64,000 nt of DNA from an uncultured Bacteroidota bacterium. GTDB taxonomy: Bacteria; Bacteroidota; Bacteroidia; UKL13-3. The stretch spans positions 3,420 through 67,419 of the forward strand of contig CAIUQQ010000216.1 in assembly GCA_903901345.1 (NCBI GenBank). Reading direction: 5' to 3'. The notes under the pieces are model-generated. The model saw only the letters and a list, made by a program, of their open reading frames with translations, searched no databases and had not been told where the DNA came from. Below, in pieces: positions 1-64,000 of this stretch. The position numbers and the translations under genes are program-made. How positions within the stretch are numbered: the first letter of the stretch is position 1; each line of letters starts with the position of its first letter.

Positions 1-3000
1 ATTAGAGCTATTTTCGAAGATTCGAAAAAACGAATCTGGCTTGCTTCAGAAAATGGTGTATCTGTTTATGATGGAAAAAAATTCACACGAATTAATCAAG
101 AACAAGGATTTAAAGGACACAGCGCCACAGCTATAACAGAACTTCAAAACAAAATTTTTGTATCAACGGATGATGGTGGTATCAATATTATTTCTTATTC
201 AACAAATGGAAAATATAAAATTAATTATTTGAGCGATGAAAATGGTTTATCATCAAATACAATTTTTTCTTTAATAACAGATAAACATAATCGCATTTGG
301 GCTGCAACCTTTGGAGGCGGAATCAATGTTATTTCTTTTAGCAATAACAAACCAACCGTTCAAGTATTTAAAGGATTTGACAAAATCCCCAGTGATAATT
401 TATACGCTTTGAATATTGATGATGATGAAAATTTATGGATTAGTGCCGAAGAAGTTGGAGTTTTAAAAATTAAGGTAACCCAATTTTTAAACAATAATTA
501 TAGCTATCAATTTTTAAATGATAAAAATGGATTAACTTCTAAAACTATTTGGTGTATTTTGACAGCTAAAAATAATGAGGTTTGGTTTGGAACTTTAGAC
601 AATGGAATTTATAGACTAAAAGACGAAAAAATTATTCAATACAGTGTTAATGAAGGATTAAATGGAAATCAAGTTCTCTCATTTTTTCAAGACCAGAACC
701 GCCATGTTTGGATAGGCATGCAGGGAGAAGGACTTGCGATGCTTCAAGGCGATTATTTTTCTCATTATTCAAAAAATAATGGATTATCTGATAATAAAGT
801 GCAGGCTATTGTTAAAGATAATTTTCAAAATTATTGGTTGGCAACTTCCGAAGGTGGATTAATTAATATGAAATTAGAAAATGGGAAGCCAACATTTACC
901 GTATATAACGAATCATTAGGCCTTCCTACAAATGAATTAAGCTGCTTAGCATTTGGCAATACTACAAATACTAATTTATGGATAGGAACAAATGAAAAAG
1001 GAATTGTGAAATTTGACGGTAAAAATTTCACAAACTACACCACCAATAATGACCTTTCAAATAACAGCGTATACTCTATCTGTGTTGATGATAAAGGAAT
1101 TGTTTGGTGCGGTACAGCCGATGGAATAAGCAGATTTGATGGTGTAAAATTTTTAAATGTTTCTACTGAAAAAATGTTGATGCAAAATGAAGGTGTTAAA
1201 TCTATAGTTTGCGATAAAACAGGAAATGTTTGGTTTGCAACTGCAGGTGGAATAGCAAGGTATGGAGGAAATGAAAAACTCAGAACATTTGATGAGGTGG
1301 AGGGATTAAAGTTTAAAGATGTCAATTCATTAGCGGTTGATAAAAATGATCATATTTGGATTGGCACTAATGGAGGAGGTATTTATAAATTTGATAAAAA
1401 GAAAAATGACAGCCTTGCAATTAGTAACGAGTTAAATGAAATGCAATTGAGTTCAGGCATTATAAAATCGATGGTGTTTTTAAATGATTCAACTTTAATA
1501 GCAGGAACATTTAAAGGTTTCGACAGAATAACTTTTGATAAAAACTTTAAAGTAAAGTCAGTGGTTAATTATAATGCAAATGATGGCTTCATTGGTCAGG
1601 AATGTAATGAAAACGCACTATTTTTAGATACAGATCAAACAGTATGGTTTGGCACAGTAAAAGGATTAACGAAGTATATTCCAAATAAAGAACTTCACTC
1701 AAAATTATCTCCTACTTTAGAAATAACTGATATTCAACTATTTTATAAATCTATCAATTGGCTTGAAAAAGGAGAAAAACTTTTGAGTTGGGAAAACTCA
1801 CCAAGTAAAAGTATTTTCTCTCACTCGGAAAACCATTTAACGTTTAAATTTAATGCAGCTGTTTTAGATAATCCTGAAAAACTATTATACTCTTATATTT
1901 TAGAAGGAAAGGAAACGCAATGGTCGCCTGCAAAACCAAATGCAGAAATCACCTATTCTGGATTAGAACCAGGCAAATATATTTTTAAGGTAAGAGCTAT
2001 TGATGCGACTGCTATTTGGTCAGAGCCACAAACGTTTAGTTTCGAAATTACTCCACCTTGGTATAAAACAAAAATATTTTATATTTCCTCAATTTTATTA
2101 TTAATCATTTCTATTGTTTCTTATGTTAAGTGGCGCGAAAAAAAATTGGTCAAAGAGAAACAAAATTTAGAAAGGATAGTAGATGAAAAAACGCTTGAAA
2201 TTCGAGAGCAAAAAGAAGATATTGCGCATAAACATAAAGAGATTACTGATAGTATTAATTATGCTGAACGAATTCAACGAAGTTTTTTGGCAACTAATCA
2301 AATTTTAGATACTAATTTGAAAGATTATTTTGTGTTCTTTAAACCAAAAGATGTTGTTAGTGGTGATTTTTATTGGGCCGATACCTTGCCAAATGGAAAC
2401 TTCATACTGGTAACTGCTGATAGTACTGGCCATGGCGTACCTGGAGCTATTATGAGTTTATTAAACATTACAAGTTTGGAAAAAGCTATAGAACATTTAA
2501 CAAATCCCGCAGCGATATTAAATCATACTCGTAAAACTATTATTACGCGTTTAAAAAAAGATGGAAGTGCTGAAGGTGGAAAGGATGGAATGGACTGTTG
2601 TGCAATGGTATTTGATTTTAAAAATAAAAAACTATTTGTAGCTGCTGCCAATAATCCAATATGGATTGTCAGAAAAAAGATTATTGATAATTCTGAAGAT
2701 TATAATTATGAGTTAATTGAGATTAAATCAGACAAAATGCCAGTAGGTAAGCATGACAGAGATCAAGAATCATTTGCGCTTCATGAAATTGGTTTAATGG
2801 AAGGAGACATTATTTATTCTTTAACAGATGGTTTCCCTGATCAATTTGGTGGTGAAAAAGGAAAGAAATTCATGAGTAAAAATCTTAAACAATTATTATT
2901 GCAAAACGCTTTCCAAACAATGAATGAGCAAAAACAAATACTAGAAAAAACCTTCTCAAATTGGTTAGGTAACTTAGAGCAAATTGACGATGTGACTGTA

Positions 3001-3021
3001 TTTGGAGTTAAGATAAACTAA
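1..3021 (+). CDS. Membrane sensor: periplasmic beta-propeller (Reg_prop-like) repeats plus Y_Y_Y domain, one TM helix, coiled coil, and a cytoplasmic PP2C/SpoIIE-type Ser/Thr phosphatase domain. 5'-partial: frame 1 is open from nt 1, so the gene starts upstream of the window.
   Basis: Frame 1 has no stop from position 1 to 3019. Repeated G-W/F-GT motifs typical of two-component-regulator propeller repeats. YSYILEGKETQWSP...YIFKVRA matches Y_Y_Y. Hydrophobic helix IFYISSILLLIISIVSYV. DFYWAD...VTADSTGHGVPGA matches the SpoIIE/PP2C metal-binding motif. Confidence 0.8.
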   Translation: MRAIFEDSKKRIWLASENGVSVYDGKKFTRINQEQGFKGHSATAITELQNKIFVSTDDGGINIISYSTNGKYKINYLSDENGLSSNTIFSLITDKHNRIWAATFGGGINVISFSNNKPTVQVFKGFDKIPSDNLYALNIDDDENLWISAEEVGVLKIKVTQFLNNNYSYQFLNDKNGLTSKTIWCILTAKNNEVWFGTLDNGIYRLKDEKIIQYSVNEGLNGNQVLSFFQDQNRHVWIGMQGEGLAMLQGDYFSHYSKNNGLSDNKVQAIVKDNFQNYWLATSEGGLINMKLENGKPTFTVYNESLGLPTNELSCLAFGNTTNTNLWIGTNEKGIVKFDGKNFTNYTTNNDLSNNSVYSICVDDKGIVWCGTADGISRFDGVKFLNVSTEKMLMQNEGVKSIVCDKTGNVWFATAGGIARYGGNEKLRTFDEVEGLKFKDVNSLAVDKNDHIWIGTNGGGIYKFDKKKNDSLAISNELNEMQLSSGIIKSMVFLNDSTLIAGTFKGFDRITFDKNFKVKSVVNYNANDGFIGQECNENALFLDTDQTVWFGTVKGLTKYIPNKELHSKLSPTLEITDIQLFYKSINWLEKGEKLLSWENSPSKSIFSHSENHLTFKFNAAVLDNPEKLLYSYILEGKETQWSPAKPNAEITYSGLEPGKYIFKVRAIDATAIWSEPQTFSFEITPPWYKTKIFYISSILLLIISIVSYVKWREKKLVKEKQNLERIVDEKTLEIREQKEDIAHKHKEITDSINYAERIQRSFLATNQILDTNLKDYFVFFKPKDVVSGDFYWADTLPNGNFILVTADSTGHGVPGAIMSLLNITSLEKAIEHLTNPAAILNHTRKTIITRLKKDGSAEGGKDGMDCCAMVFDFKNKKLFVAAANNPIWIVRKKIIDNSEDYNYELIEIKSDKMPVGKHDRDQESFALHEIGLMEGDIIYSLTDGFPDQFGGEKGKKFMSKNLKQLLLQNAFQTMNEQKQILEKTFSNWLGNLEQIDDVTVFGVKIN

Positions 3022-3043
3022 TTTAGAATAGCTTGTTGAATAT

Positions 3044-4342
3044 TTAATTTTTTCTCATCGAATTCAACCGTCTGATAGCAACAAGTTGATCATAATAAGT
3101 ACCTCTTTGTCTATGATATACATATATAGCATAATCATTTTCAGTTTCCCAGTGGCTGCCTTCGGTTAATGTTTCATCTCCAGCTTTTTGTTTGTCTTTT
3201 AAAAATACAAAGGTATAATTGTAATAGCCTTGTTTCATAAGGATATCACATTCGTACCCAAAGCGTTTGTAATTATAAGTCATTCTATTTGATTTACCCA
3301 ATCGCCAATCAGTCAATTTACCTAATACATAAAAATTACCCTCGCTTTGGGCATTATCGTATGCTAAAAAGAAATGAACCATTACATAATCGGCTTCTGA
3401 ATCAGGGCTTCCTAATGCATCTTGATTTTTAATTAAATAACCACCATTCAAATCATTATAAAAAGAATAGCCTTTATAAGAACGAGGTTCATCTCTTTTG
3501 AGAACTAGGTTATATTTATAAGAGCTGTCTTTGTAAATAGATTCAACTCTTTCGGTATATGTTCGTAACGAACGCGTATCAAAATACCTAAATTCATTTC
3601 CGCCTGTAAAAGTTGATTTATCATCTAAGGAATAGGTTAATTGACGAGGCTCTACAAATGTTGGCTTAATATTATTAATAGCATTATCCCAACGGTTATT
3701 TTGAGTTATTATTACTTTTAAATCGGTAAAAGGGTTCGTTAATTCATAAGCTCCATTTAGTATAGAAAATTCTATATGTTGTTTTTCGTATTGCTCATCG
3801 TTACCAATGGCTTGGCGTATGTTAGCCATTACTGTAATTTTATCTTCAAAAATCATAAAGCGTTTTGTGAGTATTAACTTATCTTTATTATTATCTAAAT
3901 ACACATAAACAATGTAGTTACCAGATTTAGAGAACTGCATATTGGCTTGTGGAAATAATATAGAGTAATGCGTATACTTTTGGAGTGTTACTGTTGAATA
4001 TGCGAAATTTAAAATATTAGCTTCGTAAAAGCCTACCATGTATTCTGAGCTCATTAAATCAGACGGCTCCCAATTAGCATTGCAATGCACAAAACTGATG
4101 GAGTAATTTTTTTTATCTGCATCTAAATCATCAAAACTCAATTCTAATTTTTCAGCACCATTTAAAGGTAGGATTGCTGCTGCATTGTCCCAAGAAGATT
4201 CATGTAATAAGGCTGTTTTAATATTTGATTTATAAACCCAGTCTTCATAGCGAAGCTGATCGTCGTTTACATAATCATCTTGACAAAAAATGGGTAATCC
4301 GTATATTGTTAAATAAAGAAAAAATAGTTTAAAATGAGTCAT
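3044..4342 (-). CDS. Secreted/outer-membrane-associated hypothetical protein; recollection of the DUF5103 (T9SS plug-domain-like) family
   Basis: 432-aa ORF with an N-terminal signal peptide (MTHFKLFFLYLTIYGLPIFCQ). Size and composition typical of Bacteroidetes DUF5103 proteins. The family assignment is from memory, not from a search. Confidence 0.55.
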   Translation of the reverse strand: MTHFKLFFLYLTIYGLPIFCQDDYVNDDQLRYEDWVYKSNIKTALLHESSWDNAAAILPLNGAEKLELSFDDLDADKKNYSISFVHCNANWEPSDLMSSEYMVGFYEANILNFAYSTVTLQKYTHYSILFPQANMQFSKSGNYIVYVYLDNNKDKLILTKRFMIFEDKITVMANIRQAIGNDEQYEKQHIEFSILNGAYELTNPFTDLKVIITQNNRWDNAINNIKPTFVEPRQLTYSLDDKSTFTGGNEFRYFDTRSLRTYTERVESIYKDSSYKYNLVLKRDEPRSYKGYSFYNDLNGGYLIKNQDALGSPDSEADYVMVHFFLAYDNAQSEGNFYVLGKLTDWRLGKSNRMTYNYKRFGYECDILMKQGYYNYTFVFLKDKQKAGDETLTEGSHWETENDYAIYVYHRQRGTYYDQLVAIRRLNSMRKN

Positions 4343-4404
4343 CTTGTTTTAACTGATGTTTGTTGAATAGTAGTAAAGAAATATAATTTAAAATTAAACT
4401 AAAT

Positions 4405-5142
4405 CTACTGCTTAATTAAATCACCTGTACTATTTTTTGTTAAATTGACAGTTTTTGGATTGCCACTATAATAAACATTTCCTGATTGATCTATAACTAC
4501 ATCCATTAAACCATTTTGAGGTGCATTTACATATGCTTTACCTATAGAAACACTGTGCAGATAAACGTAATTGGCTACTTGTAAGTCAGAGGCATATAAA
4601 AAATTAGTTCCTGTGTAATCATTTTCTAAACTGTTAGTGGTACCTGATAAATATATATCACCGTTTCCGTGAGCACTTGCTCTAATAGTGCCTGTGTTAA
4701 CATTTAAAATAATATCACCGGAACTGCCTGTTCTAAAAGTAATAAGATCTTGAGTTATGGTATTAATTGATTCAATATTTCCTATTCCACTATTTAATAG
4801 ATATTTAAAATAAGGTGCGGTAATATAAACTTTAATTTTTTCGTCATAGCCTCTCACCCAGTTACAACGGTTATTGTTAAATACTCTAAGTGTTTCTCCA
4901 TCTAATTCTGTTTTGATAAGTGATTGTAAATTTTTGCCTGCCTCTATCCTCACTTCAAATTCGCTACCTTGAGCGACATATAAATCCATTTTATCTTTAA
5001 GTTCTATGCAATTAAAATCTACAATATCTCTATAGGTTGCTATATGTGCGCCAGATGATTTAATACAATCACACATATTTTCTTTTTTACATGAAAAGAA
5101 AATAAAGCAAATAATAACTGTCAAAATAAATTTATAGTTCAT
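4405..5142 (-). CDS. Lipoprotein with a DUF2807-like beta-helical (putative adhesin head, GIN-like) domain
   Basis: SpII-type signal (FFSCKK). Repetitive G-x-G/D-I-x-L/V beta-strand motifs (GSSGDIILNV, GNGDIYLSG). Confidence 0.55.
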   Translation of the reverse strand: MNYKFILTVIICFIFFSCKKENMCDCIKSSGAHIATYRDIVDFNCIELKDKMDLYVAQGSEFEVRIEAGKNLQSLIKTELDGETLRVFNNNRCNWVRGYDEKIKVYITAPYFKYLLNSGIGNIESINTITQDLITFRTGSSGDIILNVNTGTIRASAHGNGDIYLSGTTNSLENDYTGTNFLYASDLQVANYVYLHSVSIGKAYVNAPQNGLMDVVIDQSGNVYYSGNPKTVNLTKNSTGDLIKQ

Positions 5143-6268
5143 GTGATTTTTTCTTTTTTAAGCTAAAACGATATCCTATACCATAATCAAAATGTGCTGC
5201 AACTGCCCAATGTGATTTCATTGTAAAGTTAAACATTAAGCCATTTTTACAATAATATCTAATACCTATGCGGTGAAAAATAGGACCATCTTCCTTTGGT
5301 TTAGAAATAGCATAGTAACCCATTTCAATAGGTAAACTTATGCGGCCAATATTATAGGCATAACAAGCCTTTACCCCTAATTGAACCAAATCGAGCCAAC
5401 TTTGAGCAGGATGGCCAGAAGTTTTTAAATGGTATTCGTTTTGTAAATCATAATTTACATCAAATCCGGCACCCCACTTATGGGTATTGCGAACATTGTA
5501 ATAATAATTAACTCCAAAAGTATTTGAAAAATATTTAGTTCCTGTAGCTGGTTCATGCTCATTGAAGCCAGCCGCATCCCATATTAAAATTTCATGCTTG
5601 CTTTTCCATGTGGGAGAAGAATCTTGTAATGCCACTTTTGTAACTTCTCCATTTAGTTTATATGTTAAACCTAAATTGAGTGATACAACATTCAATCCTA
5701 AATTAGGCACTTGACTTCGTCCATTAGATGCATGAGAAAATGACAAACCTGGCTCTAACCTTAACTTATTACTTAACTTTAAATGCCACAAAACTTTCCA
5801 TTGAACAAAAGTGTTTAAATGGCTACCAATAGCGATGTTTTTTGGATCGGTATTAATATCAAATTTTTTATTAAGATAAGAAACTCCCCAACAAATTCGA
5901 ACAACTGGGCGCGATGCTCTAACTTTTTTATTTAAAGGGATTTCGATATAAGGAGATAAAGCAAAACAATAGCCTAATTGTTTTGGATTTGAAAAATCGA
6001 TTATATTTAATGATAAACCAACTTCCGGAAAATTATTTTCATGATGCCAACGTTTTGTCCCGGTGGTAGGTTTCACAAAATCAATTTCTATACCTGGAAT
6101 GTAGCCTTTTACTAAATTACCGATCGTACTTTTATGTTCGAAAATAAATCCATAAGAGGGTGCTACTTTAATATAAAAATCTTTTGTACCAGTCATTTTT
6201 TTCTGAGAAAAAACAACCAATGAGTAAATTATAAGATAGTATGTTAATAGATTTTTCAACGGATTCAA
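5132..6268 (-). CDS. Outer-membrane beta-barrel protein, acyloxyacyl hydrolase / PagL-like lipid A deacylase family (tentative)
   Basis: Signal peptide, alternating amphipathic beta-strand pattern, and conserved H/S/N residues near the C-terminus. Overlaps the upstream gene by 11 nt, so the two are probably co-transcribed. Confidence 0.45.
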   Translation of the reverse strand: MNPLKNLLTYYLIIYSLVVFSQKKMTGTKDFYIKVAPSYGFIFEHKSTIGNLVKGYIPGIEIDFVKPTTGTKRWHHENNFPEVGLSLNIIDFSNPKQLGYCFALSPYIEIPLNKKVRASRPVVRICWGVSYLNKKFDINTDPKNIAIGSHLNTFVQWKVLWHLKLSNKLRLEPGLSFSHASNGRSQVPNLGLNVVSLNLGLTYKLNGEVTKVALQDSSPTWKSKHEILIWDAAGFNEHEPATGTKYFSNTFGVNYYYNVRNTHKWGAGFDVNYDLQNEYHLKTSGHPAQSWLDLVQLGVKACYAYNIGRISLPIEMGYYAISKPKEDGPIFHRIGIRYYCKNGLMFNFTMKSHWAVAAHFDYGIGYRFSLKKKKSHEL

Positions 6269-6497
6269 AAATAATTATAAAATCTTAATGATACGCATTT
6301 AAAAAAGTGTCCTATTTGATTTTTAACAAATAAAAAAAATTACATCATTCATTCAAGATTAAAAATTTAAAATGTTGAATAAATGTTTATATAAATCAGT
6401 TATAAAATGCTTGTAAAATGCTAGTTTAAAGCTAAACTTGCTAATTACAGTGCTAATTAAACTTTATGCAAAATGTTAATGATACAAATTTTATAAT

Positions 6498-8714
6498 ATG
6501 CCAACTAAATATCTATTCTTACTAATCACTTTTTTAAGTTTTGTTGTTTCATCATTTTCTCAAACAAATACCAGAAAATGGCGTAAAACCGAAAATGACT
6601 CTATGGAACGTTCATTGCTACTTTACTACGAGGCAAATTATATCATGGCATTGCCTATTTATGAGAAATTGTATTCAGCACATCCAAAAGAAGAATATTT
6701 GAAGTATTGTTATGGACGTTGTGCTTTATATAGGAGTGATAAGCATAATGTAGCTTTAAGTTTATTGAATGAAGTGTATCAAAAAAACAAAAAAATTGAA
6801 AATATAAAATTTGATTTAGCTAAAGCCAATCATTTTAACTTAAAATTTGACGAAGCTCTGACTCTTTTGGATGAATTTTTGGCGGACAAAAAAGTAAAAC
6901 CAGAAATAAAAAAAGAAGCTAATCAATTAAAGTTATATTGTATTAACGCTAAGAAGTTTTTTGCTAATCCAACCAATGCCAAAATTGAAAATGTTGGAAA
7001 CACAATAAATACAGTTAATGATGAGTATGTTCCTGTTATTTCTGCAGATGAATCTATTATGATATATACTTACAGAGGTACTCAAAGCATGGGTGGATTA
7101 CAAGACGCTTTCCAACAAATAGATCCTTATGGTTTTTATTATGAAGATGTTTATCAATCTAACAAAGAAAATGGACAATGGACAAAACCTAACCCCATCT
7201 CAACTATTAATACTAATTCGCACGATGCGGCCATAGCCTTAAGTGCCGATGGCCAACAATTATTTGTATATAAAGATAATGCAGACGATCATGGTGATAT
7301 TTATGTAATTTATTTTGCAAATAATGCGTGGACTGTTCCTCAAAAATTAAGAGGTGAGGTAAACTCTTATTCATGGGATGGAAGTTGTTCGATGACTGCC
7401 GATGGAAAACAATTATATTATAGTAGCGAGCGTGGTGGTGGTTATGGTGGAAAAGATATTTACAGAGCAACCTTACAACCTGATAGCACTTGGGGTCAAG
7501 TGATAAACTTGGGTGATAGTATCAATACAGCTTTGGATGATGATGCGCCTTTTATTCATCCTGATGGTGTAACATTGTTTTATAGCTCTAAAGGAAAAAA
7601 TAGTATGGGAGGATACGATATTTTTCAAGCTCGGTTAAATATATTAGATTCTTCGTTCAATCAGCCCGTAAATTTAGGTTATCCTATCAATACACCTGAT
7701 GATGACATTTACTATGTTCTTTCTGCTAATGGAGAACGAGGTTATTATGCCTCTGGAAAACAAGGTGGCTATGGCTTAAAAGATATTTATACAGTTTACC
7801 CAGGTTATGTTGGAAAAAAACCATCTTTATTTATTGTTAAAGGTAAAATTACTGTCGACTTACAGCCTGTGGAATCAAATATTACTGTGGAAATAACAAG
7901 TAAAAACAATAATCAATTTGGCGAATTTAAAAGTAATTCTTTGAATGGGAATTATTTGATTTCTTTACCTGCTGGTGGTATTTTTAATATAACTTATAAG
8001 TACAATAAATTCCCACATAAATCAATAGAAATTAACACAATGAACTTAGAAGGATATGATGAAAAGTTATATGATATAGAGTTCAATAATAAGGATACAA
8101 CAAAACCTATTGCAACTCTTGCGCCTAAAGATTCAATTGTTGCTGTTGTTGTAGTAAAAGATGTAGTAAAAGAAAAAGATGTGAAGAAGGAAGAAGTAAA
8201 GAAAGCAATTACAAAAAAAGAAGATGTAACGCAACCAATAGTAAAGAAAGAATTAGTAAAACAATCGTTTGTTAAAAAGGAAGAACCGAAACCTTCCATT
8301 GCAAAAAAAGAACAATTACCTATTGAGAAACAACCTGTTATTATAGTTCGCAAAAAAGAAGGCTCTGTTCCACGAAATGCGGCTCAACAAAAAAACAGAG
8401 TGTATAGCGAACTTTATTCTGATATCAGTGCAGAAGGATTAGAATTTAAAGTACAAATTGCTGCTTATAAATATCCTAAAAATTATTTATACATACATTT
8501 AAAAGGTTTAGGTGCTATACAAAATTTAATACTTAATGATGATATTACTCGAATTACCATCGGTGGATCATTTAACACTATTGGTAAAGCATACGAACGA
8601 TGTGAAAAGGTAATAGCTGCTGGTCAAAATGATGCCTTTGTCACAGTAATATACAAAGGAAAACGAATCTATTTAGAAGATTTAGAAACGATGGGGATTT
8701 ATGTAAAAAAGTAA
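6498..8714 (+). CDS. Exported multidomain protein: N-terminal TPR-like region, TolB-like (PD40/WD40-like) beta-propeller repeats, Lys/Glu/Val-rich low-complexity linker, C-terminal SPOR-like domain
   Basis: Signal peptide. Repeated ...DxxPxxxxDGxxLYFSS... PD40-like units (LFVYKDNADDHGDIY, LYYSSERGGGYGGKDIY, LFYSSKGKNSMGGYDIF). KKE/VKK repeats at nt ~8150-8350. C-terminal FKVQIAAYKYPKN resembles the SPOR-domain core. Confidence 0.6.
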   Translation: MPTKYLFLLITFLSFVVSSFSQTNTRKWRKTENDSMERSLLLYYEANYIMALPIYEKLYSAHPKEEYLKYCYGRCALYRSDKHNVALSLLNEVYQKNKKIENIKFDLAKANHFNLKFDEALTLLDEFLADKKVKPEIKKEANQLKLYCINAKKFFANPTNAKIENVGNTINTVNDEYVPVISADESIMIYTYRGTQSMGGLQDAFQQIDPYGFYYEDVYQSNKENGQWTKPNPISTINTNSHDAAIALSADGQQLFVYKDNADDHGDIYVIYFANNAWTVPQKLRGEVNSYSWDGSCSMTADGKQLYYSSERGGGYGGKDIYRATLQPDSTWGQVINLGDSINTALDDDAPFIHPDGVTLFYSSKGKNSMGGYDIFQARLNILDSSFNQPVNLGYPINTPDDDIYYVLSANGERGYYASGKQGGYGLKDIYTVYPGYVGKKPSLFIVKGKITVDLQPVESNITVEITSKNNNQFGEFKSNSLNGNYLISLPAGGIFNITYKYNKFPHKSIEINTMNLEGYDEKLYDIEFNNKDTTKPIATLAPKDSIVAVVVVKDVVKEKDVKKEEVKKAITKKEDVTQPIVKKELVKQSFVKKEEPKPSIAKKEQLPIEKQPVIIVRKKEGSVPRNAAQQKNRVYSELYSDISAEGLEFKVQIAAYKYPKNYLYIHLKGLGAIQNLILNDDITRITIGGSFNTIGKAYERCEKVIAAGQNDAFVTVIYKGKRIYLEDLETMGIYVKK

Positions 8715-8914
8715 CCATAAACTTTTAAGAAGGTTAACTCCCAGTAGATTTAATAAGCCAATTGATTTGATTTAGATTATAGTAAAAGAGATTTAATAAT
8801 GTACTATTATTAGACAGCTAATTTATTATTTTGAAAATGATAAATAATTTAGAGTCTGTTAAAATTTATATTGTAATAATTGTTATGAAGTATTTTTGAG
8901 CGAATTGCTCTTAA

Positions 8915-10105
8915 CTACTTAATTAATCCAGCTTTTTCTCGTTTACCGTAATCAATAATCAAAAAATAATACATCAATACACCAAAAGCGTAAAGGCCAG
9001 ATGTAATTAAAAAGATATTTACAAAAGGATAGCCCTTGCTAAACATAACTTTGACCATCAAACCACTAATAACCCAACTTCCGCTCCAAATAGCGGCGGT
9101 GAGGGCTGACGTAATTTCTCTGTTTTTTTCCCCTACATAATTCATTAACAACTCCGACGTCATTGGACCCGCCATGTTCATTAATGGTTGACGTAACAAA
9201 TAACAAATGATTGCAATATACACAGCAATGCTATATTGACTATAAAATTGGGTTGTGGCCAAGGCTACTAAAGAAATTACTGCCAACGACTGTGTAGTAG
9301 GAATCGCAATTTTATAACCTATGTTATCCTTAATACGAGGCACCAGCATCGCTCCCCAAGCAACTAAAACCGCAGCAATTGCGCTAACAATTGAAAAATC
9401 TCCTTTACCTAAATGATGTACTTTATCAAAAAACAAACTGATAAAGGGAATGGTTAAGCCTGCGCCAGTTGCAATAATAAGAGTTGGAATCAGTCCTTTA
9501 AAAATCAATAACCAATCGGGTTTTTCTTTAGGCATTTTACTATCATTTGTTTTTTTATCATCAATTTCTTCTTTCAAATTAACCTGATTCATAAAATACA
9601 AACCTCCAAAGCCTAATATAGAAAATAGAATCAAAATTTTTTCTTCATCAAAAAACCAGGGATTGATTCGATCTAAAAAGGCAATGATAATGCCACTAGC
9701 AATGCCTGCAAAACTCCAGGTACTATAAGTTAGCGCAATGCCAGATGTGTGATTTTCTTTGGATTCGTTTCTTAAAATAAATGGAATGATGGGGATTTGC
9801 ATAAAGGTAAACGAAGCACCCCATAGTAATAGTGCTACATATATAAGAACCGTTAGTTTAAAATAAATGCATAATACAATGCATAATCCAAATAAGGGCA
9901 CTAAAATAGAAGACAAATAAAAGAAAGGCTTCATAGCTCTACCCTTAATGATATTACCAATTGGCAAAGCCAATGCAAACACACCTAAAAATCTGAATGT
10001 TATAAATAAAGCAATTTCCTCATTACTAAAGCCTTTACGATTCATGTATAGAGGTAAAATGTTCATGAACGTAGCATTTACCATTTGAATAAAAAACTCG
10101 GCCAT
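8915..10105 (-). CDS. MFS-type transporter (about 12 TM helices)
   Basis: Hydrophobic helices throughout, with a basic loop between TM6 and TM7. The probable true start is the internal Met (MAEFFIQMVN...), not the longer ORF start at 10189. Confidence 0.75.
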   Translation of the reverse strand: MAEFFIQMVNATFMNILPLYMNRKGFSNEEIALFITFRFLGVFALALPIGNIIKGRAMKPFFYLSSILVPLFGLCIVLCIYFKLTVLIYVALLLWGASFTFMQIPIIPFILRNESKENHTSGIALTYSTWSFAGIASGIIIAFLDRINPWFFDEEKILILFSILGFGGLYFMNQVNLKEEIDDKKTNDSKMPKEKPDWLLIFKGLIPTLIIATGAGLTIPFISLFFDKVHHLGKGDFSIVSAIAAVLVAWGAMLVPRIKDNIGYKIAIPTTQSLAVISLVALATTQFYSQYSIAVYIAIICYLLRQPLMNMAGPMTSELLMNYVGEKNREITSALTAAIWSGSWVISGLMVKVMFSKGYPFVNIFLITSGLYAFGVLMYYFLIIDYGKREKAGLIK

Positions 10106-10460
10106 TACAACATTAATAATAGCCGATTTTAATTTTTTATAATCCTTGATAAAGGCAAACATAAATGAGGTAATTGAAAACCTGCACAAAAATAGTATTT
10201 ATTACCTCAAAATAGACTTTACTTTTTTAATGCTCAGGTATACTTATTTCTATTTCTTTTATTTTTTGTCATTGTATTATCTAAATTTGACTTTACATCC
10301 TTTTTTGTGGTTAAAAGACTTATTTTAACTAGTTTTTTCAATTATTATATGTTTCCATTATTCCAACTTTTTTCCAAATTACGGAAAATCTACAAGATGA
10401 TGAATCAAAATGTTTTTTTTATTTGGATTATTGTATCATAGTTTAATTAAAAATATTTTC

Positions 10461-11171
10461 ATGAAAAAAATTCTTTATTTTGCTTCTATAGTTTCTTTAG
10501 CAACAATAATATTTTTTGCTTGTAAAAAAGAAACAATTCAACCAGCAACTGAAAAGTCAATCGTTGAAAACAGCATTGAAAGCAATGTTGTTAATGATGT
10601 TTCATTGAGTAGTTCTTTTCATAACCAACCCATATCATTAGGACAAATTATTAATGTGGGTAATTATCGAACACAAACTCAAGCAGGTTGGGGAGCAGTT
10701 TCAAATGGTAATAATGCAGGTGTTTATTTGCAAGAGCATTTCTCTTCTGTGTTTCCTACAGGTTTAACTATAGGCTGTAGCAGTGGTTTTACAATAAAAC
10801 TAACTAGTGCTTCGGCCATTACTAATTTTTTACCGCAAGGCGGTTCACCTGAGGCATTAATAGCGTCTTCTACTGATGTTAGTAATGTAAATAATTTGTT
10901 TGCTGGGCAGGTAGTTGCGCTGAGTTTATCAGTTTCATTCGATCAAAATATACCCAACTTCGGAACCTCAAAAAGCACTCTTTCATCTTTAGTAATTACT
11001 TCAGGAGATTTTATGGGGTGGACCGTAGGTCAATTATTAAACGAAGCAAATAGAGTGCTTGGCGGTTGCCAATCTAATTATACATTATCTCAATTAAATT
11101 TAGCTGTAACAAACGTTAATGAAAATTTTGACAATGGAACAACTGTTGGAACTTTTTTAACTTCTCATTAA
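10461..11171 (+). CDS. Hypothetical lipoprotein (Ser/Thr/Asn-rich)
   Basis: Signal peptide plus lipobox (IIFFACKKE) starting from the internal Met MKKILYF. No recognisable family. Confidence 0.5.
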   Translation: MKKILYFASIVSLATIIFFACKKETIQPATEKSIVENSIESNVVNDVSLSSSFHNQPISLGQIINVGNYRTQTQAGWGAVSNGNNAGVYLQEHFSSVFPTGLTIGCSSGFTIKLTSASAITNFLPQGGSPEALIASSTDVSNVNNLFAGQVVALSLSVSFDQNIPNFGTSKSTLSSLVITSGDFMGWTVGQLLNEANRVLGGCQSNYTLSQLNLAVTNVNENFDNGTTVGTFLTSH

Positions 11172-11232
11172 TAGTCATTAGATTTTTTTAAATAATAAAT
11201 GGTTACGTTATTGCGTAACCATTTTTGTTTAA

Positions 11233-12141
11233 CTACGAATACTGAAACACGATATCCAAATATGCTTTTAGCTTTTCTAAATCTGTTGGTTCAAACGATT
11301 CAAAATCTCCTTGATGATTAAACCACGTTAATTGGCGTTTCGCATAACGCCTAGTGTTTTGCTTTATTAAATTAACTGCTTCTTCCAGCGAAGTTTTTCC
11401 TTCAATCACATCAAATAACTCCTTATAACCAACTGTATTTAAAGCGTTAAGCTGTTTGAACGGATGCAATTCCTTTACTTCATTCATCAATCCTTGTTGC
11501 ATCATCATATCCACCCGATTGTTTATTTTAGCATATAATGCTTCTCGATTGGTATTTATTAAAATAGGAAAAATATCAAAGGAACGCTCTTTTTTTTTGT
11601 TTGTTCTGAACTGAGAAAAAGGTTTATTCGTGTAAATACACACTTCTAAAGCACGCATCAAACGTTGCGGATTATTTAAGTCAACTTGCCCGTAATATGC
11701 TTCATCTCTCAGTTTCAATTGCTCCTGCAAATACACAAGGCCTTTTTCCTCAAAGTCTTTAATTAATCCTTCTCTTATATGGGATGGAATTTCTTCAAAC
11801 TCGTCCACTCCATTCATAATGGCATTAATGTATAAGCCTGAACCGCCAACCACAATTAATTTTTCGTGTACATTAAACAAGCTTTCAATTTGCTGAATTG
11901 CATCACGTTCGTATTGTCCAACATTATAAGTATGCTGTATACTAATATGATCAACAAAATAATGAGGAACATCTTGCATTTCCGCAACAGTTGGTTTAGC
12001 AGTGCCAATACTCATCTCTTTATAAAACTGACGAGAATCAGCCGAAATAACCGGACAACCATAGTTTTTTGCAAGCTCTATTGCTAAAGCAGTTTTTCCA
12101 ACGGCAGTAGGTCCTGCAATGATGATGAGATTTTTTTTCAA
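11233..12141 (-). CDS. miaA: tRNA dimethylallyltransferase
   Basis: N-terminal P-loop IIIAGPTAVGKTALAIELA, followed by ...ISADSRQFYKEMSIGTAKPT..., the canonical MiaA signature. Length about 300 aa. Confidence 0.9.
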   Translation of the reverse strand: MKKNLIIIAGPTAVGKTALAIELAKNYGCPVISADSRQFYKEMSIGTAKPTVAEMQDVPHYFVDHISIQHTYNVGQYERDAIQQIESLFNVHEKLIVVGGSGLYINAIMNGVDEFEEIPSHIREGLIKDFEEKGLVYLQEQLKLRDEAYYGQVDLNNPQRLMRALEVCIYTNKPFSQFRTNKKKERSFDIFPILINTNREALYAKINNRVDMMMQQGLMNEVKELHPFKQLNALNTVGYKELFDVIEGKTSLEEAVNLIKQNTRRYAKRQLTWFNHQGDFESFEPTDLEKLKAYLDIVFQYS

Positions 12142-12311
12142 AATGGTGTTTAAACTTATTAATGTGTAAATACAAAGATATCAGTAAAAGGGAATTTTTA
12201 TAAAAAAAACAGTTCAATTAAGTTTTGGGATTGAATTTGCCACTTCGTGAAAGTTTGTTATTTTTATAAAGCTAAAAAGTCTTTTAGAGAAATTACGTTA
12301 GCGACCATCTT

Positions 12312-12974
12312 ATGTCAACATTGCAAACATTTAACCTATTATTAATATTCGGACTTGTTTCGTGTAATATGACAGAAAGAAATTCTGAAAAGATAACGAG
12401 AAATGAAGATTTTAAGTCAAATCAAAAAGTTAAGGACACAACCTTAATTATCAAAACAACTACTGATACTCAAACGATTATTAAAATGGTAGATACCTTA
12501 TTAATAAGTCATTTACCATCAAATAAAAAAATAAATAAAAAATACGAAGATCCTATTGAAGTTTTATCAACTAATTTTAATGATCCCTCAAATTATATTA
12601 TTCCAGGATTTGTTAGAAATACTTTTACAAGAAGCAATGATTATATAAACTTTACAAGAATTGTTAAAAATGAAGAGGATAAAAGAATTGGTTGTAGTGG
12701 TGGAGGAAATAGTTTATCATTTTCTGTAAAAACCTTAAGAGATACATTTCTATTTGAAAACGAAATGCTGAAAACCTTAAATTTTAAATATAATATTGAA
12801 GGTGGAATTTATTGGGAGAATTCAGTGAGTCCAAATAAAGGAAAAATAAAAGGGGTTTTATTGTTAGACAAGTCTTGGCAAATAGAAATTGATTTATGGA
12901 TAAAAACGAGAGATATGCAGAATAACCGAGAGTATGAAAGACGCATAACATTAAATGAAAAATTCACTCAGTAA
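12312..12974 (+). CDS. Hypothetical lipoprotein
   Basis: Signal peptide plus lipobox (LVSCNMTE). No recognisable domain. Confidence 0.45.
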   Translation: MSTLQTFNLLLIFGLVSCNMTERNSEKITRNEDFKSNQKVKDTTLIIKTTTDTQTIIKMVDTLLISHLPSNKKINKKYEDPIEVLSTNFNDPSNYIIPGFVRNTFTRSNDYINFTRIVKNEEDKRIGCSGGGNSLSFSVKTLRDTFLFENEMLKTLNFKYNIEGGIYWENSVSPNKGKIKGVLLLDKSWQIEIDLWIKTRDMQNNREYERRITLNEKFTQ

Positions 12975-13117
12975 CCAATTTGTATAATTAACTTAAATGT
13001 AGCAGTTAATAAGAACTTAAAAAAACAATCAACTTCTTTTTTTGAAAAACGTAAACTGAAATTTTATATACTATTTTAGCTTGATTTTAAGTCTTAAATT
13101 TATAGAAATAATCTCAT

Positions 13118-13855
13118 CTATAATTCATCTTCTTTTTCGCCATCAACCCATCTTTGCATCATTACACGCTCAGATGGAGGTTGGTGTGTTCCACCTGCCA
13201 AAATATCTAAAAATCTATCCCAAAGATTTTTATCCTTATTAAACTCCTTTTTTAGTTCCTTTACAGCACTCAAATATTCATTCTCGTATTTATCTGCCTC
13301 TTCAAATGTAAAATCATCAGGAATATGACTTGCAACAACTTGGGTAATCTCATCTAACTCTTTTGGAGTATACTTTTCAATCATTTGAAGTTCAATTTTA
13401 CAAGCCTCAGCAAGCGAAACAATTAAAGGCATTACAGTATCTTCAAAATTACAAACGTCTTTTTCCCAATGTTTATGAGCATTCTCAGGAAGTATATCGT
13501 ATCCAAGTTTTTCGGCAAATCTATAAGACTTTTTCAATTTGTTTTCATACATATCAAATTGCTGCCATAATTCTTTTGAATTTGTTCTCTCTTTTCCTTC
13601 TATTTTCTTTTGAAATAAACTTAAAATTTTGTTGATTGATTTAATGGAATCACTAACATCTTTCTGACTCACTTTCCACATTTCAACTTCGTCTTTCTTA
13701 CAATTTGTTTCAATTATTGATAATGCATTGGAATTTAGCCTATCAAATTCCTCCTGAATTTTTTTTAACTGTTCATACTGTTTTTCAAAAGCATTATGAA
13801 AATTCCTAACAGACAATAAAGCTCTTAGTTTTGAATTATACCCATATTTTTCCAT
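13118..13855 (-). CDS. Hypothetical cytoplasmic coiled-coil protein
   Basis: 245-aa ORF, charged and helical, with no signal peptide. No family recognised. Confidence 0.45.
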   Translation of the reverse strand: MEKYGYNSKLRALLSVRNFHNAFEKQYEQLKKIQEEFDRLNSNALSIIETNCKKDEVEMWKVSQKDVSDSIKSINKILSLFQKKIEGKERTNSKELWQQFDMYENKLKKSYRFAEKLGYDILPENAHKHWEKDVCNFEDTVMPLIVSLAEACKIELQMIEKYTPKELDEITQVVASHIPDDFTFEEADKYENEYLSAVKELKKEFNKDKNLWDRFLDILAGGTHQPPSERVMMQRWVDGEKEDEL

Positions 13856-14461
13856 GTTTACCTGATTTTTATAAAAGTGTTAACTAATAATTTATACCAA
13901 AGTCCCTATTTTATCAGTTAATTACAATGATATTTATCATTCTTTTAAAAAATAAAAATTACACAGTTGATAAAATAATAAATGACAATAAAATCATATA
14001 TTAATAAAATTATAACGAAGTGGATGTAAAAAAAACAGAAACAAAATCAAATTATTTATTTTCACCAACTTCATTATACTAGGACGGATATAATAGAGAA
14101 AAAAATGTTGGCTAAAAAAACTCTTATCATAACTACTAATGACCTAATGAACGACAAAAATTTGTAATGCCTAAATTGAGCCATTTGATTTGCAAGGTTA
14201 TTAAATGACACTAAAACAGAAACTCTTACAAATCATATTAAATTTTTGATTGATGAAAAAAATGGGAGAATTTGTTTGGAATAAAATAGAATATAAATGC
14301 TTAATCTAAATTCATTTTAAGCACTATAAGAATAAAAATAGTAATAAAAACCAAAATTCGGTGTACTTTATTTTACCACTTACCATATAAATTTTCCGTT
14401 TTTGTATATCTATTCAAATGCAAGTAATTTTAATTAAATTTGGGCATAATTTTATTGAACT

Positions 14462-15880
14462 ATGAAATATATTATATTTAGTGTTTTATTTATTGGGCTA
14501 ACTCAAATTCATTTTGCTCAAAGCAGTGAGTGGGATTTACAAAAGTGCATTGATCAAGCGCAAAAACACAATATTTCCCTTAAACAATCGGAAATATCTA
14601 CACAAATTAATAAGAACAATTCTATTCAAAGCGAAGCTGCAATTTTACCAACATTGAATGCATTTGGTCAACATAACTATAACTTCGGTAAAACAATTGA
14701 TAGATATACCAATACCTTTGCCAACTCTCAGGTTTTATCTCAAAACTTTTATCTATCAAGTAATGTAGTTCTTTGGTCTGGATTAGCACAATTTAATAAT
14801 ATCAAAGCAACTAGATATCAGTATTTAGCTAGTACTGAAAATTACTTGCAACAAAGAAATGATTTGGCTTTAAACGTTGCTACTTCTTATATTAATGTTA
14901 TTTTTTCTGATGAAATTTTACAAATTGCCAGAGCCTCTTATAAATTAACGCAAGAGCAATTATCTCGTACAGAAAAACTAGCAGAAGTTGGTACAGTTGC
15001 TAAAAGCGCTGTTTATGATATCAAGGCTCAATTAGCAAATGATGATGTAACTGTTACTAATGCTGATAATAATTATCAAATCGCTATGCTGACCTTAAAA
15101 CAATTATTGAATTTAGATACATTGAATAATTTTTCCATTGCTCGACCAAATGTTGATGTTTTGAATAATGAATTAGCCTTAACCTCTGTTCAAAATATTT
15201 ATGAAACTGCTCTTAAAAATCAACACTCTATTAAAAGTGCTAATTATAATTTACTAGCATCGGAAAAAACATTAAATGTTGCGAGAGGTAAAGTAAGTCC
15301 AACGTTAAGCGCTACTGGATCTATAGGAACAGGAACTTCTGAATTAAATAAACGTATTGTAAGTTCTAATATTGTTGGTGTTACTCCAGTCGCTGCAACT
15401 TTAGATGGTGCAACAGTTGTTTATCAACCTGAATATTCTTTTGTAACAGAAAAAAAGCCATTTGCTGATCAATTTAGTGAAAACGTAAATAAGAGTATTG
15501 GTTTTACTTTAAATGTGCCTTTATTTAATGGTTTGCAAACTTATACAGGAGTTAAAAATGCAAAATTGAATGTATTAAATGCAAAGTATAGTCAGGATTT
15601 AGTTGAACAAAATTTATATAAAACTATAGCGCAAGCATTTGCAAATTCTAAAGCTGCGCTTAATAAATATAATGCTAACAAAGTATCTGTTGAAGCATCA
15701 GAGCAATCGTTTATGTATGCTCAACAAAAATTTAATGTTGGTGCTATTAGTACGTTTGATTATAATAGTGCTAAAACTCGTTTACAAAATGCACAAAGTA
15801 ATTTGGTTCAAGCTAAATATGATTATGTATTTAAACTAAAAGTATTAGACTATTATCAAGGTAAAGAATTGAAGTTTTAA
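14462..15880 (+). CDS. TolC-family outer-membrane efflux channel
   Basis: Signal peptide. Two internal repeats of the long alpha-helical/beta-barrel architecture (QIAMLTLKQLLNLD..., ...FDYNSAKTRLQNAQSNLVQAKYDY). Typical size of about 470 aa. Confidence 0.85.
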   Translation: MKYIIFSVLFIGLTQIHFAQSSEWDLQKCIDQAQKHNISLKQSEISTQINKNNSIQSEAAILPTLNAFGQHNYNFGKTIDRYTNTFANSQVLSQNFYLSSNVVLWSGLAQFNNIKATRYQYLASTENYLQQRNDLALNVATSYINVIFSDEILQIARASYKLTQEQLSRTEKLAEVGTVAKSAVYDIKAQLANDDVTVTNADNNYQIAMLTLKQLLNLDTLNNFSIARPNVDVLNNELALTSVQNIYETALKNQHSIKSANYNLLASEKTLNVARGKVSPTLSATGSIGTGTSELNKRIVSSNIVGVTPVAATLDGATVVYQPEYSFVTEKKPFADQFSENVNKSIGFTLNVPLFNGLQTYTGVKNAKLNVLNAKYSQDLVEQNLYKTIAQAFANSKAALNKYNANKVSVEASEQSFMYAQQKFNVGAISTFDYNSAKTRLQNAQSNLVQAKYDYVFKLKVLDYYQGKELKF

Positions 15881-15963
15881 AACTATTTGCTCTTTCATAT
15901 AATTATATACATATTAATATTTAAACAAAACGCTGAATACTCTGCGAATAATAAAACTAAAAA

Positions 15964-17310
15964 ATGAAAAAACTATATTGGATTATTGGAATTTGTGTTG
16001 CTCTATTAACAGGCGTTATTTCTTACAAATTTATGAAAGGTGAAAAGCCAACGGATGTTACTACAGAAAAAGCAGCTAAGCGAAATATTATTGAAACGGT
16101 TTCTGCTAATGGAAAAATACAACCTGAAGCCGAATTAAAAATCACCTCAGATGTTTCAGGCGAGATCGTTGAAATGCTTGTGAAAGAAGGTGAACAAGTG
16201 CAGAAAGGACAATTACTTTGCCGTATCAAACCTGATATTTATGAAAGTGCATTTGAACGTGTTAATGCTACAGTTAATAGCTCGAAAGCTAATTTAAAAA
16301 CAACGATTGCTCAATTGGAGCAAGCTAAAGCTAATTTAGCTAATGCAGAGGCTTCTTATGCTAGAAGTAAAAAATTATTTGATCAAAATGCTATTTCTCA
16401 GCAAGAGTTTGATGCATCAAAAGCAACTTTTGAATCTTCTAAAGCAAATGTAGATGGGATTAAAGAAAGTATCAATGCTGCTGACTATAACGTAAAAAGT
16501 GTTGAGGCATCTTTAAAAGAAGCAAATACTAATTTAGATAAAACAAAAATTTATGCACCGGTTGATGGAACTGTTTCTAAATTAAATGTAGAAAAGGGAG
16601 AAAGAATAGTTGGTGTACAAGGCTTGCAAGGAACAGAAATATTACGTTTAGCTAACTTAAACGAAATGGAAGTAAGTGTAGAAGTGAATGAAAATGATAT
16701 TATTCGTATTCATAAAAATGATACGGCCCTCATTGAAGTTGATGCTTATATAGGTAAAAAATTTAAAGGTATTGTGACAGAAGTAGCTAATTCAGCTAAT
16801 ACCGTTGGCGTTTCTGTTGATCAGGTAACAAATTTTGTAGTAAAAATTAGAATATTGAGAGAGTCTTATGCTTATTTAATTTCAGAGGTAAATTCAGCAC
16901 CTTTCAGGCCAGGTATGAGTGCTAGTGTTGAAATACAAACAAGTAGAGCTAAAGATATCATTACAGTCCCTATTCCAGCTGTAACAACACGTAATGCAGA
17001 CACAACAAAAACAAAAGAACTTAACCGCGATGAAGAGCCCGAAATGACTGTTGTAGATGAAAAACAAGAAAAATTAAATAAGAAACAAGAAGAAATTAAA
17101 GAATGTATATTTATCAATAGAAATGGAATTGCTAAAATGGTTTATGTTACCACTGGCGTGCAGGATGATGATTATATTGAGATAAAAAGTGGTATCAAAA
17201 TAGGTGATGAAGTTATTTCAGGTCCTTACGGTGCGGTTTCAAAATTATTGAAAGACGGCAGTAAAATAACCATCGTGGATAAGGATAAATTGTTTACAGA
17301 AAAAAAATAA
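15964..17310 (+). CDS. Efflux periplasmic adaptor subunit (HlyD/MFP family, MacA-like)
   Basis: N-terminal TM anchor, biotinyl-lipoyl-like half-motifs, a long coiled-coil hairpin (LEQAKANLANAEASYARSKKLF...), and a C-terminal beta-barrel domain. Confidence 0.85.
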   Translation: MKKLYWIIGICVALLTGVISYKFMKGEKPTDVTTEKAAKRNIIETVSANGKIQPEAELKITSDVSGEIVEMLVKEGEQVQKGQLLCRIKPDIYESAFERVNATVNSSKANLKTTIAQLEQAKANLANAEASYARSKKLFDQNAISQQEFDASKATFESSKANVDGIKESINAADYNVKSVEASLKEANTNLDKTKIYAPVDGTVSKLNVEKGERIVGVQGLQGTEILRLANLNEMEVSVEVNENDIIRIHKNDTALIEVDAYIGKKFKGIVTEVANSANTVGVSVDQVTNFVVKIRILRESYAYLISEVNSAPFRPGMSASVEIQTSRAKDIITVPIPAVTTRNADTTKTKELNRDEEPEMTVVDEKQEKLNKKQEEIKECIFINRNGIAKMVYVTTGVQDDDYIEIKSGIKIGDEVISGPYGAVSKLLKDGSKITIVDKDKLFTEKK

Positions 17311-17315
17311 ATTCG

Positions 17316-17996
17316 TTGCCATATATTTTACACATAGAGTCAACATCAACTGTATGTTCAGTTGCATTATCTGATAGCGACCAATTATTGACAATTAAAG
17401 AGTTAAATAATGGTTATACGCATGCTGAAAATTTACATCTATTTATTCAAGATGTTTTATTAGAGGCTTGTATTGAAGCAAAACAACTTAGTGCAATTTC
17501 TGTTAGTACTGGTCCTGGTTCATATACAGGTTTACGAATAGGATACGCTTCAGCTAAAGGATTAGCTTACGCCTTGAATATTCCTTTAATTAGTGTGAGC
17601 ACCCTACAAGCCTTAACAACTTTAGCAATAGAGCAAACAAAAGCTGATGCATTGTACTGCCCTATGATAGATGCTAGGCGAATGGAGGTTTATTATGCAC
17701 TCTATAACAAGTCTCTTAAAGAAGTTCTTCCCGTAAATCCATTAATATTATCAGAAGAAAGTATAAAGCAATTTAATATAGATAAACCTATTTATTTTTT
17801 TGGCGATGGTATGCCTAAAGCAAAAGAATTACTAATCACATTGTCATCCGCATTTTTTATAGAAAATATAGTTTCCAGCGCAAAAGCATTAATTCCATTT
17901 GCTTATCAAAAATTTGTTCAGCAAGATTTTGACGATATAGCATATGCAGAACCTATGTATTTGAAAGAATTTTATTTTGCTGTGTCTAAAAAATAA
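17316..17996 (+). CDS. tsaB: tRNA threonylcarbamoyladenosine biosynthesis protein TsaB (YeaZ)
   Basis: ILHIESTSTVCSVAL...GPGSYTGLRIGYASAKGLAYALNIPLISVSTL is the Kae1/YeaZ ASKHA-fold signature. Length about 226 aa. Confidence 0.85.
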   Translation: MPYILHIESTSTVCSVALSDSDQLLTIKELNNGYTHAENLHLFIQDVLLEACIEAKQLSAISVSTGPGSYTGLRIGYASAKGLAYALNIPLISVSTLQALTTLAIEQTKADALYCPMIDARRMEVYYALYNKSLKEVLPVNPLILSEESIKQFNIDKPIYFFGDGMPKAKELLITLSSAFFIENIVSSAKALIPFAYQKFVQQDFDDIAYAEPMYLKEFYFAVSKK

Positions 17997-18012
17997 TTAG
18001 TTACTTTATAGC

Positions 18013-18882
18013 ATGAACAGTAAGATTGCTTTCGTTATTAACCCAAATGCAGGTGTAAAAAAGAAGATAAATATTCAAAATTTTATCATTGAGCATTTTC
18101 CAAAAGACATTCATTACGACTTTCTAATTTGGGAAGATAAAAATGACTTTGAAACTATTAAGCAACAAATCGTAAAAAACAACTATTCTATTTTAGTAGC
18201 TTGTGGTGGTGACGGAACTGTGAATCAAGTATCATCGGTGGTTGTTAATACTCCTATAGCTTTAGGTATTTTACCATTAGGTTCTGGTAATGGTTTAGCA
18301 CGAAGTAATAAAATCCCTATGGATTTAAAACAAGCTTTAGCTGTTATAGCAAAAGGTGCGGTTCGGAAAATCGATTCTGCCTTAATAAATGGTATTCCTT
18401 ATTTTTGCACTGCAGGTGTTGGTTTTGATGCTTTGATAGCTAATTGTTTTGCCACTAGCACCAAACGAGGCTTAGCTACTTATATTAATACAACAATTAA
18501 AGAATTTTTTAATTATAAGTCTAATCATTACTCCATTGTAGTTGATGGCGTAAAAACAAACGTCGATGCTTTTTTAATAACTATTGCAAATGCTGGTCAA
18601 TGGGGCAATGATGTTTACATAGCACCTGGAGCAAAACTAGACGATGGTTTATTAAGAGTTAGTATTTTAAAACCATTTTCAAAACGCTCTATTCCAGCTA
18701 TTGGATTAAAATTATTTTTTAAAAAAATAGATACTTCTAATCATTTTATGGCCTTAGTTGGTAAAAAAATTGAAATAGAATTTAATAACGAATTACCAGT
18801 TCATTTTGATGGTGAACCTATTTTGGTAAAAAATAAACTCAACATTGAAGTTGTTCCTTTATCATTAAATGTAGTTTGTTAA
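18013..18882 (+). CDS. Diacylglycerol-kinase-family lipid kinase (YegS/DAGK_cat)
   Basis: ACGGDGTVNQV and LGILPLGSGNGLAR motifs. Confidence 0.85.
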   Translation: MNSKIAFVINPNAGVKKKINIQNFIIEHFPKDIHYDFLIWEDKNDFETIKQQIVKNNYSILVACGGDGTVNQVSSVVVNTPIALGILPLGSGNGLARSNKIPMDLKQALAVIAKGAVRKIDSALINGIPYFCTAGVGFDALIANCFATSTKRGLATYINTTIKEFFNYKSNHYSIVVDGVKTNVDAFLITIANAGQWGNDVYIAPGAKLDDGLLRVSILKPFSKRSIPAIGLKLFFKKIDTSNHFMALVGKKIEIEFNNELPVHFDGEPILVKNKLNIEVVPLSLNVVC

Positions 18883-20147
18883 GCTGTAACTAAAAAATAC
18901 ACTAAACCAATAGCAGCTAGAGTCATCAATATTAATGTAATAAATCCTAATGTATTTGAAAGCATAGAGTTAGTATGCTCCTTCATTATTTTTTTATTAT
19001 TTGCTATATGTAAAATAATGGCAATCATAATTGGTGCTGTTAATCCATAAGAAATAGCCGAATACAATAACGCTTTAATTGGACTAATTCCAAAAAAATT
19101 GAGCGATAATCCTACTAATAAAGATATAATTATTGAAACATAAAAAGGCTTTGCTTGATTAAATTTATTATCTAATCCAGCTTGCCAACCAAAGGTTTCT
19201 GCTAACATATAAGATTGTGAGCCAACTAAAACAGGTATAGCTAACAAACCTGTTCCTAATACCCCTAATGCAAAAATTAAATATGTAAAATTACCAGTTA
19301 AAGGTTCTAAAGCTTTAGCTGCCTGATCTACCGTATCTATCTGGGTAATTCCAGCAGGAAATAAAACGCTGCCTGCTGTTAATATGATAAAGAACATTAC
19401 TAAATTTGATAGAAACATACCAATGTTAACGTCTGTCTTCATATTACTAAGAATTACTTTGTAAACAATATTTTTTTGTTTGCTATGGGCTATATCTTCT
19501 GCCTCCATAGTTGTTTGCCAAAAAAATAAATAAGGAGATATGGTCGTGCCAAGCAAGGCTACTATAATTGAAAAAAAAGCTTTATCAAATTTAAAAGTTG
19601 GAATGAATGTGTTAAAGATTACTAGACTCCAATCTTGTTTCACCATAAATGGAACTACCATATATAGCAATAAGGAAAGGCAAAGCCATTTTAAAATGTT
19701 TGCAATTTTTTGATAAGAATAATTAATAATCACGAATATAAGGATGGCAGTGAATACAATACAAAACGTATATATAGGAATTACAGGAATTAACATATTT
19801 GCCACAGCTCCCATTCCTTGAATGTCCGCCCCGATATTTAAGGTAATCGCAGGGAAACTAAAAAATAACATTGTATATAATAATGTTTTAGAATAGTGTT
19901 GTTTTAATGTGACAGTTAATCCTTGAGAAGTAACAATACCAATGCGCGCGCACATCCCTTGAACAGCTGCCATCAATGGATAAGTAAATAAGGCTGTCCA
20001 TAAGGTAGAAAGACCAAACTGAGCGCCAGCTTGAGAATAGGTAGCAATTCCAGAAGGATCATCATCACTAGCTCCTGTGATTATTCCAGGCCCTAGTTGT
20101 TTCCAAAACCGAGTAAATTTATTTGATTTTTTTTTAACTGCTTTCAT
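18879..20147 (-). CDS. Nramp-family divalent metal (Mn2+/Fe2+) transporter
   Basis: GPGIITGASDDDPSGIATYSQAGAQFG is the Nramp consensus transport motif, with 11-12 TM helices. Confidence 0.85.
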   Translation of the reverse strand: MKAVKKKSNKFTRFWKQLGPGIITGASDDDPSGIATYSQAGAQFGLSTLWTALFTYPLMAAVQGMCARIGIVTSQGLTVTLKQHYSKTLLYTMLFFSFPAITLNIGADIQGMGAVANMLIPVIPIYTFCIVFTAILIFVIINYSYQKIANILKWLCLSLLLYMVVPFMVKQDWSLVIFNTFIPTFKFDKAFFSIIVALLGTTISPYLFFWQTTMEAEDIAHSKQKNIVYKVILSNMKTDVNIGMFLSNLVMFFIILTAGSVLFPAGITQIDTVDQAAKALEPLTGNFTYLIFALGVLGTGLLAIPVLVGSQSYMLAETFGWQAGLDNKFNQAKPFYVSIIISLLVGLSLNFFGISPIKALLYSAISYGLTAPIMIAIILHIANNKKIMKEHTNSMLSNTLGFITLILMTLAAIGLVYFLVTA

Positions 20148-20247
20148 TTTAAATCGGCTTTTAAATCTAATTAAATTAAAAGCCAGAGTGAAAATAAAAT
20201 CAGTGCTATTTCTTATAATGATATGTGCTTAATATCACTATCCGTCT

Positions 20248-21468
20248 CTAATACAACTTAAAATATGCTTTGGCTTGTAGGGCAATTTCATTGCCATAAG
20301 CTAAAGAGGCAGTAGCTGCTGGAGAAGGAGAATTAATTACATGCATAGAATGTCCCTGATATTCAATTTTAAAATCATCTAACATATCGCCTTCTGGCCC
20401 TAAAGCCATCGCTCTAATACCACAACGAGCTGGTTCTATATCATCCATTTGTAAATCTGGAATAAGTTTACGCAAACGATTTAAAAAATAAGTTTTACTA
20501 AAGGCACCTCGATATTCATCTAATCCAAAACGCCAATGCTTTTTGAAAAATCTCCAAGTTCCTTTAAAACCAAATGCTTCAAAGGTATCTTTAAAACTAA
20601 ATGCTGTTTTACTATAACCTTCTCTATCAAACACAAATACGGCATTTGGTCCACACTCTACACCTCCTTTGATCATGCGCGTAAAATGTACGCCTAAAAA
20701 AGGAAATTGTGGATTAGGTACAGGATAAATTAAGTTCTTCACTTTGGCCCTACCCTTTTCTGTTAAGTCATAATAATCTCCTCTAAAACCTACAATTGCC
20801 GAATCGGTTTTTACATGATCCTTTTTTGTGATTCTGTCGGCTTGCAATCCAGCACATGAAATTAAATATTTGCAATTAAAAGTTCCTTTTTCAGTAACGA
20901 CATCTGTATTATCTCCTTTATTAATAAAATCAATCACTTTATGTTCTGTCAATACTTTGCTTCCATTGTTCTTTGAGTGTATTAATTCTACATACTTGCG
21001 CGCAACGTCTGTATAATCAATAATACCTGTGCAGGGCACCCAAATTCCGGCAATACCTTGGCAGTGTGGTTCAATTTCTTTGATGCGCTTTGCATCAATT
21101 ATTTCAATACCTTCCACTCCATTAGCAACTCCATTAGCAAAAACTTTATGCATATGAGCCAACTCGCTTTCTTCAGTAGCAACAATTATTTTACCACATA
21201 TATCATGAGGAATATCATGTGTTTTTACAAAGTCTATTAATTCTCTACGTCCTTCAACACATTTAATAGCTTTATATGAGCCTGGTTTGTAGTAGATACC
21301 CGAATGAATAACGCCTGAGTTATGTCCTGTTTGATGTGAAGCGACTTCTTTTTCCTTTTCTAAAACCAAGATAGTTTTTGTAGGGTGATGAGATTGCAGT
21401 TTGTAAGCGGTTGCTAAACCAACAATACCTCCTCCAACAATAATTATATCATAATGTGTTGTGCTCAT
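20248..21468 (-). CDS. lhgO: L-2-hydroxyglutarate oxidase (FAD-dependent)
   Basis: DIIIVGGGIVGLATA Rossmann motif. HQTGHNSGVIHSGIYYKPGSYKA is characteristic of LhgO. Confidence 0.8.
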   Translation of the reverse strand: MSTTHYDIIIVGGGIVGLATAYKLQSHHPTKTILVLEKEKEVASHQTGHNSGVIHSGIYYKPGSYKAIKCVEGRRELIDFVKTHDIPHDICGKIIVATEESELAHMHKVFANGVANGVEGIEIIDAKRIKEIEPHCQGIAGIWVPCTGIIDYTDVARKYVELIHSKNNGSKVLTEHKVIDFINKGDNTDVVTEKGTFNCKYLISCAGLQADRITKKDHVKTDSAIVGFRGDYYDLTEKGRAKVKNLIYPVPNPQFPFLGVHFTRMIKGGVECGPNAVFVFDREGYSKTAFSFKDTFEAFGFKGTWRFFKKHWRFGLDEYRGAFSKTYFLNRLRKLIPDLQMDDIEPARCGIRAMALGPEGDMLDDFKIEYQGHSMHVINSPSPAATASLAYGNEIALQAKAYFKLY

Positions 21469-21597
21469 TTTAAAAATTCTAAATTTGTCAAAAATACTAA
21501 TTTTATAGTTGAAATTTGTGAAAGTTATAAAAGTTACAAGATGTAAAAACAGTAACTTTCTAAATTTTAAATTTTATAATTTCTAAACAAATGTAAT

Positions 21598-22209
21598 ATG
21601 AAAATAATTTGCATAGGTCGTAATTACGCAGAACATGCTAAAGAATTAAATAATGCTATTCCTTCTGAGCCAGTATTTTTTATGAAACCTGATACGGCTT
21701 TATTAAGGGATGGCGAAGCTTTTTATTATCCTGATTTTACAAAAGATTTGCATCACGAAATTGAAATTGTGATTAAAATAAATAAGGTAGGTAAACATAT
21801 CGATCCTCAATTTGCTCATAAATATTATGATGAAATAGGACTTGGTATTGATTTCACTGCTAGAGATTTGCAATCTATTGCTAAAGAAAAAGGGTTACCT
21901 TGGGAAAAAGCAAAAGCTTTTGATGGTTCTGCACCACTTGGTAAATTCGTTAATAAATCAACATTAGGAAATTTAGCAGATATTAATTTTGAATTAAAAA
22001 TAAATGGTCAGTCTCGTCAAGTTGGAACAACAAAAGATATATTGTTTAGCTTCGATAATATCATTTCGTATGTATCAAAATTTGTGACGCTTAAAGTAGG
22101 TGATTTAATTTATACAGGAACACCATCTGGTGTAGGCCCAGTAAATATTGGAGATAAACTACAAGGATATATAAATGGCGATTTGTTTTTAGAATTTGAG
22201 GTGAAGTAA
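21598..22209 (+). CDS. Fumarylacetoacetate hydrolase (FAH) family protein
   Basis: MKIICIGRNYAEHAKEL...FFMKP and HHEIE/GTPSGVG motifs of the FAH fold. Confidence 0.85.
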   Translation: MKIICIGRNYAEHAKELNNAIPSEPVFFMKPDTALLRDGEAFYYPDFTKDLHHEIEIVIKINKVGKHIDPQFAHKYYDEIGLGIDFTARDLQSIAKEKGLPWEKAKAFDGSAPLGKFVNKSTLGNLADINFELKINGQSRQVGTTKDILFSFDNIISYVSKFVTLKVGDLIYTGTPSGVGPVNIGDKLQGYINGDLFLEFEVK

Positions 22210-23802
22210 TTATTCTTTAAAAAGCTTTATCGATTTTCCAGAATTATTTAAATTTCTTAAAAAATATATACCATTAGTTAATATTGAAAAATCTTGTTTT
22301 TCAATATTTGTACCGATATAGATGATCTGTCCTAAATTATTTGTTAATTCAAATTTATTGTTTTTCAAACTTGAATCTAATAAAATAAATGATGAGAAAG
22401 GGTTAGGATAAATTTTAGCTTTGTAGGTTTGTTGTAATTCATTTATACCGACTGTTGAACTGCAAAATGAACCAGAACCAACAAGTGTTGTCATTTCTGT
22501 ACACAAATAATTATAATTATTAATATCAGTTGCTGTCATAGAAGTAATTAACAAATCATTTGTTTCTAATGGATCAATTAATAAATTGTAAAATTCTTCT
22601 TTGCCATAATCAAATCTTATTAATTTGTAATCACTATTTCTCATGGCTTTTCCATCTGCAGAATCAGTTATTAATTTAAATATTTCGCAAAAAGCCCAAG
22701 GCCTAACGCTTGTTCCAGTATTTTTAATTATAGGAAATAAACTTTTACTATCTATTGGTTTAGAACTTGGTATTTGAGTTGGCCATGCTGTGTATTTAAA
22801 TAAATCTAATACAGTTGCAAAAATATCAGTTGTGTTAACTAATGCATCACTAGTTCTTCCCTGATTTACAACTGACGGTCCTGCTATTATAAAAGGTACA
22901 TGCACTCCGTATTGATAAACAGTTCCTTTTGCTTTAGTTAAATCAGCTATTTGTGCGGTTCGAGCAGTTTGACCATTATCACCTATAAAAATAACATCAG
23001 TGCTATCCATTTTATGCATCACACTCAACGAGTCAAATAATCTTCCAATTTCAGTATCCATTGCTTGTACCATAGCTTTAAAATAAGCTTTTGGATTAGC
23101 ATTAATATTTGGTGTTGTTCCCGATAATGTTGTAAATGTGTGTAAAGCCAAAGGTGGTAAATGCAAAGGTTCGTGAGGCGCATTAAATGCTAACCATAAA
23201 AAAAAGGGTTGTGATGGATTTAATGATTTTAACCAAGAGATTGAATTATTTACATTTTCAGTTGTTGCATAATTTGTGCAGTTGCTTGCTACGCCATTAG
23301 TATATTTAGTCCAATTTGTATAACTAGGTAATTGACCTATAAATGGACCTTCAAAGCGATCGTAACCCATTATATTTGGATTTAATAAATTAGAAGCTGG
23401 AGCAGGCTGATGTAAATGCCACTTACCAATATCGGCTTTTGCAATATTTGAATTATATTTTTTAAGTAACCGAGGAATCGTTATTTCTGATGTATCTAAT
23501 TGATTAGATCCTCCAGTTCCACCTACAATCCCTCCCACTCCGGTTCTAAAACTGTACCTACCTGTTAATATCCCTGATCGAGTTGCTGAGCAAACTGGAT
23601 TTGACATCGCGTTTTTAAAACGGACTCCTTTACTTAATAATGATTTTATGTTTGGAACATAAACTGTATCAGGTCCAACATCTTCATTATAACTAAAATA
23701 ATCAGTTCCTAAATCATCAGCAATAATTAATAATACATTACGTTGAGAAAAAATACTTGAAGTAAAAATAAATATATAGCAGGCAACAAATAAAGCTTTC
23801 AT
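22210..23802 (-). CDS. Sulfatase (formylglycine-dependent) with a T9SS C-terminal sorting domain
   Basis: LLIIADDLGTD, PVCSATRSGILTGRY (C-x-[PA]-x-R signature) and GKWH motifs. C-terminal roughly 80 aa (IYPNPFSS...IKLFKE) is a type IX secretion CTD. Confidence 0.85.
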   Translation of the reverse strand: MKALFVACYIFIFTSSIFSQRNVLLIIADDLGTDYFSYNEDVGPDTVYVPNIKSLLSKGVRFKNAMSNPVCSATRSGILTGRYSFRTGVGGIVGGTGGSNQLDTSEITIPRLLKKYNSNIAKADIGKWHLHQPAPASNLLNPNIMGYDRFEGPFIGQLPSYTNWTKYTNGVASNCTNYATTENVNNSISWLKSLNPSQPFFLWLAFNAPHEPLHLPPLALHTFTTLSGTTPNINANPKAYFKAMVQAMDTEIGRLFDSLSVMHKMDSTDVIFIGDNGQTARTAQIADLTKAKGTVYQYGVHVPFIIAGPSVVNQGRTSDALVNTTDIFATVLDLFKYTAWPTQIPSSKPIDSKSLFPIIKNTGTSVRPWAFCEIFKLITDSADGKAMRNSDYKLIRFDYGKEEFYNLLIDPLETNDLLITSMTATDINNYNYLCTEMTTLVGSGSFCSSTVGINELQQTYKAKIYPNPFSSFILLDSSLKNNKFELTNNLGQIIYIGTNIEKQDFSILTNGIYFLRNLNNSGKSIKLFKE

Positions 23803-23822
23803 AAACGACGATGTTAAAAAAA

Positions 23823-24464
23823 TTATTTTCTTAAATATATTTGACAGCCTATTGATTTCGTTTCTCTTTCAGTGACTTCTTTACCATTTAGTAATTCTTC
23901 AACAGCATTGGATACAAAATGAGTTTTTACTTTTTCGGGTTCCATACCATTGTCGTCAATTGCGCCATTATATTTTACAATCCAATTTCCATTTATTTTC
24001 CAAATAACGAAAGCATGAGGTGTTTTTTGAGCCTTAAAATTTTTTGCAACAACTTGAGTTCCGTCAAATAAATAAGGAAAATTAAAATGTTCCTTATTTG
24101 ATTTCTGTCGCATTTTCCTATAGGTGTCTTCTTCGTAGCTAATTGTGTCCGTTGAACTAATGGCAATTAAAGGAACCCCTAATGCTTTGTATTTTGAATT
24201 CATTTCATTAAATCTTTGTGGATACAATTTAGCAAACGGACAATGATTACAAGTAAAAATGATAATGAAGCCTTTAGCATCAGGATAATTACTTAATGAC
24301 ACTTGTTTTCCATCTATATTTTGTAATTTAAAATCAGTAACAATTTGTTCATTATCAGCATTAGTATAACCACAAACCATTGCGGATGATAAAACTACAA
24401 CGACAAATATTATTATTTTATTAAATACAAATTTCATATACATTTTAATTAAAAAAATGATCAC
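23823..24464 (-). CDS. Exported thioredoxin-fold (redoxin/TlpA-like) protein
   Basis: Signal/TM helix followed by a CNHCPF active-site-like motif within a thioredoxin-like length. Confidence 0.6.
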   Translation of the reverse strand: MIIFLIKMYMKFVFNKIIIFVVVVLSSAMVCGYTNADNEQIVTDFKLQNIDGKQVSLSNYPDAKGFIIIFTCNHCPFAKLYPQRFNEMNSKYKALGVPLIAISSTDTISYEEDTYRKMRQKSNKEHFNFPYLFDGTQVVAKNFKAQKTPHAFVIWKINGNWIVKYNGAIDDNGMEPEKVKTHFVSNAVEELLNGKEVTERETKSIGCQIYLRK

Positions 24465-24477
24465 GAAAGAATTGACA

Positions 24478-26246
24478 TTACTGTTTTATGAATTTTTTAA
24501 TGGTAGTTAATTTTGTAGCATCATCTGTTAATTCTATAAAATATATTCCTGCTGCTAAACTACTTATATCTAATCCTCTTTCTAATTCTGGACGCGGTAA
24601 CATAAATAATGTTTTACCTACAGCGTTTGTAATTCTTATATAATATGCCTGCATTGTAGGGTCAACAAAAGACACAAATAACTTATCGTTAGCAGGATTT
24701 GGATATAAAAAAAAGTCTTTACCATTTTTTTGATATTGAGTAATTCCTGTCGGAGCACTTTGATCTTTTACTACAAATTGGCCCATCATTCCTTCATCTT
24801 CGTGCAAGGAAATATGACAATGAAACATAAATGGATGTATACTATCGGCATAATCATCAAACTTGGCAATAAATTTAACTACACTTGGTGTTCCACCTCC
24901 ACCCCCTGGACCAGGTCCAGCTCCAGTTGCACCGGGCACAACTACCACATCTTTCCAACCAGCTTGAGCAGCAGCAGGAGCAACACCATTAACTGAAATG
25001 ATATTAAATTCTACATCATGAATGTGAAATGGATGAGTAAAAACTCCTGAATTAGTTATTTGCCAAATCTCTGTGTTGTTTAATGGAACATTATAATCTA
25101 TTTGATTAATGTTAAATAATTTATGATTGATGATAAATGCATTTGGTCCTAAAATAGTTGTACTAGTTACACCAGCACTATCACTAATGGTTACAGATCT
25201 AGTAATTGCTGCATTAGCAGAACTCAATAAAGTATTGGTTCGTAAGGCAGTTGGAATGGTTGTAATAGGATTAGGATTAGTTGTTTGCGCAACCACATTT
25301 AAATGCACCATCACAAAATCTTTTTTGCCTAAGTAATTTGCAAATGGTCCATTTGGAAAATTCTCGCTACCCGCTACAAAATTTGCTAAAGTTGAATTGT
25401 AGGCTTTTAAATCAAATGATTGTCCTGACTGACCATTAAAACTTACTAATATTTCAATGCGTTCACCTGGATGTAATTCATAACGCGTTACTGATACAGG
25501 AGCATTTAATAATCCGCCATCACTAGTTATAACTGAAAAACTTCTATTGTCGCTAAATCCAATATTATAAGCTCTTTCAATAGCCCATTTAAAATTCTGA
25601 AACGAACAATTTGAGCAGGGACATTGCATTTTGCTCTTAATGTTCCATTCACCAACATACTGTCTCCATAAGGAACCACACTAAATTGATTTGAAGCTGT
25701 GAAGTCTCTATCTGTCAAAACTAATGGAATATCATCAACTCCATAAGTTCTGGGAAGTGCTAAAGCTCTTTCAACTGGATCTCTAACAATAATTAAACCT
25801 CCAAGACCTTTTGTAATTTGATCCATAGTCATTTCATGAAGGTGTGGATGATACCAATATGTTGCAGCATCGTTGCTTACTTTCCAATATGGTTTCCATA
25901 TAGTACCAGGAGGAATTACTTGATGAGGACCACCATCCATTACTGCTGGCAAATGCATTCCATGCCAGTGTATAGTTGTCGAGTCATTTAAATAATTATG
26001 AACATTAAAATGTACTGAATCTCCTTTTTGAATAAAAATGGTTGGTCCCCAAAAATTACCATTAATACCCCCAGTAATAGTCTGATTGCCTGTATTTACA
26101 ATTTGTCTAAAGGTATCTTTAACTGCTAAATTAAAATTGTTTCCAGATAAAGTATCTGGTATCCAAAGCGTATTATAAGATTGAGCATTAGTTTTACTAC
26201 TTATAAAAAATATACTAATGATAGTGATAAATAATTTAGTTTTCAT
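24478..26246 (-). pseudogene. Multicopper oxidase (CueO/laccase-like) with T9SS C-terminal domain, interrupted by a 1-nt frameshift. The N-terminal ORF is 26246..25527 and the C-terminal ORF is 25629..24478; they overlap in different frames.
   Basis: N-terminal ORF has copper site 1/2 motifs (HWHGMHLP, WYHPHLH). C-terminal ORF has HPFHIHDVEF and HCHISLHEDEGMMGQF plus a T9SS CTD. The two frames join if one G is added at the GGG run (plus-strand CCC 25584-25586), which restores ...RFRILNG-AIERAYNIGFSDNR... Confidence 0.75.
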
Positions 26247-26411
26247 GATGCTATAATTAAATATTAAATAAATGATAATTCGAAAGTAATGATTAATTTA
26301 AAACATTAAATAATATATGAGATTAATATCTATTATTTTGAGGTAAAGTAAAATATTATAAAAATTGAAATTCTTATTAAATGATTAACTTTACTTAATA
26401 TATAAAGTACT

Positions 26412-27410
26412 ATGAAAAAAATAAATGTTGCCATTAATGGCTTCGGACGCATTGGACGCGTTTTTTTTAGAATTGCATTTGAAAATCCTAATATTAATAT
26501 TATTGCTATTAATGACATTACCGATTCTGAAACTTTAGCGCATTTATTAAAATACGATTCTGTTCACCGAAAATTTAATGGGGAGGTGAAACATGATGCG
26601 AACCATTTATATGTAAATGGAAAAGAAATTAAAATATTTGCTTCTAAAGATCCTGAAAATTTGCCTTGGAAATCATTAGATATAGATATTGTAATTGAAT
26701 CAACGGGGTTATTTTTAGATAAAGTCTCTGCTCAAAAGCACTTAAATGCTGGTGCTAAAAAAATTATATTATCAGCTCCCGCTAAAGACGATGATATTAA
26801 AACTATTGTTTTAGGAGTTAATGATTATTTATTAACGAAAGAAGATGTTATTGTTTCTAATGCATCTTGCACCACTAATTGCGCGGCACCGATGCTTAAG
26901 GTTTTAAAACAATGGGGCATTGAAGAGGCTTATATTACAACAGTTCATTCTTACACTGGCGATCAACGCCTACATGATGCACCACATAAAGATTTGAGAA
27001 GAGCTCGTGCTGCAGCAATGAGTATTATTCCTACTAGCACTGGTGCAGCTAAAGCCTTAGGTAAAATTTTTCCTGATTTAGAGGATAAATTAGGTGGTTG
27101 TGGTATGCGTGTTCCTGTGCCAGATGGTTCATTAACAGATATTACCTGCGTGCTAACTCAATATCCAAGTGTTGAGCAAATTAATGAAGCATTTTTAAAG
27201 GCAGCGAACTCTGATTTAAAAAATATTTTAGAATATACAGAAGATCCTTTAGTTTCAATTGATGTTATTGGAAATACGCACTCTGTTGTATTTGATTCTG
27301 ACTTTACAAGTGTTGTTGGTAATCTAGTTAAAATAATTGGATGGTATGATAATGAATTTGGTTACAGCAGTCGCTTAGTAGATCTTGTTTTAAAAATGGG
27401 AAATTTATAA
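26412..27410 (+). CDS. gap: Glyceraldehyde-3-phosphate dehydrogenase, type I
   Basis: INGFGRIGR N-terminus, ASCTTNCAAP catalytic-cysteine motif, and WYDNEFGYS C-terminus. Confidence 0.92.
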   Translation: MKKINVAINGFGRIGRVFFRIAFENPNINIIAINDITDSETLAHLLKYDSVHRKFNGEVKHDANHLYVNGKEIKIFASKDPENLPWKSLDIDIVIESTGLFLDKVSAQKHLNAGAKKIILSAPAKDDDIKTIVLGVNDYLLTKEDVIVSNASCTTNCAAPMLKVLKQWGIEEAYITTVHSYTGDQRLHDAPHKDLRRARAAAMSIIPTSTGAAKALGKIFPDLEDKLGGCGMRVPVPDGSLTDITCVLTQYPSVEQINEAFLKAANSDLKNILEYTEDPLVSIDVIGNTHSVVFDSDFTSVVGNLVKIIGWYDNEFGYSSRLVDLVLKMGNL

Positions 27411-27429
27411 AACAGATTAAATCAAAAAA

Positions 27430-27462
27430 AAGCCATATCATTAGACATGGCTTTCTTTTAAA
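27430..27462. terminator. Putative bidirectional intrinsic terminator between gap and the convergent small lipoprotein gene
   Basis: Inverted repeat AAGCCAT...ATGGCTT flanked by A and T runs. Confidence 0.5.
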
Positions 27463-27476
27463 ATATAAAACTTAAA

Positions 27477-27731
27477 CTAGCTTAATGTACAAGCTTTTGT
27501 TGATACATAAGTTCCGCTAGAAGTAGTTTGAGTTGATACATCTGTTTTTGGACAAACAACATTAGCATCTCCGCTTGAAACTGCATCCATTGACGTTACA
27601 TCAGTTCCAGTATTACCATAAGCATTACCGTTATATGTTTGAGTAGTTGTACAAGTACAAGTTTTAGCTTTGCTACAAGAAGCAAAAGACACTGCGATAA
27701 ACGCAACTGCAATTAATGTGATTTTTTTCAT
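27477..27731 (-). CDS. Small Thr/Ser-rich cysteine-containing lipoprotein, paralog 1 (84 aa)
   Basis: MKKITLIAVAFIAVSFASC lipobox. Mature part has four conserved Cys (CTC...CPKT...C-TLS). Confidence 0.6.
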   Translation of the reverse strand: MKKITLIAVAFIAVSFASCSKAKTCTCTTTQTYNGNAYGNTGTDVTSMDAVSSGDANVVCPKTDVSTQTTSSGTYVSTKACTLS

Positions 27732-27777
27732 TTTTTATGTTTTTTTAAATGTTTTTAAAAAGTTTTTTATGAACTGA

Positions 27778-28002
27778 CTAACTTAACGTACAAGATTCTG
27801 TTGATGTACTATTACCGTTAGTAGTTGTTCTTGTTTTAGGACAAGCTATATTTGCACTACTGCTTCCAATATTGTCATAAGTAGTTACGTCTGTAATAGT
27901 TGAATTACCAGACGTATAAGTGCAAGTACAAGTTTTAGCTTTGCTACAAGAAGCAAAAGATACTGCGATAAAAGCAGCTGCAATTAATGTGATTTTTTTC
28001 AT
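27778..28002 (-). CDS. Small Thr/Ser-rich cysteine-containing lipoprotein, paralog 2 (74 aa)
   Basis: Signal peptide almost identical to paralog 1 (MKKITLIAAAFIAVSFASC). Same Cys spacing and same C-terminal CTLS. Confidence 0.6.
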   Translation of the reverse strand: MKKITLIAAAFIAVSFASCSKAKTCTCTYTSGNSTITDVTTYDNIGSSSANIACPKTRTTTNGNSTSTESCTLS

Positions 28003-28174
28003 GTTTGATTTTTTTTAAAATTTATAATAATTAAAAGTAACATTTTTTAGTATTCAAAACAAAATTTTTTAATTAATAAGCATGTGATTTTAAACATTGG
28101 TTGGTTTAAAACAACTTATATACCTCTAAATATGTTTTGGTTTGAAATTGAAACTCTGATTTGCATTAATTTTT

Positions 28175-29449
28175 CTAATTTGCTGGTAAAACTTTGGCTT
28201 TACATTCACCAAATCCTACACGTATGTTTTCATTCTGGCAGTATCCGCGTAAAATAACAGTATCATGATCATTAATAAACTTTCGTTCACTTCCATCATT
28301 CAGTTTTAATGGTTTCGTTCCTTTCCAGCTAAGTTCCATCATACTGCCATATTCATGTGGTTCTGGACCGCTAATTGTACCACTTCCCATCATGTCACCA
28401 ATATTAACATTACAACCATTAATGGTATGATGCGCCAATTGTTGCTCCATTGTCCAATACATATATTTGTAATTAGAATTACAAATAACGGTTTCGGAAC
28501 TATTTTCAGGCATAATAGCTACTTCTAGTTTTATATCAATATTCTTATTTCCTCTGTATTCTAAATAAGGGAACACTTTAGGTTCTTGAGTATATCCTTT
28601 TGTTCTGAATGGTTCTAAAGCATCCAACGTTACAACCCAAGCAGAAATTGTACTTGCAAAGTTCTTTGATAAAAATGGCCCTAATGGAATATATTCCCAT
28701 GTTTGAATATCTCTTGCACTCCAATCATTAAATAAAACCATTCCAAAAATATAATCATCAGCTTTTTCAGTACTAATACTTTCTCCTAAAGTTGTTGATT
28801 TCCCTACAATATAAGCTGTTTCCAATTCAAAGTCTAATAATTTACTAGGTCCAAATGTTGGGAATTCAGAATCGGCAGGTTTTTGTTGACCTTTTGGGCG
28901 ATGAAATGTATGTCCGCTCACACAAATGCTTGATCCACGACCATGATAACCAACTGGAATGTATTTCCAATTTGGCATTAACGCATTTTTTGGATCTCTA
29001 ATCATCGTGCCAATATTTGTTGCATGATCAATACTGCTATAAAAATCTGTATAATCGCCTACTTTAACAGGTAATAAGTTTTCTACATCTTTTAACTGCA
29101 AGAATGAAGCAGTGTATTTTTGATTAATATCCTTATTACTTTCTTTAAATAGTTCTATAATTTCTAATCGAACTGCTGAAGTAACTGTTTTACCTAATGC
29201 AATAAAATCGTTTAAATACAGATTAGTTAAAGTTGATTTATCAAATCCTTTAATACTTGAAAAAGCACCTAAATCAGCCAAAACAGACAAATCAACTATA
29301 GTATCTCCAATTCGAGTTGAGACAGATATATGTTGTGTTTTAAGGTGTTTAATAATCCCAAAAGGAATGTTTTGAATCGAAAAATCAGAATCTGCTGAAA
29401 TAGATATCCAGCTTTTTGCTAAAGAGTTCATGTGTAAAATATTTTGCAC
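28175..29449 (-). CDS. Fumarylacetoacetase (tyrosine catabolism, FahA)
   Basis: N-terminal IPFGI...domain plus C-terminal FAH-fold catalytic region (...GSGTISGPEP...). Length about 420 aa. Confidence 0.8.
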   Translation of the reverse strand: MQNILHMNSLAKSWISISADSDFSIQNIPFGIIKHLKTQHISVSTRIGDTIVDLSVLADLGAFSSIKGFDKSTLTNLYLNDFIALGKTVTSAVRLEIIELFKESNKDINQKYTASFLQLKDVENLLPVKVGDYTDFYSSIDHATNIGTMIRDPKNALMPNWKYIPVGYHGRGSSICVSGHTFHRPKGQQKPADSEFPTFGPSKLLDFELETAYIVGKSTTLGESISTEKADDYIFGMVLFNDWSARDIQTWEYIPLGPFLSKNFASTISAWVVTLDALEPFRTKGYTQEPKVFPYLEYRGNKNIDIKLEVAIMPENSSETVICNSNYKYMYWTMEQQLAHHTINGCNVNIGDMMGSGTISGPEPHEYGSMMELSWKGTKPLKLNDGSERKFINDHDTVILRGYCQNENIRVGFGECKAKVLPAN

Positions 29450-29504
29450 GAATATACTCTCATTAAAGTTAAAATAAAAAAAGAAATGATGACTTAATTT
29501 GCTA

Positions 29505-30467
29505 TTATTTCAATTGTTCAATAATGGCTTCAATACTCATACCGTCAGCCTCAGCTTTATAATTACGAATAATCCGATGTCTTAAAATAGAATTAGCAAC
29601 CGCTTTCACATCTTCAATATCTGGACTATATTTTCCATTAATTACAGCATGACATTTCGCTCCTAGCACCAAAAACTGTGATGCTCTTGGTCCTGCGCCC
29701 CATGCCAAATATTTTTTAGTCACATCAGCGCTAAACTCAGAATTTAAACGTGTTTTATTTACCAATTTTACAGCATATTCTAATACGTTATCGGCTACAG
29801 GTATTTTACGTATTAAGTTTTGGAAAAAAATAATTTCTTCACCAGAAATAATTTTATTTAATTCTACTTTTTTATCGGTAGTTGTGTTTTTAACTACTTC
29901 TAATTCTTCGGCAAAGCTCGGATAATCTAACCAAACATTAAACATAAAACGATCGAGTTGAGCTTCCGGTAAGGGATATGTTCCTTCTTGCTCAATAGGA
30001 TTTTGTGTTGCTAATACAAAAAAGGGATTTCCCAATTCGTATTTTTTGCCAGCAGCTGTTACGCAACGTTCCTGCATGGCCTCTAATAAAGCGGCTTGCG
30101 TTTTAGGTGGCGTACGGTTAATTTCATCTGCTAATACTATATTAGCAAATAAAGGTCCTTTAATGAATTTAAAATTACGGTGTTCATCTAATATCTCTGA
30201 ACCTACTATATCGCTTGGCATTAAATCCGGTGTAAATTGTATTCTACTAAACGATAAACCTAATACATCTGATATAGTATTAACCAATAAAGTTTTTGCT
30301 AATCCAGGAACTCCTACCAATAAGCAATGCCCTCTACAAAAAATAGAGATCAATACATTTTTAATGGTGTCATTTTGACCAACTATCACTTTTGCTATTT
30401 CAGTATTCAGTTCTTTATATTTTACTACAAAGGCATCTATTGCTTCAACATCGTTTTTATATTCCAT
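29505..30467 (-). CDS. MoxR-family AAA+ ATPase
   Basis: GVPGLAKT Walker A, VLADEINR Walker B, and a MoxR-type C-terminal domain. Confidence 0.9.
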   Translation of the reverse strand: MEYKNDVEAIDAFVVKYKELNTEIAKVIVGQNDTIKNVLISIFCRGHCLLVGVPGLAKTLLVNTISDVLGLSFSRIQFTPDLMPSDIVGSEILDEHRNFKFIKGPLFANIVLADEINRTPPKTQAALLEAMQERCVTAAGKKYELGNPFFVLATQNPIEQEGTYPLPEAQLDRFMFNVWLDYPSFAEELEVVKNTTTDKKVELNKIISGEEIIFFQNLIRKIPVADNVLEYAVKLVNKTRLNSEFSADVTKKYLAWGAGPRASQFLVLGAKCHAVINGKYSPDIEDVKAVANSILRHRIIRNYKAEADGMSIEAIIEQLK

Positions 30468-30499
30468 GGTCTTAATTTAAAAAATAAAATTCTTAATAA

Positions 30500-31843
30500 T
30501 TACGGATTGATTGTCCAATTATATTCTAGTTTGCATGTATTGAATTCATTATCAATTTTTATATACGTGTTTTTTGATTTTTTAGCAATCCAATCTGTAA
30601 TAGCAGTTTTTTGATGAGCGAAAGTTGCCATGTTTAATAATTTTATATAGTCATCCTTCATGTTTGCCTTATGTGGTTCGGTTCGTGACTTCAAATATAA
30701 AATTCTCCATGCTTGTTTTGCATCAGCCCCTGTATATTGAATAACAGGACTCACATCTCCTACTTTCATTTCATTTTCAAACATAAAAACTAGTTTTGGA
30801 TCCATTTGACCAACATCTTCTAATTCCCATTTAATACTGTTAGTTGCAGGGTTTAATAATAAACCGCCATTTTGTTTCGTATCATTATCATCGCTATATT
30901 TTAAAGCAGCATCTTTAAATGAAATTTCACCATTTAAAATTTTAGTTCTAATCGTATCTATTTGTTGTCTGGCTTTAAATACATCTGCTGATGATACCTT
31001 AGGAGACATTAAAATGTGGCGAACATCAACTGATTCTCCTTTACGAGCAACTAATTGTATAAAGTGAAAACCATACGTTGTACTAAATATTTCAGATACT
31101 TCGCCTGCTTTTAATCTGAATGCTACGGCTTCAAATTCTGGAACAAATTGGCCACGCATAACTGATTCGTAGCGTCCGCCATTTTTTGCTGAACCTGGAT
31201 CTTCGCTATACAAAGCTGCTAATACGCTCATGCTTTCACCTTTTAATACACGCTGTCTGTATACTTCCAATTGTTCCCTTACCTGCGTTTTTTCTTCGTC
31301 AGTTACAGGAGGATTTTTAACAAGATGCCCAATTTCTAATTCCGAATTCACTAAAGGTAAACTATCAATTGGCACTGAATTAAAAAAGGTACGTACTTCG
31401 TTGGGTGTTAATTTTGTATCTCCTGTAATTTTTTGTTGCATTTTTTGAGCCATTAATTGATTTTTGACATCATCTCTTAACTCATCTTTAAATACTGAAA
31501 TTCTTTTTCCGTAAAACTCTTCAAATTTTTCTTCACTACCAAGCATTCCTACATAGTATTGAATACGACGATTTAACTCTCCATCAACTTCACCATCAGA
31601 AACTGTAATACTGTCTCTATCCGCTTGCGCCAATAATAATTTTTGAAATAATAAATCTTCAAATACTTTACATTTTGAATAATTTGATTTTTCCTTTTCT
31701 TTTTGCTGCAATAAAGTAGTTTCAACCTCAGATAATAATAAAGGGTTTTTACCAATAATAGCAATTACTTTATCTAAAATTTGTGGTTGAGCAAAGCTTA
31801 TCGATGATAATAATAAGAAGGATATTAAGAGTTTAAAGTTCAT
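30500..31843 (-). CDS. SurA-like periplasmic peptidyl-prolyl isomerase / chaperone (parvulin domain)
   Basis: Signal peptide, SurA N-terminal chaperone region, and PpiC-type motifs (TTYGFHFIQL). Confidence 0.75.
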   Translation of the reverse strand: MNFKLLISFLLLSSISFAQPQILDKVIAIIGKNPLLLSEVETTLLQQKEKEKSNYSKCKVFEDLLFQKLLLAQADRDSITVSDGEVDGELNRRIQYYVGMLGSEEKFEEFYGKRISVFKDELRDDVKNQLMAQKMQQKITGDTKLTPNEVRTFFNSVPIDSLPLVNSELEIGHLVKNPPVTDEEKTQVREQLEVYRQRVLKGESMSVLAALYSEDPGSAKNGGRYESVMRGQFVPEFEAVAFRLKAGEVSEIFSTTYGFHFIQLVARKGESVDVRHILMSPKVSSADVFKARQQIDTIRTKILNGEISFKDAALKYSDDNDTKQNGGLLLNPATNSIKWELEDVGQMDPKLVFMFENEMKVGDVSPVIQYTGADAKQAWRILYLKSRTEPHKANMKDDYIKLLNMATFAHQKTAITDWIAKKSKNTYIKIDNEFNTCKLEYNWTINP

Positions 31844-31852
31844 TTTACTAAA

Positions 31853-32749
31853 TTAATTATAAATTTCTAATTCTTTGTTTGTTTTAGCTTTATCAAAAAA
31901 ATCTTTTTTAATAGTTGAAATTAATTGTTGTTTTCGCTGATTAATCAACATATTTTTTATGTTATTCTTCTCAAAGTTTATTGGAGAAAGTGTGTTTTTA
32001 GATTTTATATCTATAATTTTGAGAAAGTAATAGCTGGTTTCATCGGTAAATTCGAATATTTTACCATTTTGTAGACTGTAATCAGGAACTTCTTTCAATT
32101 GATTGATTTCTTTTTTTAAATCATCAAACATTAACCAAGTATTGTCATTCATGTAATAATTATTAGCAAATTGCACACACATTATTTTTAATTGTTCAGC
32201 ATCTTTAGCATTAGTTGAATAACAGAGTTTTTTTAATTTTTCGATGTTGGGAATATTATTGGGTGTTTTTACATATAACACTTTAACAATATTATTTTTC
32301 AATAAAAAACTTTGAGAATTAGCATAATAGTAAGCTTCAATTTGGTCATTAGTCACGAGCGTATCTAATTTATCGTTTATGAGCTTTGATTGAAATTTAA
32401 AGGTAATTAATTCTTTCTTGTATGCTTCTAATTCCTTATCAATATTGAGTTCATCGTCGGTTAAATAATTTAATGCTTGCTGATAAAATACTTCGTTATC
32501 AGCCCATTTAGTAATATATGCTTTTGTATAAGCTGAACTATCTTTTTGAGGTAAATTTCTCAATATATTTTCTATATCAGATGAGTATAATAATTCATTA
32601 TTAACTTTTGCAATAACTTTTCCTTCATTTGATGTTGTATTGTTTTGTTTATTGCAAGCAAAAATTAGCGCCATACATAGCACCACTCCTACTCTATATT
32701 TTATATTATTGATTGTTTGCACTGGTAAAAAAAGAAAAGGCTGTAGCAT
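31853..32749 (-). CDS. Hypothetical periplasmic lipoprotein, SurA-N-domain-like chaperone (tentative)
   Basis: Lipobox (LIFACNK). Lies between two parvulin genes. No catalytic motif seen. Confidence 0.45.
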   Translation of the reverse strand: MLQPFLFLPVQTINNIKYRVGVVLCMALIFACNKQNNTTSNEGKVIAKVNNELLYSSDIENILRNLPQKDSSAYTKAYITKWADNEVFYQQALNYLTDDELNIDKELEAYKKELITFKFQSKLINDKLDTLVTNDQIEAYYYANSQSFLLKNNIVKVLYVKTPNNIPNIEKLKKLCYSTNAKDAEQLKIMCVQFANNYYMNDNTWLMFDDLKKEINQLKEVPDYSLQNGKIFEFTDETSYYFLKIIDIKSKNTLSPINFEKNNIKNMLINQRKQQLISTIKKDFFDKAKTNKELEIYN

Positions 32750-32784
32750 TTATTGTTACAGCCTTTTCTAAACTATTTTTTAAT

Positions 32785-34890
32785 TTATTTAATTGTATTT
32801 AATACGTCTTCATTTACTTTCACAACATATTTGTTTTTCAAATATGCTAACCATTCTTTTTCTAAATAATTTTGGTAATCTGCAGTAATCATTCCTTTAG
32901 CTTCGGCTATAGTTTTAGGTGTTTTAGGTAATACCTTATTCACAACTAAAACAGTTACTTTATTATCCTTAGCATCTTTAATATCAGTAGCAGAAACTCC
33001 TTGTTTCCAATTTGCATCTACATCTTTATTTTCACCTTTAAGGTAAGTAATACTTTCAGAAGCTAAGTTTAATTGAGATGTCTTATTAATAGCATCTACA
33101 ATTTCTTTTTCTGATTTATTTTTCTTTAATAAAGCTCTAACTTCTTTAGCTATTTTTTCATCAGCGCATTTATAGGTTGTAACTTCAGCGCGTTCTTCCC
33201 ATAAATAGTTGTTTTTGTTTTTTTCATAATACGCTTTTAAACCAGCAGTATCTTTTACGGCTTTACTCCAAACTTTTTGATCAGTTAAATCAAATAATAA
33301 AATACCATCTCGGTATTCTTTCAATAAATTTTTAAAATCAGAGTATTTAGATTCTAAATTAGCATCTTCAAAATTAATAACGCTTTCGTCTACAAACTCT
33401 TTGTAAGACTGTTGTAGGAACATATTATTGTCCATTTTAGGACGAGCTGTTTGATGAGTTTCAATATATTTTGCAAAATCATTTTGAGTAAATTTCTTAG
33501 CACCTAAATTAAATAACTCTTTATTACCTAATTTATCTGCTTTTTTAGCTTCCCATTTTCCTTGATAAGCAGTTGAATCAATCACTTTCAAAAATTCATT
33601 TTTAGCAATCAAGTTTTCTTTAAACGCATTATCTTTTTTCACTTTTGCAATTAAAGATGTTCGTCCGGCTTGAGTTCGAGAATCTTTACCAATACGCTGT
33701 TTCAAATCGCCTTTCATTTCATCAAATGAAGCTAAGCCTTTTCTATCAATACGTTTCACAATATGCCAACCGTAGTTAGTTGTAAATGGTTCGCTATAAT
33801 CACCATTCGCTTTTAAAGCGAAGGCTGCTTTTTCAAATTCAATTGGCATGCGACTGCTTCCAAACCATTGTAATTGTCCACCTTTTTCAGCACTTGGTTT
33901 ATCATCAGAAAACTGACGAGCTAAATCTTCGAACTTATCGCCAGCTTTTAGTTTTGTGTAAATTTCATCAATTTTTGTTTTCAAATTAGCTTTTTCTTTC
34001 TCACCAGCATCTTTAGGAAATTTAACCATAATGTGAGCTGTTAAAATTTCTCCTTGGCTTGGGCGTTTATCAGCTACTTTAATAATATGGTAACCAAAAC
34101 GTGTACGAACTGGCATACTAATATCTCCTACATTTGTTTTAAATGCAGCATTTTCAAAAGGATATACCATTTGCAATGAAGTGAAATAACCTAAATCTCC
34201 ACCATTTTCTTGAGCAGAAGGGTCTTCAGAGGTTTTCTTAGCTGCATCTGCAAATTTATCAGCGCCAGAAATAATTGTTGAAGCTATATTTTTAACTGAT
34301 TCTAATTTCGCTTTAAAATTAGTGCTATCATTTTTAGTAGATGTTTTAGATAATCCTAATGAACTTTTCTTTAATAAATTTTCATACTCCGTTAATTTAG
34401 CGGCTGTTGGATTTTTACCCATCAAAGCATCTCTAATTATTATTAAACGTGTATAAGCCTCAATCGTGTCTTTTGGTAATGCATCTTCAGAAAGACGCAA
34501 TAAAATATGAGCTGCTTTTATTTCTGTTTTCATTCGCTCATAAGCTTCATTTAATAAAGCCTCATTAACGTTTTTGTCTGTTAAATAAGGCGCTGCCAAT
34601 TGTTTGCGATATCCGTTTAACTCTGTTTTGAAAGCAGAATTGGTATCTAAGCCATTTGCTTCTGCTTCAAATACTTTCATTTTAAATGTTGAAAATAAAT
34701 CAACATATTCTTTCACTGATTTTTGTTCTTTATTAACTTCTTTGCCGCTATTTTTTTTGTAAACATTTTCGAATTCGCTTTTGTATACGGCTTTATCGTT
34801 GATGTTCATAATAACTGGTTCGCTTGTTTGCGCCATTGAAGAGAGGCTAACTGCAGATAACGTTAAAAATCCGAGGGTACTTTTTTTCAT
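32785..34890 (-). CDS. Large PpiD/SurA-like peptidyl-prolyl isomerase with two parvulin domains
   Basis: Signal peptide. Two PpiC-type cores (AAHILLR... FGYHIIKV and TAHIMVKF... YGWHIVKR). Confidence 0.8.
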   Translation of the reverse strand: MKKSTLGFLTLSAVSLSSMAQTSEPVIMNINDKAVYKSEFENVYKKNSGKEVNKEQKSVKEYVDLFSTFKMKVFEAEANGLDTNSAFKTELNGYRKQLAAPYLTDKNVNEALLNEAYERMKTEIKAAHILLRLSEDALPKDTIEAYTRLIIIRDALMGKNPTAAKLTEYENLLKKSSLGLSKTSTKNDSTNFKAKLESVKNIASTIISGADKFADAAKKTSEDPSAQENGGDLGYFTSLQMVYPFENAAFKTNVGDISMPVRTRFGYHIIKVADKRPSQGEILTAHIMVKFPKDAGEKEKANLKTKIDEIYTKLKAGDKFEDLARQFSDDKPSAEKGGQLQWFGSSRMPIEFEKAAFALKANGDYSEPFTTNYGWHIVKRIDRKGLASFDEMKGDLKQRIGKDSRTQAGRTSLIAKVKKDNAFKENLIAKNEFLKVIDSTAYQGKWEAKKADKLGNKELFNLGAKKFTQNDFAKYIETHQTARPKMDNNMFLQQSYKEFVDESVINFEDANLESKYSDFKNLLKEYRDGILLFDLTDQKVWSKAVKDTAGLKAYYEKNKNNYLWEERAEVTTYKCADEKIAKEVRALLKKNKSEKEIVDAINKTSQLNLASESITYLKGENKDVDANWKQGVSATDIKDAKDNKVTVLVVNKVLPKTPKTIAEAKGMITADYQNYLEKEWLAYLKNKYVVKVNEDVLNTIK

Positions 34891-34971
34891 ATACTTCTGT
34901 TTATTATTTTTAAGGATAGCAAATTTAACATTTATTTTTAATGGCTATATATTAAGATATAGTCATCTTTT

Positions 34972-36126
34972 TTATTTTATAATTTCTTCGAGTTTAGCAT
35001 CTAAATCAGCACCTCGAAGGTTTTTAGCAATAATTTTCCCTTCTTTATCTAACAATAAATTTTGAGGAATACTTGTGATACCAAATAATTTACCCGCATC
35101 GTTACCCCAACCTTTAAGGTCGCTTACTTGAGTCCAAGTTAATTTATCAGCTGCAATAGCTTGTACCCATTTATCTTTTACTTGATCGAAGGATACTCCA
35201 AATACAGTAAATCCTTTGTCTTTATATTTATTATATGCAGCCACTACATTTGGATTCTCGCCGCGGCAAGGACCGCACCAGCTAGCCCAAAAATCAACTA
35301 ATACATATTTTCCTTTAAAATCATGTAAGTTTATCATTTTACCTTCAGGTGTAGCTTGCGAAAAATTAGTCGCTTCATAACCAATAGTAGAACCGCGCAT
35401 TTGAGAGATCTTTTCTTGAGCTAATTTTCCAAATTTTGTATTTAAAATACTTTTATCTAATAAACCCACTACACGCTCTAATTCCTCAATTGGTGCTTGA
35501 GAATTTTGATTATTAAAATATATTGCATAAGCACTCACAGGAGATTTTGAATGAGCTTTGATAAATCCCTCCATGGCGTTTTTTCGTTCAACATCCAAGG
35601 CTTGGTATTCTGATACTTTAATGTTCATGGTTGCGTTATCGCCCTTAGCTTTTGCATCGTTATAGGCATTTACAATAGCTTGTTGATTAGCACCAAAACT
35701 TTGCATTAGGGTATTGTATTCGATGTAATCCTTTTGTGTTGGTCCTCCATCCACTATAGCAAATGGTAAACTATCTATATTGGCAGTGATGTTGATTTTA
35801 CCAGCATCTACAAAGAAAATTAAATTTGGTTGATCGTTTACATTAGCTGTTTTAGTAATCCAATACATATTTGGCTCTGGACTTTTTCCTGTAAAGGTAA
35901 ATTTACCAGCTTTTAGTTTTATACTATCAGTAAAGGTTTTATTATCCCATTTATGATGTATATAAGTTTTAGCATTTTCATTCACTTGTCTAAGTGAGCC
36001 ATTGATTGTAAAACTAAAAGGCGTTTGTGCATTTGAAACTAAAGCAGAACAGCCTAGTAATAAGAGAATTGATTTTACCATATTTAAATATTTAACGGGT
36101 AAATGTAGTTTTTTATTATTAAACAT
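34972..36126 (-). CDS. TlpA/ResA-like thiol-disulfide oxidoreductase with an N-terminal DUF4369-like domain
   Basis: VLVDFWASWCGPCRGENP thioredoxin-fold CxxC motif. Signal peptide. Confidence 0.85.
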   Translation of the reverse strand: MFNNKKLHLPVKYLNMVKSILLLLGCSALVSNAQTPFSFTINGSLRQVNENAKTYIHHKWDNKTFTDSIKLKAGKFTFTGKSPEPNMYWITKTANVNDQPNLIFFVDAGKINITANIDSLPFAIVDGGPTQKDYIEYNTLMQSFGANQQAIVNAYNDAKAKGDNATMNIKVSEYQALDVERKNAMEGFIKAHSKSPVSAYAIYFNNQNSQAPIEELERVVGLLDKSILNTKFGKLAQEKISQMRGSTIGYEATNFSQATPEGKMINLHDFKGKYVLVDFWASWCGPCRGENPNVVAAYNKYKDKGFTVFGVSFDQVKDKWVQAIAADKLTWTQVSDLKGWGNDAGKLFGITSIPQNLLLDKEGKIIAKNLRGADLDAKLEEIIK

Positions 36127-36467
36127 AAGAAAATGGATTAGTTAAAAAATGAAAAAATTTGGTAAAGAAAATGTTGAATCTTAATTTAACGTTTTAAAAA
36201 ATACTTATGTTGATAAACAACTTTCATCTATCTTTTAACATATTCTCTTATACCACAATAGGATTGACAATCAAGATGTTTGAATCATTAATTGTTAAAT
36301 AATGATTAACTAAATGTCATTTTTATTCACAATTGCTTGTTACAATGCTATTTTAGTTTATTTTTGTCTCCGAAAAGTAAGTGACCACCCTATAAGAGGA
36401 TAACTGTTCTGGTTATAACCGCCTTAAACCACTTACAGAAACTAAAAAACATTTAAACCCCAAAAAA

Positions 36468-37382
36468 ATGAAAAAAATTTTACTAAGTTTATCATTAGTG
36501 ACAGTAGCTTTAGCAGGTAAAGCGCAAACGTGTTCTGATTTATTTATTTCTGAATATGCAGAAGGAAGTGCGAATAATAAAGCTATGGAGTTTTATAACC
36601 CAACAGGAACTGCAATTAACATGAACAATTATCGTTTAGTTCGTTATTCTAATGGTTCTGCTATTGGCACGGACAGTACTGATTTAATTGGAACAATTAA
36701 CCCTGGTGCTACATTTGTTATCGCAAATGGAACTGGTGTTACTTCTGGTACCACTTCTACATCTCCTGCTTGCTCTCCAACTTTGCAAGCCTTGGCGCAA
36801 CAGTTAGATCATCCTTATCCAAACCCTACAGCAATGAATGGTGATGACGCTTTAGTTTTAGTGAAAATTTCGCCCTATAAACGTTTAGATATCTTTGGGA
36901 AAATTGGCGAACAGCCAACTACAGCTTGGAGCGATGTAGCACCTTATGACGGTACAGTTGGTAAATGGTGGACTAAAGATCACTCAATGCAACGTAAAGC
37001 TTCAGTTCAAATGGGAGTAACTACTAATCCTTCATTTTTTAATCCTAAATTAGAGTATGATTCTTTATCAAACAACAACTGGTCTAATATCGGTTTTCAT
37101 ACTTGTTCTTGCCCTGCTGTTGGAATTAAAGAAAATGTAAAAGCAATTTATTTAAAAGTATTCCCAAATCCTGCAAATGGAAATGAAATAGCTTTTATTA
37201 GCGATAAAATTATTAAAGAAATTAACATTGTAAATGCAATTGGTCAAGTTGTATTAGCTCATACATCAACTATTTCAGAAAACACAATCGTGTTAAGAAA
37301 TTTGAGTTTATCAAAGGGTATATATTATGCTGTTATCAAAACAGATAACGGTTCAAAAACAGAAAAATTAATTATTCAATAA
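36468..37382 (+). CDS. Lamin-tail-domain (LTD) protein with a T9SS C-terminal sorting domain
   Basis: CSDLFISEYAEGSANNKAMEFYNPTG...YRLVRYSNGS is the LTD signature. C-terminal IYLKVFPNPANGNEIAF...KLIIQ is a T9SS CTD. Confidence 0.75.
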   Translation: MKKILLSLSLVTVALAGKAQTCSDLFISEYAEGSANNKAMEFYNPTGTAINMNNYRLVRYSNGSAIGTDSTDLIGTINPGATFVIANGTGVTSGTTSTSPACSPTLQALAQQLDHPYPNPTAMNGDDALVLVKISPYKRLDIFGKIGEQPTTAWSDVAPYDGTVGKWWTKDHSMQRKASVQMGVTTNPSFFNPKLEYDSLSNNNWSNIGFHTCSCPAVGIKENVKAIYLKVFPNPANGNEIAFISDKIIKEINIVNAIGQVVLAHTSTISENTIVLRNLSLSKGIYYAVIKTDNGSKTEKLIIQ

Positions 37383-37450
37383 TTAGCATTCTTCATTATT
37401 TCTAAATACAGGGCTGATGAAATACTCAGCCCTTTATATTTCAAAAAACT

Positions 37451-40186
37451 ATGTTAAAAAAAAGTATCCTATTCGTTTTCGTTGTTTGCTCTTTAATAGG
37501 CAAAGCTCAAGATAGTTTAAAAGTTACCTTATCAGGCTCAATAAAGGATAAGGAAACAAACGAGGCCCTTATTGGCGCCACCGTTGTTGTAAAAACTGGT
37601 ATAGGCACAGTAGCTGACTTAGATGGTAATTTTAAAATAAAAGTGCCAAAAGGAGATTATAACATTGAAATATCAATGCTTGGTTATAAAAAATTTAACC
37701 AAAAAATAAAATTAAATACCAGTAAATCTATTGACGTAAAATTAGAAAGCGATATTTTAGATGAAGTAGAAATTGTTGCCGATATGGCCAAGGTTAGAGA
37801 AACTCCTGTTGCTTTTAGTGCAATTTCTGGGACTAAAATTCAAGAGGAATTGGGAGGTAGAGATATTTCAATGATAGCAAATACAACTCCTGGCGCTTAT
37901 GCTTCTGCTGGAGGCGGAGGTGCTGGAGATTCTCGAGTAACTATAAGAGGGCAAAACCAAACAAATATTGGTGTTTTAGTGGATGGTATTCCAGTAAATG
38001 ATATGGAAAATGGTCAAGTTTTTTGGAGTAATTGGGATGGCTTAAAGGATATTACCAAATCTATGCAAATTCAACGTGGATTAGGCGCATCTAAATTAGC
38101 CATAGCTTCGGTAGGTGGGACCATGAATTTTATAACAAAAGGCATTGAAAGTAAACAAGAATTAGTTGTAAAAAAAGAATGGGGTAACAATAATTATAAT
38201 TTAATGAGCTTGTCATATAACTCTGGTTTAATAAATAATAAATGGGGGTTCTCATTAGCTGGGACATACCGGAACGGTGACGGATGGGTAGATCAAACTT
38301 ATTTTAATGCCTACTCTTATTTTGCAAAAATACAGTATATGCCAAATCCTCGTCATATAATCAGCATTGGTGTAAACGGAGCACCGCAGTCACATGGGCA
38401 ACGTTCTACACAAATGCAAATAGCGGTTTATGATAAAAAATATGCTCAAGAATTAGGCGTAAATTCAGATTCAGTATTACGCTCAATGACAACTACTGGT
38501 ATTAAATATACAACTCTTACACAAGGAGATAGGCGTTTACAATGGAATCCAGATCAAGCAGTTTTGAATGGACAACCTTTTAACGATAAAAATAATTATT
38601 ACAGTAAGCCTTTATTTAACTTGAATCATTTTTGGAAAATAAGCGAAAAAACAACTTTATCTACAGTGGCATATGCTTCTTTAGGAACAGGCGGAGGGAC
38701 AGGTTATAGCCCAAGTCTTACGAGCAGGGATTCAATAACTGGTTACATTAATTTACAACCGTATTATAATTCTAATTCTAGTCCAACAAATACGTTGTCT
38801 CAATTCCCTGGACAAACAAAATCATCTACCATTCTACAATCCAACGAAAATAACCATCAATGGTATGGAATTTTATCAACAGCCACTTCAAAGTTAAGTA
38901 AAATAATTACCTTAACTTATGGTGTTGATTTTCGCTACTACAAAGGGATTCATCAACGAAAGGTGTATAATTTAATAGGTGGCGATTATTACATAGAAGC
39001 TGGGACTAATAAAAACCCAAATCTTAGTAGTGACCCAGCCAATTTTTATAAGAAAACAGGTGATATTTTTGGTTCAAATTATTTAGGATTGGTAAAATGG
39101 GGGGGAGTATTTTTACAAGGAGAATTTAAAAAAGATAAATGGACAGGCTTTATAACGGCTACTGGCTCATACTCTGGTTATAACCGAATTGATTATTACA
39201 AAAAAAAGGATTTGGTATTAGCTGATACAACTTATCATAATTATGTTGGTTACTATACTACGGTTGTTCATAATGGTGTTACTTATGATAGAAACTCTCC
39301 AGAATTGAAAGATGCTTCTACTGGGTGGAAATATCAATATGGGTATACTCTAAAAGGTGGGGTTAATTATAACATCAACGACCATCATAATGTTTTTGTG
39401 AATGTTGGTATTATGCAAATTCCCTTGAAGTTTGCAAACGTATTTACTTTTGCAAATACACTTATTACAGGATTTAAACCACAACATGTTCAGTCTTACG
39501 AAATGGGATATGGCTTAAAATATAATCAAGTAAATTTTAATTTTAATGCCTACTATACTAGTCAAACAAATCAGCCACAACCAAGTATTACATCTCCAGT
39601 AAGTGGAGATTTATATATAACAAACGGTGTTGATTTAGTTTATAAGGGATTAGAATTCGAAGCAAGTTATAAACCAATCAAGCAAATACAAATAGAAGGG
39701 GTTTTATCTTTAGGCGATTGGCGTTATAATTCTGCTGGTACGGCTTACTCATATGATCAAAACAATAATGTTACTGACTCTATTCATTTCGATGCAAAGG
39801 GCGTTCATATTGGAAACGCAGCCCAAAATCAAATTAGCATAGGTATTCGCTTTATGCCAATTAAGGGCTTTTACTTTAAGCCTCGCTTCACTAGGTTTGA
39901 TAAATACTACGCTAATTTTAATGCAATGGATTTATCTAAAGGAAATGAAGGCAGAGACAGCTGGAAAATACCTGGATATAGTATAATTGATTTAAGTACT
40001 GGGTATGAAATTCCATTTGGAAAATTCACTGTTAATTTATATGGAACGATGAGTAATGTATTAAATACACGTTATATAAATGATGCTCAAAATAATTTAT
40101 ATGGCGGAACATTTAATGCAACTTCTGCTGGCGTATTCTTTGGTGTTGGTCGTACCTTTATATTTGGTACAAAATTGACATTCTAA
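37451..40186 (+). CDS. TonB-dependent outer-membrane receptor (CarboxypepD_reg N-domain, plug, 22-strand barrel)
   Basis: Signal peptide. VTLSGSIKDKETNEALIGATVVV carboxypeptidase-regulatory-like domain. TonB-box/plug region. C-terminal aromatic residue (TF). Confidence 0.85.
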   Translation: MLKKSILFVFVVCSLIGKAQDSLKVTLSGSIKDKETNEALIGATVVVKTGIGTVADLDGNFKIKVPKGDYNIEISMLGYKKFNQKIKLNTSKSIDVKLESDILDEVEIVADMAKVRETPVAFSAISGTKIQEELGGRDISMIANTTPGAYASAGGGGAGDSRVTIRGQNQTNIGVLVDGIPVNDMENGQVFWSNWDGLKDITKSMQIQRGLGASKLAIASVGGTMNFITKGIESKQELVVKKEWGNNNYNLMSLSYNSGLINNKWGFSLAGTYRNGDGWVDQTYFNAYSYFAKIQYMPNPRHIISIGVNGAPQSHGQRSTQMQIAVYDKKYAQELGVNSDSVLRSMTTTGIKYTTLTQGDRRLQWNPDQAVLNGQPFNDKNNYYSKPLFNLNHFWKISEKTTLSTVAYASLGTGGGTGYSPSLTSRDSITGYINLQPYYNSNSSPTNTLSQFPGQTKSSTILQSNENNHQWYGILSTATSKLSKIITLTYGVDFRYYKGIHQRKVYNLIGGDYYIEAGTNKNPNLSSDPANFYKKTGDIFGSNYLGLVKWGGVFLQGEFKKDKWTGFITATGSYSGYNRIDYYKKKDLVLADTTYHNYVGYYTTVVHNGVTYDRNSPELKDASTGWKYQYGYTLKGGVNYNINDHHNVFVNVGIMQIPLKFANVFTFANTLITGFKPQHVQSYEMGYGLKYNQVNFNFNAYYTSQTNQPQPSITSPVSGDLYITNGVDLVYKGLEFEASYKPIKQIQIEGVLSLGDWRYNSAGTAYSYDQNNNVTDSIHFDAKGVHIGNAAQNQISIGIRFMPIKGFYFKPRFTRFDKYYANFNAMDLSKGNEGRDSWKIPGYSIIDLSTGYEIPFGKFTVNLYGTMSNVLNTRYINDAQNNLYGGTFNATSAGVFFGVGRTFIFGTKLTF

Positions 40187-40247
40187 TCAAAAATAATACA
40201 AAAACTATGAGTCTAATTAATAATCATAATAACTAAAAAAAACACCT

Positions 40248-42527
40248 ATGAAAACAATCAAACTATTTGCTCTGATATGCGGTTTTAGCATCATGAGCTC
40301 TCAAGCACAAACAGCTCTTCCCACAGCTTGGAGTTTTTCTTCAACCACCTTACCTGCATTTTGGACAGAAGTAAATGCCAATAGTGGAACTTTTCCAGTC
40401 CCATATTATACGGGTTCTGGACATACACCGCCTGCTTATAAATTTGACGGTACAGGCGATCTTTTAACGATTTTTTTTAATGGAAATCCTGGTAACTTAA
40501 CGTATTGGATTGCTGGAAATAGTTTTGCAGGTGGGACTTTTTTAGTGCAAGAATCTATAAACGGAACAACTTGGACTACATTGCACTCACACACAACAAT
40601 AGCAACAGCATATACATTAATTACAGATGTACCAAATTCTGCATCACGCTATATAAGATTTAATTATAGCGCAAAAGTTACAGGTAATGTTGGTATAGAT
40701 GATGTAAACCTAGATGCTGGCGCAGCTACTCCTCCTCAAGAAATAAATGTAAAACAAGGTTCAACAACAATAGTAACTGGTAGTTCATATATGTTTAGTT
40801 CTCCAGTTGGAACAACAACGCCTATTACATTATCTATTGAAAACTTAGGTACTGTAAATACATTATCTATTACTTCTGCTACTATTACAGGTGCAGCAGC
40901 TTCTGAATTTTCATTAACCACTGTGCCTTCTTCTATCGCTGCAACAACTGCTAGTAATTTAGTATTTGATTTCAATCCTACGTCTGCAGGAACTAGAACA
41001 GTTACTTTAACTATTGCTAACAATGATTCTGATGAAAATCCATATATTATAAATTTAACAGGCTTAGGTGGTTCATATTTTACGGAACCTGCAACTCAAG
41101 GAACTGCTTTAGCTTTTTCAAATATTAAATCTTACCGCGCCAATGCTTCATTTGCAGCTTCTTCCAGTTCACCAACAGGCTATTTAATACTAAAAAAAGA
41201 AGGTTCTAGTGCTATTACAGAATTTCCTGCAGATGGCGCTCAATATATGATTGGTGATGCAATTGGTTCTACCAAAGTAATTAGCACTAGTAGCTTAACA
41301 TCTTTTGGAATCAGTAATATATATGCTGGTAAGACATATCAAATTGCAGTTTTCGCATATAATGGTTATGGTTCATTTATCAACTACAAACAAATTTCTC
41401 CACTATTAGGAAGTGTTACAGCTTTGGGAAGCATGCAACCAGTGAATGAATACAGTTCTTTAAATGTAAATAATTCAAATTTTTTAACTTCATTATCAGC
41501 TCAGATTTACCCTCATACATCAACATTTTATGGTAACTATGACGAAACAATGATTCGTTTATTTACTGAACGCGATACAACAGGTGGTCAAAAAGTAATT
41601 ACCTGTGTTTATAGTAGTGAAAATTATGTTTATAACTCACCATTAGCATGGGGAATTTATAGTCGCGAACATAGCTATTGCCATAATTGGATGCCAACTA
41701 ACCCTGCGGATGGAACTGGCACAACACCAAATAATGTTGAAAGAAAAGAATATAATGACCAACATCATTTATTTCCAACTAATCAAAATGACGTAAATGC
41801 TGTTCGTAGTAATTATCCTATGGGAGAAATTACGACAGTCCAATCTACATTTTTGGCCTCAAAAAGAGGACAAAATAGCTTGGGGCAAACTGTATTTGAA
41901 CCAAGAGCTCAACATAAAGGAGATTTTGCACGTGCGGTAATGTATATGGCTACAGCATATAACAATCAATTAGATGCTTATGGCGTTGCTCAAAACTGGA
42001 AATTAAGAAATCCTATTTCTGCAAGTATTGCTTACGGACAAGATCAAAATATATTAAAAAAATGGCATTTTCAAGATTTACCAGATGCATGGGAAATATC
42101 TCGTAATGACTTTTTAGATTCATTACAAGGTAACCGTAATCCTTTTATTGATAGCGTAAGATATGCTTGTTATATAGATTTCTCTAATATGACATACATT
42201 GCAGCTCCTACATATACAACTGGAACAAATGCTCCTTGTTATGTTGCAGTTGGATTAAAAGAAAATGTCCCTACTCAATTCGAATACGTATTAGCTCCAA
42301 ATCCAACTTCGAGCGAATTCTATTTATTAATTGACGCTAAATTGACTGACAAATTCAGCTTAGCAATTACTGATGTTTCAGGTAGAATAGTTTATACTAA
42401 ACCAGTTGATGTAGTAAATGGATTTAATTCAATAACTGTTAATGATTTAAAACTCAGCGGTGGTGTGTATTTTGTTAACTTGACTTATAAAAATGAAAAA
42501 ATAACACGTAAATTGATTATTCAATAA
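40248..42527 (+). CDS. Secreted endonuclease I-family nuclease with an N-terminal Ser/Thr-rich beta-rich region and a T9SS C-terminal sorting domain
   Basis: EHSYCHNWMP and DQHHLFPTNQNDVNAVRSNYP match the catalytic H and N...R..N core of the endonuclease I (EndA/Vvn) family. C-terminal FYLLIDAKL...KLIIQ is a T9SS CTD. Confidence 0.75.
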   Translation: MKTIKLFALICGFSIMSSQAQTALPTAWSFSSTTLPAFWTEVNANSGTFPVPYYTGSGHTPPAYKFDGTGDLLTIFFNGNPGNLTYWIAGNSFAGGTFLVQESINGTTWTTLHSHTTIATAYTLITDVPNSASRYIRFNYSAKVTGNVGIDDVNLDAGAATPPQEINVKQGSTTIVTGSSYMFSSPVGTTTPITLSIENLGTVNTLSITSATITGAAASEFSLTTVPSSIAATTASNLVFDFNPTSAGTRTVTLTIANNDSDENPYIINLTGLGGSYFTEPATQGTALAFSNIKSYRANASFAASSSSPTGYLILKKEGSSAITEFPADGAQYMIGDAIGSTKVISTSSLTSFGISNIYAGKTYQIAVFAYNGYGSFINYKQISPLLGSVTALGSMQPVNEYSSLNVNNSNFLTSLSAQIYPHTSTFYGNYDETMIRLFTERDTTGGQKVITCVYSSENYVYNSPLAWGIYSREHSYCHNWMPTNPADGTGTTPNNVERKEYNDQHHLFPTNQNDVNAVRSNYPMGEITTVQSTFLASKRGQNSLGQTVFEPRAQHKGDFARAVMYMATAYNNQLDAYGVAQNWKLRNPISASIAYGQDQNILKKWHFQDLPDAWEISRNDFLDSLQGNRNPFIDSVRYACYIDFSNMTYIAAPTYTTGTNAPCYVAVGLKENVPTQFEYVLAPNPTSSEFYLLIDAKLTDKFSLAITDVSGRIVYTKPVDVVNGFNSITVNDLKLSGGVYFVNLTYKNEKITRKLIIQ

Positions 42528-42619
42528 TTATTTATTAACTTTTTTATTGATAAAAAAATGGTTCTGATATATTCAGAACCTTTTTTATTTAATTACATTT
42601 ATCACAAAATAAAATCATT

Positions 42620-43114
42620 ATGACTTTATCTATTATTGTTGCGACTTCTTTAAATAATGCCATCGGCAAGGATAATCAGCTTTTATGGCATTTACCAGCA
42701 GATTTAAAGTTTTTTAAAACTACTACTATGGGCTGCCCGGTGTTAATGGGACGCAAAACATTTCAATCTATTGGGCGCACTTTACCGGGAAGAAAAAACA
42801 TTGTGATTACAAGAGATTCAAATTTTAATTCAGATAAAGTATTTGATATTATTACAGAACCAAATTTAGATGTTGCGATACAACATTTGCAAAATGAACA
42901 AGAAGTTTTTATTATAGGTGGTGGCGAAATATATAAACAATCTTTATATTTAGTAAATACTATTTATAAAACTATTGTCAATACGACCATTCAAGGTGAT
43001 GTTTACTTTCCTGAAATTGATACTAATCAGTATGAATTAATTTGGGAAGAAAAACACCTTGCTGATGAAAAAAATAAAATGGATTACACTTTTCAAAAAT
43101 ATATAAAACGATGA
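42620..43114 (+). CDS. folA: Dihydrofolate reductase
   Basis: IIVATSLNNAIGKDNQLLWHLPADLKFFKTTTMG...MGRKTF is the classic DHFR N-terminus. Length 164 aa. Confidence 0.92.
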   Translation: MTLSIIVATSLNNAIGKDNQLLWHLPADLKFFKTTTMGCPVLMGRKTFQSIGRTLPGRKNIVITRDSNFNSDKVFDIITEPNLDVAIQHLQNEQEVFIIGGGEIYKQSLYLVNTIYKTIVNTTIQGDVYFPEIDTNQYELIWEEKHLADEKNKMDYTFQKYIKR

Positions 43115-43806
43115 GCGATATAAAAATTGAACATATTTTATTTATTGATATTGAAACAGCCCCTGTTCAATATCAATACAGTGAACTTTCTGAAACCACT
43201 AAAGATTTGTGGGATAAAAAAATGATGTATGTAAAAGATACATCACCTGAAGAGCATTATGCTAAAGCTGGTATTTTTGCTGAATTTGCAAAGGTAGTAT
43301 GTATTGGATTAGGATTTATGAGTCAGGGAAAATTCAGAACCAAAGCTATTGCTGGAGAAAATGAAAAAGATATTTTAATTGAGTTTTCAAAATTGATGCA
43401 AACGCATTTTTATAAAGAAGAACATTTTTTATGTGCACATAATGGTAAAGAATTTGATTACCCGTTTTTATGCAGACGTTTATTGGTAAATCAACTCCCT
43501 TTACCTAAACTTCTTCAAATACAAGGCTTTAAGCCATGGAATGTTAAGCATTTAGATACTATGGAAATGTGGCGTTTCGGAGATATTAAAAATTTTACTT
43601 CACTTAATTTACTAGCTCATATCTTTAATATTCCTTCACCTAAAGATGACATTGATGGAAGTCAAATAGCGCAGGTATTTTATGAAGAAAAAAACATTGA
43701 ACGTATTAAAACTTATTGCATAAAAGATGTTGTGACGCTTATTCGCATTTATCAATGTTTAAAAGGATTAGCACCAATACAAGATGAAGATATAGTTTAT
43801 GCATAG
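43111..43806 (+). CDS. Predicted RNase-H-fold 3'-5' exonuclease (PolB-exonuclease-like)
   Basis: LFIDIETAP (Exo I DxE) and a later H..D motif. Overlaps the folA stop by 4 nt (ATGA), which indicates translational coupling. Confidence 0.6.
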   Translation: MSDIKIEHILFIDIETAPVQYQYSELSETTKDLWDKKMMYVKDTSPEEHYAKAGIFAEFAKVVCIGLGFMSQGKFRTKAIAGENEKDILIEFSKLMQTHFYKEEHFLCAHNGKEFDYPFLCRRLLVNQLPLPKLLQIQGFKPWNVKHLDTMEMWRFGDIKNFTSLNLLAHIFNIPSPKDDIDGSQIAQVFYEEKNIERIKTYCIKDVVTLIRIYQCLKGLAPIQDEDIVYA

Positions 43807-43906
43807 TAAATTATATCTTATAAATTATAATTACAGATAATTTAAAGTATAATTATCCGTGATCTCTGCAAAAGAAAACTAAAACCTTTGTGGTTAAAAC
43901 TAAAAA

Positions 43907-44905
43907 ATGACAAATCAAAAAAATATAGCCGTTATAGGAAGTGGAAGTTGGGCAACCGCTATCGTGAAAATTTTATGTAATAATTCTGATTCAGTTAATT
44001 GGTATTATCGCAACCAAGCGGATGTAGATTTTGTAAAAAAATACAAGCATAATCCACGTTATTTAAGTTCCGTTAGTTTCGACTTAGGTAAATTGAATCT
44101 ATCATCTAATTTACAAGAAACCATTGAAAAGGCTGATATCATTATATTAGCAGTTCCTTCTGCTTTTATAAATGATACCTTAAAAAACATATCAATCGAA
44201 TCTTTTAAACATAAAACTATTTTCTCCGCCATTAAAGGTATTGTTCCCGAATATAATTTGATTGTTGGTGAATACTTAAATACAGTTTATCAAATTCCTT
44301 TGGATAGCATAGGTGTAATTACAGGTCCTTGTCACGCAGAAGAAGTAGCACTTGAGAAGCTATCTTATTTAACCATCGCATCACGCGATGTTTCTAAAGC
44401 TGACGAATTATGTACCTTTATGCGTTGTAGATATATCAAATGCTCAAGCAGTGATGATATTTATGGAACCGAAATATCGGCAGTACTTAAAAATGTAATT
44501 GCGGTTGCAGGTGGTATATGTCACGGATTAGGTTATGGAGATAATTTTTTATCAGTACTGGTTAGTAATGCAATACAAGAAATAGATCGCTTTGTTGCTG
44601 CTGTTCATCCTATAGAAAGGGATACGAAGGCATCGGCCTATTTAGGTGATTTATTAGTAACAGCCTATTCCCAATTTAGTCGCAATAGAACCTTTGGAAC
44701 GATGCTTGGAAAAGGTTATAGTGTTAAGAATGCGCAATTGGAAATGAATATGGTTGCAGAAGGTTATTATGCTGTAAAATGTGTGTGCGAAATCAATAAA
44801 AAATATAATGTGTTTATGCCTATAACGAATGCGGTTAATAATATAATATACAATCATAAAGATGCTAAAACGGAAATGGAATTACTAGCTGAACAACTTA
44901 GTTAA
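43907..44905 (+). CDS. gpsA: NAD(P)H-dependent glycerol-3-phosphate dehydrogenase
   Basis: IAVIGSGSWATAIV Rossmann motif, and GPCHAEEVA and VLKNVIAVAGG motifs. Confidence 0.9.
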   Translation: MTNQKNIAVIGSGSWATAIVKILCNNSDSVNWYYRNQADVDFVKKYKHNPRYLSSVSFDLGKLNLSSNLQETIEKADIIILAVPSAFINDTLKNISIESFKHKTIFSAIKGIVPEYNLIVGEYLNTVYQIPLDSIGVITGPCHAEEVALEKLSYLTIASRDVSKADELCTFMRCRYIKCSSSDDIYGTEISAVLKNVIAVAGGICHGLGYGDNFLSVLVSNAIQEIDRFVAAVHPIERDTKASAYLGDLLVTAYSQFSRNRTFGTMLGKGYSVKNAQLEMNMVAEGYYAVKCVCEINKKYNVFMPITNAVNNIIYNHKDAKTEMELLAEQLS

Positions 44906-44976
44906 TATTTGATTGATTTTAAAACGATATGCACTTATTATATTTGACTTCTAACTATTTAAAATAACAACATAAA

Positions 44977-46935
44977 TTAAATACCCAGTTTTTTAATACA
45001 TTTCCAAATGATGATCAAATCTTTTTCGATACTATAGTCTTTAGCATATCGTAAATTGATTAATTTGGTTTTAGAATTATCTTCTTCTTTAGCAAATAAA
45101 CAAATAGGCGATAATATAGAACGTTTTATTTCCGGTAATGATTTATCTGACACTCTACCATAACCAACCCATGAATAAAATCCAAACAATACGTTAAAAA
45201 TATTAATAAAGAAATGCATTTTTTGTTCTTGTATAAAAAACAAAACTGGACTCAGTATCAAAATAAGAATACTCATAACAATATCAAGTAAGCGTTTATT
45301 CCGTTTGTTCTTTGGTTTAGTAATACTATTGACATCAATCATATACAAATCCCCTGCAGTATCAATGCTATTACTACCTATAATAGAAAGGCTTTCGGGA
45401 GGTGCAATTTTAAAATCAACACCGCTTGATACTAACGTTAACATATTATTGATAATAAATTGAGAAGAAATATCTTTCGCACAAAAAATAATTTCGTTGA
45501 TGTGGTGAATATTAATAATCTCTATTATTTGATTTATTTTTCCAATATATGATTGGTTGTTACCAGTATAACTTTCAATACTCACAAAACCGACAAACGA
45601 TGGATTAATATGAGTTTCCTTTAATAGTTGATTTACTCGAATACACTCTGCTTCTTCACCAATAATTGCAATACGTTTTGTTTTAGCAGAACTCAAACTA
45701 TACGATTTTAACTTTAATAAATGAAAAGCAAATCGAAGTATTAAAAAACTAAATAAAGCCCAACTTGTGCCTAATAAAATTAAAGCCCTCGAAAACCTCA
45801 TTGATTCTGGTAATAACGAGTAACCCATCAAAATAAAAACCGTTCCAATTAAAATACCTCTTCCTATCTTTACCAATTTAATGGGCTTATCGTAGCCCCC
45901 ATTAAAGTATACCATCACTACCCAAACAATTGCGTATAAAGGAAAGGCTACACTTAATAATTTTTCGGAATAAATATTTTCATTAAAACCAGTTCGCTGT
46001 TGATATATGTTTTTAATTAAAAATAAACCGGCTGTAATTAAACTAAAATCTATGATTGGAACAGTAAAGCTTTTCAAAAACCTTGATATCATTGCTAGTC
46101 CTGCTTTCAAAACTATAGCAAAATGAATTAAAAAATTAAACCAAAAAGCATTAGAACCGCTAAAATGTTTGTTACTAAAAATAGCCATAGCTTTGTAAAA
46201 AATAACCACATAATTTAAACTACTACGCTTTGTACTTTCACCCTTGTAATGGATAATTTGTGTTTCAGGAAAATAATAATTCTTAAATCCTGCCTTTGTT
46301 ATTCGATAAGATAAATCAATATCCTCTCCATACATAAAAAAAGTTTCATCCAATAATCCAATTTTATTTAGCACTGTTTTACGCATAAGCATGAAGGCGC
46401 CACTGATAACATCAATTTCATTTATTGCATTCTCGGGTAAATAAGTCAAATGATATTTACCAAACTTTTTGGAATGAGGAAAAAATTTTGCTAAGGCAAA
46501 CATTTTATAAAATGCCACTGCAGGCGTTGGCAGTCCTCGCTTGGATTCTGGAGCAAAATTTCCTTGTCCATCAAGCATCTTCACTCCTAGCCCACCGGCA
46601 TCAGAATTGGCGTCCATAAAAGCTATTGTCTTTGTGAAGGTGTCTTCTTGAACAACTGTATCAGGGTTGAGTAACAAAACGTATTCACCTTTGGCTAACT
46701 TGATTGCTTGATTATTAGCTACCGAAAAACCTGAATTGAATTTATTTTCAATTAAAATAACATCAGGAAATTTATCTTTTATTAAAGTAACCGATCCATC
46801 TACAGAATTATTATCTACAACAAATATTTCACAAGGAAATGTTTCAGATGCCTTTAGGACTGAAAATAAACATTGCTCAATAAAATGCTTTACATTATAG
46901 TTAACAATAATAACAGATAGTTTTACCACAGACAT
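44977..46935 (-). CDS. Family-2 glycosyltransferase fused to a multi-TM region and a degenerate C-terminal polyprenyl-phosphate sugar-transferase-like segment
   Basis: LSVIIVNYNVKHF...VVDNNSVDGS and DxD GT2 motifs. C-terminal KRLLDIVMSILILILSPVLF and YAKDYSIEKDLIIIWKCI resemble the two ends of the bacterial sugar-transferase domain, with the catalytic middle missing. Confidence 0.7.
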   Translation of the reverse strand: MSVVKLSVIIVNYNVKHFIEQCLFSVLKASETFPCEIFVVDNNSVDGSVTLIKDKFPDVILIENKFNSGFSVANNQAIKLAKGEYVLLLNPDTVVQEDTFTKTIAFMDANSDAGGLGVKMLDGQGNFAPESKRGLPTPAVAFYKMFALAKFFPHSKKFGKYHLTYLPENAINEIDVISGAFMLMRKTVLNKIGLLDETFFMYGEDIDLSYRITKAGFKNYYFPETQIIHYKGESTKRSSLNYVVIFYKAMAIFSNKHFSGSNAFWFNFLIHFAIVLKAGLAMISRFLKSFTVPIIDFSLITAGLFLIKNIYQQRTGFNENIYSEKLLSVAFPLYAIVWVVMVYFNGGYDKPIKLVKIGRGILIGTVFILMGYSLLPESMRFSRALILLGTSWALFSFLILRFAFHLLKLKSYSLSSAKTKRIAIIGEEAECIRVNQLLKETHINPSFVGFVSIESYTGNNQSYIGKINQIIEIINIHHINEIIFCAKDISSQFIINNMLTLVSSGVDFKIAPPESLSIIGSNSIDTAGDLYMIDVNSITKPKNKRNKRLLDIVMSILILILSPVLFFIQEQKMHFFINIFNVLFGFYSWVGYGRVSDKSLPEIKRSILSPICLFAKEEDNSKTKLINLRYAKDYSIEKDLIIIWKCIKKLGI

Positions 46936-47060
46936 AGAGCGCTAAAAATACCAAAATATTGCCAAAATAGAAGAATTTTAAAAAGTATCGATTAGTTCAA
47001 AAAAAAATGCTAAATTCGCGTTCCAATTTTTACTTAATTTTAATTGCTAAAGTAAATACT

Positions 47061-47134
47061 GGCCCCGTAGCTCAGCTGGATAGAGCAACAGCCTTCTAAG
47101 CTGTGGGCCATTGGTTCGAATCCAATCGGGGTCA
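47061..47134 (+). tRNA. tRNA-Arg (anticodon TCT)
   Basis: Manual cloverleaf: acceptor GGCCCCG/CGGGGTC; D-arm GCTC-AGCTGGATA-GAGC; anticodon arm ACAGC-CTTCTAA-GCTGT; T-arm ATTGG-TTCGAAT-CCAAT; discriminator A. No encoded CCA. Confidence 0.9.
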
Positions 47135-47150
47135 CGATTAAACAACTAAA

Positions 47151-47184
47151 AAGCCTGTAAATCAATAGATTACAGGCTTTTTTC
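47151..47184 (+). terminator. Intrinsic terminator of the tRNA-Arg gene
   Basis: Perfect 10-bp inverted repeat AAGCCTGTAA...TTACAGGCTT followed by TTTTT. Confidence 0.75.
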
Positions 47185-47285
47185 ATAAAGAGGGTAAACA
47201 TAGGGTAAACATTTCGTTTTTTCCTCTCATAACGCTCACTTACTTTAATTTTCACAAGCACATAATTCATCTATGCTTATACTAT
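47170..47285 (+). promoter_or_regulatory. Repeated regulatory module, copy A: terminator 3' half, tandem direct repeat AGGGTAAACAT x2, conserved box CTCACTTACTTTAATTTTC (possible -7 promoter element)
   Basis: Shares roughly 110 nt with the second copy at 51.15 kb. The tandem decamers sit at 47191-47212 and the conserved box at 47236-47254. Confidence 0.4.
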
Positions 47286-47573
47286 GGATAATTTATGTAC
47301 TTACTATAAATACTATTTACTTTTTGATACGAAGTGTTAGCAAGTAATGCAAACGCAACGGATTAGTTAAGGACTTGAGATGGAGATATTTTAGGAGATA
47401 AAACTCAGATATTTACTATGGAGTTTTTTAATATTACATAAATTTCAGAGTAATTTATGTATTTTAGTTCTGCGATATACAAATTTATTGAAAGGTAAAG
47501 TATAGAAATAAAGTTGGTGCATATAGAAGAAGTTTGAAACATAAAGAATTAGCTAAAATTAAAAACATAGATC

Positions 47574-48551
47574 ATGAAACACAATAATTCAGATTATAAA
47601 AAAACATTTTATTACTGGCCTTTTATAGAAAATAATGTAATTGTAGCAACGCTCAAATACCCAAACTCTTTAGTAGATTATATAGAAAATTTGATTTTTG
47701 ATGTTATTGAAAAAAGAAACCTTATTGAAAAAAGAATTGTTTTCCTTGTTGACAATTTATGGACAAAACAGTTATTGCAAAGTTTATTGTTATGTCGTAA
47801 GGTTATAGATAACGATAATAATATTTTAAATACAACTAATCAAATTACTATTGTTGAAATAACAAATGATTTTGATAATGTAATTTATAAATCTATTGGC
47901 GGCAACATTAATGAAATTATTTATGAAGCAGATACATTTATTCTTATTGATTTTAATGTTTTAATGAATGATAGCAATGAACTTCTTGAACGATTAAGAG
48001 TTTATTGGAAAAATAAATTATGGATTGGAGTAGGACTAAATAATGAAAAAGACACTATTAGATTATTAAGTTTTGGCGAAGAATACATAAACTATTTGCC
48101 AGATTCCCCAGAAACGTTTGAAGGATTTGTAAATGAAGATGTATTAAAGGGGATAGAAAATATTTTAGTATCATTAGGTGATAATGAAGACTCTGGTATA
48201 TTTTCTAAACACTTTTATGGTGAGATTTTTACAGAAGAAAATGACTATACTTTAGCAATAGGAACGAGTGATTTGGTTGAGTGTGAATACGAAGAAGAAG
48301 ATGGCGAAAATGATGAAAACTATGGTGATGATGAAAAATCTTTTTGCGTTGCTATTTTAATTACTAAATATAAATTAGAGCTTTCAATAGAATTACAAGA
48401 TTATGATTGGGATGGCACAGTCTATTTGAATTATAAAATTGACTTTGAAAGTGATATTTATGAAGAAGGCGATATTGGAAAGATAGACGATTTGGTTGAA
48501 GAAATTTGCGAACGAATTAATTCTCAGAAAATAAATGTTCGATTATCTTAA
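47574..48551 (+). CDS. Hypothetical acidic protein (325 aa, D/E-rich C-terminal half)
   Basis: Long ORF at about 27% GC with no recognisable family. First gene after copy A of the module. Confidence 0.5.
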   Translation: MKHNNSDYKKTFYYWPFIENNVIVATLKYPNSLVDYIENLIFDVIEKRNLIEKRIVFLVDNLWTKQLLQSLLLCRKVIDNDNNILNTTNQITIVEITNDFDNVIYKSIGGNINEIIYEADTFILIDFNVLMNDSNELLERLRVYWKNKLWIGVGLNNEKDTIRLLSFGEEYINYLPDSPETFEGFVNEDVLKGIENILVSLGDNEDSGIFSKHFYGEIFTEENDYTLAIGTSDLVECEYEEEDGENDENYGDDEKSFCVAILITKYKLELSIELQDYDWDGTVYLNYKIDFESDIYEEGDIGKIDDLVEEICERINSQKINVRLS

Positions 48552-48662
48552 TATTACATAGGATTGAAACATACAGTGATTGAGTCAGTTTGGTGTATTA
48601 TTAAATTTATAAAAACTAAAAAACTAGCGATTTCGGATTATTAATATTTCAATAAAATTAAG

Positions 48663-49220
48663 ATGGGTGAAAAAGAAAAATACTTTGAAGAGCTAAATAT
48701 TAGCTTCGAAAAGTACCTCAAAACAAAAAGTATATATTCCTTCAAGCAAGTCAAAGGCAAAATGAAGGAGGGCGAGAATAAGTATAAATTTATTTTTAGA
48801 GATTACTATTGGTGGCATCCAAAATGGAGTGTGGCAGATTTTGAAAAATCACTTTCCGATGACGTTAAATTGTTAAAGAGTTTGTGGTCAAAATGGCGAA
48901 AAGTGCATAGAAGTTATGAGGATATGGTATTAAGCAATGAATTATATGCTTTGCATTACCAAGTGTCTTTAAATTTAACAAAAAAATGCGAACACAAATT
49001 TAAAAATGGCAAATATTATTTGGTAAAATCCAACAATAGAGTGTACTTGCATTTTGCTGAATTATTTATTGAATCAGAAAAAAAAATAGCCAGTTCAAGG
49101 CCCGAACCCACAGTAAAATCTAAACCCAAGAAATTTGATGATATCAGGGAATATGCCAAACAACTAAAAAGAGAGATTAGACCAAAAAAACGATTTGATG
49201 TCAGGCTACTCGAAGTTTAA
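48663..49220 (+). CDS. Hypothetical basic protein (185 aa)
   Basis: ORF with a Lys/Arg-rich C-terminus and no known motif. Confidence 0.45.
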   Translation: MGEKEKYFEELNISFEKYLKTKSIYSFKQVKGKMKEGENKYKFIFRDYYWWHPKWSVADFEKSLSDDVKLLKSLWSKWRKVHRSYEDMVLSNELYALHYQVSLNLTKKCEHKFKNGKYYLVKSNNRVYLHFAELFIESEKKIASSRPEPTVKSKPKKFDDIREYAKQLKREIRPKKRFDVRLLEV

Positions 49221-49247
49221 TACGATTATATAAATAAGCCAAAGAAA

Positions 49248-49466
49248 ATGGATGAAGTAGTTAAAAACGAGTTATCAAAATTAAATATGTATGAGGTTAT
49301 TTGCGCTGATGCATTAAGTCAATTACATTTAAATAACCCACAACAATTGGTGGACTTTGAAAAAGATAAAATTATATCATTGTTAAAAAGAATGTTTGAT
49401 GCAGAGAGAGAATACTTAATTGATGAATCTGATGATTATTTAGAAATTTATAAAGAAGAAATTTAA
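49248..49466 (+). CDS. Hypothetical small acidic protein (72 aa)
   Basis: Short ORF closely spaced inside the operon. Confidence 0.35.
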   Translation: MDEVVKNELSKLNMYEVICADALSQLHLNNPQQLVDFEKDKIISLLKRMFDAEREYLIDESDDYLEIYKEEI

Positions 49467-49488
49467 TTTAACTTATTCATCCTTACAA

Positions 49489-50454
49489 ATGGACAACATA
49501 AAAAAAATATTAAAGTCAAAATTAAATTGTGAATCTGTAAATTCTGAAATAGTAGAATTTGATAATGATAATGATTTTCTTCCTAAAAGAGGTAAAATAA
49601 AATTTGATTTTGTAATCAAAAACAATAATAAAATTGAGGCATTAGGTTTAAAAGTTCAGGAAACAGACCTTGACAGTTATGTAAAAGGAATTATTGAAAA
49701 AATACCAAATAATTTTGAATACCCCGTCTTTTATATATCATCAATTAATAATAGCGGTTTATTAACCAGGAATTTGTATTCTTCAGAAAAAATAATGAAT
49801 TTATCAAAGAGACCTGAATATGACATTTTTGAAAACCGTGATGTAATTTATTATGACCATTTAGATAAATTAATATTTGATATTAAAGACCTTTGCAAGG
49901 ACTTAATGAATGAAGAAGATTTTGAATTTCGTGAATTAGCAAGAGAAGTTAAAAATCTACAATGGAAATTAAAGGATAGCGAAAAAAAATATATCAACGA
50001 GAATAATAGTTTAAAGTCAGAAAATAACTATCAAAAAGAAAAGTTAGAAAAACTTGAAATAAAGATTAACAAATACATTAAAACTGATAAAACAAAAACT
50101 ATGTTTGCTATTAGTAATTGTTTGTTTATAACAGAACTAAAAGGAGCAATAAAAAAACTAAAGCTCCCGGAAAGTAATGAAATTAAGTCTGATATAAAAA
50201 CTGGTTACGGATATAATGAAAAATATTCAGTTACAAATTTCATTGATAATAATCATTTTGAATTTTATTTAGGTAATATATCAAATAAATTTTATTTAGT
50301 TCTAGAATCTTATACATGGGTTGCTGAATATAGTAGCAATGTACCCACTACTAATTATTATTATTGTTATGATGATATAAACAATCATTTTACTCTAGTT
50401 AATGGAAATGAGGTAGAGGATATTTTAACATGGATTCCGTTGAAGGATTTTTAA
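49489..50454 (+). CDS. Hypothetical coiled-coil protein (321 aa)
   Basis: Central K/E-rich coiled coil. No family recognised. Confidence 0.45.
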   Translation: MDNIKKILKSKLNCESVNSEIVEFDNDNDFLPKRGKIKFDFVIKNNNKIEALGLKVQETDLDSYVKGIIEKIPNNFEYPVFYISSINNSGLLTRNLYSSEKIMNLSKRPEYDIFENRDVIYYDHLDKLIFDIKDLCKDLMNEEDFEFRELAREVKNLQWKLKDSEKKYINENNSLKSENNYQKEKLEKLEIKINKYIKTDKTKTMFAISNCLFITELKGAIKKLKLPESNEIKSDIKTGYGYNEKYSVTNFIDNNHFEFYLGNISNKFYLVLESYTWVAEYSSNVPTTNYYYCYDDINNHFTLVNGNEVEDILTWIPLKDF

Positions 50455-50570
50455 TTTAATGCTCTTATTATTATAACCTGAAGGTCTTAATTTTATTAGA
50501 TTATATAACAAATCTTTTTTCTAAGGAATATTATTTACCTCGCATCTAAAAATATTTTAAAATTTACATT

Positions 50571-51086
50571 TTGAGTGTTAGTGCAAAAGATATTTTTTAC
50601 TGTATCGCAATTACATTTGTGGTTACATATTGTCCTTCTCTCTATGTCCCTATCCATTTACCATTTGAAGTAAATTTAATTAGTGCTTCTATCTCGATTC
50701 TGAAGTCAATTTTGGAAGAATTTATTTTTCGTTTTTTATTATTAGCCATATGTTGTAATTACTTTGGAATGTTGCAAAGTTTAATAGTATCATCATTACT
50801 TTTTTCATATGCCCATTTTGAATTTAATTGGTTTCAAATAAACTATTTTCTTTTCATTTCAAAATTTACAAGTGGTTTATATTATGGATGGGCATATCTA
50901 TCAACCCGTTCAATAATTGTCCCAATAACTATGCACATTTTGTGGAATATTGCAACTATCCCATTTGAAAAGGTTATTGCGACTGAAACTTCGGTTATCG
51001 AAGTTTATGTTAAAATAACAATTTTGATTTTGGTAGTTATTTATTATAAATATCCAGTAAAGAAGCTTTCTTTAATTCATTATTAA
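50571..51086 (+). CDS. CPBP-family (CAAX/Abi-like) intramembrane glutamic endopeptidase, short form
   Basis: EEFIFRFLLL (EExxxR), FSYAHFEFNW (FxxxH) and MHILWN (HxxxN) motifs within 4-5 TM helices. Probable TTG start. Confidence 0.65.
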   Translation: MSVSAKDIFYCIAITFVVTYCPSLYVPIHLPFEVNLISASISILKSILEEFIFRFLLLAICCNYFGMLQSLIVSSLLFSYAHFEFNWFQINYFLFISKFTSGLYYGWAYLSTRSIIVPITMHILWNIATIPFEKVIATETSVIEVYVKITILILVVIYYKYPVKKLSLIHY

Positions 51087-51147
51087 TAATCTTATATTAC
51101 AATAGAATTCAAATACAATATCAAATAAAATTCCTGATTGAAGAACT

Positions 51148-51270
51148 TTACAGGCTTTTTGATTTAATGGGGGGGAACATAGGGGGAACATTTGAATTGT
51201 TCATTACTTTTTACTCACTTACTTTAATTTTCGTTCACACATACCTTATCCATACCTATGGTATGGTTTA
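51148..51270 (+). promoter_or_regulatory. Repeated regulatory module, copy B: degenerate terminator half TTACAGGCTTTTT, tandem direct repeat GGGGGAACAT x2, conserved box CTCACTTACTTTAATTTTC
   Basis: Aligns with copy A. Both half-sites carry the same TA to GG change relative to copy A. Decamers at 51171-51191 and conserved box at 51214-51232. Confidence 0.4.
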
Positions 51271-51480
51271 TCTATATACAAACTACGTTAAAAACTTTCA
51301 AAATTATACAAAACATGGTGATGTGATGCAATCGCATCACTCCTGATTAAAATGCTTTTTACTTGATATACTTTTGTATAGTCAAACCATTTCTATTCGC
51401 TATATGAATGAAGTTTGATGATTTTGGAGACTGACTGCGCAGCAGTTGACAAAATGTAAATCAATCTAAAAATTAAAAAA

Positions 51481-52230
51481 ATGGCTCAACAAAAAGGCAT
51501 TATAAAGCTAAAAGGAAAAATCGGAGATATTTCCTTTTACAAAACACAAGACGGCCATTTGGCTCGTGAAAAAGGAGGAGTAGATGCTTCACGCATCGCT
51601 AACGATCCTGCTTTTATTCGCACCCGTGAAAATGGTGTAGAATTCGGTTCATCTGCTAGTTCAGGCAAATTGCTAAGAAGTTCATTAAGAAGTATGTTAA
51701 TGACTGCTGGCGATAACAGAGTAACGGCTCGATTAACCAAAACAATGACTGATATTAAAAATTTGGATGCAACATCAGTGCGAGGAAAAAGAACTGTGGG
51801 AATTGCTATTGCTTTAGCGCCAGCTAAAGCGTTGTTAAAAGGTTTTAATTTTAATAATAAGGCAATATTAGGCAGCATCTTATTTAAACCTTATGCAGTA
51901 GCAACAGCCACAGGAATCATTACCATTACAGGACTCGTTCCACTTACTGATATTGCTTTTCCGGAAGGTGCAACGCATGTTAGTTTTAAAAGCTCTTGGG
52001 CAAAGGTGGATTTTACAAATAATGTTTCGGATGTTAAATTATCGAATGTTGTTAATTTGCCAATTAATGCGGTATCGGCTAACGTTGTTTTAACTCCAAC
52101 TGCAGCAGCTGTAGGAACAGGAATAAACTTGTTTGTATTGCAACTGGAGTTTTTTCAATTGGTTAATGCTATTCAGTACACCATGAAAAACGGAACATAC
52201 AATGCGTTATGCATTGTTGAGGTAAGCTAA
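51481..52230 (+). CDS. Hypothetical protein (249 aa, Ala/Thr/Val-rich, beta-rich)
   Basis: First gene after copy B of the module. Composition resembles a phage-structural protein, but no family was recognised. Confidence 0.5.
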   Translation: MAQQKGIIKLKGKIGDISFYKTQDGHLAREKGGVDASRIANDPAFIRTRENGVEFGSSASSGKLLRSSLRSMLMTAGDNRVTARLTKTMTDIKNLDATSVRGKRTVGIAIALAPAKALLKGFNFNNKAILGSILFKPYAVATATGIITITGLVPLTDIAFPEGATHVSFKSSWAKVDFTNNVSDVKLSNVVNLPINAVSANVVLTPTAAAVGTGINLFVLQLEFFQLVNAIQYTMKNGTYNALCIVEVS

Positions 52231-52234
52231 ACAG

Positions 52235-52651
52235 ATGGAATTATTACTCATTAGAACATATGATGTTGTAGGGATCAATGGCACGCTTTATAATTGTGAA
52301 AAAAGTATCTGCCATACGATTGAATTACCCTGGAAAGAAAATCAAAAAATGATTTCCTGTATTCCAGAAGGTCGTTATGAAATTGTAAAAAGATATAATG
52401 CCAAATTTAAATGGCATTTCATACTTATGAACGTGCCAAATAGGTCCTTTATTTTAATTCATCCGGCTAATGATGCGCTTAAAGAATTGAAAGGGTGCAT
52501 TGCACCAGTTTTAGTTTTAGCAGCAGCAGGAAAAGGATATGAATCAAAAAAAGCATTAAAGAGTTTAATTTCTATTATTTACCCTTTACTGGATCAAAAA
52601 GAAAAAATTTATCTAACTATTAAATCAAAACCAAACAATGAGACTCATTGA
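52235..52651 (+). CDS. Small conserved Cys/His protein with a YkuD/L,D-transpeptidase-like motif (possibly the DUF5675 family); putative cell-wall-active enzyme
   Basis: ILIHPANDALKELKGCIAPV resembles the H...(S/T)xGC(I/V) catalytic signature of L,D-transpeptidase-fold enzymes. Additional conserved Cys in CEKSICHTIELPW and SCIPEGRY. Confidence 0.4.
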   Translation: MELLLIRTYDVVGINGTLYNCEKSICHTIELPWKENQKMISCIPEGRYEIVKRYNAKFKWHFILMNVPNRSFILIHPANDALKELKGCIAPVLVLAAAGKGYESKKALKSLISIIYPLLDQKEKIYLTIKSKPNNETH

Positions 52652-52883
52652 CAGATTAAAAGCACCAACACCTAAGTTTTTTAAAGTATTAAGAAATATT
52701 GGTTTAGGATTAGCCGCTGCAGGCGGTGTAATAGTTGCATCGCCAATTGCCATCCCTACAATTATTATAACCATAGGTGGTTATTTAATTGTAGCAGGAA
52801 GTGTAGCAACTGCAGTAAGCCAAATAGTAACAACTACTGAAGGCGATGCTTCGACAAGCACTGCAAACCAAAAAAATAACTGA
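52638..52883 (+). CDS. Small two-TM membrane protein (holin-like topology, 81 aa)
   Basis: Two hydrophobic helices (IGLGLAAAGGVIVASPIAI / IIITIGGYLIVAGSVATAV) and a polar tail. Overlaps the upstream gene by 14 nt. Confidence 0.45.
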   Translation: MRLIDRLKAPTPKFFKVLRNIGLGLAAAGGVIVASPIAIPTIIITIGGYLIVAGSVATAVSQIVTTTEGDASTSTANQKNN

Positions 52884-52910
52884 GTATTAATTATTAAAAT
52901 CATTATTAAA

Positions 52911-53249
52911 ATGACTGAAGAAAAAAATCAAATCGAAAAAACTCAAACTATTGTTGAGTTACAAGTTTTGCCATGTGCTAACGAAGTGGCACCAGCAAAA
53001 CAAAATGTTGAGGTATTAAACCACGAAAATCAAGATGATCCACCATGTGGTAAAATCATCTTAACAGTTACTTGTAACGGATCAAAATTAACTAAAGCAG
53101 ATTCTGGACTCGTTGAAGAATTTCAGGAAGAAGTTTGGGTGACAGTAAAAACAACAAAAGCGGATGCAGGTATTGTACCAAATATTGATTTAAGTGTTCA
53201 TGAAAGATGCACAACAAAAATGACAAAGGCTGATTCCGGTATTGCTTAA
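52911..53249 (+). CDS. Hypothetical acidic protein with three TKADSG-type repeats and four Cys (112 aa)
   Basis: Repeats LTKADSGLV / TTKADAGIV / MTKADSGIA. No signal peptide. Confidence 0.45.
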   Translation: MTEEKNQIEKTQTIVELQVLPCANEVAPAKQNVEVLNHENQDDPPCGKIILTVTCNGSKLTKADSGLVEEFQEEVWVTVKTTKADAGIVPNIDLSVHERCTTKMTKADSGIA

Positions 53250-53259
53250 AAACTAAATT

Positions 53260-53445
53260 ATGTCAACACATCATAACATAGAAAGCGGAACTATCATGGG
53301 CACTGTTTCAGGAACAGTCTTAACTGTATTAGTGAACATAGGTTCATCGGATATTATTAAAACAGTTGTCCTTGCTGTACTTGGTGCAGTGGTTAGTTTT
53401 GGAGTTTCTTTATTGTTAAAGTGGTTACTCCGAAAGTTTAAGTAA
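53260..53445 (+). CDS. Small two-TM membrane protein with a basic C-terminus (holin/antiholin-like, 61 aa)
   Basis: Hydrophobic helices VSGTVLTVLVNIG and VVLAVLGAVVSFGVSLLL, followed by KWLLRKFK. Confidence 0.4.
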   Translation: MSTHHNIESGTIMGTVSGTVLTVLVNIGSSDIIKTVVLAVLGAVVSFGVSLLLKWLLRKFK

Positions 53446-53462
53446 TTTTAAATTAATCTTTA

Positions 53463-53496
53463 AAGCCTTGCACAAAATGTGCAAGGCTTTTTTTTG
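53463..53496 (+). terminator. Strong intrinsic terminator ending the 51.5-53.4 kb operon
   Basis: 11-bp perfect inverted repeat AAGCCTTGCAC-aaaat-GTGCAAGGCTT followed by TTTTTTT. Confidence 0.85.
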
Positions 53497-53497
53497 A

Positions 53498-53920
53498 TTA
53501 CTTTTTTAAATATTTATAAAATAAAGCTTTGCGCAATTGCATTAAATAATCTAATTGTTGATTTAGATTAGTTTGCAAATTTTCAATTTGTGCTAATGTA
53601 TTTTGAACATCAGAAAATGAACGATTGCCGGTATTAACTGAGTTTAAAGTTTCTTCAATTACATCAATAACATCACCTAAGCGAATATATTCGATAACTG
53701 AGCCTTTTAGATGTTTACGAAATAAACGAAGCTCCCATAAGCCTAATAATAAGAAATAGTAAAACTCTTTTTCTTCTTTATTATCTGCCAAAAACACAAA
53801 TGAATTGCATACATAGTGATTAAATGGTTTACCAGAATTTAGACCTTTGTTTAAAATAAAGAAATGTTGTTGTTGATACATTTTACCTGATTTGTGTGTT
53901 TTGATTTTTGATTTTAACAT
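53498..53920 (-). CDS. Hypothetical protein with a C-terminal coiled coil (140 aa)
   Basis: ORF convergent with the terminator. A weak resemblance to the coiled-coil spacer of HsdS-like specificity subunits (AQIENLQTNLNQQLDYLMQLRKALF) is speculative. Confidence 0.35.
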   Translation of the reverse strand: MLKSKIKTHKSGKMYQQQHFFILNKGLNSGKPFNHYVCNSFVFLADNKEEKEFYYFLLLGLWELRLFRKHLKGSVIEYIRLGDVIDVIEETLNSVNTGNRSFSDVQNTLAQIENLQTNLNQQLDYLMQLRKALFYKYLKK

Positions 53921-54289
53921 GATGATTTTTTTAAAGGGTTTGTATCCCTTTTTTCATCTTGTGTTTTGAACCTGTTTACTACTAATTTGAAAACAAAGAA
54001 AAAACCCAAAAAAACGAGCTAAATAAAAGCCCGAAAAAAATGAAAAAAGAAAGCATTTTGAAAAGGCTGAACACTGAGGTTGCCAAGATTTTTGACAAAA
54101 AAAATACTACCTGAATGCGGCAGTATTAATAAACCTTTTACCTTAAATAATGCCGCATGAAGTGTGGAGATTATTTTTGCAAAACCCGAAGGGCTTGACC
54201 TTGCAATCCGAAAGTGGAAAGACTTAAATTGCGCCTCTTTTTTTATTTTGGAATAATTTACCTGTTACTGCATTCTATTTTTAAAATAA

Positions 54290-54830
54290 ACATCAATTGA
54301 AATGTAGAGGTAAAAGCGCCCGCGGCGTGGGAAGGAAAACGGTTGCAAAAAATGAAGTGAGGTACGAACAAAATGATTTGCAATCCGTTGTGCGGCGAGC
54401 CACCTGCGAGTGGAGAGAGGGTGTGCAGCATGGGAGCTTGAGGTACGAAAGCGGATGCAAACTATGTTGCAAGTGTGGCAAAAAGCCCCCTACATTTCCC
54501 CCAGAGGGGGAAGGCAAAAAGGCATGCCACACGATAGCAACACAAGTGCATTTTTGTTGCAATGATTTTATTGCGCTACAAAACAAAAATGCACGAAGCC
54601 CGAGCGACTATGCAGGCGAGCTGAAAAGTTGGTAGCCGGTGGACTGAAAGTGGCTGAGATGAATGAAGTGCAATGGCACCCAGTGGAAGTAGTGAAACGG
54701 ATGTAACGGGTGAATAATGGAGCGAAATGAATGAAGTGGCTTGAAGGACAGGATAGGCTACCGTGACGAAAGCACTGTGCAACGAGCAAAAAATGTGACA
54801 AACTAAAAACCCGAAGGGCAAAATAGCTTA
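54290..54830. ncRNA. Candidate large structured non-coding RNA or other non-coding element: GC-rich (>50% GC) island with stable hairpins and internal direct repeats; strand undetermined
   Basis: GC content jumps sharply against a roughly 30% background. Both strands show stop-free ORFs translating to low-complexity nonsense. 13-bp perfect stem GTGCATTTTTGTT...AACAAAAATGCAC (54546-54596). CCCCCAGAGGGGG hairpin (54489-54501). Many GNRA-like GAAA loops. Direct repeats TGAGGTACGAA x2 and AATGAATGAAGTG x2. Flanked by AAACCCGAAGGGC at 54182 and 54808. Confidence 0.3.
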
Positions 54831-55222
54831 TGCTAAAAGCCTTGAAAAGACTTAGTTAAAGCATGTGCTATTTTGGTTTGGCGCAATTTGTTGCTTGCAC
54901 CTGCTGAGGAACACCACTTTACCTTTTTCTTATTGAAATAGACGACTCAAACTGCAATATTAATTATAGTATTAAATGATGCACTTTATTGAATTGTACT
55001 AATTTCAGTTTCAAGTATTTTCACTTGAACTCGCAATTTTTTTTACTGTTTCTTAGTACTGCTTCGTTTGTAAGTTTATCTCCATTGCTAGTTTAAAGAA
55101 TAACTGCTAAAAAAATAAGACTATGCGTTAAAAAAAAGGGTAGGCAAGAATTTTAATTGAATGTGCATGCTAAAGTAAACTATTAAAAAAAATTAGTTTA
55201 AAAGATTTTTCATTTTAATATA

Positions 55223-55756
55223 TTAATCAAATTTCTCATTATTGAAATGTAATTTTATTATTTTATCTCTGAAAGTAATATATTCTTCCTTTGGGCGATT
55301 GCGGATGGCAAATTTCAAATAGAGAAGTGCCTCCTTATAATTATTTAATTTATAATAAATGCAAGCACACTTGAAATTACAATAATCGTCCCACGAATTA
55401 GATTTTAAAACTGAATAATAATCATTGATTGCATTTTTATATTCAGATAATTGTTCATAACAATTCCCTCTATTAAGATAATACTCTCTAATAGCATTCA
55501 ATGCAATAGCACTTGTAAAATTATTAATTGCCATTCGATAGTCATTATCATAATAATAATTTAAACCGATTGAGTTATAATTCATTGCCTCAGATTCGTC
55601 ATTTTTAGTAATTTTATTTACTTGATTCTTCTCTTTAATTATATTTAAATCTTCAAGTTTACTAACCGATAAGCCAAATAAACCCTTTACGATTTCTGCT
55701 AAAAATATTTTATAAAATATAATAGCAAATCCTACAATAACTATTATTCCAATCAT
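55223..55756 (-). CDS. Membrane-anchored TPR-repeat protein (177 aa)
   Basis: N-terminal TM helix (MIGIIVIVGFAIIFYKIFLA) and TPR-like repeats (YYLNRGNCYEQLSEYKNAINDY, CIYYKLNNYKEALLYLKFA). Confidence 0.55.
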   Translation of the reverse strand: MIGIIVIVGFAIIFYKIFLAEIVKGLFGLSVSKLEDLNIIKEKNQVNKITKNDESEAMNYNSIGLNYYYDNDYRMAINNFTSAIALNAIREYYLNRGNCYEQLSEYKNAINDYYSVLKSNSWDDYCNFKCACIYYKLNNYKEALLYLKFAIRNRPKEEYITFRDKIIKLHFNNEKFD

Positions 55757-55772
55757 TTTATTAGTAATTTAA

Positions 55773-58154
55773 TTATACATTAATACCAAAGCTACTAAGT
55801 TTTCTTAATGATTCAAATCCTTTTTCTATTGATAGCTCTTTGATAATTTCATTTTTATTTAGTGAATTACGAATTGATTTAAGATTTGATAATTCACCGT
55901 ACCCAAAAATTTTAGTTTTTTCACCTATAGAGATAATATTATCCCAGTCTTTTTTAGATATTAATTTAATTCTATCATAAATAACTTTTATATCAACCCC
56001 TTCATTTTCTTTCAATTTTGAAAGTGCTTTAATTTCTTCGATTAGAGAAATATTCTCAGTAATAAATTTTAATCCTTTTTTACCTACAGAGATATCTCGT
56101 AATGATAAATTTTTATTTTCTCTTAATTTATCTGTCAGTTCGGTTAGCGGTGTATTTTCTATTTCTACTGAGGGATTATCAACAATGTATTTAATTAATC
56201 CATCCCAGAATTTAATACCAAGTTTTTTTATTTCACTAATTACAAATAAAGTATCTTCAATATTTTCACCCTCTTTTTCTTTTTCTATTTCTCTTATCTC
56301 TACTATCTCCTTAGTAATAAAATAATCACTAAGATTTGAGAAATCTAAATTATATTTTACTGATTTCAATAATTTCCAACTAGATTCTCTTTTAGCGTAT
56401 TCTGATAATAATGTATTATTGGAAGATTTAAGGTGATTATATACAAAAACAATTAATTTTTTTAAAACAAGCTCTAAAGCATTCGGAACTTTTTGTTCTT
56501 CATAAATTTTCCATAAATCTAATTTGTTATCAGTAAGTTCGTGGAAATAAGACAAGGTATAAGCCACCGTAAATGATTTTAAATTAGTGTCGCCAATTGC
56601 ATCAACATTTTTTCTACCAAATAATTTATCAACTGCTTTAAATAATATTGCATTCGCTATTAATTTTTTATAAAAATTTTCGCCAGGCATTCTGTTTTTT
56701 TCACTTAACTCTTTTATTTTTTTAAGGTATTGAATGAAATTCTTTTGGGCTCCTTGTGAAACATAATGAGGCTCTAAATCCCAAATATTAATGAATTTTG
56801 CAATATCTGATTTTACAAATTTTTGATTAGTTGGATTTTGTTCCTTGAACTTTCTTTGTTGAGCTGGTGTTGTAAGTTTATTTAAAGATTCTCTATACTG
56901 ACCATTTATGCGCTCGAAATACCACAATGTAGATAAATTTCTATTGTCTGGGTCAACAACATATTTTTTTCTAGATAACGATTCAATTTGAACAAAATAG
57001 GGGTTATTAGATGTTAAATCTAATTCTGAAACTTTGTTTTGGCTATTTGCAAATCTTGCTATATTGGGAACTTCAATATTCTTTTGTTCAATATCTTTAA
57101 TTACTGTCAATTTCATTTGAACAAATACTTTACTTAAATCAGCGTCTTTAAATTTCTTTTGGGTATGAAATAACGAAGCTGTTGTTTGACCACCATTAAC
57201 GATTTGAAAATCATTCATTTTGGTTAGATAAAGCTGGTTATCAATAATTTTTGTTTCTACATTTTCAGCAGTTGCAGTAATGCCATTATTATAAGGTAAA
57301 AACATTTGCGGTTTTTCTCTTATTGTATCTCTAATTCCTTTATTGTATTTCCCTGTTTGACCTAAAAATGCACGAACATTGCTTTCTAATAATTCATTAG
57401 AAAATTCTTTGTACAATTTGGCTAAAACATCACCAGGAATAATTGCTAAATAACATTCATATAATTCATTTAAATCAGGCACTTTTAAACACTGAACACC
57501 TTGTGCATTAGAGGGAAGTAAGTCCTTAAATTCAATTTCAATAGGTTCTCTGTTACTTGATGATTCGCTTAATTTATAAAATCTTGGAATATCCCAAACA
57601 TGAACAAAAATATCTAAATCATCGAATCCTTTTATGGATGTTTTTTCCAAATCATGATTTGAATTGCCATTTATTAAAAAATAAATATTTATCCTTTCAA
57701 AGTTTGCTTTTTGCTTGAAGATTATTTTCAAAAGTTCGTTTAACTCTGCTTGTGCTGGATCGATATAATCGATATGGCCTTTCAATGCAGCATTCAAAAA
57801 TTTCTTTATTTGATTAATACATTTATTAAAATCATCTTTAGGTATATTAAAATCATAACTAGAAGAATTAAAGTGAGTAATAAATAAGTCAAGTGTTTCG
57901 AAATAAACCTTATTATCATCTTTAAATTCATCCTTAAGACAATATCCATTTATTTTCCAATCTATTCTACCTTGTGAATCCGGATGAACAAACGATAAAA
58001 CTCTTGCTCCTTCTGATTTTCCAATACCATCTAATATTTCGATACAATACTCAGTAAATTTATCTTCAAAACTTACGCCTTCTCCATCTGAATAAACTAA
58101 TGCTGCAACATCAGATTTTAAAGCTTCTAAATAATTATTTAATCCTCTTTCCAT
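55773..58154 (-). CDS. AIPR-family (abortive-infection phage-resistance-like) protein, 793 aa
   Basis: FLGQTGKYNKGIRDTI...LPYNNGITATAE matches my recollection of the AIPR core. Last gene of a five-gene overlapped operon that starts with dcm. Start overlaps the stop of the upstream gene at 58154. Confidence 0.55.
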   Translation of the reverse strand: MERGLNNYLEALKSDVAALVYSDGEGVSFEDKFTEYCIEILDGIGKSEGARVLSFVHPDSQGRIDWKINGYCLKDEFKDDNKVYFETLDLFITHFNSSSYDFNIPKDDFNKCINQIKKFLNAALKGHIDYIDPAQAELNELLKIIFKQKANFERINIYFLINGNSNHDLEKTSIKGFDDLDIFVHVWDIPRFYKLSESSSNREPIEIEFKDLLPSNAQGVQCLKVPDLNELYECYLAIIPGDVLAKLYKEFSNELLESNVRAFLGQTGKYNKGIRDTIREKPQMFLPYNNGITATAENVETKIIDNQLYLTKMNDFQIVNGGQTTASLFHTQKKFKDADLSKVFVQMKLTVIKDIEQKNIEVPNIARFANSQNKVSELDLTSNNPYFVQIESLSRKKYVVDPDNRNLSTLWYFERINGQYRESLNKLTTPAQQRKFKEQNPTNQKFVKSDIAKFINIWDLEPHYVSQGAQKNFIQYLKKIKELSEKNRMPGENFYKKLIANAILFKAVDKLFGRKNVDAIGDTNLKSFTVAYTLSYFHELTDNKLDLWKIYEEQKVPNALELVLKKLIVFVYNHLKSSNNTLLSEYAKRESSWKLLKSVKYNLDFSNLSDYFITKEIVEIREIEKEKEGENIEDTLFVISEIKKLGIKFWDGLIKYIVDNPSVEIENTPLTELTDKLRENKNLSLRDISVGKKGLKFITENISLIEEIKALSKLKENEGVDIKVIYDRIKLISKKDWDNIISIGEKTKIFGYGELSNLKSIRNSLNKNEIIKELSIEKGFESLRKLSSFGINV

Positions 58155-59125
58155 TATTTAATTAATTCAATAATTGATTCAATATTAAGACGAAAAATTT
58201 CAATAGACGAAAGTTCTATATTATAAGTTGTATTAAAAATACCAATTGGTAAATCACCGGAAACTAATTTTGGGAAGTCATTAGTAACTGAATATTTATA
58301 TGAACATTTTAGTGCGTATTGGCTATTATAATTTTCAATATCTTCATTTATATAACCAACCAATATCAATTTTTCATTGAATAATTTCAAAGCGTTATGA
58401 TTATTGGCTATTTTATTACGAATTTGATCAACAACTGAATTGAGTGAAAAGCCTTTGTCTTTAACTTGTTCCGTTACGTAAAGTACAAGGAATAGATGTG
58501 TTAAATTTTGTGCGTCTAATTGCCTTTCGCTACTTACTTTAATTTTTGGAGTTTTTGAAGATGTGAATTTCACTTCAATACCTTTAGAGCCAAATAAGAA
58601 ATCTTTATCGTCAAAATCTGGTCCAGTCCAACTTTCTAGTAAATTATCTATTGAATAATTCTCATCTAATAATGAATTGAATAATAATAATTCTCCAATT
58701 AGCCCTTTTTGTTTTTCAATAGTTAATCCCTGAAAATTTATTTTATCAAATAATTTTTTCCATTTTAAAACAACATTTGCCGTTTCAATTAACGCTTCGT
58801 TTTCTATAACACATTTTGAAATTTCTTCAAGAATATTCTCAATGAATAAACTAAAAATATCCTTTAATTGATTATCTAAAAGATAAATATTTAATTCTTT
58901 TGAATTATCAAAATCAAAAACCTGAATTAATAATCCTTTAAATTTGAATTTTTTAATCTCTGGGATTTTTGCGTTTACAGAAGTTTCGAGTATGAATAAG
59001 TGATTACCTGTTATGTGATTAGTTGCCGCATAACACTTAAATTGAGGTATTTCTTCAATCCTCGTTTTAATAATAATTTCATCTGTTGGCGACTGATTAG
59101 CCCAAATTGATTTAATGTCAATCAT
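58154..59125 (-). CDS. PD-(D/E)xK-family nuclease-like protein (323 aa)
   Basis: KGLIGELLLFNSLL ... PDFDDKDFLF ... GIEVKFTSS gives the E...D...E-V-K spacing of the restriction-endonuclease fold. Confidence 0.6.
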   Translation of the reverse strand: MIDIKSIWANQSPTDEIIIKTRIEEIPQFKCYAATNHITGNHLFILETSVNAKIPEIKKFKFKGLLIQVFDFDNSKELNIYLLDNQLKDIFSLFIENILEEISKCVIENEALIETANVVLKWKKLFDKINFQGLTIEKQKGLIGELLLFNSLLDENYSIDNLLESWTGPDFDDKDFLFGSKGIEVKFTSSKTPKIKVSSERQLDAQNLTHLFLVLYVTEQVKDKGFSLNSVVDQIRNKIANNHNALKLFNEKLILVGYINEDIENYNSQYALKCSYKYSVTNDFPKLVSGDLPIGIFNTTYNIELSSIEIFRLNIESIIELIK

Positions 59126-59128
59126 GAT

Positions 59129-61939
59129 TTATTCATTTTCAATATTATCATCGTCAACCATCGGTTCATTTTCAAAATCATCTTTTGTAGTCGCCATGTA
59201 AGATACTTTTACCTCATGATCAATTTTCGGAAAATGTAGACTATAACCAATAATGGGTACTCCGAAATCAACATCTGAAGTTCCACGGTCATCCAAAGCA
59301 TATAATAACAATAATCCCTTTTTTTCTCTAGCCCTTCTTTCTTTGATACTACCATCTCCGTTCTCTAATAAATCTACTTGTCTATCTATTGTATCGTCAA
59401 TCTGATTTTTAGTGATTTTATATAATTCGTGGTTCTCAGTTTGATTTCTTACGCTAGATGAAAGTTCAATTAAGTCAGACCCTAATTCGATTGAATATTT
59501 CTTTGTAGGCATTTGTTTTCTTGAATCTTTATTTGGCGTTTTTCCTTGTATCTGATCATATAAATAAACGTCTGAATCAGTATTAGATACAATACAGATA
59601 TTCCATTCTTTTATATTGTTGTTTAATTTTTGTTGTTTTATATATTCAGCAATAACTTCATTATTAATTGATGGGATATTAATTTTGTAATTATTAATAA
59701 ACTCATTTAAATAATCAACATTAACATCTTTATATAAAACATATCTAATTTTTTTTCTTTTTTCTATTAATTCAGTTGGTTTGCCTAGCTTCTTGAATAA
59801 GGTTGAAAATAAATTGAAATTATGCAATATGGACTTCTTATCTTTTAAAAGAAGATATGTTTGCGGGTTTGAACCTGAAAAAGAAATGGTAATGTTTTGA
59901 GCCCAATATAATTTAGCAACACTTGTTACCGTCATTAAGCCATGATGATTTCGGATTTTTAGTCTAAAATCTTTGGGTCTTTGATGGGTTACAGTCATTT
60001 CATCAAAGTCATTTCTCATTTCTTCTGTTGCCATTGTTATATGGTTAAACCATTCAAAAATCTGTTCAGTTGTGTAAAGTCTACATAAATCTACATATCC
60101 TGGTCTGTAGCCAAACCATCTTCCCATTTGCATTAAGGAATCATACATTTTAGTAGTCCTTAAATAATAACTAACTGAAAGGCCTTCTAAAGTAATACCT
60201 CTTGCAAGTCTGCCGCCACCAACTGCTATAACTGATAACCCATTTTCATATCTGCTATAGTCAATCTCTTCTATATTATGATATTCTAAATTTGTTGTTG
60301 ACCTTGTTCCATGAACTGCCCTTACATCAATTTTAGAGGATGCATTTTTTAATTCCAATCTAACATCTTCCCAATGATGATGCTTTATTCTTACATCTGA
60401 ATAGTCTAAGTTTTCTAGAGTATTTATCGTAGTTGGTTTAAAATCATGTTCAAATAATTCTTTCAATTCATGTAAAAATTTAGAATCATCACTTTCAATA
60501 TTATTTTTAAACACTCTTATTTTTTCATTTACTAATAAAGCCACTTTGTCAATCCATTTCACATATAAAGCCACATGAACCAACATTGAGTTGTGTTTTT
60601 TATCATGACCTCTTAATCTTCTGATTGTACAAGTCAGAATAAATGATTTTATTGCTAACTCTAGGCTTTCTGGAAGAAAGTCAGGCAAATCGTCTTTATT
60701 ATTTTTATTTATTGTTGCAAAAAAAGGAGGGTCATAGTCATCAATTTTTCTATAGACATCAAGCGGTTCATTAATTAAATTAGTTATTGGATCCTCTAAA
60801 CCAAAAACCTTTGCTGCCCCAAAGTAATTTTTTGCTGCTTTAATGTTTATAATAAAATCCTTGGGAAATAAATCATCCCCAATTAAATATTCTTTTCCTT
60901 TAACAACAGTTTTTAATTCATCATTATATTCCTGCGAAATAAATAAGTTAGCATAAGGAGTTGCTGTATATCCAATAAAAGTATTTTGGTCAAAAACATT
61001 TAATAATGTTCTAATTAATTTATTTATTGTCTTTACTTCATTTATATCATTTGAAGCATTAACAGAAGCCGCATCAGCTTCATCATCTATTACTAAAACT
61101 GGAACATCAAATAATTTTGGTTGACCATCTATGAATCTAATATTTGAATCTTTTGAAAACCAATCTATTAAATTTTCAAGTATACTTTTATTCTTTTTAA
61201 TTACAAATACTACAGGGTTTTTACCTATAGGAATTTTTGCAGTCTTCGGACTAAAATCACCTTCGTCTCCTCTAATATAGAAGGAAGATGTTAATGGGTA
61301 TATGTCAGTATTTACTTTGTATTTACCAACACCCACTATATTACCTTGTCTTTTAAGAATGAAATCAGAACTACTAATCCCTGTAAATCCTTCATCAATT
61401 CTTTCTTGAGTCTGTCTTCTTAAAGAACTTATTGTACCTGCTATTACAATAATAACTTTATATCCAGCATCTGTCGCTTTATTTATTAATCCCACATAAT
61501 TTGAAGTTTTACCAGATTGAACATGCCCAACAACCATTCCTCTTCTATCCCATGAGTCTGAATTTTTTGGATTAACACATTTGTCTAAAATTCTGTCAGT
61601 AAAATCATCTAAATCATTAACCGGAAAAGAAGGGTCTTTTTCAGCCATATAGGCCTTATACCTTTGCCATAATTCCCAATTTATATTCGCTTTATTGTCC
61701 TTTACCCAAGGTTCAATATCCTCAGATAACATTGTTATAGAGCCTTTACCTATGCTGAAATCTGCCATTAACATCTCAAACAATTCATCTTTATCTATCG
61801 GTTGAGAAGGGTCAATATTTATTACCGATACCTTTTCGATAATTTGTTTTATAATTTCTGGTGTTATTTCTCCTTTTGTTTTTTCGTGATTTAATAAAGT
61901 ATGTGCAATAGCTCTCGCTGAGTGTTTTATATCGTTCAT
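59129..61939 (-). CDS. Z1-domain protein with an N-terminal superfamily-II helicase-like P-loop ATPase (936 aa)
   Basis: Walker A GHVQSGKTSN and Walker B/DEAD-like LVIDDEADAASV. Large C-terminal region typical of Z1 proteins that accompany Dcm methylases. 4-nt overlaps with both neighbouring genes. Confidence 0.7.
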   Translation of the reverse strand: MNDIKHSARAIAHTLLNHEKTKGEITPEIIKQIIEKVSVINIDPSQPIDKDELFEMLMADFSIGKGSITMLSEDIEPWVKDNKANINWELWQRYKAYMAEKDPSFPVNDLDDFTDRILDKCVNPKNSDSWDRRGMVVGHVQSGKTSNYVGLINKATDAGYKVIIVIAGTISSLRRQTQERIDEGFTGISSSDFILKRQGNIVGVGKYKVNTDIYPLTSSFYIRGDEGDFSPKTAKIPIGKNPVVFVIKKNKSILENLIDWFSKDSNIRFIDGQPKLFDVPVLVIDDEADAASVNASNDINEVKTINKLIRTLLNVFDQNTFIGYTATPYANLFISQEYNDELKTVVKGKEYLIGDDLFPKDFIINIKAAKNYFGAAKVFGLEDPITNLINEPLDVYRKIDDYDPPFFATINKNNKDDLPDFLPESLELAIKSFILTCTIRRLRGHDKKHNSMLVHVALYVKWIDKVALLVNEKIRVFKNNIESDDSKFLHELKELFEHDFKPTTINTLENLDYSDVRIKHHHWEDVRLELKNASSKIDVRAVHGTRSTTNLEYHNIEEIDYSRYENGLSVIAVGGGRLARGITLEGLSVSYYLRTTKMYDSLMQMGRWFGYRPGYVDLCRLYTTEQIFEWFNHITMATEEMRNDFDEMTVTHQRPKDFRLKIRNHHGLMTVTSVAKLYWAQNITISFSGSNPQTYLLLKDKKSILHNFNLFSTLFKKLGKPTELIEKRKKIRYVLYKDVNVDYLNEFINNYKINIPSINNEVIAEYIKQQKLNNNIKEWNICIVSNTDSDVYLYDQIQGKTPNKDSRKQMPTKKYSIELGSDLIELSSSVRNQTENHELYKITKNQIDDTIDRQVDLLENGDGSIKERRAREKKGLLLLYALDDRGTSDVDFGVPIIGYSLHFPKIDHEVKVSYMATTKDDFENEPMVDDDNIENE

Positions 61940-63405
61940 TTTAAATAATCGTTTATTATTGGAAAAAGATTAAAAGGTGTTGCACTCATGATTTGCTGTC
62001 TGCCCAATGCTTCTGGAATTCCTTGTAGTTTATAAATATCAAATATTTCTATTGCTAGTTTTATCAAGTCATCGTTTGGTATTTCCGTAATTTTCTCTAG
62101 TTCATGAAAAGACGGATCCTCATTTTGATTGTGTAAAATTAACTCAATCGGAATATTTTCTTCTAGTAATTTTATGGCTTTAGAAAATAATTTATTTGTT
62201 TTTTCTACCTCTAATAATTGTTTAATTATTGGATGTTTTTTGTTTATTTTATATTTCTTTATACCTTCTCTGTTAGTTTCATCTTTCCATAAAGCTTCAA
62301 ATGAAGCGTTTATATATTCATCAGAAATTGTTTTTTGACCTCTCCAATTATATATTTTAGCAGACTTCATAACAGCTATTCTCGCTATTCTAGTTAATTC
62401 TTTTCTAATTTCTATCGGTGGAGTTGCCGTAGATTTTTTTATATCCAAGTTCCAATCAAAATCATTTGCATTTGGAAAATTAATGGATATTCTTGCCAAT
62501 TTTGAATACTCTCTTTTCTTTTCGATACCTAACCAATCACCAGATACTAATAATCTATCGCCTCTATAAACATAAAATCCTTGTTGTTGATACCATCCTA
62601 ATGGACCTCCAGATTTTTCATAATCTTCGACTTTTATTTTTGACATATGGGGTAATATGAAATAAGTAACTTCAACATTATTATTAAGTATTTCAGTTTG
62701 TCCCATTTCGGGCTTAGGATTTAAGTTTAATAAAAAAGGATTCCACGCTTCGATTTCATAAGTGTTTGAATATATTTTTACTTTTTTGCTTTCAATGAAT
62801 TTGTGAAATACAAGACTTAAATGTGCTTTTACGGAAATCAATTCCTGATAAAATGCATTTTTAACTGCTTCGTTATCTTCATTAGAGTTCCCAACAATTC
62901 GATCTAATATTTCCCAAAAAATTAAAGTTCCGCTTTCAAATTTATCAAGTTTGTTCAATAGGGAATCATCTGAAATATAATCTAGTAATGTCCATTCTTC
63001 TTCTTGATTAATAAAGTCTATATCCCAACACCTCTTTATGATTTTGTAACCTTTCTTTTTAGTAACAACAGTTAATCTTTTACATTGCGAAAATGAAGCA
63101 GTTTTAAGCCCCATTCCAAATCTCCCTAAATCTTTTTCATCTCGTATATCTTCAGGATCTTTGCTTCCAGGAGTCATCGCAATAACTAATTCAGCTAAGT
63201 TCATCCCTTTTCCATTGTCAAGAATAGTTATGAAGGACTCCTTTCCTTTCCAAGAATAATCAAGAGATATCTCAGTAGCATTTGCCGAAATACTATTATC
63301 AACTATGTCTGCAATAGCCGTAGATAAATTATATCCAAAACTCCTATAAGAATTTATAGTTGATTTAGGATTTGGTTTGGCATTTTCAGCTTTAAATTTT
63401 TGCAT
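61936..63405 (-). CDS. GHKL-superfamily ATPase (HATPase_c, MORC-like), 489 aa
   Basis: N-box AIADIVDNSISANAT, G1 box ILDNGKGMN, G2 box GRFGMGLKTASF, the Bergerat-fold motifs in order. Confidence 0.8.
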   Translation of the reverse strand: MQKFKAENAKPNPKSTINSYRSFGYNLSTAIADIVDNSISANATEISLDYSWKGKESFITILDNGKGMNLAELVIAMTPGSKDPEDIRDEKDLGRFGMGLKTASFSQCKRLTVVTKKKGYKIIKRCWDIDFINQEEEWTLLDYISDDSLLNKLDKFESGTLIFWEILDRIVGNSNEDNEAVKNAFYQELISVKAHLSLVFHKFIESKKVKIYSNTYEIEAWNPFLLNLNPKPEMGQTEILNNNVEVTYFILPHMSKIKVEDYEKSGGPLGWYQQQGFYVYRGDRLLVSGDWLGIEKKREYSKLARISINFPNANDFDWNLDIKKSTATPPIEIRKELTRIARIAVMKSAKIYNWRGQKTISDEYINASFEALWKDETNREGIKKYKINKKHPIIKQLLEVEKTNKLFSKAIKLLEENIPIELILHNQNEDPSFHELEKITEIPNDDLIKLAIEIFDIYKLQGIPEALGRQQIMSATPFNLFPIINDYLK

Positions 63406-64000
63406 TATAGCATTTCCAATATTTTTTTAGCAATACCATTTGCCATCAATGGTGGCACGGCATTACCAATTTGTTTAAAAGCAGCTGTTCTACCACCTTC
63501 AAAATAAAAATCATCAGGAAAAGATTGAATTCGAGCTGCTTCTCTGACTGTAATAGATCGATTTTGTTTTTTATCTGGGTGAATGTAGTAATGACCATCC
63601 ATTGCTATATGGGCGACCACTGTGTGACAACAGCCACCTCCATCTACAACTTGAAATCGATTTGTGAAAGAAGTTATGTTTTTATGTTTAATTAAATGTT
63701 TAGGCAGTGTAGCATAATCTAATCTTTTCCCTCTATTCCATTCTTCAATTGCAATTCTATATATTTCTAAATCATTTTGATTATTTGGACGCGCTATATG
63801 TTGAGTTGTAAAATCTATACAATTTCTAATAGCTGTTTTTTTAAGATACTCTGTAGTTTCTTTTTTATAATTAACTAAACCTAAGCTACCTTGGCCATTT
63901 TGTAAAGATGGTAAATCGGAAAATAAGTCATTTAAAATTTTATATTTATTTTCCTTTGTAGCAAAAGTGGGGTATTCAAATTTTAAATTTTCTTTCCATC
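63405..64000 (-). CDS. dcm: DNA (cytosine-5)-methyltransferase, C-terminal part. 5' end lies beyond the window edge: the frame is open to nt 64000.
   Basis: C-terminal motifs IX/X ...ITVREAARIQSFPDDFYF.G....AFKQIGNAVPPLMA.... My manual back-translation of 63621-64000 shows no stop. The ORF-track entry 63405..63620 is only the segment after an internal GTG. Confidence 0.85.
   Translation of the reverse strand, partial: WKENLKFEYPTFATKENKYKILNDLFSDLPSLQNGQGSLGLVNYKKETTEYLKKTAIRNCIDFTTQHIARPNNQNDLEIYRIAIEEWNRGKRLDYATLPKHLIKHKNITSFTNRFQVVDGGGCCHTVVAHIAMDGHYYIHPDKKQNRSITVREAARIQSFPDDFYFEGGRTAAFKQIGNAVPPLMANGIAKKILEML

Follow-up and report, generated by a model that had tools for sequence, protein, structure and literature searches.

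Genomic islands and prophages that target tRNA genes cross over at the T-loop or the 3' end of the gene. Lambda Int and IntDOT are established examples of integrases with an arm-binding N-domain and with arm-type sites on either side of the core, five arm sites in the case of IntDOT (PMC2817482), and the arm-binding-domain recombinases have been described along with the Bacteroidetes IntCTnDOT subgroup that includes IntN1 of NBU1 (PMC8138268). Tandem accretion and decay of integrative elements is described for the ICESt1/ICESt3 family (PMC5704250). IntS of KplE1 autoregulates through arm-type sites overlapping the int promoter (PMC2951348). The locus analyzed here, a window of 64,000 nt (i.e., the whole stretch of DNA under study), carries a module that in all likelihood is the P' arm (attL-type end) of a family of integrative elements inserting in the 3' end of tRNA-Arg(TCT). 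The mechanism is ordinary; the Bacteroidota island family itself has not been described before.

Organization of the two module copies

The module is present in the window as two diverged copies, A at 47170-47289 (to 47306 in the alignment) and B at 51148-51290, which are 70% identical over 138 nt (47170-47306 vs. 51148-51285; BLASTN E = 2e-14). Each consists of a terminator arm and a tandem pair of decamers, followed by a 19-nt box that is the same in both. The features of the region are as follows (coordinates, strand, description):

47061..47135 (+), tRNA-Arg(TCT), the integration target, with attB in its 3' part (ARAGORN; Rfam 70 bits; same tRNA at empty sites L108 and L114)
47119..47135 (+), core AATCCAATCGGGGTCAC, tRNA T-loop to 3' end (regular-expression search of the composite; second copy outside the window)
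47148..47182 (+), element-borne tRNA terminator hairpin AAAAAGCCTGTAA...TTACAGGCTTTTT, start of the copy A P' arm (different, native terminator at empty sites)
47192..47212 (+), copy A tandem decamers, GGGTAAACAT twice, period 11; putative arm-type integrase sites
47213..47234 (+), copy A T-rich spacer, decamers to box (module alignment)
47235..47253 (+), copy A 19-nt box CTCACTTACTTTAATTTTC
47254..47306 (+), copy A distal part, CACATA...TATGG (alignment)
47574..51086 (+), unit 1 cargo, five ORFs, the last a CPBP/Rce1-like protease (Pfam)
51148..51160 (+), copy B terminator hairpin, right arm alone, without left arm, partial tRNA or upstream part (shuffle test)
51171..51191 (+), copy B tandem decamers, GGGGGAACAT twice, period 11; type of the P0005/L028 N-domain class
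51214..51232 (+), copy B 19-nt box
51233..51290 (+), copy B distal part, homologous to the L007c2 and L014 modules to ~ACAAAC (module alignment)
51481..53920 (.), unit 2 first cargo block: 249-aa ORF, DUF5675, small membrane ORFs, DUF6943 (minus strand)
55223..63405 (-), unit 2 cargo: TPR, AIPR, DUF4420, Z1 and HATPase_c_3 genes (Pfam)

All sequence elements named in a preliminary description of this DNA were found again on re-scanning, and both copies it reported are real, although their positions had been placed 1-2 nt off. The terminator arm TTACAGGCTTTTT occurs at 47170-47182 in copy A and at 51148-51160 in copy B, and in reverse complement it recurs at 47148-47160 as the left arm of the hairpin that serves as tRNA terminator. 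In both copies a single A separates the decamers, giving GGGTAAACAT-A-GGGTAAACAT (TA/TA) in copy A and GGGGGAACAT-A-GGGGGAACAT (GG/GG) in copy B. The tandem decamer pattern is found in only 2 places in the window (0.08 expected by chance), and the 19-nt box, when up to three mismatches are allowed, has only its two known matches there (0.06 expected). A third copy from the same strain, together with relatives, sets the true left boundary of the repeat unit at 47119 inside the tRNA T-loop, and not inside the tRNA terminator where it was originally placed. Copy B has lost its left part: upstream of 51148 the similarity to the canonical sequence does not exceed chance, an equally good score being reached by 1217 of 2000 shuffles.

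An island array extending beyond the window

The window is continued by contigs L039, which is 100% identical to positions 51936-64000, and L040, which is 100% identical to positions 59847-64000 and whose bases 1-1944 are 100% identical to L003 5551-7494; window and matching contigs give a composite of 78.8 kb. A resident tyrosine integrase of 402 aa with an arm-binding domain is located ~9 kb beyond the window end, and its gene (L040 236-1444) is identical to the L003 integrase. Beside it lies the P-arm pair GGGTAAACAAT-A-GGGTAAACAT, which is of the same type as the P' decamers of copy A and is followed by a 17-nt partial tRNA, AATCCAATCGGGGTCAC, and then by a third module copy (copy C; 89% identity with copy A over 171 nt). 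The composite has three modules, two of them in the 64 kb.

The array starts with tRNA-Arg, copy A (TA/TA), unit 1 (without integrase) and copy B (GG/GG, left-truncated), continues with unit 2 (22 kb; defence cargo, backbone and integrase), the P-arm decamers (TA/TA) and the 17-nt partial tRNA, and ends with copy C (GG/TA), a hipBA relic, a degenerate tRNA end with a non-module-type terminator, and host genes. The first cargo block of unit 2 is 97% identical to L014 up to 53455, and past the window unit 2 comprises Dcm, the backbone (386 aa, 128 aa, HTH_17, 312 aa, PIF1 helicase, 324 aa) and the integrase. The duplication of the target 3' end (47119-47135 and composite 73183-73199) is likewise seen in L007, L009, and L113, and partial tRNA ends precede the modules in L003, L007c2, L009, and L113.

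Unit 1 lacks an integrase and has neither a P arm nor a core at its right end, and no homologue of the family integrase was found in the 47.2-51.1 kb region or in the rest of the window (tblastn; Pfam). The arms of unit 2, the sole unit for which both were seen in the same strain, are mismatched, i.e., the P' arm (copy B) is GG/GG whereas the P arm and the integrase N-domain are TA-type. None of the loci recovered was an intact active element complete with its two arms, and a circular junction from excision was not seen either.

Occupied and empty sites

At empty sites in related strains (L108/L109, L114-L116, L118) tRNA-Arg is followed by a native terminator and a host gene, DUF1801, and decamers and box are absent. 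In L113 a single hipBA unit lies between the full tRNA with its module and, at the other end, a degenerate partial tRNA with native terminator. When 185,579 genomes, the JGI metagenomes and IMG/VR were scanned for the exact box, only nine module copies came up outside the window, eight of which follow a full or partial tRNA-Arg end. The remaining one, in L014, is orthologous to truncated copy B and lacks a tRNA end. The 19-nt box was found in all module copies recovered, but its apparent invariance is biased because the exact-box search supplied most of them; the L113 module was recovered independently of the box. A dispersed intergenic repeat (REP/MITE-like) was rejected, as the copies are few and eight of the nine found elsewhere are at tRNA-Arg ends.

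Decamer type and the integrase N-terminal domain

The L009 integrase, 80% identical to the resident integrase, contains Arm-DNA-bind_5 (50.3 bits), Phage_int_SAM_5 and Phage_integrase (hmmscan); the annotation of the resident integrase gene in L040 lists PF17293, PF13102, and PF00589, and the same three domains are precomputed for homologues. All loci with available DNA upstream of a family integrase (ten loci, nine different integrases) carry, on the strand opposite to the gene and ~45-50 nt ahead of its start codon, a matched homogeneous decamer pair, and a partial tRNA end is located ~110-125 nt beyond the pair in 8/8 integrase loci with enough upstream DNA. P-arm and P' pairs of GGnnAACAT share orientation in L003/L040 and L009. 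Whatever the type, the decamers repeat with a period of 12 in all P arms and of 11 in all P' arms, which marks the pairs as old structures rather than products of recent slippage.

The decamer types GGGTAAACAT, GGGGGAAC, and TGGGAAACAT track the N-terminal domain of the integrase and not the remaining protein. N-domains that share a decamer type are on average 65.5% identical and those of different types 48.1%, while the corresponding values for the rest of the integrase are 69.7 and 70.6%, and the type-specific residues are concentrated at residues 8-45 of the arm-binding domain. The P0005 integrase combines a body 93% identical to that of L003 with an L028-like N-domain, and its decamers were GGGGGAAC-type as predicted before look-up; the P0020 integrase locus had TGGGAAACAT decamers, again matching the prediction. 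As the type follows the N-domain and both predictions held, the decamers are probably arm-type integrase sites. The proposal in the preliminary description that cognate, diverged DNA-binding proteins recognize the decamers fits with this, the type tracking the arm-binding domain in nine integrases. It is conceivable, however, that the correlation could reflect physical linkage of the P-arm decamers to the N-domain coding region, only ~50 nt away, in mosaic recombination without functional coupling. Among more distant relatives, eight IMG/VR loci have a GGGAAACAT- or GGTAAACAT-type pair ~50-170 nt from the start of an integrase that is 20-31% identical to those of the tRNA-Arg island family.

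Relic P' arms are less uniform. They are mixed (TA/GG or GG/TA) in L003, L007c1, L009, L024, and L113, L014 has GGGGGAACAT/GGGTGAGCAT, and L007c2 has one decamer. Co-variation of the half-sites, initially taken as characteristic of the module, is thus no general rule, and strict one-variant-per-element specificity is unsupported for P' arms.

A model for the array

The assignment of the module to P' arms of stacked elements is based on the empty sites without module and on the integrase, P arm, partial tRNA and third copy beyond the window, and it agrees with one of the readings first offered, namely ends of related mobile units in tandem. Each incoming element would carry its own tRNA 3' end, terminator, two tandem decamers and 19-nt box, and integration would set the new arm directly after the tRNA and shift older arms downstream. 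We infer that the N-terminal Arm-DNA-bind_5 domain of the integrase binds the decamers and that the target of its catalytic domains is the core in the tRNA T-loop; the 19-nt box may also have a role. The decamer variants would correspond to different N-domain classes, which would be why both half-sites of a pair are usually the same variant. Copy B is an internal relic without the crossover core and has presumably lost site-specific recombination for this reason. The sole matched complete ends for the resident TA-type integrase would be copy A plus tRNA at one end and P arm plus partial tRNA at the other, and excision of a ~26 kb composite is predicted from this single pair.

It is tempting to speculate, although only as a tentative possibility, that GGGTAAACAT, GGGGGAAC, TGGGAAACAT, and perhaps other GGnnAACAT sequences are orthogonal arm-site classes read by exchangeable N-domains of ~60 residues. 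If so, no element in a stack at a single tRNA would be open to the integrases of the others, and the arms matching the resident integrase would decide which units leave together; here copy A and the distal P arm would leave jointly, and non-cognate copy B would be skipped. Swapping of domain plus site would then be a simple natural way of reprogramming the directionality and partner choice of a tyrosine integrase.

Alternative explanations

The preliminary description viewed the module as regulatory and as preceding each cargo operon. A promoter or operator of the cargo operons was rejected, as the module contains no TAnnTTTG/TTTG pair of the Bacteroidetes -7/-33 promoter consensus and in L007c1, L009, L024, and L113 abuts the 3' end of a convergent hipA remnant. 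The iteron or partition function also considered there finds no counterpart at the locus, where each site has two repeats only, no rep or par gene is present and Pfam detected no Rep/Par domains in the flanking ORFs. The decamers might instead be operators of a non-integrase regulator (the HTH_17 excisionase-like protein or a repressor) controlling int and adjacent genes, with the module being regulatory DNA that is at element ends incidentally. The P-arm pair does occupy a promoter/operator position 45-50 nt upstream of the int start codon, an HTH_17 protein is encoded in every backbone, and copies A and B are each 200-300 nt upstream of a co-oriented ORF. We nevertheless regard this as improbable, since even in mosaic integrases the decamers go with the N-domain (a comparison made among the integrases), and since the missing consensus and the convergent hipA 3' end (L007, L009, L113) speak against it as well. 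Arm sites doubling as int operators are known from KplE1 IntS (PMC2951348), and the two roles are therefore compatible.

Identity of the half-sites could also be a neutral by-product of slippage, gene conversion or block replacement, any family integrase reading GGnnAACAT without specificity classes. This is rather unlikely but accounts for several observations: decamer copy number varies (one in L007c2), mixed pairs occur, the arms of unit 2 are mismatched, L018 and copy A share spacer, box and island (~78-80% identity) while terminator and decamers are wholly replaced, and a ~35-nt patch in copy B separates L014 from the window in an otherwise 97% identical region. On the other hand, the periods are fixed (12 in P, 11 in P') in all types and the spacer bases differ between lineages, so that recent duplication does not explain the matching of half-sites; moreover, 10/10 P-arm pairs beside intact integrases are homogeneous, and the type-specific residues cluster within positions 8-45 of the arm-binding domain. 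That the module is host sequence, either a conserved region after the tRNA or a dispersed repeat copied by segmental duplication, is suggested by the location of copy A directly 3' of the tRNA, whose terminator it provides. This is extremely unlikely given that in related strains the module is missing from empty sites, where the terminator is a different one, that just two copies are present in the window, and that the exact-box scans gave only nine outside it, nearly all (8/9) at full or partial tRNA-Arg ends.

Comparison with known systems

As in other islands and prophages targeting tRNA genes, the element brings a replacement tRNA 3' end and a direct repeat of 17-20 nt marks its far boundary. 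Here, however, the repeated block reaches ~150 nt past the tRNA, since a homologous P' arm comes with each of the adjacent units. The putative integrase-binding repeats resemble those of KplE1 IntS (PMC2951348) in being immediately upstream of int, a likeness of position, and repression of int by them may therefore also be possible; copies A and B differ in being P' arms without an adjacent int gene.

With the accretion of ICESt1/ICESt3 and CIMEs the array shares successive integrations at one target gene and decay of older units, and, as in ICESt1/ICESt3 accretion, internal att-like repeats are found between units and the composite may move as one piece. Like a CIME, unit 1 has lost its integration genes, but it has not kept functional attL and attR, its right att site (copy B) being without core and P arm. 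The hosts also differ, with Bacteroidota islands here and Firmicutes for ICESt1/ICESt3.

With the elements of lambda Int, IntDOT and IntN1 the family shares a three-domain integrase with an N-terminal arm-binding domain, short direct repeats placed asymmetrically on both sides of the core, an int gene adjoining the P arm and an excisionase-like HTH gene in the element. CTnDOT targets no tRNA, whereas the island family inserts in tRNA-Arg. Unlike in these systems, each arm of the family has its two sites in tandem, the period being fixed at 12 (P) or 11 (P'), and at least three decamer variants co-segregate with swapped N-domains in integrases that are otherwise 75-93% identical.

Module copies in the window and at occupied sites

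Two copies of the module had been described in the preliminary description, and all of their named elements were found in place.

Elements of the two module copies in the window
47170-47182: copy A, 13-mer TTACAGGCTTTTT
47192-47212: copy A, tandem decamer pair, GGGTAAACAT twice
47235-47253: copy A, 19-nt box CTCACTTACTTTAATTTTC
51148-51160: copy B, 13-mer TTACAGGCTTTTT
51171-51191: copy B, tandem decamer pair, GGGGGAACAT twice
51214-51232: copy B, 19-nt box CTCACTTACTTTAATTTTC

In a pattern scan of the 64-kb window the 13-mer, the box and the decamer pattern were each found at these two places only, where 0.45 (one mismatch allowed), 0.06 and 0.08 occurrences, respectively, are expected by chance, and the two copies are 70% identical over 138 nt (BLASTN, E = 2e-14). 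Copy A follows a tRNA-Arg(TCT) gene (47061-47135), whose terminator hairpin has the common 13-mer as its right arm and 47148-47160 as its left. Upstream of 51148 similarity to the canonical module was only at chance level in a local-alignment shuffle test, which also ruled out a decayed tRNA end 5' of copy B hinted at by a MAFFT alignment. Copy B is an internal junction at which the partial tRNA, the left terminator arm, the P arm (the element end beside the integrase) and the integrase of unit 1, i.e., the cargo between copies A and B, have all been lost. Rfam searches, one at the gathering threshold and one of 46900-55300 at E<=1, gave no RNA family in the module, the sole real match being the tRNA.

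Nine real copies of the module were found outside the window, at loci L003, L007 (two), L009, L014, L018, L024, and L113; that of L113 was reached by way of a flanking gene and the others by searching genomes, metagenomes and IMG/VR for the exact 19-nt box. The exact-box matches in L001, L002, L004-L006, L008, L010-L013, L015-L017, L019-L023, and L025-L027 are chance matches in unrelated coding sequence. A complete tRNA-Arg precedes the module in L007c1, L018, and L024; in L003, L007c2, and L009 it is preceded by no more than the final 17-19 nt of the tRNA (AATCCAATCGGGGTCAC), with unrelated DNA 5' of that. Immediately upstream of the partial tRNA in L003 and L009 is a tyrosine integrase of ~402 aa, with Arm-DNA-bind_5, Phage_int_SAM_5, and Phage_integrase domains in the L009 protein, the one scanned. 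The layout of the L003/L007/L009 type is that of elements in tandem at the tRNA 3' end.

Empty sites

Sites without an element were reached via homologues of the flanking GT2 gene. In L108/L109, L114-L116, and L118 a native terminator, different from the module's, and then the host gene DUF1801 come after the tRNA, and neither decamers nor box are present at these sites. The right-hand junction in L031 and L033 reads integrase, decamer pair, partial tRNA, native terminator, DUF1801, and in L113 a lone hipBA unit has the full tRNA and module on one side and a degenerate partial tRNA and the native terminator on the other. The module is thus element-borne and not host DNA. Both the empty sites and the layout in relatives agree with the second of the alternatives originally offered, that the copies are ends of related mobile units inserted in tandem.

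In several strains a hipBA toxin-antitoxin unit (L003 3169-5079; L007 1059-2772; L009 7695-9041; L113 5847-7402; L036) is the oldest one at the tRNA, with its integrase down to a remnant; in L036 the unit is intact (int-hipB-hipA) and its P arm GG-type. In L028 (~2600-2760, minus orientation) a terminator like that of the module lies downstream of a partial tRNA beside a 54%-identical integrase, and beyond it comes a tandem repeat of another kind, TTCGGTTACCT twice, with an inverted copy nearby; this repeat may be the arm of an older element that had another integrase type. The partial tRNA ends upstream of the integrase differ in L030, L037, L038, and L028 (e.g., ...GTGCTACGGGTGGGAGCAC and ...AATCCCAGCGGGATCACA), so target choice varies within the integrase family. 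The integrases of these loci are family members with more divergent core/catalytic parts.

Genomic setting and cargo

The window is low-GC Bacteroidota DNA with T9SS sorting domains. To the left of the tRNA are housekeeping genes (DHFR, GpsA, GT2 glycosyltransferase), and to the right uncharacterised ORFs and then an AIPR / DUF4420 / Z1 / HATPase_c_3 cluster up to the window end. No integrase was found within the window by tblastn. For the cargo, PADLOC gave zero matches, PHROGs matches were to families of unknown function only, and Pfam recognised only Rce1-like, DUF5675, and DUF6943 domains in the ORFs near the copies. Together with a Dcm methylase the cluster (55773-63405, minus strand, continuing into contigs L039/L040 of the same strain) is the cargo of the integrase-bearing unit and a putative defence system; related elements carry MmeI-like restriction-modification, GmrSD, SMC-like, and Fic genes at the same position.

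Between 51481 and 53445 (plus strand) lies a five-gene operon, encoding a 249-aa ORF, a DUF5675 protein (138 aa) and ORFs of 81, 112, and 61 aa; two of the small ORFs are predicted membrane proteins. The operon is 97% conserved in L014 and its PHROG matches are all of unknown function, while the DUF5675 protein has an H...G-C-I motif that by eye recalls YkuD-type L,D-transpeptidases. An ORF-poor, purine-rich stretch follows (54000-54940, plus strand), with a GC content of 0.40-0.42 vs ~0.28 in the surroundings and no Rfam match. Its part 54280-54940 folds much better than shuffled sequence (z = -4.7 on the plus and -3.8 on the minus strand). The terminal 158 nt (54777-54934) match L007 565-722 at 95.6% identity, against only ~80% for the flanking genes, and in L007 they sit immediately between a copy of the module and an HTH_17 gene. 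The stretch may be an element-borne structured RNA or leader.

Decamers beside integrases

The loci with sequence upstream of a family integrase are L003/L040, L009, L028, L029, L030, L031-L034, L036, L037, and L038. All of these loci have a tandem decamer pair ~45-50 nt upstream of the integrase start codon on the opposite strand, both decamers being of the same type, and wherever sequence extends that far (all but L036 and L040) a partial tRNA end lies ~110-125 nt past the pair. Without exception, the decamers repeat with a period of 12 in P arms and of 11 in P' arms (the module-bearing ends). P0014, predicted to have a GG-type pair, was left out of the typing, as its contig begins 19 nt upstream of the integrase.

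Decamer types and the integrases beside them
GGGTAAACAT: L003, P0004, P0009
TGGGAAACAT: L009, P0008, P0020, P0018
GGGGGAAC: L028, P0005

Decamer type follows the integrase N-domain (residues 1-95), where mean identity is 65.5% within a type vs 48.1% across types, whereas the rest of the protein is not split (69.7% vs 70.6%). Type-specific residues are concentrated at positions 8-45. The integrases P0001-P0060 are mosaics in which the N-terminal ~60 residues and the remainder have different nearest relatives; in P0005, for example, the N-domain shares 62% identity with L028 and the body 93% with the L003 integrase. Such mosaics point to recombination between the arm-binding and core/catalytic domains. 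P0005, with its L028-like N-domain, was predicted in advance to carry GGGGGAAC and P0020 to carry TGGGAAACAT, and both were found to do so. A homologue of the family was detectable at 8 of 67 IMG/VR loci; the integrases at these eight loci are 20-31% identical to the family, and GGGAAACAT-type or GGTAAACAT-type pairs lie ~50-170 nt from the integrase start, in the same relative orientation in seven. Viral contigs (IMG/VR L041-L107) commonly have tandem GGnnAACAT(TT) repeats, some as arrays of 3-6 copies (e.g., GGATAACATTT and GGAAAACATTT), and often ~45 nt from a divergent start codon. The remaining loci may hold other integrases or unrelated repeat-binding systems.

Because decamer type and N-domain go together and arm-binding domains have an established role (PMC2817482, PMC8138268), the decamers are, by analogy, best read as putative arm-type sites. 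A real alternative is that the correlation stems from close linkage of the P-arm pair to the region coding for the N-domain. The earlier suggestion of a regulatory module preceding each cargo operon found no support: no Bacteroidetes -7/-33 consensus lies inside copy A or B, the TAnnTTTG nearest to copy B is at 51369, outside the copy, and a consensus scan of the box and the distal CACATA...TATGG segment recognised no Bacteroidetes promoter. Several relatives have a convergent gene whose 3' end is turned towards the module. Readings as iteron, partition site, promoter, or dispersed repeat each conflict with a defining feature that was tested, and every feature of an att-site arm that sequence can address was found. 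The invariance of the box is overstated, as most copies came from searching for the box itself; it may be an accessory-protein site or simply a piece of the minimal P' arm. Besides the decamers and a T-tract, comparison of P and P' arms gave no convincing common box.

The array in the window's own strain

The last complete protein of the window (61936-63405, minus strand) is also encoded on L039 and L040, which are 100% identical to window 51936-64000 and 59847-64000, respectively, and L040 1-1944 is 100% identical to L003 5551-7494. Joining the window, L039/L040 and L003 gave a composite of 78.8 kb.

Order of features in the composite past the window end
Dcm
Conserved backbone: 386 aa, 128 aa, HTH_17, 312 aa, PIF1 helicase, 324 aa
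71794-73002, minus strand: integrase
73052-73073: decamer pair GGGTAAACAAT-A-GGGTAAACAT
73183-73199: partial tRNA
73256-73276: module copy C, decamers GGGGGAACAT/GGGTAAACAT
73299-73317: module copy C, box
hipBA relic and integrase remnant
Degenerate tRNA end, its terminator unlike the module's own
Host T9SS phosphatase gene

This order of genes and modules makes an array of three units. Copy C matches copy A over 171 nt, from 47119, at 89% identity. The resident integrase is TA-type, as are its P arm and copy A; copy B is not, and it also lacks the core. Since copy B is non-TA and coreless, the sole complete matched ends are copy A together with the tRNA on one side and, on the other, the distal P arm together with the partial tRNA.

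Mosaic arms

The proposed co-variation of the half-sites stood for P arms beside intact integrases, copy A, copy B, and L018, but not for relic P' arms, which are often mixed: TA/GG in L007c1, L009, L024, and L113, and GG/TA in L003. The L014 pair is GGGGGAACAT/GGGTGAGCAT, and L007c2 has one decamer only. No intact element with both arms was found, as contigs L029-L040 all end before the P' end of the element. Copy A and L018, ~78-80% identical across the region, align closely from the spacer onward, but their terminators are unrelated and their decamers differ in type; L014, with 97% overall identity to the window, nevertheless differs in a ~35-nt patch inside copy B. The modules are mosaics. 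Recombination between stacked homologous arms would yield chimeric arms and could replace a decamer pair as one block.

Implications and comparison with known systems

What appeared to be a regulatory module now serves as a map of a ~28-kb array of putative defence islands at tRNA-Arg, with unit boundaries defined and, as judged from sequence, one apparently live integrase among fossil ends. Such islands have a signature, a GGnnAACAT pair ~50 nt 5' of an Arm-DNA-bind_5 integrase plus another pair past a partial tRNA, that is usable to delimit them in Bacteroidota metagenomes, where related islands carry restriction-modification and abortive-infection cargo. If the link between decamer and N-domain is functional, the family offers natural matched pairs of integrase and arm site as candidates for orthogonality, a modest but usable lead for recombinase engineering.

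Literature searches gave no match to a published description of the element family, its tRNA-Arg target or the decamer classes, all of which appear to be new. The kind of system is well known and the mechanism is textbook. Unit 1 falls outside the definition of a cis-mobilizable element, because its right-hand site is broken. The module system works like the attachment sites of lambda and the CTnDOT type, and the tandem accretion and decay seen here are like those known for ICESt-type elements (PMC5704250).
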